Below the pieces are notes generated by a model, which ran no database searches, was not told the DNA's origin, and saw only the letters and a program-made list of their open reading frames with translations. A DNA stretch of 64,000 nt, from NCBI GenBank assembly GCA_026023565.1, contig JAPETS010000023.1, positions 310,001-374,000 on the forward strand. The letters are read 5' to 3'. This document shows, piece by piece, positions 1 to 64,000 of this stretch. The DNA is from Cirrosporium novae-zelandiae. Lineage: Eukaryota. Each line of letters starts with the position of its first letter. The first letter of the stretch is position 1. The position numbers and the translations under genes were made by a program.

Positions 1-54
1 ACTTGTTAAATTTTCTAACCTAGTGGTGGAACTTTGCGGTGTGAGGTTTTATTT

Positions 55-2733
55 TTATGCATACCCTCCCCGTCCACGTCCATGGGCTCGGTATGTTGAG
101 TTTCCACCTCGTGAGTACAATGACCCTCGACCTCTTAAAGAGCCATACTTGGAAGGTGAAGTAGATGGATTCGACGAGCTTGATTTAGAGGAATTATGGG
201 TAGATAGGAAGGATTGGAAGCGGGTCACGAGGTCCTAGAATTGAAACCTGTCGTTAGAAATCTTCCGAGGGAAGAAAGGGGAAGGTTATAACCTACCTCG
301 AAATCACAATCATCCATGCTCCCAAATTCCGGTGCCTTCGCAACCTTTAGCTCCCGCACCCTTGGAGACATAATCCCAAATGCGATTCTTGCGAGTGTCA
401 CGGCATCAACGACTTCTCTGTGAGACACTAAATCAACCACGCCTTCTAGTAAAGAATCCCGAATTGGTATCTTTGGCGCCGGATGGAATATCGCGGGATT
501 TCCAGTCTTGCAATATGTACATCGACCGCATTTTTCATCAGGCACGGGTATCTTGTCGCCAAAGTATGCGGCCAGCTTTGCAGCTAGACAAGCCTTAGAT
601 GTTGCCCAGTCGACGACACTTTGGACGCGCTGGAGGGCATCGCGCTCGCGGTTGCGGAGCTCAACGTGGAGTTTCGATGCTATGGTGACAATTTCTTGGT
701 CCGTGGAGGGTAAAATGGATTCCACGCGATAACAGTTTATGACACCCGAAGATTTGAGTTCGATCATTCCATCGTCGTTCCATTGGTTTAGCTTACGGAT
801 GACCGAGGCCCGAGTGAGTTTGTTTTTGGGCGCAGAGTCGACATCGATGTTATACCAGAGCTTTGCGAGGCGGGCATGCTTGTTGATGAAGGCGGACTCT
901 GGGGTAGCGTCTATATGGGTTTTGGAGAAGTTGGACGCCGGTTTGTACATGAATTTGCTATATTTTGGGGTTATTGCCCTAAATAGACCAAAATGAAGTT
1001 CTAATTGTGCGTAGAGGTTGTGAAGGGTGGGGAGAGGCATATCCCATGCCGTGGTTTGAGGGGATAAGGCAATTTCCATGATCTCCCCTGGTCTGAGACC
1101 AGCGTGGTTAGTAAAGATTTCCTGTAAGAGACCAATAACACCACCTAATGCCGGGGTGCCGCCTCGAGCAAAACTTTCTTGCTGTTTTAGATCGTTGCCG
1201 CAAAGGAATAATACACACTCGGATGGCTTGCCATCACGGCCAGCACGGCCAACTTCTTGGCTATAGCCCTCCAGGCTTCGGGGAATGTCGAAGTGGATGA
1301 CGTAGCGGATGTCTGCTTTATCGATGCCCATTCCAAAGGCAATCGTAGCAACAATTATTGTGTTTGGTTCCTGCATAAAGGTATCTTGCACACGCGTTCT
1401 GTCCACTGTTTCTATGCCAGCATGATAAAATAATGCTTTGATTCCGGCCTTATTCAAGCCTTCAGCGACACTTTCTGCCTGCTTCTGTAAGGTCACATAG
1501 ATGATCGTGCTTCCGAGATGGGCTTGAAGAAAAGATATAAGACGGTCTAGCTTATATTTCCTTACTAGATCCCCATCTTCAGAAGATGGAATACTTTCAA
1601 CAGACAAGGTGAGATTAGGCCTATAGCTGCTGGTCCTGAAGAGACCTTCCCTTTCGTTGATATTAAAAGAACGGCAAATATCAGAGGCAACCTGAGTGGT
1701 GGCGGTTGCTGTCAAACACACAACGCGCTTGGCGTTAATCTCTTTCACAAATCTGGCAACTTTTAGATAATCTGGTCGAAATGCGTGACCCCATTCTGAA
1801 ACGCAATGAGCCTCATCAATAGCAATCAAGCCGACACCGGAACCTGTGTGCGCGCGCTCAATTATTGTTTCGACGAAATTCTCATTATTCAAACGCTCCG
1901 GAGCAACATAGAGGATTTTCAAGGTACCATCTTTGATTGCGTTGACTGTATCAAAGTATTCTTCCCTGGATTTGCTAGAATCGAACGACGCTGCGTGAAT
2001 ACCGAGTCTTTTGAGCGCTTCCACTTGATCCTTTTGCATGTTAATTGTATTTCCCAGAGGTCAGGTAAGGTTGCATATCGAACAAGAATGAGCTATATCT
2101 GGGATGAATTTACACAAGAACTGACTCAAGATGTCATGAATTCGTGTACCGAGATATGGGAAGAGACCACGCTCCTCTAGCTTCAAGTTTCTTGAACAGC
2201 TTTGGCATGGATATGGCTATTGAAAACTGTAAGAAGAAAACAAAACGGCATACCTTCATGAGAGCAATCAAGGGGCTCACAACTAAAGTTAACCCATTTA
2301 TTGCTAGGGAAGGTAGTTGGTAACAAAGACTCTTCCCTCCACCAGTAGGGAATATGACCACTGCAGATTCACCGGCGATCAGTCTTGAGATAACGGGACC
2401 TTGTAAATGACGGAAGTTATCCAGATGAAACGTTTTCTTGAGAATTTCAAATGCTGCCGGGTCAACTGAAACCTTCGGCTTTTTGGAACCAATGAAGTCA
2501 ATGCTAAAGGCATCTTCTAAGGAATTTAAAGGACGTTTTTGGGGGGTTTGTGTCTCAATTTGAGATGCAAGAGCCAAAAGGTCTCCGTCGTCACTAGAAT
2601 CAAAGTCAAATTCATCATCATTGGCTAGTTTAGTCGGTACAGGCTGGCTTTTCTTCGATGATATTGATGTGAGGGCAAGTAAGTCTTCATCGTCATCAGA
2701 GTCAAGACCAAATTCGTTGTTGGTAGGCGACAT
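55..2733 (-). CDS. RecQ-family ATP-dependent DNA helicase, 3 exons (~2733-2254, ~2030-296, ~235-55)
   Basis: PTGGGKSLCYQLP Walker A, VVSPLIALMK|DQV across a GT-AG intron, IDEAHCVSEWGHAFRPDY, LTATAT, VATIAFGMGIDK, YSQEVGRAGRDG, CGRCTYC zinc motif; terminal exon read manually ends ...HGRGRGGYA*. Confidence 0.95.
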
Positions 2734-3379
2734 TCTGTCTGTGTATAAAAGATGGCTAGTTTCTCTTTAGCATGCTATTCGAAAGTATAGTCCATAAGAC
2801 TCGACCAACTCAATAAACCCAATAGAGAGAGCGAGAGCAGTCAAAGTTCCCTCGACAGGATGCTTGCTATCTTATTAGCGCCCTTATTATCTATTACTTA
2901 TAGATGGAAAGCTCATTTGAAGGGATTTTGCAAGTTGATCTAGGAGACAACATATTTGGAAATGAAACTGTATACATACATACAGAATTTCGGAAGGATG
3001 AAGCTTCGGGTTTATGTCTTGAGAAAGGTAGGTGTACAAATTATGGTGGTGGAAATAAGATAACCTAAGGCCCTGACTCCTATGATTCCCTCGCCACGCT
3101 CATTTTCTATACTTTCTATAAGGCAACATTTTCCCGCACACCTGTGAATGTAATTTATTAACCGAAGTAATCCCGACCCTTGTCACCCCAAAATTGTTGT
3201 AACGCGATCATTTCACAACACGTCAAGCATCGAATTCATCGACGAACATCTTACTTTTCATCGTTTAGAACTACGGCATCACATCATATTCATGGCATGA
3301 GCGCCATACCCGTTGAATTTCCCGTGTCCTGGGGTGTTGGAGTTGCCTCCTCTTTCATCCATACTCTACCTCTATCATC

Positions 3380-4923
3380 ATGTCCGCAACCGATGTCAAC
3401 CCCGCCGCTCTGAGTCGCAATGATTCTGTCTCTTCCATTACATCAGCGGGACAAGCAGCTCGGCAGACACCTACATCAACAACAAAAACCACAAAAATCT
3501 CAATCAGTGCGCCTCGTATTGAGTTTGAGCAGATATACTCTAAGCTGAGAAGTGAATTGGGCGATAGTTGGAGTGAATATTATCAAGCTGTGAGCGGATA
3601 TCTTCAAGGTATTTATCTTATATATTGCGCCCGTTCTACTATTACTATATTGGATATTGCTTAAACATAAGCAAGCAATAAGACTGACATGTTCTCAGGT
3701 TCACTGACCCAGAATGAATATGCCGCTCGCATCGATCCCCTTGTATGCGCTGATGCCTCCACCGAACACTCGCATAACCAATTAATTAGCGCTATAATCT
3801 TCAATTTGACCCGCGATCCCCCCGATCATACCACTGCACACTTTGTTTCTGCTAATGACAAACCTATCACGAACACCAAGCCCTTCTCGGGCGACGCCGC
3901 CGAAGTACGTCTCAAGACAGAAGTCAAACAGATGCAACCACGGGAACGGCGACGGTTAAAGCATCTAATGGAAACAGCCGACAAAGACGAAATCGACAAC
4001 GAGTTGCTCGAGTTTCACCGTACGAAGAAACCCAAGGTACCAGAAACCAATGGCCCTGGGAGTGCAGGCGGATTGAGCAATACTAGTGAGTATTCACCTC
4101 TTGCCGAACCCTTTCACCGTGGACCCCCATCTCTTGCGAACACTGTTACTCTACCGCCCCCGGCTCCCCCAAATCCTCTATCTAGAACACTCCCAAGACA
4201 ATATCTAACACTCCCCTCTCAATCACTGCAGACTGGGATCTTGAAGTCAAAAAGCGCTACACGCAGTCGCTCTTCCTTGAAACTGGAGAATTCCCCGACT
4301 CCGAGACGCTCCTTGCGCGTATGCAACCAATCTGCTTCGAAGAAGCAGTAGCAAAGGGGTGCACTGCCCCTACCGCGTCATATATGTCCATCGCGGTAGA
4401 AACATTCCTCAAAGAAGTTTTGTCCATTTTCTTTGGGCGGACAAGATCGAATCCACCGGCAGCTCTTGGAGGCAGTGGAATTATGACGAATCGATATAGG
4501 AGACAATTGGAAAAAGAAGAGGACGGGTGGTTAAGCGGAAAAGTGCAAAAAGATGCAGGGAGTGGATTATTACCAGTTGAAGCGAAAGAAGCACAGAGTC
4601 GAAAAATGTTGGATATGAGCGATGTACGACTGGCTCTCGAGATTGGCGGCTCTCGTTTAGGACACATGCCTTATATTATCACCTCGGTGATTTCGGGCTA
4701 CTATGACGGGGAATTGGAAACCGAAAAACGACGAGCGAAGGAAGTTGAACAAGTGCACAAAATAGAGAGACGGGGACTAGTGGCAGCACTAGCAAACGGT
4801 ACGGCAACAGCAACCGATGTCGACATGGCTGATTCTCTAACGATTGAGCAATTGGGTTGGGATGTCAATGAGCAAGATGACTTAAACCGCTTACTCGACG
4901 ATTGCCTGGCTCTTGACAGCTGA
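3380..4923 (+). CDS. HFI1: SAGA complex subunit Ada1/Hfi1, 3 exons (3380-3608, 3699-4086, 4232-4923)
   Basis: PRIEFEQIYSKL..LG..W.EY, HNQLI.AI, DAAEVRLKTEV.QM.PRERRRLK, ETGEFPD..RM.PICFEE motifs typical of the SAGA-Tad1 family; GT-AG introns with CTRAC branch sites join the three ORFs. Confidence 0.88.
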
Positions 4924-6011
4924 CATCTATGTTTATTGTTTTTGCTCCCCTTCGCATCCGTTCATTCCCCGTCCTTTTCAGTTTATATTATTCCTAGAAG
5001 CCGTTGTTTTATTATGGGTATGTATGAAGGCATCTTTTAAGGCATTGTTCGGTGTTTCGGATTTTCTGCTCTTAGAAATGGCTACCAGAGTAAAAGGTAT
5101 AGTTCATTATCGGCGTTTGCGAATTTACATGTTCACGCAGTCTACAAAGGAGCATGACTGATGCAGGAACAAAAAAAAGGCAGAGCAGAGGCGTCTCGGC
5201 TGGTAATCAATGGAGGGGTTGGATATGTACAGATATGGATAGGGCGGAAATGTGCCTTTTTCTTTTCTTTTCCCAGAGATGTTTTGATACTAAGCCTGCT
5301 ATACAAACAAAAGCCCATGCCGGAAGTCCTGGATGGGTATTCTCCACATGTTAAATAAATAATTTTCAATGTTCAAATGATACCCCCCTTTAGTGAGGAT
5401 GAGACTGACCCGCAGAATAATTATATAATCACCTGTACAAACACATGCCCGAACCCTACAGCAAATTCCAAGTTTGGCTAGATAGGTATGGGGTTGAACT
5501 TAGAAGATATGAGGATGTAGTATATTTGTTTGTAGAAGTGGAATTTGACATCCGGTAGGAGGTTGGTGGTATAAATAAAAGCTTGGGCATATTTATTTAT
5601 GCAAAACATTACCAGCTTGCTTTTTAACGCGGGTGAATCAACTAATTTTCCTGTATTGAGGAGTCCAAGGAAATCGGGACTCACTCCCAGATTAAAAGCG
5701 ACTTTACATCTAAAGAAGTTCAGGGGGCTTTAGCTTGAACAAGAGAACACATCTATTCGACTCGAGATTGACAGATGCTTGGAAAAATATGGCATGCAAT
5801 GGGATTATGTGATAGCACTTATCACATTTCCTGTATACATTTCCAGATACGGACTTAAAAAAAGAACAAGAAATCCGGAACATTCCCGCTTGCAGTAATT
5901 CCCAACCCGTTCGTACCGATCCCAGAACCTTATGCGCCGTACCCATCCATGCATCCGCCCGCCCTTCTATGCAATGGGAAGCCGTCATACATATAAAACC
6001 CTAAACCCAGG

Positions 6012-8258
6012 TCAACTTGCTTTCCTTCTATCCTTTTTTAACGGAGATATCGTCCCGAATCCCCCTAATCCAACCCTCAAACCCCCCTTCGGCGCTGCCA
6101 ACGCGTGCCCACCAACGCCAGTGCTACGAGCTAACGAGCCAAATGGCTTGCTAGGATGGGGCTTTTGGGAGTCGGGCCCTTCGTCTTCGTCGAATAAGGT
6201 CTTTCCCAGACCTCCACCTAATAGTTTCCTCTTTTTCTTGGGTTGATGGACGGTGGATTCGTCCACAGTGGGGAGAGGAGGAAGCATAAGGGATTTCTTC
6301 GTGACTTTCTTGGCTTGGGATTTTTGTGTGGCTTGTTCCTCGTTGGCATCATTTTCTTTGCTAGCGTTATCACCTCCGTCTTCTTCAGCCTCTTCGGCTT
6401 CCTCGGTTACCTTTTCGAGGGATGAGACTTGCTTCGTGGTTGGTTTTCGTCTTCTAGGGTTCGTTTTTCTCGGGACAGCGTCTTTAGCAATAGAGGGTTT
6501 TTCTTTCGGTTTAACTCTTGGTTTTGCTGGAGCTCTTCTGCCTTTGAGTTTCGGCTGAGTTGTAGCCTTGACAAGTTCTTCCTTGTCTTGAACCTCGGAT
6601 TCAATAGCTAGCTCGGCCGGCTCTTCATTGTTCTTGTTTGAGGTATCATCCTCTGCCTCTTCGTCTTCGTCTTCTTTTTTTTCTTCAGCCGGGCCTTGAT
6701 TCACATCCTCTTCGGGCCTTTTAGCATGAGGCGATAGCTCATCCTCCTCGCTGTCATCAGCAGCAGTGATGGTCTTATTCAAGAACGGTGTAATTGAGAA
6801 TTCAGACTTCTCGCCAACCATAGCCGAAGCCCTCTTTTTTGGTCTGCCATTAAATCCAGGCGTTCCGATCGCAGCATCAGCATCTAGATGCGCAGCTGTT
6901 CGTTTCCTAGGGTTTTTCTCCTGGATAGCCACTATTCTTTCTTTCGCTGCGAGCGAAGCAGTTGCTTTGTCAGCTATTGCTTTGGTTTCTGACAGCTCTA
7001 CGCGCGTCGTTTTGAGGACTTCTTTCGTGGACCTTAACTTGTCACGGAAGGCATTGAGCTTGTCTTCTAGGACTAGGTTTTTGTTTTCGAGGTCTGAGGA
7101 TTGCTTCTGGAAAGTCTTCTCAAGTTTCTGGCGCTCTTTTCTTTCTTGTGCTATAGATACGCGGAGGGCCTCAAGCTCTTCATCTGTGTCTTTTAGGGCC
7201 TCACGATCGTTCCTCTCCTTCTCTTGTGCGAGTTCCTTGCGGATATTCTCGAGCTCTTCCTCTAGTTGCGCATCGCTGGTGCTCTGCTCAGCCGCATTGG
7301 CCAATGATTCTAGATGATATTTTTTCTCGGCTTCAAGTGAGATCAAGTGAGATTGGGCTGCTGCTTCAGCCTTTTGGGCTTTCTTCTCAGCTTTCTGAAT
7401 TTCCTTTTCAGCCTTTTCGCGCTCTTCCTTCTCATTTGCTAGTTCTTTTTGCAGGTTCTCTAGTTGCCTTTGGAGTTTTGTGTTGAGCTCATTGTGCTTA
7501 TCTAATTTTTCGAATGCACTATCGGAGGCACTCTTAGTAGTTTCTAGCTCGGTGGATTGCGTCTCAAGGTCTTTTTCGATCTTCTGTCTTTCTCGTTTTT
7601 CTTTGGCAAGTTCCTTTCTGATCTCCTCAAGCTCCTCCTCAAGTTTCGCATCATTTTTGTTGTTTTTATCCATTCTAGCTCGTGCCCGCTCCGACGCCCG
7701 TTTCTCTGTTTCTAACTCCACCTGCATAGAACTTAGTTGTCGTTGTAGTGATAGCTTCTCCGAGAGTAACGATTGCACTGAAGCAGCCTGGGTTCGTAGA
7801 TGCTCCAATTCAGGTTTGATATTTGAGAGTTCTCGCGCAAGTGTTAACTTTTCTGTAAGAAGCTTCGCAGAGTCGGCGGAGACACCATTCATGGCCCTCA
7901 ATTCAGCCTGGAAATTGTAAGCGTATAGTTGAGAACAATAAATGGTCACTTAACTAGCCTTCAATGTATCAACTTCCCGTGTCTTCATTCTTAACTCATT
8001 CTGCGTGCGCTGCAAATCTTGTTCCGTACCCTCAAGCTGGCCCCTTAATTGCTCCTCTGACTCCTCAAAGCCATCGACCTGCTCATCTGCTTGCGCTAAT
8101 TGATCATGGAGATCATTGTTTTCGTCTTGGAGTAGCAGTATGCGCACTCGAAGCTGTCTAGCCTTTTCTTCTTCACACGTCACTTCCGTATAACGAATGT
8201 ATTTTTCATACGCAAGCTCGAGCGCGCTTATGTTGGTGGGAGCGACTTTTCCATGCAT
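6012..8258 (-). CDS. Long coiled-coil protein with basic/acidic disordered C-terminus (function unknown); intron 7958-7908; start approximate
   Basis: ORFs 7950-8258 and 6012-7949 join in frame through a 51-nt intron; heptad-rich E/K/L region; C-terminal motifs IGTPG, GEKSEFSITPFLN, KKKRKLLGG, FGTISPLKKDRR. Confidence 0.8.
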
Positions 8259-8660
8259 CTGTGGTGATATTAGAAGGGATGAATGGAAAATGACGCGATG
8301 CGATTAGAAATATATTACGTTGATATAAGCCGCTTTTTAACCTACTCAAAATGCGATTCATGGGTATCTTACTAGGGCATGCTCCACGCGATGTGATAAT
8401 GATATGAAGTCCAAGGTTCATGCTTCAAACATTGGGGAATGAGCAGGAAGTAAAATGTAAACAATGATCAAATACAGTTTAGCTCGGTTCAGAGAAAAAG
8501 CGACGGATTAATAGTTCCACCGAAAAGGACAGACAGCTTCGTAATTGCTCATAGATAGATAATTGATATCCTTCAGTCCCTCCATAACCCTCACCTTGTT
8601 TAAATAATAATAAAATATCTATTTATTTCGGGGTTGAACGTTGTGAGGCGTCTACTCAAG

Positions 8661-9813
8661 ATGAAGTTCTTTCAATTCCTTCTATTTTCTAGTATACCCT
8701 TTGCAGCAATTGCTGCCAAAAAGGCCTCTGCCGATAAATTCACCGAATATCATGCCAGATCACTCTCTTCTACCCCATTGAAACTCGATTCAGAGTTATA
8801 CGAATATCTGACAGCGGCTCCGCGAAACTACACTCTTGCCGTTGAGCTTACGGCTTTGGACGCGAAGTTTGGATGCCAGCTATGCAAGGAATTCCAACCA
8901 GAATGGGAGCTTTTAGCCAAGAGTTGGACCAAGGGTGATAAGAAGGGGGAGAGCCATGTATTATTTGGTACTCTGGACTTTATAGATGGCAGGAGTATAT
9001 TTCAAAAGGTTCATACTCCAAGACCTTATGCAAATATCATAGCGATAACTAACCAAACGTAGCTCATGCTTCAAACCGCTCCCATTATTCTACTGTTCCC
9101 TCCTACTGTTGGGCCTCACGCTCCCACAGATACTCAACCCATCCGCAATGACTTCAGTCAAGGGTATGCTCCTCCATCGCATAGAATTGATCATCAGAAG
9201 ACTGATAACAAAGCTTAGCCCACAATCTGCGGAGCAAATTCACGGCTGGCTCGCTCGACACATAAGCTCCGATCCCAAGCCCCCACTAGTCCGACCCATT
9301 AACTGGCTTCGCATCATTATGACTTCAATTAGCATCCTCGGAGCCATAAGCTTCGTCAGTGTTGCCTACCCCTACTTCCTCCCTATCATCCAAAATAGGA
9401 AGATTTGGGCTGCGGCCAGTCTCGTTATGATCTTGCTCTTCACAACTGGCCACATGTTCAACCATATTAGGAAAGTTCCTTACATTGCGGGAGATGGCAA
9501 AGGCGGAGTTGCATACTTTGCAGGAGGATTCTCAAATGAGTTCGGAATTGAGAGCCAGATCATTGCTATGATATGTTAGTATTTCCTCCCAACTCCCCAC
9601 CAGCCCTCTGGCTAACCCCCCTCCCTCGCAGATGGTGTCCTCTCATTTACCATCATATTCCTCTCAACCAAAGTTCCTACCATTGCAGATGCCAAAAAAC
9701 AACAGCTTTTTGTTATTATCTTCAGCACTGTTGTCTTTGCCGTGTATAGTTTTTTGATCAGCATTTTCCGTGTAAAGAACGGTGGATATCCTTTCAGGCT
9801 GCCCCCTTTCTAA
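8661..9813 (+). CDS. OST3: Oligosaccharyltransferase gamma subunit (Ost3/Ost6, MagT1 family), 4 exons
   Basis: Signal peptide, thioredoxin-like CxxC (FGCQLCKEF), GHMFNHIRKVPY, FGIESQII, C-terminal KNGGYPFRLPPF*; introns ~9009-9062, ~9163-9218, ~9575-9631. Confidence 0.92.
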
Positions 9814-10434
9814 GGTAATATGGTGGTAACTTTAAGGGCTTTCCCACATGTGTTGGTTGAGTAAAAAGGGACCTGGAGCGGAATATAGGTCATTTTCAAG
9901 AATTAATAGAGCTAGCGCCAGCTCCAATAGCGTGCAGAGCATGCTGGCATGCTGGCAAAGGACGCCCGGCATGATATAAATCTTGTGTTATTAAGGGTAT
10001 CCCAAGGGCTTTGAGAAATGGCTGGGATGGGAAGACTAAAATAAAAAAAGATGTCATTTTTATCCTACTTTGTGTAGATTGTTCAGTACCGGAGTAAAAT
10101 GACCGGTTTGGTTCATAGATAGTGTTTGGTTGGGCTTGACCCCATCAAGTTGGCTGTTGGATCAGCGATCAGCAGGATAAATTAAAATTGTCTAGTAGGC
10201 GGGAACCAGATTTGCAACTTCCCCAGAATTTTTGCGCCACATGACGGGTTTAGTTTGAGCCTGTGAGTCTGGAACCTACCGCCTACCGCCTACCTTGGAG
10301 CCTTTGGACCTTGATAGCTCCTCTCCATAGTCAACCCTCAAATAATATTAGAAGCCCAAGGACTTTTAAACCATCTACATAGTCTTCTCAATTGTGTCCC
10401 CCACACACAGAATTTTGTGGAAAATGTTCTCGTC

Positions 10435-13400
10435 ATGACCTCGACCTCTTCAGCGACGCAGCCTTCATCAGGTGTGCGCCGCTTCTTTCGGCCTAATGTA
10501 GGTTTTGTTTACCTGTCTATCTCATGTCCTGCTAATACTGCTCAAGTTACGGCAAGCGACACTCATTCTCCCACGATCTGGAAGACGAGTGAGGCGAACT
10601 GTGACACTTCGAGGACCATGCTCTTCGACTTTTACTCAAGGCGATGCATCCAGCGAACGATCTCCTCTCCTTGGCCGGCGGAGGTCCAGGAGTGGACCGG
10701 GAACCTTTACGAAAATAGTTGAAAACTGGGAGCTTGTCTTGCGGCAGGCTTGGGCTTTGAGAAAATCAAGAATTGCCCAAGGCGTCCTTAAATGTAGTTT
10801 GGCATATTTGTTAGGAAGCATGGCCACTTTCGTGGCACCCATTGCAGCTTTCCTGGGCCACCAAGATGGGAAGCATATAGTGGCCACTATAACAGTCTAC
10901 TTCCATCCTGCAAGGTCTCAAGGCAGCATGTTTGAAGCTATGGTGTTAGCCGCTCTTGCTTTTCTATATTTTGTCTTTGTTTCCTTCACCAGCATGGGTG
11001 TTACGGTGCTTTTTGGAAATATCCTGGATCTTTTAATAGTCGGGCATGTAATTGTGCTTATTGTTTTTTGTGGTGGTGGGTTAGGGTTCATTGGCTGGTT
11101 CAAACAAAGGTTAGGAAGTCCGCTGGTTAACGTTGCATGTTCTTTAGCTTCTCTGGCCACTATTACGGTTTTAACAAAAGAAGGTGATGTTCAAGCGGGT
11201 ACATTTTCGAATGATAAAGTCATTCAGGTAATGAAGATGGTAATCATGGGTGTCATGGCTTCCACAACGGTTTCTTTTCTTATCTTTCCAATATCTGCCC
11301 GAGAGGACCTTCGGCAAAACATGATTGATATCACAGATTCCTTCGCCGATATGCTTGCCATGATTACTCGGAGCTTTTTGTGGGGCTCTGAAGATGAGCT
11401 GAAACAGCCTGCTTATAAGCAAGCTTCCGATCGCTTTCAAAAGATTTCTACGGCAATGTCAAAAAACCTCAAAGAGGCCAAATACGAACATCACGTCGCT
11501 GGTCGTGAGAAACAATATCAGATCGAGGCAAAATTGGTTAAGTGCATGCAACGACTGGCGCAAAACCTGGGTGGTCTTCGAAGTGCAGCGAGCACAGAAT
11601 TCGCTCTGCTCCAACAATCCGTTCAGGATGGAGAAGTCACGCCATTGAGTTCGGCATGGTATACTCCTGTTGGAGGACATCATGCTAATTCCTCTAGTTT
11701 ATTTTCCTCTGCAGTTGCAGAAGATCATTTTGGTATTCTTACTTCCATTGATGAAGCGCCAGAAGAGAATGAAGAAGATGAATCTGGTCATGAATGCTCT
11801 ACAGAACAGTCGATCGGGCAGCCAAGCGGCGAGATCTCTATGGAGAGCAGTTTCATATCAGCGAATAGCCCTGCAGATATTTTCTCCAAGTTTATATTTC
11901 ACCTTGGCCCATCAATGAAGTCTCTTGCTTTTACTGTAAAGCAGATTCTTGATGAGCTTCCATTTGGTCCAGCTCCTAATTTTGAGATACGAGTCAACTC
12001 TAAGTTTAGAAAGAGCCTTGAACAAGCCATAGAGCTCTATACTACAGCAAGATCCGATGCACTAGCTTTACTTTACAAATCCAATGAACTCAATAAATCA
12101 CACTCTGCAGCAATCGAGGCGGATTTCGAAGAAGTTGCCGCAAGTTGTGGTCATTTCAGTTTTTCGTTACAAGACTTCGCACAAGAAGTAAAAAATTATT
12201 TGGATATTCTGGATGAACTGCAACTTGAATTGTCAGAACGTCCTACTGGTAGAACCTGGAATTGGCTTAAATTATGGCGACGGCCGCCAAAATCAGGACA
12301 ACGACAGAAGCAAGGCGACCCTGAAAGAGATAGCCTAATTGATGGCAATTCCGAAGTTGATATTCCAGGAGATATCCCAAGCCCAGCCGAGCGTAGAGGC
12401 GCGAAGGCCTTCGAAGGGGATGTTCCATACTACCGACCTTCAGTCAAGCAAAGATTCTGGAAAATGCTTCGAGTGTTCCGTCGAGATGATATAAAATTCG
12501 CCATTAAAGTTGGAGTTGGAGCTGCATTGTATGCTCTTCCCTCATTTCTCGGTTCTACACGACCTTTCTACCAACATTGGCGTGGAGAATGGGGGTTATT
12601 ATCATACATGCTTGTCTGTTCTATGACTATTGGTGCCTCCAATACTACAGGATATTCTCGATTTATCGGCACCTGCATCGGAGCATTATGTGCCATCCTT
12701 TCTTGGACCATATGCGATGAAAATCCTTTTGCGCTAGCGGCATTTGGATGGTTCATGGCTTTATGGACGGCCTATATTATTGTTGGACTGGGAAACGGGC
12801 CCATGGGCCGTTTCATAATGCTCACTTACAACCTTTCAGCCTTGTATGCGTACTCATTATCCGTAAGAGACGATGACGACGATGACGACGAAGGTGGTCT
12901 TGATCCAATCATCTCAGAGATTGTCGCTCACAGGGTTGTCGCTGTTTTTGTTGGTTGCTTGTGGGGTCTTTTCATAACTCGCATCATCTGGCCCATCAGT
13001 GCGCGCCGAAAATTAACGAATGGTCTAAGTCTGTTATGGCTTCGTATGGGGCTTATCTGGAAGCGTGATCCTCTTTCCGCACTGATTGAAGGCGAGTCTC
13101 CAAACCCCTACATGAACCTACGCGAAGAATTCGAGTTGCAACGCTATCTCTCCCGTCTGCAAAATTTGCGGAAAGCAGCGTGCTCAGAATTTGATTTACG
13201 GGGACCTTTTCCGAATGAGGCATATGGCCGGATACTGGCTAGTACGGGAAGAATGCTCGATGCATTCCATGCGATGAATGTGATAATCATGAAGGGGTTG
13301 AAGGCGAGCGAGGGAGAGAAGGAGATACTAAGATATACAGCCAGTGAGAGGGCACAATTGTCGCTGAGGATTAGCTTCCTATTTCAAGGTATGTCTCTTA

Positions 13401-13793
13401 GTCCTTAAGAGGCTGAATAAAGTATTAACTCTTCACTCAGTGATTGCTTCATCCATGAAACTTGAATATCCTCTCAACGATGCCCTCCCAAACACATCCA
13501 ATCCCCGCGACCGGCTCCTCTCTAAAATATTTGGTTTCCGCAGGTGCCCACATTCTCCCCCTCATAGCCATCCCCTCCATTCTATCCCTACAACGTCTCC
13601 AAACCTTAGTCACGCCGACGAAGAGGAAAATAACACGGATGGATCAGATAAACACATGAGTGATGAGGACTTTGCATTACTATATGCATACGCGTTGGTT
13701 ACAGGACAGATTGCTAGGGAGATTGAGATAATTGTTAGGGAAACAGAGAAGTTATTTGGGGTGCTGGATGAGGATGTGCTTAAGTTACAATGA
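10435..13793 (+). CDS. FUSC/ArAE-type integral membrane protein (aromatic acid exporter / fusaric-acid-resistance-like), 3 exons
   Basis: LKCSLAYLLGS, VYFHPARSQGSM, KFAIKVGVGA, WRGEWGLLSYM..R..GT..GA duplicated TM-bundle architecture; introns 10498-10546 and 13389-13440. Confidence 0.88.
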
Positions 13794-14200
13794 GTAAGGG
13801 GGAGACTTTATCAAAGAGTTAGTTGGTGATGTAGGCAGCCTTGAGTTGCCATGAGTTGCCATGTCATCGTTATTATCACAAGTACCTAATGATAGAAGAC
13901 TGCTGGCGATGACATAGGATATTCTTCACAGCGTTGACATATTCTGTTCCTTGATTCATATACTCCCTTCTTCATTTATAAATTACTTGAGTGGTAGACG
14001 GTAGGATAATAAGATTAATTATTGTTGCAATGTATTTTCGTAGAGAATTGGCGGCGTCTTGAAACCATCATAACCTCCGTCTTGGCACTAGCAACGTGGG
14101 GAAGTTTCAAAGGAGCATCGTAGGCAACATAAGCGTCACAACCTCAGTCCTTTCTTCGGTCTTTTATTTCTCACACAACCCCTTGACACCTTGGCCGAAG

Positions 14201-16142
14201 ATGTCTTTAAAATCTGGTACGTTAAGCCGCATTGAATTCCCTTGCCTCAAGACTAATCTATATCAAGATTCAATCTGGGCTGCTTCACCCTCTACAACAA
14301 GAGGTCAGCCAACTCAGCTTTCTGCAGACTCGAAAGGTGAACGATTAGCTTATGCTGTACGTGATCATACTATTCGACCGCGAATGCCTTAAATGCTGAG
14401 AATTATGTATTCAGTCAAACAAATCTGTCTTCCTTCGCTCCATCGATAACCCCGCCATTTCTACGCAATATACCTCTCATACCAGCCAAACTACGGTCGC
14501 TCGCTTTGCTCCTTCAGGCTACTATGTCGCGAGTGGTGATGTCACCGGAATGATAAGAGTGTGGGACTGTGTAGGAGAAGGTGCAACAAAAGGAGAATAC
14601 GCTATTATTAGTGGACGTATAAATGATATTGCTTGGGACGGTGACTCGCAACGAATCATAGCTGTTGGTGATGGGAAGGGACGCTTTGGGCATTGCATAA
14701 CTGCAGACAGCGGAAATAGTGTGGGGGAAATATCTGGACATACCTCACTTATCAACAGTGTTTCAATTCGCCAACAAAGACCCCTAAGAGCTGCCACTGG
14801 AAGTGACGACAACAGTCTCGTCTTCCTACATGGCGCACCATTCAAATTTAACACAAATCTAAGGGGAAACCATAACAACTCTGTCTACGGTGTTGCCTTC
14901 AGTCCTGATGGTAGCAGCTTGGTTAGTGTCGGAGCTGATCGAAAAATTTGGCTCTACGATGGGAAGACGGGCGAAGTTAAAGGTCAAATTGGTGAGGGAG
15001 AACATAAAGGCAGTATTTTTGGGGTTTCATGGTCTAGTGATTCAAAGAGATTTGCCACATCCAGTGCAGATCAAACCATCAAGATATGGGATGCAGAAGC
15101 TGGTAAGTCTGTACAGTCTTGGAGAATGGGCGAAGAGGGATCAGTCAGTGTCCCCGATCACCAAGTTGGCGTTGTGTGGCCTGCAGGTAGAAGTGATGGC
15201 TTGGTTATAAGCCTCGCGTTGAGTGGTAATTTGAATTATCTTTCTGAGGGTGACTCCAAGCCGACCCGGGTGGTTCAAGGCCATCAGAAGAACATAACAT
15301 CCCTAGGCTCCACCGTGGATGATAATAATACTACTATCTGGACTGGAAGCTACGAAGGCAGAGTATGTAGCTGGGATGTGACAACTGGATTGGCACATAC
15401 AGTTGATGGAGAGACCCATTCCAACTATGTGTCTGGAATCACAGCAACGCCTGAGGGCCAAGGTAGAATATACAGCGTGGGCTGGGACGATACGTTAAGA
15501 GTTATCGATACTACGGCTAAAACTTTCCTGGGAACTACAGCGAAGCTGGAAGTCCAACCAAAAGGGGTGTCCGCTGCTAAAGATCAAGTATTTGTGGCTA
15601 CTCCAAATGGCATTGAGATTTTCAAGGACGGCAGCAAGTCTGGCGAACTCAAAACTAAATTCTCCCCCAATGCCATATCCGCATCAAGTGGGCTCGTGGC
15701 TATTGGAGGAGAGATTATTCAGATCTACTCCGTCTCTGGGAGAAGCCTAGATCTCAAAACCGAAATAAAAGGCCTCACTTCCCAAGTCAGCACACTAGCA
15801 CTCTCCCCCAATGGTTCCCTCCTAGCAGCAGGTACCTCCAATGGAAAGATCTTCTTGTATAACTCATTGGACGGAAGCCTAGTGACAAACCGGTGGTCAG
15901 CACATACCGCAAGGATTACATGCATCTCTTGGAACAAAGCTGGTACCCATGCTATCAGTGGAGGGTTAGATACCAATGTTTTTGTGTGGAGCGTCGAGAA
16001 ACCAGGGAACAGGATCAAAGCGTTGAATTCTCATAAAGATGGTGTCAATGGCGTTGCGTGGATAGAGGGCCAAGATACGAAGGTTGTAAGCACTGGTGCT
16101 GATGCCGCAGTCAAGGTCTGGAAGGTCGAGGGTCTGAAATAG
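14201..16142 (+). CDS. AIP1: Actin-interacting protein 1 (WD40 repeat, WDR1 family), 3 exons
   Basis: N-terminal SPSTTRGQPTQL, FAPSGYYVASGD, GRINDIAWDGDSQRIIAVGDGK, many GH..WD repeats, RWSAHTARI; two short 5' introns. Confidence 0.95.
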
Positions 16143-17027
16143 ATCATGGATCGAAAGAGACATTGAAAGAGAGCAGTATATTCCGGCCGCTGATGCCCTA
16201 ACTTGCTGAAAGAAGAATAGCTACACATATAACGAGTGACGTCTCAAAGCCGATTATTGAATCTGACTGGCCTCCGAGAACCTTAACTTTATTTCTCACA
16301 TGGCCTTCCACCCATTTCCTACTTGTCAGTGTTTGCGTATGGTAGGATATGTATCCCATTATATATCCGATATTTTGGTATTTCGTATTCCCTGTTCTCG
16401 GCCGTTTGCAATCCCCTCCTACTCAACCAAAATTTCTCTCTGATTTCTTGAAATAATCAGCTACATATATGTGCTTACGAGGACCATCAAAAACTCATAA
16501 ACCTTGCAGTGCTCTTGGCAGATCCACTCGTCACAGTGCCAAGTGCGCAAATTAAAAGATGTCTCATTGGCTCTCCAGCAGAATCCCCAAATACCACCGT
16601 TAAGCTGATGCAGCCAAATGTATTCTGGCCTTCGATAACTTGCTCATTTTCACTATCTTACCCCAGCTTTCCTTCCAATTCTTTCCTAATGAGGCTGGCT
16701 CATATATTTCGAACCATCTAGGTCCACTCTTGCCTTAATGCCTAGACATTCTGGCAATCATGATGATGGACGGTTCCAAGCTATATCAATTCCCTCTCTC
16801 TGTCAAAACATTCAGTTCTAAAATAACTCGTATTTTCCATATTTTTCTTCCTCTCCACTCACAGCCTCCCCTTTCTGCAGGCGCCGGCTTCTCTCATCTC
16901 CTCTCCTCGTACTACAAGGTGCTGGACATCATTACCCACTGACTTCATAACAGGACGAAATCTGTAATCTTCTTTTTAGTTAAAGATACTTCAGGAATCT
17001 CAAGGTTCTCCGCTCTGCATTATAATC

Positions 17028-19121
17028 ATGGAACGTCGTCACATCCAAGATTTTTCTGAAGGCACTAACACAACATGGTACTTTGGTTATGGAAAACGCC
17101 AAGTTCCCTGCGAGCAGGACGAAAAAACTTGTGAATATCTGGATGGAATATATTGGATGCATGTGCAGTCCATGATTTATAGGTCGGTGTCTTGCACCGA
17201 TGTTTGTATCAGACCGATTACTGATAAGATAAAAAGCTACATCTTATGGTGTGTAATTGGTGGAATACTTCTTTGCTTTCTTCTTTGGAGACTCGTGCAA
17301 AAGATGCTATCTTCAGACCCAGTCAAGAAATCAGATTGTCCTGAAAGCCAATCATCTCGTCCACGGGGTGCTGCCTATAGAGGTTGGAGAGCTATTATAG
17401 CAGCAAAGAATCACTACTTGCTCCCTGAAACCAACATTCTTCTTTTCCGACATGTTACCAGGCTACAAGTCATGATCCTAGCCGTAGGACTCTTGTATCT
17501 TATTATCTTCTCGTAAGTTTAGTCTCCTAGGTCCTTCACGGCCCTTGGCAACTGCTCCCTAACACCAACGAGCCTCATTGGTATAGTTTATAAAACCTGG
17601 GTCACGCCTGTAGAGCATCACTCTAATCTACATAACACCCGTACCGGCCTAGGCGGTTGGTCCGACCGTATTGGCGTCCTAGCCTATGCTCTGACTCCCC
17701 TTAGCATCGGGCTCGCCACACGTGAAAGCATTCCCTCTCTTCTCACTGGAATCCCATATCAAAACTTCATGTTCCTGCACCGCTGGACGGGCCGTGTAAT
17801 ATTTGCCCAGTCCTTCCTACATACGCTGGGCTGGACAGTAATCGAAGGACGCCTCTACCAGCCACAACCGTCTTACTTCACATCTGCCATCGCACAAAAA
17901 TACATGATCTTCGGCATCGTCGCAATGACATTCCTCACCTTCTTATATGTTTTCTCCACCGGTTGGGCTATCTGCCTTACAGGGTACGAATTCTTTGTGA
18001 AATCTCACTACGTCGTGGCCTGGCTATTTGTTGGCTGCTGCTGGGGCCATTGGACCTTGTTGAAATGCTGGATGATCCCATCTCTTATCCTCCTAGCTCT
18101 CGATCTTGTCTGCCAGTACATCCGCGTTCTGCTTATCCACTTGAAATTCAAACGCGACCCCTTTTCTGGCTCCGGTAAAGGCGTAGGATTCCAATGTGCG
18201 AGGGCAGCCATCCAATCATTCGTTGATAGCGACGGAGTTACTGTCGTAACATTGAAGTTTAAGCACCATCATGGTGGGTGGAAATTAGGCCAACATTTCT
18301 ACCTCTGTTTTCCAGAACTCTCAATTTGGCAGAGTCATCCATTCACACCTTCGTTGCCTCCGATCCCAGGGTCGGCAGAGCAGGAACACTTATTCATCGT
18401 GCGGTGTTTGGGAGGCGAATCTGCGCGTTTAGGGAAACTAGCGACTTCCCAGTCCTCTTCTCCCGCTTCGTCCGGAATCGAAATCTGCTTTGAAAACAAC
18501 ATCAATAAAGAGGCTAAAGAACTCTCCACTTCAGAAACTCTCCCTTCACCTATAACCACGATCAAAACAACCCCGGTAATCCTCATCGGTCCCTACGGGA
18601 TCTCCTCCCTCCCCCCCCCATCCCTCCTATCGCCAAACCTCTTAACCATAGCCGGCGGAACCGGAATATCATTCACCCTCCCCTTCATCCTCTCAACCCT
18701 CCAAATTCAAGCTCAAACCCCTCAACCCCCTCTCGGTCTTATATGGATAATCCGCCGTCTCTCGAACATCTCCTGGATAACCCCCTCACTCATATCCATC
18801 CTCCCTCACCTCGCATCAACTCAAACCTGCCCTCTCTACTTCCGTATAATCGTAACCCGAGATCTTCCATCTTCACCCTCGCTCTCCTATATCCCCGAGC
18901 CCCTAACTCAATATATCACCTACACTCACAATCAGCACCCCAGCATTTTGTTCCTCCTGGATGAATTCTCCGCTCTGATAACAAGCAATTCGATATCGAC
19001 ACAGGTGCTAGGGAGTGGACCTGTGGGAATGGCTAGTGATGTGCGGGATGCGGTTGCACGGAGGAATAATGCGAGAAAGGGGGACTGTTGGGGTTGTTAT
19101 TGGGATGGGAGGGAGTTTTAA
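17028..19121 (+). CDS. Ferric/cupric reductase-like transmembrane metalloreductase, 3 exons
   Basis: Heme-ligand His pairs (HRWTGRVIFAQSFLH; H...WGH), FAD motif WQSHPFT, NADPH motifs GPYG and IAGGTGISF, GPVGM; introns ~17183-17237 and ~17513-17572. Confidence 0.88.
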
Positions 19122-20197
19122 GAGAGAGGGAGGGAGCAGAGGTTGCGTGAGTCCGTTTCTGAGATATGGTTTTTATAACTCTAGAAAATGGAAAATGATT
19201 GTCCTTATTTAATTTTTATATATAATATATAAAAATGTAAATCGTTGATATGTTTACAAAAGCCTTTTTCGAGAGGTTATCATTCCATTCATCTATTCAA
19301 CACTATCATGTACTATATAGCTTCATATTATGATCGCTTGAGTCACCATAGGGCATAGCTGAGCTGAAGAGCTTGGCAACTGCCGATGAATATAATTATC
19401 TTCTCCTGAGCCCGAGGCTTTTGCTCACAGTTCAGTTTTGTAAACTTATTAGGCGTATTAGGCATTACTACCCGCCCTGAAGGTCTGCTAATATCTACCT
19501 AAGCTAAGAACGAGGAAGCCGACCCCTCTATTTATTGTATATATATATGAACAAGGACGGAGAGTTTATGCGTTAAATATCTTCTCATCATTCGCTATAT
19601 ACACGTGTACAACATAATAGTTGCTATCTCACACTTCCGCATCGCCTCATTTTGCTTTGCCTCGCTAATCGATGAACTGAGGATCCCGCACACAAAACTA
19701 CTAACTAGGCTTGAAAGAAGAGGCAACATAAAGCCAAACCCAATCCATCCAGGGAAAGAAGGTAAAAGTTTCTTATCTTCAAGCTTTGAATAGAGTAAGG
19801 ACAAGGAGCCAAAAGGGGACCATGCATAATAAATGTATAAGAAGAGGACCATATACACAGGAAAGTGATGGCGTTGGATGAATCAAGCTAAAGGGTTAAG
19901 TAAGTCGGTGATAGACAAGATATAGTATATAAACCTTGATGTGGTTGTTCGGCCGTGTTGCCATGTGTAGTAATAAAGGACAAAGGAAGTCGGTAGTGTG
20001 CAACATGACAAAAAAAAAACGTTGGCATAGGATGGATATCACAATAATCGACCGTATTGAACGCCATGCTATGTTGCCCAACAAAAAGCTTATAAGCTAT
20101 ATGGCCGTATTGATATCCCCAAACTCTTGATTACGACTGAATGCCTCCCAAAGACTGATTAATACACTAGGAACTTTTTGGCCCCTAAAATTTCATC

Positions 20198-23100
20198 CTA
20201 CACAAGTACCCATTCGGTTCCTTTCTTGAGGAACTTATCCAGCATAATACCAAGGTCATTAAGGACAAAGCGGCAGATGTAGAATGCAAAGAATTCGGCT
20301 GCATGTCGAGCACAGAGCTCCAATCCCACTTGTGTAGAATTTGAATGCTTTAGCCCAGGATCTTCAACTTGACGAGCGATTTGATCTATAATACACTATA
20401 AGCAAACGATAAGCAAGATTTGACAGAGACGGTAAAATTACCAAGAACCTGAGCAGCATCAAAAAGCCGTACCAATGCTGCCATGTACATTTGGTTCGGA
20501 CCATCGCACTGCACTTTGGAAACATCTCGCTTTGCAAACCGAACATTTGGAAGTGAAGTTGTCGGAACCGACTCGATCGTGAAGTTGTCTTTGCTGTCCT
20601 TTACTGTTATCGTAGGGGGAGTGACCATAGTACCTGAATTTTTCGACCTGAGCTTTCTCCATGAGGAGAGGTATGATTTACCAGAACTTGTCGGCTTTGA
20701 TCCTGTATCATTGGTGGATGTCGAGTCCTCTGTAGTGGTAGAGCCTTTGAAGAAGGATGTAGATCCATGCAGTCCGACTTCATTGCCTAATTTTTTGCTT
20801 AGGATTATCTGTACTTGATCAAGAATTACTTCCAGAGATTGCATTTCCTCGAGCACGGCGTCTGCGTCAAAGGTGTCAACAGACGCGAGTTTTAGCAATG
20901 CTGCAGTTAGAAGATCGCAGTTTGAGACCTTTTCATCTACATTCTTGACTTTAGGAACCTTTACTCGCCAGACCTCGCGAGGAACAAAGAGTTTCTTCGA
21001 GATATAACCTCCTCGGGGATGCGCAATTGTCTGATATAAAGCTCGCATGAGCCAGAATGGACGCAAGAGAAAAGAAGCTGGGCATGGTTCTAAAGGTACT
21101 GGTGGATTATCGGCGTCAGGATTCGGAGAACCTGGGCTTGTTGGAGAATGAATATCACTCTCAAAAAGAAAGAAACCCCCTATGCCCCCAGTGGGCATTC
21201 CAGTAACGGTAAACGAGCCACCCGTGGGCGTAGGTAGTACAGGGACACCTGCTCCTAGACCCTTTCGTGCTTGCATGGCCCCAGAAAATAAATTGTTCAT
21301 TGGTGTACCTGGAGATACATCGGGGATGTCAGGAGTTGAAACTGACAAGTTCCTAGAGCGCAAACTTGAGGAAGAGAAATTCTTTCTCAATGACCTGGAG
21401 CTTGTGGTTATTCTGCTCAACAGCCGAGTTGGAGATGGAGGAGCCATGACAGGGACTTCATTTTCACTCTCAATCGTTAGGGTCTTTGTTAATCCGGCGG
21501 TGTCTAGGGGCTCGGCGGATGATAACTCGGCGATATGCTCACTATTGGCTGGGGAATGTCCTCGTCCAGAGACTGCTCCCCACTTCTCCAGGATTGTGGG
21601 TTTCTTTGGTGAGTCCAACTGACTTGAGACGCTTCTTTGCCCCGTACTTAGATGATGTTCCCCAGTAACTTCCGGCGGCGAGTGAGGAGGGATGGCTGGT
21701 GGCATAGTTCTAGGGGCATCCATCATAATGTGCTTTAACTTGGCGTTAGTCTCAATCTTGAGCTGTTTGGCATTTTGACCCGACAGTCGTCGGTCGCGAA
21801 CGCCAGGGCCAGGGCCAGGAGAGAGGCCAATGCTATTACGTGCTGTAGCTGGAGGCGATGGTTGAAGAGATTCAGATAACAGAGGTGGAGGAGCTGCAGG
21901 CAGTGGCTGATACTCGAACTTTGAGGACATGGCAGCCTCGTTTGATTCTGGTGATGAATGTATAGATTCAAGACGTGGAGGTAGTGTTGAAGATGTAGGG
22001 GGTGGAGGTGGAGGACTAGTAGGATGAAAAGGTTCAACTAGTGCTGATACCGACGGAAGCGCAACAGTAGCCTGAGATAAAGATTGCTCCGGCGCAGCGG
22101 GAAGCGGTCCAGGTGGTGATGGAGCAGACGCTTGGGATCGCATGGTGGGTGGAGGTACTGAAGGTGGCGGGGCAGGGGGTGCCATAGATGGAGGAGGGTG
22201 GGGAGGTTGGGAAGATGGGGTCGGTGGGGGAGGGAGTGCGCCACTAGGAGGAGGTTGCTGTGGCGGTAGTTTCGACTGTAGCTTGGTATCTAGAGAAGGC
22301 ATAAGAGCTTCGGCGACTGTTGATAATGATGTACCAGCGGTGGTAGGATTGGAGCCGATCGAACTTCCCCATGTTCTCCCTGAAAATCCACTGGAATCAG
22401 ACTGTCTCGGCAATGCCGACTTTGATTGAAGGTCAAACTCGAACTCATCCAAGATATATTCCTTGGTCATTTCTTCTAACATACGTTCCTCCTCCGCAGC
22501 TTCATCTTCTGCATATTCCACAATACTGTTGTGACTACCATTATGAGATTCTCGTTGCAAAAATCGTCTTTTCTCCCTGTTCTTAGCCATCGCAACAACG
22601 GCTTCTCTCTCAGCCTCCCGGACTCTCTCCTTCGCCAACTCAATATTCCGCCTGGCAATCACCACAGGATCCTCAACAATTGGATCTTCATGGATGGATT
22701 TGACATCACTGTGGTTATCTTGGATTTCATGATCATTCCGAATGTCTTCGTCATAGCGATTTTCTGCAAGGTCATAGCCATCATCATAAGCCGCTTCTAC
22801 AGCAGCGTCAAGAGCAGCATCAAATTCTGCTTCGGTTATACCACTAGGAGGCCGGAATTGCTTGTTTCTTGGACCAAGGGATGATGACCTTGAATGGACA
22901 GAAGAAGCAGACGAACCTCCAGATTCATCTATAGTGTCTAGCCATGATGTGGTCTCTTGACTGGGATCTCGAGAATGTTGAACGTAGAAGGTCTGCTGGC
23001 TTGATACTCTATTTCGTTCTCTTGCTTCTCGGGCATCTGACGCGGACCTAGGTCGAGATTCCGTATCTCCGTTGGATAGATTCGGCGACAAAGGACGTCG

Positions 23101-24660
23101 TGGCGAAAGAGGAGGAGGCATGCAGTCAGATTCCATAGGCACTTCAAGACTAGTGTTCATTGAATATTCAGCAGGGTCGTCCCATATTGTGGATCGCGAG
23201 TATCGGTCATAATAGTCTGGCCTCAAAGCAGTGGGAGCAAACCGGATTTCATCATCAAAACCGGAAGGCAATAAAGACTGTCGACGCGGAGGGATCTGGG
23301 ACGGTGTTAATTGTCGAGGCTGATTTGTATCGGGGGTATACGAGGAACTGTTGACAATCCTTGTGGCCGTCGCGGTCTCAATTATTGGAAGATCTTCTTC
23401 AAATTCATCTACTGGTGACATCTGATCACGAATAGTGGAGCCATCACTGAGGGGTCGTTCTGGCAATGCCTTTCCATCGGTGTTCTGATACGATACTAGG
23501 TCTGCACCTTGGAGTTCATTGATTCGATTTAAATATGTTCCCCGAATAGCATCCAGTTTTCTTCTGTCATCATCGACCGGCGTTCGACCTAGTACTTGCT
23601 GTAAAAGATCGCAAGCATCCTGGTAGGCATCCATAGCGCCTTCAAAGTTCTGAGCATTGTCCAAGAGAACAGCCGTATTGGCCTTCTGTAAAGCCTTTGA
23701 CAACATTGCTTTTTGAGACGGATGTCTTTTATGCTTTCGCTCCCTATCCCTTGAGGTTCTGATAGACGCTCCAGAATTTGTCGCATCTGACCCTCCGCTT
23801 CCCTTAGTGTAATCACTTTGATTTCGAGAATGTCCTCGAGGAGGTAGATCGCTTAAAGTTGCAGGCGTGGTAGGACGATATCTTTGAGGGTTTGGCGACG
23901 TTCTACCTTGCCACCTGTCCGAAAAATACTCTGGGGTTGCTGTACCGTATTTGGTGGGGGCTAAAAGTTCGGTGGTCGACGACGCACTGAATCCTAAACT
24001 TGAAGGTATTGTAGCATCAACTGTTTGCGAAAGACTGGGTAGAGTGCTAATCGGAGGAAGAATAGCTCGATCGCCAATCTTAGCGGAATTCTGGAAGGAT
24101 TCTTGAAGAGCACTTGCTGCCGGCGTTTTCAGTGTAAGAGATGGAGGAGCCTCTGAACGAAGAAAAGCAGTTTTTCTTTTCTCAGGGGTCGATCCAGGTG
24201 ACCGAGACTTGGTAAGAACATTCCTGGTCGGAGGGGAATGTGGATTCGCTAGACTTGCAATTGAACCAATTGGCCCAGATCCTCCAATACTCAATCTCCT
24301 CGAGAAACTATTTGAGTTTCGATGTCCACTCGATGCTTTACTTGAGGAAGTCGATTGTGACCAACGATTGAGATTCCCTACACCATCATTTACGTCGCTA
24401 TCAACACTGTTTCTGTGATCAGATGTCACACTTGGCCGACGACGCGAAGCTGGCGAAGTGGCGCGTTTACTAAAAAATGTCGTTGAATAAGGATCAAGCA
24501 GCGGGCTCTGAGGTCTAGCTCCCCTATTTCTTGATGTCGGGCGAGACGAAAAAGATGCCGTCCGATGCACAGTAACCACTGATGAAGAGGATATAGAATT
24601 CGATCTCGAGGTAGAATGCTGAGGTCGAGTCGAATGCGGGTTGGTAGTCGGGTGCAGCAT
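20198..24660 (-). CDS. MIT-domain-containing protein with long S/P-rich disordered region; last exon ~20385-20198
   Basis: QKAMLSKALQKANTAVLLDNAQNFEGAMDAYQDAC.LL MIT helices; conserved C-terminal block RPFWLMRALYQTIAHPRGGY; spliced tail DQIARQVEDPGLKHS..HAAEFFAFYICRFV..EWVLV*. Confidence 0.88.
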
Positions 24661-26207
24661 GTTGCACAAAGCCTTTCGGCGACTATCTTTGCAGCGTGGA
24701 TGTCAATTCAAGTACGCGACAAGCCAGCCCAAGGTTGATGGATCAGAGCCGGATCGAGGTCAGATCAACGACCGGCTGTATGTCAGGGATACCTCGAGGC
24801 GTGCTAGACACAACCTCAATCCTAATATATGCCGTCGGCGAAGGGAAATACTAGTTATGCGAACTCTTCAATTATCCTGCTTGACGTTCCTAATTGCCGT
24901 TGCGGTTTATCAAATCACAGGACAGAATTGGATTGTCGGTGCCAGGGTTCCGATGCCAAATGGTTTGGAGGATTGGCTGCCGTTGACCAATTAATATAGC
25001 TATCCTTCTATTATTGAACCAAGTATAATTATTGACCTCCAGGTGGAATCATAGCATCGATAAAACAAGACATTGATTCCAGTATTGTGAGTATTTGTAC
25101 ACCGCTTATGTCGATTCTCCTATCCAGTATCCTTGCGCTGCAGTATGTACCTGCGCAATGCCTAGAACACCACCAACCGTCATAAAAGCTTGTTCAGCCC
25201 TTGAATTGACAGGTATCGTATTGTTTACCAGCTGGATTGAAAAGCCTTGGGAAAAAACAATCTCTTGCGCCGGATGGGTGGGCTGATGCTGTAGGTATTA
25301 TCTTTTTTGGATCATATGAAGGCGTGTTTTGGTGCGGTGCTGCATGCAATGCCCAGGGCGTTTATTTGAATCCCCTCTCCAGTTAGGATGTTATGTATTG
25401 TTGCACGAAAATGATTGTCACACGTGGTGGCTTGCAGATGCTGGCATGCAAGTTCTGGCAAGTTGCAGTAGGCGGCGCTTTACTGTGCAGGATTGATAGA
25501 TGAAGGATGAATGAAGTTTAAGAAGAAAGAGCGATGGGAGGGGGGGGGGAAGGGTGGGGAGGTAGGAGAAGAAGACTGTAAATGATAGTACTTTGTCGAG
25601 AGAGGGGAAGTGAGTTGGTCGTAGGGGTGAGAGATGGGGGAGGATGGATGATGATGATGATGATGATGTATCGAGGAGCCTCTGAAGGAGAGTCTTGACA
25701 AGAGGAAGCTGCAAGGGGAGGAAGGAAATGGTCGCGAAGCCGAGGACAGCGATTGGCGATTTTGCGGGAGTAGGGGATGCCGTGAATGCCTTAGCGAAGA
25801 CCAAGGAAGAAAGAACTAACGCTTCACGAAGTTCAGAGGTTGGTTGGGGTCATGTAACTACCTAGGTATACGACTATAACTAAACAATAGACTATAAGAC
25901 TATAACTCGTAGACAACCAGATATAGAAAGCTATAGGCTCGAGCTTTTAGGGGCACAGAGTTAAGTAATAGTTACTTGGAGTTAAACTGAATGCTTTTTT
26001 CTCTGTTGACGCCATATTTTAATATATCTTTTGGATGAAAGCGATTAATTAATTAAAATGTGAAGCATTTACTTATTTATATACCTAGATAGTTAATTAT
26101 TATTAGTAGGAGCGTCTTCGCAATATTGGTTTTAACCATGTTTCATAAATGCCTCGTTCACTAAAGAAGACCTTGGACACATTGACAGTCCGAGGGTACC
26201 TTAAGGT

Positions 26208-26410
26208 ATCCTGACTATCCTGACTATCCTGACTATCCTGACTGTTAGGGGGAGCACGGGACTAAAATCGGGGGTAATGCTTTCCGGCCCCCCCCGCTCT
26301 TGATAAGAAACCACCAAAGTAACATCATCACCAACACCAACACCAACACCATCATTAACATTAACATTAACATTAACATCGGCATCAGCATCAGCATCAG
26401 CATCAACACC
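26208..26410. repeat. Short tandem repeats: (TATCCTGAC)x4 followed by compound hexamer array (CCAACA/TTAACA/TCAGCA)
   Basis: Directly visible at 26208-26243 and ~26322-26410. Confidence 0.85.
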
Positions 26411-26908
26411 TCTTCTCAGTAATAATAACCAAAGTCAAATTCCATTTTTTCACTTTAGTGGACCATGCCGATCATGGACTTTTCTTTCTTCTCTTTCCTA
26501 TCACCACCCCCCTCGTCTCGTTCACTATTCCTGATGCCCCGGCATCCTGGAACACCTTTTGTTTCTTTTCAAAATAAAATATAAAAAAAGGGACACAGCC
26601 ACCATACGGGAATTGCGAAATACTATTTGATAAAATCACGGTTGTGGGTTGTGGGCTGTGGCGTTTTCAGGCCTGGCTAGGCAACCATAAAAAGGTGAAG
26701 ATTGAGCTGAATGCGACTTGACCCATTATCTAACCAAAATTTTGTTACCTGGATAAGAACAAAGCCTCTACCATGTATCATTCCTTCTGCCATAGATCCT
26801 TCAGGCATCAGTTTTTCTCTTCTTCGTTTTCGTCTTCTTCCATGTTGCATCAATTAAAAGAGTAGGGACCTGCCATTTCCCAGAATCAATCCACCATCTT
26901 GTTTCAAC

Positions 26909-28993
26909 ATGTATAAGCTCTACAAGTATGCCCGAAAACAGAGGAGAAATGCAAAGCAGCGAGTGCTTGCAGCTCAAACTTCCTCTTCATTGCCAGACCT
27001 TTCATCTAATGGCGCTATTCCGCTCAATTCATCCCACCCATCTCAAACTCCCATCAAGAAGCAAGAGAAGCTTTGCCAACATCGGCAGTCTTATACCCCC
27101 AATACTTCCTCAACCGAAGCTCATTCTCAGTCAGAGAGACAGCGTGTCTCATCAGAGGAAGGCAAAGCATCCTCGAGCCCGGATGCTTCAGACTCTTGCC
27201 TCCAATGTGAGGCCGATAAGAGGCGTCGTCGCATTTATAGATGGAAATTGATTGGAGGCTTGATGCTTCCTTATTTTTTGGCTTCTGTGGATACAACCAT
27301 TGTGGCTACGGCGTTGACTACCATTGCTTCTCATTTCAGTATGTTGGTCGGCTTTTCCCCCTACTTCAGGCTAACAGTACCTTGCGCAGACAAACTCAAT
27401 CAATTGAATTGGATTGTGACTGCTTATACGTTGACTTCCACGAGCTTCATCCCAGCATTTGGCCAAATTTCTGACGTCTTTGGCCGCCACACGGCTCTAC
27501 AGCTTTCTATGTTCTGTATGTTGATTGGTAGCGTTCTGTGCGCTGCAGCTCAAGCTTGGGGAATGTTACTTCTTGGTCGTGCGCTTCAGGGATTGGGCGC
27601 CGCTGGAATCATGAACCTCATTAAGATTGTGCTTTCGGATAATGTTAATCTAGAAGATAACGCAAAAAACAACACAATATTCGGTCTAATCGCAGGAATA
27701 AGTTATAGTATTGGCCCAGTAATTGGAGGATACCTCACGGCCACTAACTGGAGATACTGTTTCGTATTGTCGATTGGAGTTGCCTTTTTTGCTCATTTTG
27801 CAATTTTCTTCCTTCTTCGCAAAGAGCTTAAACGTGGAACGTACCATTTGAGCGGACCTCATGGAAATACCTTCTTTCGAGGAATCAAGACCGTCGATGC
27901 TGGTGGGACCCTCCTCTTTATCTTTGGAGCCGGTCTAATCATTCTCGGCACAACTTGGGGCGGCTCTACTTACTCGTGGGATTCGGCAGCGGTTCTTGTT
28001 CCTATCATCATCGGTACTATCTTATTTATATCCTTCTTCAGCTACGAATACTTTCTGGAACCAGGCAGATACCTTTCCCTTAAGTTTCCTCATCAAGTGG
28101 CCATGATCCCTTGGAGTCTATTCCACAAGAAAGATGCATTTCTTCTCACGATAATCAACGCTGCGACAGGCGCTGCTCTCTATTCTGCCTTCTATTTCAT
28201 TGGTATCTACTGGACACTAGTAGAGAATTATTCCGCCTCACAAGCAGGCGTACAGCTTCTCTACTATATCCCTGGGATCGGTGTGGGTGTCTATTCTGCT
28301 ATGTTCCTCTGCAATATCTTGCCGCGACAAACCTTCTATCCCCTGTTTATGGGTTCTGTTATCGAGTGCATCGGCATTTCGGTGCTTACTTGGGCCGTAA
28401 CTACCCGTCGACAATCATATGTTGACGGTATGATGGCGCTTGCAGGAGCCGGCACAGGCCTACGCTTTATGCCTTCCACGTTACATGCAGCTGGTATCTG
28501 GCCAACGCGAATTTCGTCCGTCATGTCCCTGATGGATTTCTCGCTGCCATTTGGCGGAACGCTCGCCATCGCAATCATGGGTGCAGTATTTAATAACAAT
28601 ATGGCAGAGGCCTACTCCGCTATCGCCTCCTCGTTAAACTTCCGAACATTCAGCCTGCAAAATACGCAAAGTCTGAAGGGAATCGACACTCTTCCACTAG
28701 ATATCCAAAAAATGGTTCGAGAGAAAGCTGCAAGGGCAGTTATGTGGTCATTCGTCTCCATTCTCCCACTGATGGCTCTGAGCGTTCTTGCGGCATGCGT
28801 GTTAGGAAATGTGTGGATCCGTCCTAAGAAGAACCAAACACCTACAAGGGCCAACGGTGCAGTCATGTACTCATCATTCTTACTAGCGGTATTGACGGGA
28901 AGCATCAAAAGGAGGCGTCAATCACTTGATATTGAGCCGGAGGAACAGGAAGCGGAGGAGAAAAACGATAGGGAAGGGTGTGAGAGGGAGTGA
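26909..28993 (+). CDS. MFS drug:H+ antiporter (DHA2-like); probable in-frame 51-nt intron 27339-27389
   Basis: ASVDTTIVATAL..I, WIVTAYTL, GQISDVFGR, LLGRALQGLG, GPVIGGYL..NWRYCF motifs; many TM segments. Confidence 0.92.
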   Translation: MYKLYKYARKQRRNAKQRVLAAQTSSSLPDLSSNGAIPLNSSHPSQTPIKKQEKLCQHRQSYTPNTSSTEAHSQSERQRVSSEEGKASSSPDASDSCLQCEADKRRRRIYRWKLIGGLMLPYFLASVDTTIVATALTTIASHFSMLVGFSPYFRLTVPCADKLNQLNWIVTAYTLTSTSFIPAFGQISDVFGRHTALQLSMFCMLIGSVLCAAAQAWGMLLLGRALQGLGAAGIMNLIKIVLSDNVNLEDNAKNNTIFGLIAGISYSIGPVIGGYLTATNWRYCFVLSIGVAFFAHFAIFFLLRKELKRGTYHLSGPHGNTFFRGIKTVDAGGTLLFIFGAGLIILGTTWGGSTYSWDSAAVLVPIIIGTILFISFFSYEYFLEPGRYLSLKFPHQVAMIPWSLFHKKDAFLLTIINAATGAALYSAFYFIGIYWTLVENYSASQAGVQLLYYIPGIGVGVYSAMFLCNILPRQTFYPLFMGSVIECIGISVLTWAVTTRRQSYVDGMMALAGAGTGLRFMPSTLHAAGIWPTRISSVMSLMDFSLPFGGTLAIAIMGAVFNNNMAEAYSAIASSLNFRTFSLQNTQSLKGIDTLPLDIQKMVREKAARAVMWSFVSILPLMALSVLAACVLGNVWIRPKKNQTPTRANGAVMYSSFLLAVLTGSIKRRRQSLDIEPEEQEAEEKNDREGCERE

Positions 28994-29859
28994 CTGAAGG
29001 AATAAGCATGGGAATAATTACGAGTATGTAATGGAACAAGGGGAATAAATTAATCCCACGGCTGATGAGGAGGTATATGTTTAGAACTATTAGTTGTATT
29101 ATCCTCCAAATAGTGTCAATGGATACAGTAGATGGACGAAGGTGAAGAAGCAAACTTAGCAAACAACTGTTCATAGCTCGGTGTTATGTGCTTCGGCAGG
29201 CTTTTTCGGGTTTAGCAGGAGCCCCAATAAGCTACTTTTCATTTAATTAATTAAATCATCATCAGCCTCATATCAACATCAACAGCGGCGGGTTGGAGTT
29301 GAGGTGCCTTCTTTAGGAACGCGGAGTACGGAGAAATGGCTTAAGTGGCTCCCCCTCCACCTCAAGCACTAGACCCACAGAACCATATTATGATTATCCT
29401 CACTGGGTCATGGTCTTTTACCCCGTGGCTTACCCCAACTGCGGGTAGGATCCCAAGTCCATAATATTGGATCAATTTGGGGTCGAGGTTGAATTTTATG
29501 CATAGTCGTGTTGCATTAGTTGGCGCCTTGACAAGGAACTCGTTTGATTGGGAATGAATCCCGCCTTTCCTAACATTCTATATATGAACCTCACTCCCTT
29601 CCACGTTTGTTGAATCGTCGCTGAGTTCGCCGTTCCTCCATCTCAAGTCTCCACAATGTCAGGAAGATATGAAAAATTATAGCTAATTGATGGCAGGCAA
29701 ATAGGCCTCTGTTCACTTTCGCCCCTCGTGCATAGTTCCCATAACAGCTAGAAGAATAGGTCTCCCTAGCTTCCTCTATGTTTCTAAGAATCACCTACAC
29801 AATCCAACGCCAATTAATCAAGGGTCTTGTACAGTACAACCCTTCCAATAAACTGCAGG

Positions 29860-31885
29860 ATGGCAAGTGGGAATAATAGTGCACAGTCGTCACCGCACGA
29901 TCAACAACTATCAGCTGATGTAGCTACGGGCGACATTTCCGGTTCGATGAATAATAAAAAGCAAGATAACTCTCAAGATGTGGAAATGGGGGCGGATGAC
30001 GTGGAGTTTACAAATGATAGGTCGAGTACTAGAAAAAGGACAAAGTCACACGGTGGCGATACTATAGACTACCCAAGACGACGTGCCATCATTGCGGTAC
30101 GTTTCCTATTGCCAATATGAGATCAGGAAAAAATCGCTGATTCATAAAAAGTGTGAGATCTGCAGAGCTAGAAAGTCTCGCTGTGATGGTGGGAAGCCGA
30201 AATGTCAATTATGTACCGGTTTAAATGCAAAGTGCGTCTATCGAGAACCCGGGGTGAAACTTGATGCAGGTGATAAATTGATCCTTGAACGACTGAACCG
30301 CATCGAAAGCCTTCTTGAATCCAACCTCCTTATGCAATCGGGTAGCCATCCTATATCTGCTAATAACTCTCCAACGAATTTAACTACTACCCTTAGCCAC
30401 GAGGAGGCACTCACAAGCAACTCTACAACAAATACTACCCACTCTAATACGATTTCATTGCCTTCTGCGGGTTTGGGGAGTTGGGGCGTCGAGGGGCCAA
30501 ATATATCTACCATGCCTAGAAGGCATACTACACCAGCCCTCAATTTGCTTAAATGGCCTATCATACGAGATCTGGTCTCTCGACCATATGATCCTCAGAG
30601 TCTCCTACAGCTAGAAATGGCCAGGGAGCCTTTGCGGATTAACACTTCTCCTAATATTAATCTCTCAAATACGGAAACGTATGCACGTGCCTTCTTCGAG
30701 CAGGTCAATGTTTGGTATGCCTGCGTTAACCCTTATACATGGTCAAACTATTATCAAGCCACACTTTGTCGTGGATTCCGTGAAGGTCCTGAGAGCTGTG
30801 TAGTACTTCTAGTCCTTGCTTTGGGATGCGCGAGTATGCATGGAACAATATCACAAATTTCTCCCAACAAAGACCCTCCTGGTATGGCTTATTTTGATGC
30901 GGCTTGGGCCATTCTCCCTGCAATCATGACGAGGAATACAGTCATGTCAGCACAATGTATGGTTTTGGCATCGGCATACCTTTTCTATCTTGTGCGTCCT
31001 CTTGAGGCCTGGACAATGTTGTCAAATGTGAGTATGAAGTTGCAATTATTACTAGGAAATCCAGGAAGAATACCCCTTGACCTTCAAGAGTTAACGACGA
31101 GGGTATACTGGAATGCTTTGCTATTCGAAAGTGATCTTTTGGCTGAACTTGATCTACCTCATTCGGGAATTGTCCGCTTTGAGGAGGTTGTAGCACTCCC
31201 TGGCGGCTTTGAGGAAGAGGAGGATGAAGAACAAGTCGGCCGTGACGAGCTTTGGTATTTTCTCTCTGAGATTGCACTGCGTCGATTATTGAATCGCGTG
31301 AGTCATCTTATCTATTCCCGGGAATCAACTATTTCCGCCGGTTCGCTTGAGCCCATCGTTATCGAATTAGATTACCAGCTCAACCAATGGTACGAGAGCC
31401 TCCCTGCACCGGTCAAATTTACGTTTGATCAACTTCCACATTTTAATTCAGCACAAACCGTTTTACGTCTCCGCTTCTTTTCCTGCCGTACCATCCTCTT
31501 TCGCCCTTATATTCTTTTTGTTCTTGAGAATGAGCAAGCCGCGCAAGATCCTGTGGTGCGTGAGAACTGTGGCAAGTGTCTTGATGCATCGATACGACAA
31601 CTTGAACACATTACTGCCCATCATGCTGGGCATTTACCATATCTCTGGCAAGGAACTCTGTCGATTGTCTCACAGACCCTTTTGATTATGGGTGCCACGT
31701 TATCTCCGTCTTTATCTGCTCTGATGTTATCTCCTATCCAGATGGATGAGTTAATTAAATCTGTCATGGTGGAGATCAACCAGTATGCTCATCTGGCACC
31801 AAGTTTGCGGATGAGTGTAGAGATACTACGAGAAGCAGAAGTACGAAGACAGGCCATCTTGAGTGTAACAGGCCCGCGAGTGTGA
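29860..31885 (+). CDS. Zn(II)2Cys6 fungal transcription factor, intron 30097-30151
   Basis: YPRRRAIIA|CEICRARKSRCDGGKPKCQLCTGLNAKC binuclear cluster spanning the intron; fungal TF middle-homology region. Confidence 0.93.
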
Positions 31886-34800
31886 AATGGGAAAATGGTG
31901 GGGTGAAATTTAGCTGTTCCAGAATGCTCCCTAAGTGGCGGTAAAAATTTATAACGAGCAGTCCCTAAAGCTGAGCGGATAACTGGGCAGAACCCATGTC
32001 CAAGATCGTGTGAAGCTGGATGCTTCACACGAATGGTCTAATTTGTACATGGTTTGCTTCTACGATATTCTTTGTGCAGAAAATTAAAACATAAGGGGGA
32101 TCTGAGCGATAAAGCAAGGGGGCCCTATGCGTTTGACATCGATATCAGTCCGGACCTATTGGTAAGATAGAAAGTCGACATATCCTAACTGTGTCACCAT
32201 AGGGTATCAGGTGAAATGATTGCCAAAGGCTGTCCATTCATTGATTTAGGTCCAGTGCATTTGATAGCTATCTGCCCGGTCGTCCTGTGACACCTTTCGC
32301 GTCATCTCTGATCAAATCATTAGGAACAGAAGGCTCAAGTTGCCTTTATAAAATGGAACATGTAGGATGGAGCAATTGAGGGAAATATGTGTTGAACGCC
32401 TTCCGTTACCGGACGAACCTTACTAACAATCTTGGGTTCTCAAACTCATCAAGGGTGGCTAACATGTGTAAATGCCAAGGCAGATGTTCAACAGAGGTTG
32501 AGATTCATCTAGTTCGGGAAATATGTTTGAGATCTGTCTTGTTTGGGCGCCGCGACTTGCATCCCCTCTTAAGCTTGCAAGGAATAGAGGAAGAGAGGAA
32601 ACGAAGAAGGTATAAGGGCAGAAACTTTTAGGTTAACATTGACTTGGATTCATACAACCTCAGCCATCGAGTCTATATGATGCAGGGACAAGGGATATAA
32701 AAGAGAGCTAGTTCCTGAGAGGACGCATCACGTTGGGGGAACAATGGTCAATGATTGGGCGTTTGAGAGTTTCCGAGCCACGCGAGCTCAAGCCAGAGAG
32801 TGTTCCTCACAAAGGCAAAGGATATCTGGTTCCAGGGACAGGAGTTTGTTGGGCATCAGCCAATATCCTGGGAACCGGAGAGGCTCCGCGGGAGGATGGG
32901 CAAATGTGGTGGAAAGTTAGATATTGATTGGCAGGAGAATTGAGAAGGGTACCGGATTGTAAGCTATCCAGAGAGGTGGAATTAACATTAAGCTCATTAG
33001 AAGAAAAAAAATCTGTTTGGATCTTGTGAGAAGCAGGGAGAAGGGACGGGGACGGGGACAAGGAAGAAAAAATTGATCGGTGTGTCTGCGAAATAATGAG
33101 GTGATTGTATTTTTCGGTACTCGAGTTACTTTTCGTAATAATTCCCCCAATAGAAACAATGGTTTGGCCCAGTTTTAGTAATCCGGATGCACGGGGCATT
33201 TCTTTTTCCTTCGACACGTGCGCGAGGTTGAGCCGAAGGTCTTTTTGTGGCGTTGCTTGCCTGTCTATGTGTTGGGCTTTTGTGGCTTCTAAAAAAGTTC
33301 TGGATACTTTCAAGCCACTGAAGCATTACTGTTCGTTTTCGTTTTCGTTTTTCTTTTTTCTTTTTTCTTTTTTGACTTTTTCTAAGAGATCACCGATGGA
33401 CTAATTGGCAGAACAAGACCCAGTGTTGAGGGATTAAAAAAAAAAGAGACCATTTATAACTAAGCGAAAAAAGCCAGACATTTTTAGCAATGACGGCTAC
33501 CGACAGTAGTCAGTAGTAGTAAATAAGTAAGTCGTAAGTACCTAGATATAGTGGGTAGTACAAGTATGATTCGGAACCTTGCAAACATACCTTTTACCCG
33601 GTCGTATCATCCATCCATTGATGTATTGCGCTCATCATCTCATCATCTCATCATCTCATCATCAGCTTATTTGCCCGGCCGCGAGTCCTTTTTGTTGTTA
33701 CTTCAATATCTTGCCATCAGACTGGCGGTGATATTGTGCACTCTTTAGTGACACTTAGCTTGTGGAAACAAACCCACACGACTAATGCCCAACACACACA
33801 CTTGCACACACACTTACACCTGTTTCGAAATTTGGCAATTTGGCAATTTGGCAATTTGACAGAAAGATTTCGGAATTCCTTGACTATCCTTCTCTGAGGC
33901 CCACGATCCAGTACCATGGTGGTGAATGATGCAGCAAAAAAGTATCCAGTTAGCCTTTCTCGGAACACAGCCGAAGCTGGGCTTGAAATGCTAGGAGGAT
34001 AAGGGCCGCTGGATCGACGACGCAGATTGTTGGTTTGATAGTCATTAGGTTGTTGCTAAGGGGAGGTTTATACTTCAGTTAGTTCAGGTGGATCTTCGGT
34101 TCCTTGGATCAACCTTCCGGCACCACCGTTGCTGGCTGATCGTTGGCTAATGTGAATTTGCTTCTCCTATTCTTCTCTTATCAAAATTCCGTTCCATAAT
34201 CAGAAATCGAGATCGTTCTTTTCAAATGCAAGACAGAAAATCTTATCATCCCTCGACCAGAGCCACCAGAGCCACCAGAGCCTACAAAGCCAACAGGAGG
34301 CTCCGCAACCGCCAACAGCAGGACTCATCATCATACTTTAAGCGTAAGGGCCCCACTCCTGGATTCTAAATCACCACAGCAATGCCGCAGCAAAATGGTC
34401 AATGGTTGAACCACTGCAATTGTACAATCAGGATATCCATTTATCATAGCACTTTTTTAAGAGTAACATTTCGGGATACCACAATCCATCTAGTTTGAAT
34501 CACTGACCACTCTTGTGTCCGATCTATTCTGAGCAAAACAACTTCTCCATCTCTCTCTCTCTCTCCCTTTTTCACCTTTTACCCTTCACCGTTCACCGTT
34601 CTTTTTCCCATTCCCCCCAACAAAATATATTCTATTTCCTGACCTCCAGTCCCTCCTGAGCCTTTCTTCCTTTATCATTGTCTCTGTGTATCTAATCCGA
34701 AGAAACATTTCTTGTTACTTTGTGAAGATTTCCTCCCCCTCCAAGTTCTTATACCTTTTTATCACTGTGAGTCAAATCCTTCGCTTATGCTTTGGTTCGG

Positions 34801-35511
34801 TCACGGCGAACATCAAAAATTCGACATGATTTCCTATATCTTATAATCAACTAATTCCTTCTTGCCTTTCTCCTCAGATATTAACAGCAATTCCTTTCCT
34901 GTATATCATGTTTTTTCCACACTAGACAAATCAGCATAGGTACGTTGACAATTATGACCCACAGGAGTTCGTGTACAATCGCCAACTCCAGCCCTTTTCG
35001 AGGAACAAAGTCTCCACAAAGTGCGTCATACTTATCCTTTGTTGAATATAGACTCCTAGACGTGTCCATATCCATCCCAGATTATCTACACTAAGACTTG
35101 CTACCGATACTATCCACCGCTATCACCTGCAACCGTCTGTTTCGCCCGAGGATCATTTGTTCCATGATCAAAGTACTGTGGCGTGCAATTGAAGGTCACT
35201 CCGAAACCCTGGTCTCAATCCGATTCTGCAATATTCCCTCTGGTATTTTGCCCATTGGCGCTGGTAAAACTATCCTAGAAGCATCAGCCTTCATCGTCTC
35301 TCCACTTTAGAGCATTTATTGGCCTTTCTTTTTGAGTATAGCTATCATGCATTCGGCCTGCCAATAATCGTTAGAAGGTTACCCAATTGTTCACGCTTGA
35401 GCCTACTGCGAAGCGATTCCTACCCTCTGCAAATAAACCTGTCCCTCGGGGTAAACCGCCTATTATTTCAAATATTAATTATCAAAGGTCTCTTGGCCAA
35501 TTCCACGCACA

Positions 35512-38221
35512 ATGGCCCAAAGTCCTCCCTCACAACCCCCAAATTCTCCGACCGTCAAGCCAACTCCAGATAGCAGCGGCCAGGGCAGCAGCGCATCCAG
35601 TAGAACGACAAGCCCGAGAAGAGGAATACAGCGAGTAACATTTGATGTTGACAGAGGAAGAAGCAAGTCTGCTTCTCCTTCGCCAACAAGTCTGGCTGAA
35701 CGATCCCCTTCCAATTCCCATTCTCGGCTACGGCCAGCGTCTAGCTTGCGCCTTCCGGTGGATCGAAGAAGCCACAGATTAGACGCAAATATGACCGAAT
35801 ATGCAGCAGATATTACTGATATTCCAACCCCTTTCAGATCTAGATCGCCAACGAGTTTTAGGTTAGATGAAGTGCCCGAAGATGTGGATGAGTCAATTGA
35901 AGAAAAGCAGGGCTCCCAAGCTTCTGCTCAGGAGAGGGCCCGGCAATTGGCTTCTCTTCTCGGAAGTAGCTCGGCTCCAGCCTCGTGCAGGAATTCCTCA
36001 GACACACTTATCTCCCCGAGCTCACATTCGCCAAAGATGCCTGCCATAGATGATGGAATTGCCCTAACAGATCTGAGCCGGCACAATACCGCCGATGATG
36101 ATGAAGGCACCTCGAAGCCTACTTCATATGGTCGATCCACTAATACTGCTGAGGCGCATTCTCTGGTTCGGAATATGACACAAGGGAAAGGGACACTCAA
36201 TCCTCTTGTTCGAGTCAGAGCCTCCCCTTCCGGTTTGCAATCAGGGCGAGTGACGCCAGAGGCAGAGAAAGATCCTGATGATTATGTTGAAAGGCCAGCT
36301 CAGTACCGTGGAAATGTGTTGTCATCCCTGCTCAAGTTATATCATCAACAGGAAATGTCTCAGATGGCATCGTCTCAGAATGGGTCGAACATTCCTACCC
36401 CACATTCGTACCATTCCCACGGTAGATCTTTGGGTCGACCGATAAGCATGGGCGATTTAAAAGACGGTCTCACTCCAGTCAGTTCTCGTGGATCATCTGG
36501 TGTAAATACCCCCAGACACCCTCGTCAGCCAAAATGGTACGACAAATCAGGCAATCAGTCTGTCTCCTCATTAGCTGGCTTGATCAATACCTCTACTATG
36601 ATTGCACCTGGAAGTCATCTGGGAGGAACCCCACCCGCGCGAGGAAAGCGACCGGGCATGCCTCCAAGGTCGCGTAGTGGAGGCATCATTAACGCCGCGA
36701 TGCAGAAAGTCAAACCACGTCTCGAGGATGAGATTCGCATAACGGTCCACATCGCTGCCATTCTCTCACGCCAGAAATACCTCATAAAACTTTGCCGAGC
36801 ATTAATGAGATATGGAGCTCCTACGCATCGTTTAGAGGAATACCTTCGAATGACAGCTCGGGTTCTCGAAATCGAAAGCCAGTTTCTATATATTCCCGGC
36901 TGCATGATCATTTCGTTCGATGACAGCAGCACGCACACGACAGAAGTCAGGCTTGTCAAAGAGATCCAAGGAGTTGATCTAGGCCGGCTAAGAGATGTAC
37001 ATGAAATATATAAAGAAGTTGTTCACGACGTCATCGGCGTGGAAGAGGCGACTCAGCGACTAGATGAGGTATGGACACGGAAAGAAAAGCATACTGCTTG
37101 GATCCGTGTAATAGTATATGGCTTCGCGTCGGTTTTTGTGGGACCATTTGCTTTTGGGGGTCGCCCGATCGATTTCCCTCCTGCATTTCTATTAGGCTGT
37201 ATCCTAGGTATACTGCAGCTAATTGCAGCTCCAAAGTCTGAGCTCTATTCGAACGTTTTCGAAATTTCTGCTGCTGTCTTTACGTCATTCCTTGCAAGAG
37301 CTTTCGGATCGATCCAATACTCAGATGGCACCCGGGTTTTCTGCTTTGCTGCGCTCGCCCAGTCCTCGATTGCCTTAATCTTGCCAGGTTATGTTATATT
37401 ATGTGGCAGTCTGGAATTGCAATCAAGGTCAATTGTTGCTGGTTCCGTTAGAATGGTGTATGCAATTATCTATTCGTTATTCTTGGGTTTTGGTATCACA
37501 ATCGGGACAGTCATCTATGGGCTTATGGATTCCAATGCCACCTCGAGCACAACATGCCCCACGTACGTACATACCATGTTCAGCTTTAGGCCTTCCTCAA
37601 GTTTACGCTGACTCCTCCCCAGATCTCCCGTATCAACATACTTTAACTTCCTCTGGGTAGCCCTCTTCGCGCTGTGTCTCGCGATAATTAACCAAGCAAA
37701 GTGGAAACAAACCCCCATCATGCTGTTCATCTCCTTGGTTGGCTACACCGTCAACTTCTTCAGCACCCGTTTGTTCTCTTCCAATACCCAAGTCAGCAAT
37801 GCTATAGCGGCCTTCGCCATCGGAGTTGTTGCAAACCTGTAAGTCCCACTCCTTTCTGTCTACTGACCCGTGCAATCAAAATCATCCAACTAACTCACCT
37901 TTCAGTTACTCCCGCTTTCGCCACGGTGTCGCAGCAGCCGCCCTCCTTCCCGCGATATTCGTGCAAGTCCCCTCGGGTCTCGCCGCAACGGGCTCGCTAG
38001 TCAGCGGCATCACGAGCGCGAACCAGATCACGCAAAACACGACAGGCATCACAGTCAGCAGCAACAGCACGACACTGATCACTGAGAGTAATACTAGTGC
38101 TATATGGGCCGTCGGGTACGGTATGGTGCAGATTGCCATCGGTATCACAGTTGGGCTTTTCATATCCGCATTAGTGGTTTATCCCTTTGGGAAACGGAGG
38201 AGTGGGTTATTTAGTTTTTAG
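35512..38221 (+). CDS. PRM10: Prm10 / DUF1212 (ThrE-like) membrane protein, 3 exons
   Basis: RITVHIA.IL.RQKYLIKLCRALMRYGAPTHRLEEYL, SSIALILPG..LELQSR..VAGSVRM, PAIFVQVPSGLA, YPFGKRRSGLFSF*; introns ~37563-37622 and ~37839-37905. Confidence 0.9.
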
Positions 38222-39120
38222 GGTGGTAAAAGGAGTCAAGTTTAAGTTCCATGGGGTTGTCTTCCGTGTACAGTATATCCATTTTCTTATCACTCATGAC
38301 TTGAAACGACCACTACATCACATCACATCACATAAGGGCGGTTTGGCTTGGGAGGAATTAGGAAAGAGAAAAAAAAAAGTATAGACATCGAAAAAGGGAG
38401 TTTGGTCCATTTACCGGTATAGACAGACAGTGTATGACATTACGACTTTTGTTGATTGATTAACTAGTTGATGGAAGTTATAACATGGGCTAGTTGGTTA
38501 TTTATCTTGTCCCAAAGAAATAGAAGCTAAACAAATGCTTGAATACTAAATCACCTGGCCTTGGTTTCACTAGCGCTCTTGACAAACTAAACTTCCAAAT
38601 GAACAAATAACATCGAGAATACCTGAAGGAACCGCTGTTAGATTAACCTAGGTTAAGCGCAACTATCAGGGATATTATAGGCGTCAAAGGAATAAAAAAT
38701 TGCGGAGGTTGCTATATTCTAAATAAGTGAAGCCCCAGGCTCTAATTAAACAATAATGCTGAACCGCAAATCCTATCAAAAACCCCCCCCAATACTCTTG
38801 AAGACGATCCCCAATGCAAGTTTCATGATGCTACTAAACTAAACCCGGTTAAATCTCCTCGTGCTTATCTGAAGATACCACATGAAACCATACTAAACTC
38901 GATAGATTGTTGTCATGATCAGGGTTCACGGTACTCCTGAAAATTTAGAAATAAATATAGATGAACATATCCGCAATAATGGCAACAGTGGTGACAATCC
39001 TATCAATTCCCAACAACAAAAATTATTTTATGCTATGCGACCTATTGGTCATTATTAGAGGTCCGTGTCCCTAGGCTCTGACAAGCTTTATTATCCGGCA
39101 ACCCTTTCGGCGAAAAAGCT

Positions 39121-40310
39121 AGCTCAGTTGCGTTTATCCTGTTGCTGCATCTGTTACCATTCTTCTTTCGAATACCACCCCACGGTCCTTTCTGAACGTT
39201 CCGTGAACCACTCATCCTGCAAAAGCTCTTTCGCGATAGGCCGGTCCCTTGGATCAAGTTTCATGATCTTGGGTATAAATGTTTTATCTGCATTACAGAT
39301 CTCTCTTTCACTGAGGCGTTGGAATGGGGTCCGTTTTTGAGGCGGTATTAAATTCATAATACCCACAATCGTCATTTGTGTGTCTTTGTCAGCGATCTCT
39401 GTGTAAGAGACAGGGAACGGCCCAAACTATTGATGTTGATGCGCAACAATTTTGGTATCGTATGATAATTTTTCGTCTTCCGTTTCTTTTGGCTCGAATA
39501 TATGGAAGTTCAGACCCCATATAAGGTTGATGAGCTATATAGATATTAGCTTTGCTATAAAAAAATTAAATAGCCAACGGCCAACTAACAGTAACACCGA
39601 AACTCCAAATATCTACTGCAGTGCCCCATGGAATCGCAAGATGGACCTCAGGGGCCTGGAAAAGGCTGGTTCCGGTTAGTTCACCATCTTTTGCGAATTC
39701 CGAATTAATAGAGACGGTGCCCCCGCAATCTGCTAATTGAACCTCTGAAAATCGCTGTTGATCATTTCCGTAATTCACTAAAATATTCCTAGGCTTGATA
39801 TCTATAGATAATTGATTATTAACCAACAATACAAATAATATTGGAAACTTAATATGTACCTACCTGTATGCACGTAATCATCTTCGTGTAACACTTGAAG
39901 AGCTTCGAGTATATTTTTCGCCACGTGTTTAATTTCCTGCCTAGTGAGTCTTTGCTTCTTTGAAGCGCTTGCCATGTCGTCGTCAAGATATTTCAATATA
40001 ATCGCTGGTGGCTTGGCTGGGACTTCTATCTCGCCTAGAAGCGGACGCAGAGTCGGCGCATGGGCCTGAAAATGCTTGAGAATGTCGCGTTCATTATGGA
40101 GGCGCCAATGTCCTTCGACGCTTTTAACCACGACGATATTTTCTCGTTGGTTGCTATTGGCTACTGCTAAGTATGGACGTACGGAAAAACGACCATAAAA
40201 AGTACATACACTGCGAAATAAATGAACTCCGAGACCAGCGTAGTAATTTTGTAGGTATTGGCTTTGCCTTTAAGGTGCTGGCCTAGACGAAAAAGACATT
40301 GAGAAGACAT
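39121..40310 (-). pseudogene. Ser/Thr protein kinase pseudogene (4 exons, premature stops)
   Basis: VVKS, VHT|DIKPRNILV, LADCG, FQAPEV, DIWSFG, KLDPRDRP..KELLQDEWF; in-frame TAG at 39429-39427 in HQ*FGPFP and TAA at 39156-39154 in EEW*QMQQQ. Confidence 0.82.
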
Positions 40311-41131
40311 TGGAACAAAAAGAACAAAATTAGTTGAGAGAGGTAAGCTAAACTCGTACCGCTAAACCAAAAGGGCCATAGTTACCCTCTAGATTGCGAG
40401 TAACATACTACTCGAGTATTAGAATTATATAAAAATATTTTTGTTACGGTTCCCTATTAGGTTAGACCATTAGGGCATAGACCCTAGGCTCACCTTATAA
40501 GGTGAGCCTCCACCCATCATTCAATCTACATATCACCAAATCAGAACCTTAGGCATTTCATGACCTGAGGCTCCCTGACAATTTTACAAAGAATTTTGGT
40601 GAGAACTCCACTAAAACTAAGGTCCCTTTTATTTTGCAACACCCAAAATATAAATAATTAAATAAATTATCATCAATAATAATAAACTTTATTATATTAC
40701 TAATAGTGGATTAGCGATCGAGGTTGCCTATATATACCCTCAGAATTAAAATGAATGGTCCCGTCAGAAGCATATGCAGTTTTATGCTGCACGAATAAAG
40801 CAACTCGACTCCACAGAAACCCATATACTCAGTAGAAGACCCCCGGACACAACATCTATCGATAGAATGGGCAAGGCCCAACCCCGAAAGTACATGGGCC
40901 AAGGAAGTATGCTAGGCCAAAAATGTGTCTGATAGGGTTCTGACTGAGGAAGAAATCAGTAATATCCAGATTCTAAAACCCAGATGGGTGTTGAGGTTAA
41001 GCATCTCTAGTGACTAACCTGAAGCAACAGCAAGGGCACTCAAGATAAACAATGCACGCTGAGACCCGATAGGCTCTTTTTAAGTAGCCCTAGTCTATCT
41101 ACCCCTCACCTCTCAACACCTGGCAGCCTCA

Positions 41132-43042
41132 TTAAATTCTCCTAAACGCGAGCATGAACAAGAGGTTTCTTGCACCATCTGACAGCTCTTCGAGAATTCT
41201 ATCATGTGTGGCTAACACGGCTTTACCGTATCGCCATATACTATTACTTTTCCAGTCCAGTGTATTGCTCCTGGCACGAATGCTGTCGAGATAATCTTTG
41301 GGGGTGCATCCCGAAAGGGACATGAATCCCTGAGCCTGAGTTAAGTAGAGTGGAGATCCACCAAGTTCCTTCGAAATCTCGCTAGCAATACTCCAGGTCG
41401 GATCGTCGACGTCAAGTTGGGATATGTGCATTTGTTGGAGAAGCAATTTGGATCCTGCCTGATCGTCGAGAGGCGCTAGGTCCAGTTCGTGATTAGCCCA
41501 AGGAGCAATCTTTTGAGCAGTGACTATGATAGCACTTGAATTGCGTGATCTTGTTGGCCAGTAACGGGCAATGCTCTTCCATTCAACAACATTATCAAAT
41601 ACTATCAACCAACGTCGCTCTGCAAAGTCAGCCGCTGATTTTGAATGGATATGGGGACGGTGCTATACCCTCGGTCTGAAGCCAGTCAAGTACAATCTCT
41701 ACCTGCGATTCCTGGATAACATCCGAATCGAACAGGCCCAATCGCCTACCAATATTACTGAAGGTCCTGAGGGTTTCGGTCTCCTGTTCGGGATCGGCGC
41801 TCACCCAGAATACAGCATCAAACTTTTCCCTATATGTGTACGTAAACTTAAGAGCCGTCGAGGTCTTTCCAATCCCACCGATACCATGTATAGTACAGGA
41901 GACTGGTCTAGGTTCAGTGTGCGACTCCACCAATAACCTGTATAGCGTATCAAGTTCGTCCTCCCGCCCAGTGAAGTCAGGGTTCTCTGCAATGTTGACA
42001 GAATGAATAGGAAATTTTGGGTCTTGAGGAGTATTTGACTTTTGGGAAACATGTGACTGATGAGCAAGGAGCAACAGCTGACTTTGGCTGTTCAACATTG
42101 TATCATCTGCTTGTCTGGCTCGAGCGCGTTCAGCGCTCTCCACAGCACGGTCAAATTCAGCCACATCATTCTTAAGTTTGTCTTTCAATCTCCTCAGGTT
42201 CTGTCTAAGGGAAGATGACACAATGTTGCGAACGAAAGCCCCTGTATGATATATGATTAGGATATAGCATTGTAACAAAGTTGAGAGGGTAATTAAGCGC
42301 ATACAGAGAGGGTGTTTAGCAAAGTGTCGAATGATTTCCAGGCAAAAGTCGATGTAATCTTCAAAAATACTCTGTAGACTGTACTGTAAAGCCGTACTTC
42401 TGGGATACATGCTCAAATCCTTCTGGAAATAGGGAAGAAGGCTTTGGAGTGCAGCTGCACTGTGAGATGATTTCTTCAATTGATTCGGAAAATATGCAGC
42501 TGCACTGTTTTGTATCTGGTAAGTTTTCGATGGTTTGATCGTTCTTTCTCAGAACTTACTTGGATCACGATGAAAAGAAGCCCTCATATTAGTGAAGAAG
42601 TTAGTTCAATCTGAGTAACAGAAGCGATTCCTTGGCTGAAGGAACGAATGTGATCAAGACTCGGGTATAAGTACTTTGAGATGAATGTCGAGACCTTTCT
42701 TTTCGCAAACTGTTCTGCAAGAGTTTGCATAGCATATTGGAAGGAGTTGAAGTCACTGTGACATATGGCCTCTTCGAGGGTGACGACGTGTATCGAAGAA
42801 GCGTCGCCATACTTTCGTTTTCGTTTCCGCTCCGGCAATTTCAAAAGGGTCGCCAGATCTTCCTTTGTTCTGTCCAAAGTAGCGACCCAGATACGAGACG
42901 ACTCCATCAATTGTGGTTCCTTGGTCTCTAACTCTGTGGCCTGTGGCATCATAACCTGTTGATTCTCAGCCTGTAACTCTATGGTCTGCGTAGCTGTTAT
43001 TACTCCTATCCGAGTTTGCGAGTCTCTACGGCTCAATCTCAA
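41132..43042 (-). pseudogene. NB-ARC (NLR-like STAND NTPase) pseudogene, C-terminally truncated; start uncertain
   Basis: NPDFTGREDEL, Walker A HGIGGIGKT, FDAVFWV, Walker B WLIVFDNV, IIVT, GGSPL (GxP); premature TGA at 42586-42584 in SSLI*GLLFIVIQ; ORF ends at FMLAFRRI* with no intact repeat domain. Confidence 0.85.
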
Positions 43043-43545
43043 TCTAAAGATGATAGCAATGTCACAGCCGAGAATAGCTAGTCGGCCCTGCTCGCCGCCT
43101 TTTAGTATGCTTCATGGGAAAAGGTCGTCCAAGGCGCCGAGGCAAGCATGCGCCCCGTCGCCTGGAAAGTTAGAGGGTTGAAGGAGCAGGTAAGCAGCAG
43201 GCAGAGTTAACATATCTAACCAATGGCCGTAGATTCCAGCCACCATGTTAATGATATACAAGAAAGGGAGAAATGACTTCGCTTGGCATTCGTATAACCT
43301 TTGCGAGTTCCCGCTTTGCGTACCGTCTGTGGAGGGGGAGAAGGGAAAGAGGGCGGCTGAAAGCAGAAAACAGGGGGATTCCATTGGCTCGAAGAAATGT
43401 CCAGCATCCAATCAAAAACAGACGACAGATCACAATCGACTGCATAGAGGCTTGAGTTCACATTCCTTTCGGATATTAATGGGCTGAATTCGAGTGTATC
43501 TAAAGCAGGGTTCGACAATGTACATAAAATATATCATAGTTATTA

Positions 43546-44360
43546 CTTTGGGCGGGTAGAAATGAAAGCGACCAGAGCTAAGCGGCTTTCCCCACCAATT
43601 TTAACCCGTTTGCTGGTTACTGTACGTTAAAAAACATCCCTAAACAACTATAAAAAATTATAATAATTTAGAAAATTCATATATTATATATATATAACTA
43701 CTATGAAAGAGTTGGCGTTTTTTCGCTGCCTGAGGTATCAGCCCTACGGTCTAGGGGTTTATCTTCTAGTGTCAAAGCTTTGATTTCTAATGCCTAAGGC
43801 TTCAGGCTCAGCCTATCCTTTTCAGGCTAGTCTGACCCTTGCAGGCTTATATATAGATTTCCTAGGTTTCTAGAACCGAAGGCAGAACAACTACAGAATA
43901 AAGCACCGAAGAATTCACCCAGATTAATCCGCAGACAATATAAACACTTCGTCCAATTCAATAATTTCTAGTTCCCCTGCCTAAAGCTCTTCAACCCTAG
44001 TTTCTATCCCCAACTGCCTATATAAACGCCCAACCATGAAACTCTTTTACACTACCAATAATAAAAAAATTTAATTTTTTAAAATTATAAAGATCTGCGT
44101 GCAATTGAAGCTACTTTAGATTTTCAACCGACGATAAATCGAAAATATCTAAAAATGCTGGTAGAAAAACCTAAAAGAGCTTTATTTTTTCATTTTTACC
44201 AGTTATATATATATATATATAATATCTAAATTTTCTAAAATATTATAACTTTTTATAGTTGTTTAGGGATGTTTTTTAACGTACAGTAACCAGCAAACGG
44301 GTTAAAATTGGTGGGGAAAGCCGCTTAGCTCTGGTCGCTTTCATTTCTACCCGCCCAAAG
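43546..44360. mobile_element. Non-autonomous TIR element (MITE-like), 815 bp, ~150-bp TIRs, TA target duplication
   Basis: CTTTGGGCGGGTAGAAATGAAAGCGACC... at 43546 is the reverse complement of ...GGTCGCTTTCATTTCTACCCGCCCAAAG ending 44360 (first ~110 bp identical); TA at 43544-45 and 44361-62. Confidence 0.92.
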
Positions 44361-45481
44361 TATAATATTAGAAGCATGGAATGGGTGTTAGTATAGAACA
44401 GGGTGTGTTTGGTGTTAGTGCCACTCAAAAACGCCTGAGGGTGGTTCGCATGTTTGAATGTGCATTCACGATAATTATTAGCAAATTGTCAAGGTTGGGG
44501 CTCTGATAGTGTAGGTAGCGATGCGGATAGGTAGTGTGTCCATATCGTAGTAATATTGAAATAATAGTATTCCTATATAATACAAGACTGAAAGCTGGCC
44601 TTTCCCAGTTTTCTTTCTATTTTTTTATATAAATTTTTCTGTTTGACGTTTTTTCGGTAATCTATCGGCGCCACGTAACGCTATTTCCCCGTTTTTATCC
44701 CGTTTTTAGTCCCTAAACGTAACGATTTTTTCTAATATTTTTTTTTTTTTTTTTTTTATAATATAATTTTTTTTATACGATTATTTTTAATCGTTATTTT
44801 TAATTTTTTAGCGTTAGTTCTTCGTTCCGTTAAATATAATTTTTTTTTTAAATCTAATAATATTATAATATACGTAAATTTCGTTTTTTATTCGTTATCG
44901 TTTTTTATCCGACGAAATTATTATTTTTTTTATTTTTTATTTTTTTTTTTTTTAATAGAAATTTTTTTTATTATCGTTTTATTTCGTTTTTTTAATATTT
45001 TTATTATTTATTTATTACGTTAATATTATTATTTTTATTTTTATTAATTATTTTATTTTTTTAAAATTATTATTTTTATTTTTTATTCGGATTAACGTTT
45101 TTTTTTGAATATAAATAATTATTATTTTTTTTATTTTATTTTTTTTTTATTTTATTTTTTTTTTATTTTTTTTTTTTTTTTTATTCTGATATTTCGTTTA
45201 AATTATCTATTTACGCAGACCGATATTATCGTTTTTATCCGTCCCAATAATATTAATACCGTTTTTCGTAAAGAATTTTTGGTTTTAATCCGTCGTTTCT
45301 ATCGTCGGATTATAATTATCCGTCGATTAAAATATATTATATTATTTAATTCCTACGCCCGTATTAATTAATTATTATTTAAAATTAATTAATTTATTCG
45401 ATAATTAAATTAAATATTTATAATTATTATATATATTTTTTTTATTTCCGTATATTTTTTTTTAATTAATTTTAAATAATA

Positions 45482-46325
45482 GAGAGGTCGGACGGGTCTA
45501 TGGACAGCCCTAGCTCTTGGACGCTCGTTTCCGTAAACCCCACCAAAAATGACATTATTTGAAATATTAATAATAAATTCAGTTTTAAGTAATTTTGATT
45601 AATTATTTTTTATATATTTTAATTTTTAATAGAAATGGTTATATATTAAGTTTTTAGTCTAAAAATACTATTCTATTGGTCAAATAAAACAAATACAATT
45701 AAATATAAATAGTTGCCATATAAATTATTAGTAAAATCAAAATATTAATATAATAAAATAATTTTTGCTATTTTTAATATTTTTAAAAAAATCTTTCACT
45801 TTTATAATCCATATATAATAGAAATTCTGGATTTTAATTTATTATTAATAAAAATTATTTTTGGTTTAGTTATTTAAGAATTTGTATTTTACCATACAAA
45901 ATTTTTATTAGAAAAAATTCAAATCTTTAATAACTATTTTTTTATTGAATATTTTGATTCGTAATTAAGAATATAAATTCTTTATAATATACTAATTATA
46001 AATGTGAAAACCTTTTTTTAAAATATTCAAAATAGCAAAAGTTATTATAACTATATCAAAAACTCGATTTTTACTAGTAATTTGTATGGCTACTACTTAC
46101 ACTACATAGAACTATATATTTATACCACCAATAAAATAAGATTTTTAAACTAAAGACTTAATATATGACCATTTCTATTAAAAATTAAAATATATAAAAA
46201 ATAATTAATTAAAATTACCTAAAACTGAATTTATTATTAATATTTCAAATAATATCATTTTTGGTGGGGTTTACGGAAACGAGCGTCCAAGAGCTAGGGC
46301 AGTCCATAGACCCGTCCGACCTCTC
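45482..46325. mobile_element. Foldback/MITE-like TIR element, 844 bp, TA target duplication
   Basis: GAGAGGTCGGACGGGTCTATGGAC... at 45482 mirrors ...GTCCATAGACCCGTCCGACCTCTC ending 46325; TA on both sides; inverted similarity continues inward. Confidence 0.92.
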
Positions 46326-47021
46326 TATAACGTAAATATCAATAATAATAAAAAAAATAATAATAACGATAATATAAATTATTTTTTTTATAATTTTTTT
46401 TTAACGATATTTCTACGGATATTAATATTAATATTAATTCGATTTCTAAAAATAATAAAAATTCTGGCGTTATTAAAAATATGATCAATATTTAAATTTT
46501 TATATAATTATTAATATTCGAGCGTTCTTTATTATAAATTATATACGTTTAAAATACGTTTTTTTTTTCGGTAAATATTCCGTAATTTTTAAAATCGTTA
46601 ATAAAATTTTTTTTTTTTTTTATTATTATTTTTTTAATTTTTTTTTATTTCGTTTTATTTTTTTTTAATAATATTTTCGTTTCTTTTTTTTTTTTTTTAT
46701 TTTTTATTATTTTTTTTTTTTTTTTTTAAAATATTTTTATATTTTTTTAATAATTCGCTAGATTTTCGATATTTTTTTATTAATTTTCCGCGTATAATTA
46801 ATTTTTTTATTTTATTAAATATTCGTTTTTTTTTTTTTTTTTTATATTCCAATATTTTTTCTATTATATATTCTAGTGTTTTTATTAATAATATTAATTC
46901 TAGAGATTTATAATCCGGATTTTTTTTATAAAATTCTAATAATAATACGTAGAATATCGGATATAATTTTTAATATTACTAGGATAATCGTAATTAATAC
47001 GCGTTTTATTCGTATATAATT

Positions 47022-47583
47022 GGAAAAACAGGGGGGCCAGTGGCCCAGTATAGCCGAAAGGGAAAAACTAGCATTCGTATTAGGGGACCGAAGGTTCTCT
47101 AAAGATTGGGTGCGTTTTTTGGGCAATACGGAGGTGGGGAAGCCCCAGTCCTGGGCCAGACACGAAACGGAAAATCGTGAGGCGTACCTGGATTGGGGGT
47201 GGGTAGAACCCGGACACGGGGGGGATGAGGACCCGGACGAAATAGGTGTTGGGTAAGAGCGGGGTCCGTAGTAGATACGCGGGGTGAGCGCATGCGAGAG
47301 CAAGGACTGAAAAAAAAATCGAAAATAGGTGCGAGTGGGCCTATTTATAGGCTACGAACACCGAAATAGCTCTAAAAGACTATCCGGTTAGATAAGTCAG
47401 GTGATTCTAGGAAACCCAAAGAGGGGGGGAAGCTATATAGCCGAACCAGGGGGGTGACCCCCACCACCTTAGCTAAAAGTAAGCCCGAAAGGGGATACGA
47501 AAGGGTCTAAAAACCCCCGAGTAGAGTCCGTCATAGCTTCTAAGCGGTATATGGACATAAAACAATGAATAATCATCATCATC
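47022..47583 (+). mobile_element. 5'-truncated LINE (Tad-like) 3' end with (CAT)n tail and 14-bp TSD, inserted in the Gypsy integrase C-terminal region
   Basis: TSD ATTCGTATATAATT at 47008-47021 and 47584-47597; ends AACAATGAATAATCATCATCATC; encodes ORF2 C-terminus (...FLGNTEVG...*, stop 47256); matches 57415-57970 (-) and 63575-64000 (+). Confidence 0.92.
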
Positions 47584-50249
47584 ATTCGTATATAATTTTT
47601 ACGATAAATAATTCTAGATATTTTACGTCTAATTTTTTATTTATTTATTTTATTTTTATATTTTTTATTATTAATAATATTTAATTTTTTATTTTATATT
47701 ATTTCGATATATAATAACGATCGTAATAAATTTTTTATTTTAAAACCGATTTTTTTTATATTTTTTATATTTTTTTTTATATTTTTTTTATATTTTTTAC
47801 GCGTATTTTTTTAATAAAATTTTCGTTTTTTTCTATTTTTTTTATATTTATTTTTAATTTTAATTTAAACGTATATATTATTTCGAATAATATTTTTTTC
47901 GTTTTTTAATATTTCGTATTATTATATATATATTTTACGTTTATTAATAATATTATTTAATTATTTTAATTATAATTATGATATATTTTTAAATATTTTT
48001 TTAATATTTAATTTTATTTTTCGGTTTAATTATTTGTTTATAAATAATAAACGATATTTAATTTTTTTTATATTATTAAATAATAATAAAATAATTCTTA
48101 ATAAATATTAATAAATAATAATTTTTTATCTAATATTATATTTTTAAATATTTTAAATTTTATTCCGATCGTTTTTTATATTAATTTTATTAAATTTTTT
48201 ATTTTCGTTTTTTTCGTATATAATATATATATAATTAATTTAAAATATTTATTTATTATTATTAAAATTATATTATATATATTATTATTTTATTTATTTA
48301 ATAATAAATTAATAATAAAATTTATTATTATTATTTTTATTAGATTTTAGAAATATTATAATAATATTAAAATTTTATAAAATCAATAATAATATATTTT
48401 TAATCGTTAATATATATTATATCGTTTTATATATTTTTTAATATTTTCGTTTATTTTTATTTATTAATATTTTTTATTTATTATTTTTTTCGTTTTTTTG
48501 TTCCTGAAATATTTTTTAAATTATAGGGAATTATAATTTATTTTTATTATTTTTTTTAACGCGGTATCGTTTAATACGTATACCGCTCTATTTTTCCGTA
48601 ATAAATCCGTATCGTTTTCGTTTTATTTTTTTTTATTTTTTTTTAATATATATTCTATATTAAAAATTTAATGCTTATATTTTCCGTAATAGATTTATTA
48701 ATATTTCTGGTATTTTTTTTTTTAATCTATTTTTTATTATTATTATTCTATATATTTTTCGTAATAATAAATAATTATATACGTATTATACGTTTTCCGT
48801 AATATATTCTAAAAAATTATTTATTTTATTATTTTTTTCTATTATTTTTAAAAATTTTTTTAATATTGAAAGGGTTTTTCCGGTAAATAATCCGTATTTT
48901 ATATAATTTAACGCCGTTATCGTAATTATTAATTAATTAAATATTTTAATTTTTTTTTTATATTATTTAAATTTATTTTATAACGTAAATAATAATTTAT
49001 TTCTCGTTTTTTTATTCCCGTTTTTTTTTATATAATTTAGTTTTTTTAATAATATATTTTATTGGATTAATTTTCCCTGTTCTATATATTATTTCGAAAT
49101 TATATTCCGTTAATTTTTTTATTTAATATATTTATTATTTATTTAATATTATTATTTTTATAAATAATTATAAATTTCTATAATTTATTAATATTTATAT
49201 TATATATTTATTTTTTTATAAATAATAATTTTATTTTTTAAATTTTTTTATAATTATAAATAATTCAAAATCGTATATTAAATATTTTTATTTTAATTTT
49301 ATTAATTTTTTTGATTAAAATATAATTAGATATTATATTTTATTTTATAATTATTTTATATATTCGTCGTTTAATTATAATAGAATTCCCGTAATTTTTT
49401 TTTATAATATATCCGTTTTTATTTTTATTATTTTCGTTAGATTAAAATAATATAATATAAATATTATCGTAAATATTTTTTTAAATATTTTAAATATTAT
49501 TTACGCGATTTCGGGTTATATAAATTTTTTTATTTTTTTATTATTTTTTATTTTTTTTAATAAATTTATAATAAAATTTATTATTTTTAAATAATTTTTT
49601 ATAAATTTTTTATAAAAATTAATAAATTTAATAAAAATTTAAATATCGTAATAATTTTTTAATTTCGATTATTTTAGAATTATTTTTATTTTTTTTTATA
49701 CGGATTTTTTACGTTCTGATTACGAAATTTAAAAATATTATTTTTAATTTATTAAATATATATTTTAATAATTTTATATATAATTTATATTTATATAATC
49801 GTTCTAATATTATTTATACGTATATCGTATATTCCGCGATATTAAATAAATAAATTAAAATATCGTTAAAATATATTATATAAATTATATTTAAAAAATC
49901 GGATAATATTTCGTTAATATATATTTAGAATATAATTAAAATATTTATTAATTCGAATAATATTATTATATATTCGAAATATCCGTATCGGATACGAAAA
50001 ATAATTTTTTATTCGTTTTTTTTTTATTCGGATTCGATAATAAATATTTTTTAAATTAAATTTTATAAAAATTTTCGTTTATTTTAATTTATTTAATATT
50101 TTTTTATTTTATTTTTATTAATTTTATTAATAATTTTTCGTTTTTTTTTATTTTTTATTATTTAACGAATTATTATAATATATAATTTTTTTCCATTTTT
50201 AAATTAATTAATATTTTCGTTTTTTTTTTTTTAATAATATTTATATTTT

Positions 50250-50360
50250 TATTTTAATTATTATTTTTTTATTTGTAAATATTTCGGTGATTATAAAAAT
50301 CTTATTTTAATTATTATTTTTTTATTTGTAAATATTTCGGTGATTATAAAAATCTTATTT
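50250..50360. repeat. 53-bp direct tandem duplication
   Basis: TATTTTAATTATTATTTTTTTATTTGTAAATATTTCGGTGATTATAAAAATCT occurs at 50250 and 50303. Confidence 0.85.
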
Positions 50361-51099
50361 TTTAAAATTATTTAATAAAATTATTTAATAAATTTATTAA
50401 ATTTTTTTAGATTATTTATTTTTTTTTTTATATTTTTTTTTGGTATTTAATATTATTTTAATAAATATCCCAGTTTTTTATAATTTTAATAAATAAACGT
50501 ATTTTTTCCGGTTTTCGGTTCTATAAAGGTTTTTTTTATAATTATTACCGTCGTTATTTATTTTTTTTATTATTTTTCGTTATTCTGTTTCGTTATTATT
50601 TCGTTATTTTTTTTTATTCCGATAATTATCCGTATTTTTTTTTCCGATATGAATCTATGTGTTTGTGAATTAACTTTCGAAAATAGATGGTTGTGCCGCT
50701 GTTTTTTAAAACTTTCCCATATATACAAATACCTTTTTAACTTAATTTATCGCCGTTTTAATTTTTTAATATATCTCTAATAACTTTTTTATATCGTATA
50801 TTTGAAACGGAATATTTTTACGAAAAAATAGATCTTTTATTTTTCAATTTTAATTCTATTAATTTACCAACCACGTTTTATATTATTTTTTATTTTGGTT
50901 ATAATATTTTTTCGTATTAATTTTTTAATATTAAATTCTTTATTTTTTTTTAATAATAATAAAATTTTATTTTTTTATTTTATATTTTATTTGGTAAATT
51001 CGAATATATTTTTCGTCGATTTATATTTCCGGAGTATTTCTAATATTTATTTATTATTTTCCGTATTTTTATTTTATAAAAATATATTTGTTTGATTTT

Positions 51100-53500
51100 T
51101 TATAGTTATATTAATTTCGTATATATTTAGCAATTAATATTGGACCGATCTTATATTCCGTAAAAAAATATATTCGATACTAAAGAAATTCAAATAAAAA
51201 AAATAATTATTTCCAATTTATAAAGAATTTATTATCAAAAATATTAAAATTATAGAAAAATATTAATAAAAATAAATAAAACTATTTAATTTTTAATTTT
51301 TAATATATATTTAATATTATTTATTAAATATTACAATTATTTACAGATAAATAATATCGAATATTTAATAAAAAAAAAACGATTATTTATATAAATTTCC
51401 TGGACTAAATAACTCGTATATCGAAATAGAAAAAAAAAAAAACGTTTAATATATATTAAAAACGATTATATAAATATTATTTTTTTTTATTTATCGTCGG
51501 ATATATAAAAATATCCGTATATAAATAAAACGGGTTTGTCGTTCTTTATTTTAATTTTTATTTCTGATCGAATTTTTTTATTGAACAGTTCTGGCAGTAT
51601 ATTAATCAAAATTTACGAGTTGAATATTATATAAACGTCCGTAAAAAACGGAAAAATATTTTGAATTCTGAAAATCTCGATATTCTTTTATATCAATTTT
51701 GGATATATAAAAAATCTATCCCAAATAAACGATATTTAATTCAAATTATTTTAATTATATTTTTTTCCGCGTTTACAGGAACACGGCCGGATATATTATT
51801 TTTTTTTACGGAATCTATACCAAGAATATTTTTAAATAGTCGCATATTTAATTTTATTCGGCTGGACCAATTGTTTCGTACGATTTATTACCGGGATATC
51901 GAATTTTTTATTATTTAAAATCCGTTTAGGGGTCGTGATATTGTCGCTGTATTAATTAATTTCAGAAATCTAAAAAATTTAGAATAAAATATAAATAGAT
52001 TAATTTTGTTTTTTTTTTAAAATTTTTACGCTAAATTCTATATTTATATTCCGAATATTTAAAACCAAATTTTTAATATATTAAGATTATCAGCTAATAT
52101 ATTATTTTATTATATTTTTTTTTTCGTTTATATATACCGATTATATATTTCAAAATTACCGTATAATACCAGAAATAATACTACGATTAAAAATTCCGAA
52201 ACGGTTATATTTTTTGTTTATTCCGTAGAAAAACGAAATACGGAATATTTTTTTTTTGCGATATATCGATAAAACGTTTTATAATATTGATATCCATCCA
52301 ATTTAATTAATAAAATATAATATTAATAATTCAGCAATCAAATAATTAGAGATCGATATTAATTATAAATATTTTATTTATTACTATAATTTTCGGCGTT
52401 AAATAACGAATAAAATTAATCGTAAATTATTTTATTATTATATAATTTTTATTTATTATATTATATAATTTGGTATTAATTTCTATTATAACGTAGGGGC
52501 TTTCACGGACCAAAAACGAAATCGAATTTTAGGTCAATCGGGAACTAAGATTTTCGAAAAATATTACCAGGATTATTTTATCAGCCGTAATATATAAAAT
52601 ATTATTTTTTTACGGTTTATCTAAAATTCCTTATACCGGGCTGTCGCCCAGATAAATAAAAATCGAGATCCGTTAATACCAAAAAATTTTTCGGAAAAAC
52701 AGCGCAAAACTATTATATAAAAATTTTATTTCGCCCAATTTTATAAAAAAAAACAGAAACTTTTTAAAAAAATAAAATTAATACGGAATTTCGTACGGAA
52801 TATAACGGATACTAACCAATACCGTCGTTATACTAAAATAAATAAAAAAATTAAAAAAATAAAAAATATATATTACCGAAAAAAAAAACCAAAATAAAAA
52901 AAAATTATTATTAAATTATACCGGTTATTAAAATTAATAAATAAATTAATTAAATATTTGAATTAATTTCTAATAAAAATATTTTAGATTATAAAAATAA
53001 TTTATAGAAATCTCCGGTTTTTTAATACTTATTTCCCGAATAAACTCAAATTGCAGACGCTTTTTTTAGATTTTAGACCGAATCTATAATTAATAACCAG
53101 ATTTTAATATAAAAAATTAAAACTATTTAAAATCTAATCCGTTTTTATTAACTGCGAGAATTTTATAATCGAATTAAAAAATTCGATTAAATTAATATCG
53201 ACGAAAATACGAGTAATAAAACGCCAAATTCTAATATTTTCGAAATTTTTATAAATCGATATATTTTCTATTATAACGAAAAAAATCTCGGTAATTTATA
53301 TTCCCCTAAAAAATAACGTATAAATTCACTGAAATATTATTTGGTGAATCTATATTTTTAGCTTTTTTTTTATAAAAACTGTATTATATATCTCTGTTTT
53401 TATTATAAACAGCTCGAATTTTTTAAAAATATCGTTGTTTTTTTTAATTATATCGCAATTATATATAAATATGATTTATATTTATAAATTCGTCGCTTAT
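51100..53500 (+). pseudogene. RIP-degraded DUF3435-like tyrosine recombinase (Starship captain)
   Basis: Ordered motifs: FLD*..K..TFNIY*KRL; LLYQFW..KRYLIQI..SAFTGTRP (51661-51790); IYYRDIEFF..NPFRGRDIV; P*KNEI..FLR; YNFRR (~52390); KRNRILGQSGTKIFEKYYQ (~52510-52570); RDPLIPKNFSEKQ; C-terminal CxxC..H..H remnant. Confidence 0.8.
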
Positions 53501-56500
53501 TTTTTTTTTTAATTAAAATATTAATACAAAATCGATTAACAATTTAAAAAAAAAAAATATTATAAATAATAATATTATTAATAATATTATAATTATAATT
53601 AAAATTTATAAATTTTTTTTTTTTTATTATTCTATCTATATTTTATTTTTATAGAAATAATATAGATTTATCAAAATCTTAGGATTTTTTTTATTTTAAT
53701 CTAGCTGTATAAAACTAATTAAATTTATTTAATATATATTTAATAACTAAAAATAATCAATTACGTAAATTAATTATTTTTATATTTTTTATTTAAATAA
53801 TATAATGGCTGAAGCGGTCCTGAAAAAATAAACCTAACGTTCGTAAATATTATAAAATATATTACAATTAATAAAATATTAAATAACGTCCTATATTTTA
53901 ATTTATTATCTATTATTGTTTTTATAAAAAATATCTCTCGTATTTACTATTAAATATTAAAAATCTTTTATAGATTTTGGTTTTTATATTATTATTAGAG
54001 TTTAGGGTATTTTTTATAATCAAAAAAATAATAATCGAAAAAAATATTATCTAGGAATATTCCAGAAAATTTTTTTAGATTTACGTGGCCGTGTAGCCGT
54101 TTTTTTATATTTTAGATCAATAGATTATAAAAAAATAATTATATATTAATATAAAAAAGAATAAAAATAAATTCAATATTTAATTACTATTAAATATAAA
54201 ATAATTTTTATATAATCGAAAATTTACCTATTTTTTTTGACAAATATTATTATAAAATAGATATAATCGGATAATAAATAAACTAATTAATCGTTTTTAT
54301 TTTATTTTTTTTTTCGTATTTTTTTATTCTAAATCTAGTTAGCGTAGAATTCGATTATCGATATAAAACGGTTTAAATAAAAAATTTTTTTCTCCCGTAA
54401 TTTAATTAGGATAAAATCCGATAATCTAATATTTTATTATAATTATAATAATTATATTAAAATATTTCTGGATTATAACGCTAATAATATTTTTTTATAT
54501 CGAAAATAATTTATAGAATATTAAACCGATACTAATATTTATTAAATTATTTATTATACGATTCGGCCAAATAATTAATTAATAAAAAAAAAATTTTTAA
54601 TATTATAGATTTAATATTTATTTTAAAATAATTTAATAATTTGATAAATTTTTTTATACGGAATAAAAAAATGAATTAAAATATATTATCTGGATAAAAT
54701 CTCAAAATCTAATAATTCTATTTTTAAATATATTTGAGATAAATTATTTATTCAATTTAATTAATACGATAATCTCTATTAAAGATTTATTTATATATAT
54801 AATTTATTTTAATATTATAAAAATATTCTTTTTATTACCAGAATAAATTTAGAATAAATATAAAAAACAATCTATTTTTTTTATTATATATAATTTTATA
54901 AATTTTTAAATTCTTCCAGTTTTTGTAATTATTGGAAATTTGAATAAAAAAACGATATTTTTTAAAAATACTAAAAATATCTAAATTTTTTATCAAATTA
55001 TTTTAAATACTATTTTTTTTTCGATATAAAATTTATTTTTAAAAAATCTATAACCCTGTTTATCAGAGGTATAAATAATCAAAAAAACGATATTTAAATT
55101 ATAAAAAACGAATAAAAATAGATAAAAATCTAGTAATAAAAAAAAATTATTTATTTATTAAAATATTCTTATATTAGTAGTAAACTAAAAATTAATATAA
55201 AATTAATTTATATACGATTTAGTTTTGTAGAATATTTATAAAATAGTTGTAACCCGGTCAATATATATATATTGAATATATATTATAATTATATTACGAT
55301 ACTAATATTATTTTTTTATAGATTTTGTGAATTTATTCAATAAATAATTCTAAAATCTTTTAATTAATAATTTTAATAATAATATTATACGGTATTATTT
55401 ATAATTTCTGGATTTGGTTATTTTATAGAACCAAAAAAGAGTTTTCAGAAATTATATTATTATTTCGAAAATTATTTTTTTTTTGTTAAATAATCCTAAA
55501 TATAATAATAATTACAGGAATTATAAATTTATTATTTTTAATTATATTCGCTCCAGTTTTTAAATAAAATATTAAATTATTATCGGATATTGCGACGTCA
55601 TTAATTATATATAAAATAGATTTATTTAGGCCGATTCTCTATTTTAATTTTGGTTATTTATTGATAATACTATTTCTATATAAAATAAAATCGTAAATAT
55701 TATTATTTAATAATTTATATTAATTATTATTAATATTTTATATTTTAGAATTAAATTTTTCGTCTAATAATTATAGCTATTATATTTTTTTCTAAATTTA
55801 AAATAATTTTATTATCGTTATAAATATTATTTTATATTTATAGAATATTTATTTATATTAATAGGTTTTTTGATAATTATCTTTTTTATTTAACGTATTA
55901 TTTTATTAATTCCGGGTTATTTACCGTAAATATTATTCAAAAATCTATTTGGTCTAAAATATATTATTATTTTTGGGTGATTTCGATCTATATCCGATAA
56001 AAAATCCAGATATTTCACGAATTTTATTATAAAATCATATCTCCCCGTCTAATTGATTTTATATTTTATTTAAAAAATTTTATTTTCCAGTCCAGGGTAC
56101 CGCAGTTTTAATATTAGCGGATATTATAAATAATTACAATTATAACAGCGTTCCTGTTTTTTATTGGTTTAATAATTGTTATTTTAAATTTTTTTTTCGA
56201 TTTTTTATAAATATATCTAGTAACGGTATAATTTTTTTATTTTATTTATATAATCGATTAATTAATTTAATAATTTTAAATTACCGTTTTTATTATAATT
56301 AAATCCTTATATTATTAATATATTTGTAATTAAACGTAAAATATACCGGAAAAAACTCTGGAATTGGTGTAAATAAAATAAAAAAATATATTAATATTTC
56401 TATTTTTATATATTAGATTTTTGTAAGAATTATTTATTAATTTTAAAGATTTTTTTAATATTTTTAATTATTTTAATTATTACTATTAAATATTAATTAT

Positions 56501-57414
56501 TAACGATTAAATTTTAAATTATTTAATTTTAGTTCTAACAATTTTTTTAAATTATATATAAGTTTTTATTATAATTCCTAAAAATAATTTTATATAAATT
56601 ATATAATTTATCGTCTAAAATCTAACGTACAAAATTCAGGGATCTATATATAGTGTTATATAATTAGATTATATAATATCACGTGTATATAATTTAATAT
56701 CCGTAACAGTCTTATATAAAAAAATATTATTATTAAAATATATTTAAAAGATTAAGAATTTAATTCACCGGCCGGGATTCTAGAATTATTAATTAATAGA
56801 ATTAAAATTAATTAGAAATTAATTATTTTACTATTAAATAATTAAAATAAAAATTGATATTAAATTTAAAATTTATTATTTAATTTTAGTTTTATAATTT
56901 TTTTAATTTAATATTAAATTAATAATATTAATTATTCTAAATCTAATAATCCTAATTATTAGAATTATAAAATCAAAATTATAATTAATTAATATTTAAA
57001 ATTTAATTATAAACGTTTAACGTTTAATTATAAACGTTCAACGTTTAAGCGTAAACGATTATTTTTTAATAATAATCAGAGAAATAAAAAAATTAATAAT
57101 TTTAAAATACGATTCTTATATTAATTAAAAAAATTTTCAAATATTTTTTTATTATTTTATATAATTATATATAAATAATATTAGTAATTTTACGATTTTA
57201 CTTTTTTATTATTTACTATTTAGTACCGTTCGGTCCCGTATATCTAAATACGTTATTTTTTTTATTACCAATAGTTTTTTTACTAAAAATATTCGCGTTC
57301 GTATTACGGTCTGCAGTATATTATTTACGTTATCCGATCTTAATTTTAAACTATTACTGAATACAATATAATTATTAATAAATATATAATAATATTCTAA
57401 AATATTCTATATTA

Positions 57415-60400
57415 ATGATGATGATTATTCATTGTTTTATGTCTATATACCGTTTAGAAACTATGACGGACTCTATTCAGGGGTTTTTAGACTTTTTCGT
57501 ATCCTTTTTCGGGCTTATTTTTAGCTAAAATGGTGGGGGTTACACCCCTAATTCGGCTAAATAGTTTCCCCCCTTTTTTGGGTTTCCTAGAATCACCTGA
57601 TTTATTTAACCGGATAATTTTTTAGCGTTATTTCGGTGTTCGTAATCTATAAATAGGTTTATTCGTATCTATTTTCGATTTTTTCAATTTTTGTTTACGT
57701 ATACGTTTATCTCGCGTATCTATTACGGGCCCAGTTTTTATTTAATATCTACGTCTGGGTTTTTTTCTTCCCCGTATCCGGGTTTTATCTATCCCTAATC
57801 TAGGTATATCTCATGATTTTCCGTTTCGTATCTGGCCTAAGATTAGGGTTTTTTTATTTCCGTATTATTTAAAAAACGTATCTAATTTTTAAAGAATTTT
57901 CGGTTTTTTAATACGAATATTAGTTTTTTTTTTTCGGCTATATTAGGCTATTAATCCCTCCGTTTTTCTATTGTTTTCCGTAAACGGGCCTTAATTATTT
58001 TTTAGCGCGGGTATATTAATATTAAATAAAATATATTTTAATATAAAACCCTGTATTATTAATATTCTGGGATAATAATAATTTTCGTACGATATATATA
58101 TTCCTTAATAGCGGCGTACCCCGTTTTTATTTAATAGAATTTATTTATCAATTTTTTAAACGTATATTTTAATACCCGATTTTTTTTATATTTTAAATAT
58201 ATTCGATAAAATTTATCGGACGATTTTTTTATTTTTTAATTACGTAATTAATTATACGTTTTTATAATTTATTTTTCCGTTATATTACGGGTTATATAAA
58301 TTAACGAAATTTATTCGATTATTTTATTATTTTTTAATATTATATTTATTTTAGCTATTTAATTTATTATTTCGTTTTTTAATATTTTATAATATTTTAA
58401 AATTTATTTAATAGCGATTTTCGTTTTTTAATTTATTAGATATTTAGTATATTCGTATATTTTTTATACGATCGTTTAGTTTTTTTTTAATTTTTTTTTT
58501 CGATTTATTTGATAGCCGTTTGCGAATCAAATAATATTATTATTTTTTTTTTAGGGATTTTATAATTATTTAAATATATTTTAATTATTATTTATAAAAT
58601 TATTTATATTTTCTAAAATTCTATATCGAATATTTTTTATTTTAATTTAAATAATATTTCCGTATTATTTATAAAGTTTTTTCGGTTATTTTCTAAATTA
58701 TTCCCGTTTTTATTTTACGGTTTTTTAATTTAAATCCGTCCGATTAATATACGTTTTTTCAGTCCTATATTAACGTTTCGCTAAAAATCTATTATTTTAG
58801 AAATATTATTATTTTTTTTAAAAATCTATTTTTTTCGGTTATTTAAATTTTTTCGATTTTAAAATTTAAATTTATTATTTTTTAAATTATTATTATAATT
58901 AAATATTAATTTAATATATTTTTTTTAATTTTTTAAATTTATTAAAAATTTTTTAATAATTATTTTTTTAATTAAATATTTACGTTTTTTATTTTGAACG
59001 TTATCGATAATATTAAATTCGTTAAATTTTTTTCGATTTTTTAAAAATATCGAAATCTATATTTTTTTTATACGGTATTTAATATTACGTTTACGGGATA
59101 TATATAGATTTTTTATATAATTATTATTATTAGAATTATTTTATAGATTTCTATTATTAATTTAATAAATTTATTTAATAATTTTTGAAATTTTATTTAA
59201 TAACCGGTTTATTTTTTCTACTAAATTTTATATCCGTATATATAAATTAATATTATAATCGTTACGGTTATTTAACGTATAAATCCTGTAAATAATCCGT
59301 TTCGGTAATATATATATTTAATTACGTTTTCCGTACGTCGGATTTTAATTAATCGCTGGGCGTAATAAATCTAAAAATTAAATTTCGGATTTAATTATAT
59401 ATTTAATTATTATACGTAATTTTTTTTATATTTAATTAAATAATTATCGATTTTAATTTTCGATTTAATATTTATCCAAATTTAGTATTTACGTAATCTA
59501 AAAAAAATTATAATTTTAATTTTTTAAACGTCGAATTCTAATTTATTTTTTTTTTATTAGACCGCCGTTTTTATTATTTGTTGGGTAATTTTCCGGGCTT
59601 ATTTATTATCTATATAGGTGGTCGAAAAACTTACGTCGTCCACGAATAATAAAATTTTGATCCTAAAAACCGCCTGTTTTACGGCTGCGAATAGCCCGCT
59701 GCAATATATTAGGAATAATATTGGGGATACGGGTGACTTTTACGGTACCCCCGTTTCTATATTAATTCGGGGTTATATTTCTCCGTCGATTATTAATTCA
59801 ATATTTCGTTAGATTATAAAATTAGATATTTATTTAATAATATTTTTATTGATTTTTAATTATTTTAAATATTATATTAATTTAAACCGTAATATATAAT
59901 TAAACGTTTTTTTTAGGTTTATAAATAAAATATAAATTATTTATTTTCGATTAAATTTTTTTTTTATTCGATATATTAAATATATAAACGTATAAATCGT
60001 ATTCCGATTATATTTCGATTTAAATTAATTATTATATAATTTATTTAGATTTTCGTATATATTTATTAATACGTTAATTATAATTTTTTCGATTATTTTA
60101 TTTAAATAATATAATAAATTTATTATTTTATAATTTTTAATTAATATTTTATCGGTTTTTCCGGATTTAAATAATAATATTTTTTAAATATATTTTTATT
60201 ACGTCGGGTAATATTTTAATCGGAAATAATATCGGATTATTTCTGTTATTTTATAGAAATCCTATTATTATAATATACGGAACGTTTTAAATTAAATTTT
60301 ATTATATTTTAAAATTTTATTCGTATTTTATATATATAACGTTTTTTGTATTATTTTTTCGGATAATTATTGAACGAATATTTTTTTTATCGGAAACCGA

Positions 60401-61895
60401 AATTCGGGATTTTTTAAAAATAACGGGAAAATTCGTTTTTATATAAAAATTTTTTTATTTTTAATTTTTATCGTTATTTTTCCGTTTTTTATATAGAATA
60501 TTAATATCGCGTTTTAATTTTAAAATTTATAATATTTTAATATTTTTTATTTCCGTTAAATATTTTCGGGATTTAAAAATTTATTTAAATCGTTTTTTTT
60601 TATATATATTTAAAAAAAATTTATTTATTTATTTTTTTTTTTAATTTTAATTAATTTTATAAATTTTTTAAATATTATTTTAATTTTTCCGTAAATTCGG
60701 CGTTTTTATTTCGTTTTTTTAAATATTATATAATATTCGTATTTTTTAATAATATATTTGGGATTTTATTACGTTTTTAATCAAACGTATATTTATTTAG
60801 ATTTTATATATTTATTTAAAATAATTTTTAATTAAATAATAATTTTTTATATTTCGTTTTTTAATTACGTTTCTGTATAATTTACGATTAATATATTTTT
60901 CGTAATTAATTAGAATTCTTATTTTTATTTCGTTTTAATTTATTGTTAAGGATTTTCCAACAATTTTAAATTTTACGAATTCGGGATTAATTAATCTATT
61001 TTTGGGCGGTAATTTTTTTATTCGAATTAAATAAAAACGTGATTTAAATTAATTTTTAATTTATTATTTATATTATCGATTACCGCGTTTATTAATTATT
61101 TTTAAAATAATTTTATAACGGGATTAATTATTATTAAATTAATTATTAAATAACGAGCCGATTTTTTTCCGAATTAAATATTTTAGGCGGTATCGTTTTA
61201 TATAATTAAATTCTATTTTTTTATAAACGTTATTAAAAACGCGTCGTCCACGTAAATAATTTATTCGGGCTTTTATATTAGATTATAAATATTAAAATTT
61301 TTTTAAATTTTTATTATCGGTCTTATTTTTAAAAATATATATTTTTTAATTTTTAATCGTAAATATTAATTATTCTAATCGGGTTTTCTATTTTTTCGTT
61401 TATATTTATTATATTGATATCTAGCGCTATAAAATAAAAATAATCAATTAGATCGGTTTTTACGATTATTCTAAATATATTATTTTTTCGGTTTTTATAT
61501 ATAATAATAACCGTTTTTGCGATTTTATTTCCTATTTAAATTTTTAATTCGGGCCAATAAAATTTTTACGCCGGATATAATATTTTTTTTTTTAATTTTT
61601 AATTAGATTTTTATAATAATATTATATTTATTCCGGTTTATATAATCGATTTTAGAATTATAATCGTTATATCGTATTTTTTATAATAATTATATTATAG
61701 TATTTTTATTTATAATTTGGATATATCGTTATTTATTTACGGTACGGGTATTATTAATATTTTCGGTATTATCGATATTTCGGATATTATTTACGTTTTT
61801 TCCCCCGTTTTTTTTTACAATTCGGGGATTTTTAATTTTTAATTAAAATTCTTTAAATTTTTTTTTTTATTTTTTTTTAAAAAAATTAATACGTA
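57415..61895 (-). mobile_element. RIP-degraded Tad-like LINE (ORF2: APE endonuclease, RT, RNase H, Zn knuckle) with (CAT)n tail; 5' part not in window
   Basis: Tail ATGATGATGATTATTCATTGTT at 57415; minus-strand IETGVP*KSPVSPILFLIY (~59760-59700) and LFVDDVSF (~59645-59625); endonuclease remnants RIINIYD and KNFNIYNLI* (~61390-61270). Confidence 0.88.
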
Positions 61896-61899
61896 AAAC

Positions 61900-64000
61900 A
61901 TCATTCGTGGACGACGTGAGCTTCTCGACCACCCATATAGATAATAAACAAGCCCGGAAAACCACCCAACAAGCAGCGAAGGCGGCGGTTCAATAGGGGA
62001 AAGAAAATAGGCTAGAATTCGACGCCCAAAAAACTGAGATTATAGCGTTTTTTAGGCTACGTAAACACCAAGCTTAGGTGAATACGAAACCGAAAATTAG
62101 GGTCAATAGTCACCCGATCGAATACAAAAAAGATTACGTACGGTAATTAGATATATAGCTAAACCCGAAACTTAATTTCTAAATCTACCACGCCCAGCGC
62201 CTAGCCAAGGCCAGGCGCGCGGAAAACGTAATTAAATATATATACCACCGAAACGGACTACCTACGGGGCTTGCGCGCTAGATAGCCGTAACGACGATAA
62301 TATTAACCTATATATACGGATACGAGATCTGGTGGAACGGGCAGGTCGGGTACCAAACAGAATTTCAAAAATTGCTGAATAGGTTTATAAAATTAATAAC
62401 GGGGGTCTATAAAATAACCCCAATAATAGCGGTTATATAAAAAATCTATATATATTTTATAAACGTAATATTAAATATTACGTAAAAAAAATATAGATTT
62501 CGGTATTTTTAAAAAATCGAAAAAAATTTAACGAATCTAATATTATCGATAACGTTTAAAATAAAAAACGTAAATATTTAATTAAAAAAATAACCGTTGG
62601 AAAATTTCTAATAAATTTAAAAAATTAAAAAAAATATATTAAATTAATATTTAATTATAACGATAATCTAAAAAATAATAAATTTAAATTTTAAAATCAA
62701 AAAAATCTAAATAACCGAAAAAAATAATAATATTTCTAAAATAATAGGTTTTTAGCGAAACGCTAGCGTAGAACTGGAAAAACGTATATTAATCGGACGG
62801 ATCTAAACTAAAAAACCGCAAAATAGGGGCGGGAATAATCTAGAAAATAGCCGAAAAAACCCTATAAACGATACGGAAATACTATCTAAATCAAAATAAA
62901 GAGGTATTCGACGCAGAATTTTGGGGGGCGCAAGCAGCCTTGTAAATAGCGGCTAAGGCGTACCCAAATAATTATAAAACCCCCAGAAAAAAAATAGTAG
63001 TATTATTTAATTCGCAAACGGCTATTAGACGGATCGAAAAAAAAAAATTAAAAAAAAATTAAACGATCGTATAAAAAATATACGAATATACCAAATATTT
63101 GGTCGATTAAAAAAACGAAAATCATTATTAAATAAATCCCGGAATATTACGGAATATTAAAGAACGAAATAATAAATTAAACGGTTAAAATAAATACGGC
63201 GTTAAAAAATAATAAAATGATCGAATAAATTTTGTTAATTTATATAATTTATAATATAACGGAAAAACGGATTATAAAAACGTACAATTAATTATATAAT
63301 TAAAAAATAAAAAAATCGCCCGATAAACCGTATTAAATATACCCGAGATATAAAAAAAATCGGATATTAAAATACGCGTTTAAAAAATTAATAAATAGGT
63401 TTTATTAAATAAAAACGGGGTACGCCGTTATCGGGGAATATATATACCGCACGAAAACCACTATTATCCCGGAATACTGGTGATACGGGATCCCGTATTA
63501 AAACGTTTTTTATTTAATATTAATATATCCGCGCTAGAGAGCGGCTAGGGCCCGATTACGGGAAATAATAAAAAAATAGGGGGGCCAGTAATCTAATATA
63601 ACCGAAAAAAAAAAACTAATATTCGTATTAAAAAACCGAAGATTTTTTAAAAATTAGATACGTTTTTTAGGCGATACGGAAATAAGGAAACCTTAATCCT
63701 AAACCAGACACGAAACGGAAAATCGTGAGGCGTACCTGGATTAGGGGTAGGTAGAACCCGGATATAAAAGGGAAAAGGACCCAAACGTAAATATTAAATA
63801 AAAATTAGGCCCGTAATAGATACGTGGAATAAACGTATATATAAACAAAAATTGAAAAAATCGAAAATAAATACGAATAAACCTATTTATAGATTACGAA
63901 TATCGAAATAACGCTAAAAAATTATCCGATTAAATAAATTAGATAATTCTAAAAAACCCAAAAAAGAGGGGAAACTATATAGCCGAACTAAAAAAATAAC
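61900..64000 (+). mobile_element. 5'-truncated copy of the same LINE (RT C-half, RNase H, Zn knuckle, 3'UTR), runs off the window
   Basis: SFVDDVSF, *GKENRLEFDAQKTE, VR*LDI*LNPKLNF, YGYEIWW, ITGVYKITP; RNase H SDGSK (~62793), EVFDAE (62901), *IPEYYGILKNE; 3'UTR matches 47022-47460. Confidence 0.92.

Follow-up and report, generated by a model that had tools for sequence, protein, structure and literature searches.

Captains of the Starship superfamily carry the DUF3435 domain (PF11917; PMC13465315, PMC10104507). The closest outgroup of these recombinases are the Cryptons, and CryptonF sequences have been used as the outgroup in their phylogeny; between Starship families the median identity of the recombinases is 25.8% (PMC11162782). 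The same source describes a YxxR motif for Starship clades 1 and 3, and describes the Hephaestus family as enriched in Eurotiomycetes only (PMC11162782). Transposition by the Hephaestus captain HhpA of Paecilomyces variotii depends on both Y381 and Y416 (PMC10104507). Degraded Starships, for which the term 'derelict' is in use (PMC11162782), have been reported before: a duplicated Hephaestus was degraded by RIP after a cross (PMC10104507), and a degraded copy of Tangerine is known from Xanthoria calcicola (PMC13486527). Here we describe the fossil of a captain-type gene in Cirrosporium novae-zelandiae, a member of the class Xylobotryomycetes, together with an intact paralog.

The window, by which we mean the whole stretch of 64,000 nucleotides that was analysed, falls into two parts. 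Positions 1-44,400 have a GC content of 41-51% and contain long open frames, whose products include a RecQ-type helicase, FUSC_2, a WD40 protein, a ferric reductase, an MIT-domain protein, an MFS transporter, a Zn2Cys6 factor, ThrE/Prm10 and an AAA_16 protein. A protein listed by NCBI under a Cirrosporium novae-zelandiae MAG shares 99% identity with the product of the ThrE frame. The remainder of the window is AT-rich and holds the fossil (Table 1). RIP is commonly called where TpA/ApT exceeds about 0.89 and (CA+TG)/(AC+GT) falls below about 0.75; from 44 to 64 kb the two indices were 0.94-1.14 and 0.19-0.71, beyond both thresholds, and in the gene-bearing part (1-44 kb) they were 0.60-0.94 and 1.14-1.55.

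Table 1. Features of the AT-rich part of the window and layout of the fossil gene, in window coordinates; P0047 is the intact paralog.
Feature	Position	Strand	Basis and remarks
AT-rich, RIP-affected block holding the fossil	44400..64000	.	GC 10-33%; RIP indices beyond both thresholds; continues past the end of the window
Weak RNase H fossil of an LTR retroelement, upstream neighbour outside the captain gene	49162..49494	-	RT_RNaseH_2, E 1.4e-5, 25.5 bits (cutoff 29.8)
Full-length DUF3435 tyrosine-recombinase (captain-type) gene fossil	51102..53562	+	tblastn and spliced/frameshift alignment to P0047; PF11917 81.3 bits
Coding block 1, P0047 residues 1-54	51102..51263	+	alignment to P0047
Intron-sized gap, 56 nt, without counterpart in the P0047 protein; probable intron	51264..51319	+	borders uncertain after RIP
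Coding block 2, P0047 residues 55-122	51320..51521	+	two 1-nt deletions in homopolymer runs, ~51380 and ~51481
Intron-sized gap, 73 nt	51522..51594	+	3' end CAG adjoins the next codon block
Coding block 3, P0047 residues 123-256; FTGTRP box	51595..51996	+	alignment to P0047; Arg-I CGG at 51784-51786, candidate Lys AAA at 51973-51975
Intron-sized gap, 64 nt	51997..52060	+	alignment to P0047
Coding block 4, P0047 residues 257-377; YxxR box	52061..52423	+	alignment to P0047; Tyr TAT at 52385-52387, Arg CGG at 52394-52396
Intron-sized gap, 75 nt	52424..52498	+	alignment to P0047
Coding block 5, P0047 residues 378-732; box II LGQSGTKIFEKYY, RDP motif, long helical tail	52499..53562	+	alignment to P0047; Gln CAA at 52535-52537 (active site 5), candidate nucleophile Tyr TAC at 52565-52567; single 1-nt deletion at ~52889
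Remnant of C-terminal Cys/His (zinc-finger-like) region	53260..53466	+	alignment to P0047
Repeated downstream element, non-LTR retrotransposon remnant by eye, F[VL]DD-type motif	57413..59651	.	purine/pyrimidine-coded self-comparison

We scanned the stretch around the fossil against Pfam with stop codons translated as X. In the plus frame that starts at 50501, PF11917 was matched over profile positions 212-342 of 418 with 81.3 bits (E 9e-23), far above the gathering cutoff of 25.8 bits for this family. A second plus frame (from 50500) matched profile positions 16-80 (E 4e-4, 19.8 bits), which is below the cutoff when taken alone. The N-terminal and C-terminal parts of the domain are collinear in two plus frames; on the minus strand here, none of the three frames gave a Pfam match. 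A first-pass annotation, made from the sequence alone, had placed a DUF3435 captain-type fossil at 51100-53500 and had proposed a PF11917 search with a de-RIPped sequence. The search succeeded on the undoctored reading, and the alignment to the paralog shifted the limits of the fossil slightly. A phmmer search with the translation of 52298-53002 against 1.84 billion representative sequences returned 45 matches with E<=1e-3, 11 of which had E<=1e-10. Chance similarity as the source of the DUF3435 signal is ruled out by these E-values.

A three-frame translation of 51,000-53,700 contains FTGTRPDIL at ~51770-51795, YYYNFRR at ~52380-52400, RILGQSGTKIFEKYYQDY at ~52520-52580 and NRDPLIP at ~52640, plus a C-terminal stretch derived from Cys and His codons. 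The motif order that the first-pass annotation had read through the stops (TGT-R-P, Y-N-F-R-R, LG-Q..IFEKY-Y, RDPxxP and a C-terminal remnant) is borne out, each motif at its place. Little of this is visible as open reading frame. With ATG, GTG or TTG as start, the only ORF of at least 60 amino acids at the fossil is a TTG ORF of 85 amino acids (51661-51918), the one that had been named as the sole survivor; there is no ATG ORF of at least 50 amino acids at the locus, and the longest stop-to-stop frame of the fossil is 116 amino acids. ORF-based gene calling would miss the gene, as had been anticipated of gene prediction.

The intact paralog, P0047 (M1834_008511), has 732 amino acids and is encoded on another contig (104,663 bp) whose source organism is named Cirrosporium novae-zelandiae. 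It was found among 46 PF11917 proteins, was reached via a full-length match (P0016), and is assigned PF11917 in the precomputed Pfam listing. In a tblastn search of the window, P0047 matched four pieces that together span 51102-53562, with 48-55% identity. A protein-to-DNA alignment that allowed frameshifts and intron-sized gaps placed 729 of the 732 residues, both ends included (1-732); 407 of the 729 aligned residues are identical and 322 differ. The reading frame of the fossil (GC 19%) is broken by 31 in-frame stops and three 1-nt deletions, and the alignment opens four intron-sized gaps in it. The four gaps (56, 73, 64, and 75 nt) are probably introns of the fossil gene. The three deletions all lie in homopolymer runs and are either genuine or artefacts of assembly. 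No second copy of the fossil was found in the 64-kb window: blastn returned short AT-rich low-complexity matches, and in the tblastn search with P0047 all other matches had E>1.

The differences between the fossil and P0047 run almost entirely in one direction. Judged codon by codon from the P0047 protein, rather than from a DNA alignment of the two loci, changes of the type C>T/G>A alone explain 315 of the 322 residue differences. The reverse changes (T>C/A>G) alone explain one, C>A/G>T alone 19, and C>G/G>C alone two. When residues were shuffled among the mismatch columns, C>T/G>A explained 19.6% +/- 2.3 of the differences, with a maximum of 26.9%. Since only seven differences lie beyond the reach of C>T/G>A, the copy was, before RIP, identical to P0047 at all but about 7 of the 729 residues. 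The 31 stops fall on P0047 codons for Gln (20), Trp (7) and Arg (4), and the fossil reads Tyr (TAT) at all of C632, C635, C675, C680, H695, and H700 of P0047. C>T/G>A transitions account for each of these features, turning Gln, Trp, and Arg codons into the 31 stops and Cys and His codons into Tyr, and lowering the GC content to 19%. The counts support inactivation by RIP, as previously proposed for this locus. We consider 51102-53562 to be, very probably, a 'derelict' copy of a captain gene of the Starship superfamily (DUF3435) that was once near-identical to P0047 in protein sequence and was killed by RIP.

For RIP to have been triggered, the gene, and probably its flanks as well, would have been present in at least two copies within one nucleus. 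Because RIP normally strikes both copies, the intact twin calls for an extra assumption: it may have arrived after the fossil had diverged past RIP recognition, or it may belong to another genotype in the assembly. One could instead suppose that a single-copy gene was hit only by RIP leaking from neighbouring repeated retroelements, since repeated elements do lie 1.6 kb to one side of the fossil and 3.9 kb to the other. However, leakage is milder than RIP proper and decays with distance, whereas mutation here is near saturation throughout 2.46 kb (GC 19%, 31 stops), and the near-identical paralog documents a duplicate substrate for RIP. We regard leakage as very unlikely to be the cause. That saturation also points to repeated, mobile DNA, which bears on a different proposal, namely that the gene comes from a Crypton-type or other non-Starship tyrosine-recombinase transposon, or is a decayed host gene of the 'FluG domain-containing' kind. 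The outgroup position of the Cryptons (PMC11162782) speaks in its favour, as does the fact that many relatives are named 'FluG domain-containing protein' by their sources. But all listed relatives carry PF11917, the captain domain of the Starship literature; the 40-45% identity to Eurotiales proteins exceeds the between-family median and lies inside the within-family range (PMC11162782); and the relatives are 700-900 amino acids long and have the Cys/His tail in common. CryptonF elements are likewise eukaryotic tyrosine-recombinase DNA transposons of fungi; the relatives found here are all PF11917 proteins of captain length. On these grounds we regard an origin outside the Starships as very unlikely.

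A further question is whether a whole element ever stood at this place. A complete Starship would have the captain as first gene at the 5' end of a large element with direct repeats or TIRs at its borders, cargo or accessory genes further downstream, and an empty site in another genome. Within the window we found no element borders, direct repeats, TIRs or cargo; RIP has blurred short repeats. The Hephaestus family is recognised by a TTAC(N7)A target and a TTAC direct repeat, a motif that C>T changes would alter. Rfam and tRNA scans of the window found no 5S or tRNA gene as a target site. The recombinase gene may have been duplicated with only short flanks, as a solo captain, with no cargo-carrying Starship ever present and with the surrounding AT-rich DNA being unrelated retroelement debris. 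For many captains no element could be identified, and these may be 'solo' (PMC11162782); retroelement remnants lie on both sides of the fossil (RNase H at 49.2-49.5 kb, repeats at 47.0-47.6, 57.4-59.7, and 61.9-64.0 kb). In a code of purines and pyrimidines, 57539-59651 recurs in inverted orientation at 61899-64000, and 47021-47584 is repeated at 57413-57970 and 63569-64000, each with 97.7-98.3% identity; to the eye, these repeats are remnants of non-LTR retroelements.

A Pfam scan, of low sensitivity here, also found no cargo-type domain in the DNA downstream of the gene. Read through in six frames, 53.5-64 kb gave no match with E<=0.01; with the threshold relaxed to E<=1, 53.6-57.5 kb gave only a chance-level match to PspB. 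Upstream, 44.0-50.6 kb gave only the weak RNase H match, below its cutoff. The scan is a weak test for cargo because it was blind to the retroelement remnant at 61.9-64 kb that is visible by eye, and this insensitivity counts against reading too much into the missing domains. Against a solo captain also stands the 3.9-kb stretch from the end of the gene to the first repeat (53.6-57.4 kb). With a GC content of 13-16% it is as AT-rich as the fossil, and it has no match elsewhere in the window, which fits its duplication together with the gene; this RIPped, domain-free stretch may be what remains of the element body. We consider a solo captain a genuine possibility, though short of probable.

To characterize the protein, we aligned P0047 with 37 relatives (38 sequences in all) and modelled the intact twin with AlphaFold2. 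R186, K249, Y365, R368, and G389 are near-invariant in the alignment, as is a C-terminal set of Cys and His residues (C632, C675, C680, H695, and H700). The candidate active-site residues follow one another in P0047 as R186, K249, Y365-x-x-R368, Q390, and Y400, and all six codons are intact in the fossil; their catalytic roles were assigned from motif order, spacing and alignment ranges, not from a residue-level structural alignment. The model (pLDDT 68, with low confidence at 387-406, around Q390 and Y400) has the core-binding and catalytic domain fold of the tyrosine recombinase superfamily. In a Foldseek search, the top 14 rows were all Cre (E 4.9e-5 to 2.7e-4), and further matches were to XerA, XerH, and the integron and lambda integrases. 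VIA-align matched the model to Cre with a Z score of 12.7 over 270 residues, at an rmsd of 12.3 that is this high because the domain orientation differs. Matches confined to the catalytic domain had rmsd values of 3.1-3.6 (3nkh_B, Z 12.0, rmsd 3.1, 169 residues aligned; 1ae9_B, Z 10.2, rmsd 3.3). Besides Cre, Xer, and lambda Int, the structural matches include Tn1549 Int.

P0047 has in common with Cre, Xer, and lambda Int the two-domain fold and the active-site order R, K, (H/Y)xxR, site 5, Y. It differs from them in having Tyr for the first His and Gln for the second His/Trp, in a long additional C-terminal helix and a Cys/His tail, and in showing no detectable sequence similarity. A profile of the 38-sequence alignment had no significant match among PDB sequences (best E 1.4), and the similarity of the Cys/His tail to C2H2-type PDB chains was weak and not significant (E 2.7). 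Going by the model, the living protein would have been a Cre-like tyrosine recombinase, with core-binding and catalytic domains at about 40-400 and Y400 as the nucleophile, and would have excised and integrated its own element.

The residue at active site 5 deserves separate treatment. In Table S5 of PMC11162782 this site (XerD H270, Cre W315) precedes the nucleophile by ten alignment columns. The distance from Q390 to Y400 in P0047 is likewise ten residues, and the VIA ranges pair residue 389 of the model with Cre 314; because spacing and ranges agree, we place Q390 at site 5. The position thus holds neither the His of XerD nor the Trp of Cre but Gln, encoded by CAA in the fossil and found as LGQSG in P0047. 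Among 97 sequences, 78 matched the motif, and the residue was Q in 60, H in 15, and Y in one. The other two were mis-hits of the pattern to an upstream RELG motif. Since P0047 and 60 of the 78 relatives have Gln, it is an ancestral trait of the clade and not damage. The first-pass annotation was right that RIP did not create this residue; its suggestion of a distinct captain clade did not hold, as judged by the same 60 of 78 relatives. By sequence comparison, Gln marks a large existing clade that is mainly Eurotiales and Hephaestus-like. The word glutamine is absent from the main text of PMC11162782.

Among the 49 relatives of P0047 with E<=1e-20, all of which carry PF11917, no other comes from its own organism, and the nearest outside its own genome is 45% identical. 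Most of the relatives are Eurotiales proteins with 40-45% identity to P0047. The Hephaestus family is described as enriched only in Eurotiomycetes, whereas the host here belongs to the Xylobotryomycetes. P0047 resembles captains of the HhpA type in the DUF3435 domain, in having YxxR for HxxR, and in the spacing of its two tyrosines: Y365 and Y400 are 35 residues apart, exactly as Y381 and Y416 are in HhpA. Seven full-length Eurotiales relatives have Tyr at exactly 381 and 416, which suggests, by the published residue numbering, that they are HhpA-like. Among known captains, the fossil and P0047 appear closest to those of the Hephaestus type in Eurotiales, a membership we infer from identity and residue numbering.

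RIP-degraded Starships are already described, and this fossil leaves the current picture of Starships unchanged. As in the published cases, a component was killed by C>T/G>A in a large RIP-affected region that carries nested LTR and LINE elements (PMC10104507, PMC13486527). Unlike in those cases, the captain itself is preserved over its whole length, and each of its codons can be checked against an intact twin. Our search of the literature found no report of a Starship in Xylobotryomycetes, and none of the Cirrosporium literature, judged by titles, concerns Starships. Tentatively, one may see here a Hephaestus-like Starship lineage in Xylobotryomycetes caught mid-cycle, with a RIP-saturated copy and an intact twin (7 of 729 residues beyond RIP) in one genome, although we think this rather unlikely. 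If true, it would imply re-invasion, by outcrossing or horizontal transfer, after the death of the first copy; the element would either be active to this day or have lost its activity only recently, and the pair would be a datable contest between Starship and RIP. Joined to this reading is the speculative idea, which we hold no more firmly, that Gln at site 5 is a working catalytic variant common to the clade of the validated HhpA.

Translation across the stop codons retrieves an entire captain gene that is invisible to ORF-based annotation, and the number of Starship recombinases counted in RIP-proficient fungi is therefore probably an underestimate. With its intact twin, the fossil offers a clean natural comparison from which the effect of RIP on a Starship gene can be measured, and the pair makes one ask how a saturated copy and an intact one can exist together. 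It also extends the Hephaestus-like captains to a fungal class that is small and has been little studied.

When transitions, the changes typical of RIP, were ignored by coding the sequence as purines and pyrimidines, the AT-rich block was found to contain one repeated element, present within the window in three copies that are 97.7-98.3% identical. Translations of this element include, as judged by eye, an F[VL]DD stretch resembling that of non-LTR reverse transcriptases; a Pfam search with the copies returned no match. The end that the copies share has a somewhat higher GC content (26-33%).

Upstream of the captain fossil, the RIP-degraded DUF3435 tyrosine-recombinase gene, lies a weak trace of the RNase H domain from an LTR retroelement. 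Because the gag-RT portion of a complete element would overlap the captain fossil, this one must be either truncated or interrupted around 49.5-51.1 kb. Exactly where the gene-bearing region meets the AT-rich block, the arms of an inverted repeat enclose approximately 500 bp. The arms may represent the termini of a small TIR element; alternatively, they may form a hairpin.

Features of the window (RY, compared in purine/pyrimidine code)
Feature	Position	Strand or orientation	Remarks
RecQ-type helicase frame	225-2060	-	Helicase_C, DEAD, RecQ_Zn_bind; start of window
WD40-repeat protein frame	14400-16142	+	
Ferric reductase frame	17523-19121	+	
AAA_16 frame	41628-42548	-	NLR-like NTPase
153-bp inverted repeat	43544-43696 and 44210-44362	inverted	RY, 98.7% identity
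Repeat set	47021-47584 vs 57413-57970; vs 63569-64000	inverted; direct	RY
RNase H remnant	49162-49494	-	weak, 25.5 bits, below cutoff
Repeat pair	57539-59651 vs 61899-64000	inverted	RY

Starship accessory genes frequently include ferric reductases and NLR-like genes. The WD40, ferric reductase, and AAA_16 frames are all located in the intact region, 5' of the captain and outside its expected cargo zone.

Two related DUF3435 proteins encoded outside the window, P0016 and P0046 (source name Vezdaea aestivalis MAG), are 69% identical to one another. Both retain His (LGHGGS) at active site 5, the second-His position of tyrosine recombinases, whereas the clade to which the captain fossil belongs has Gln.
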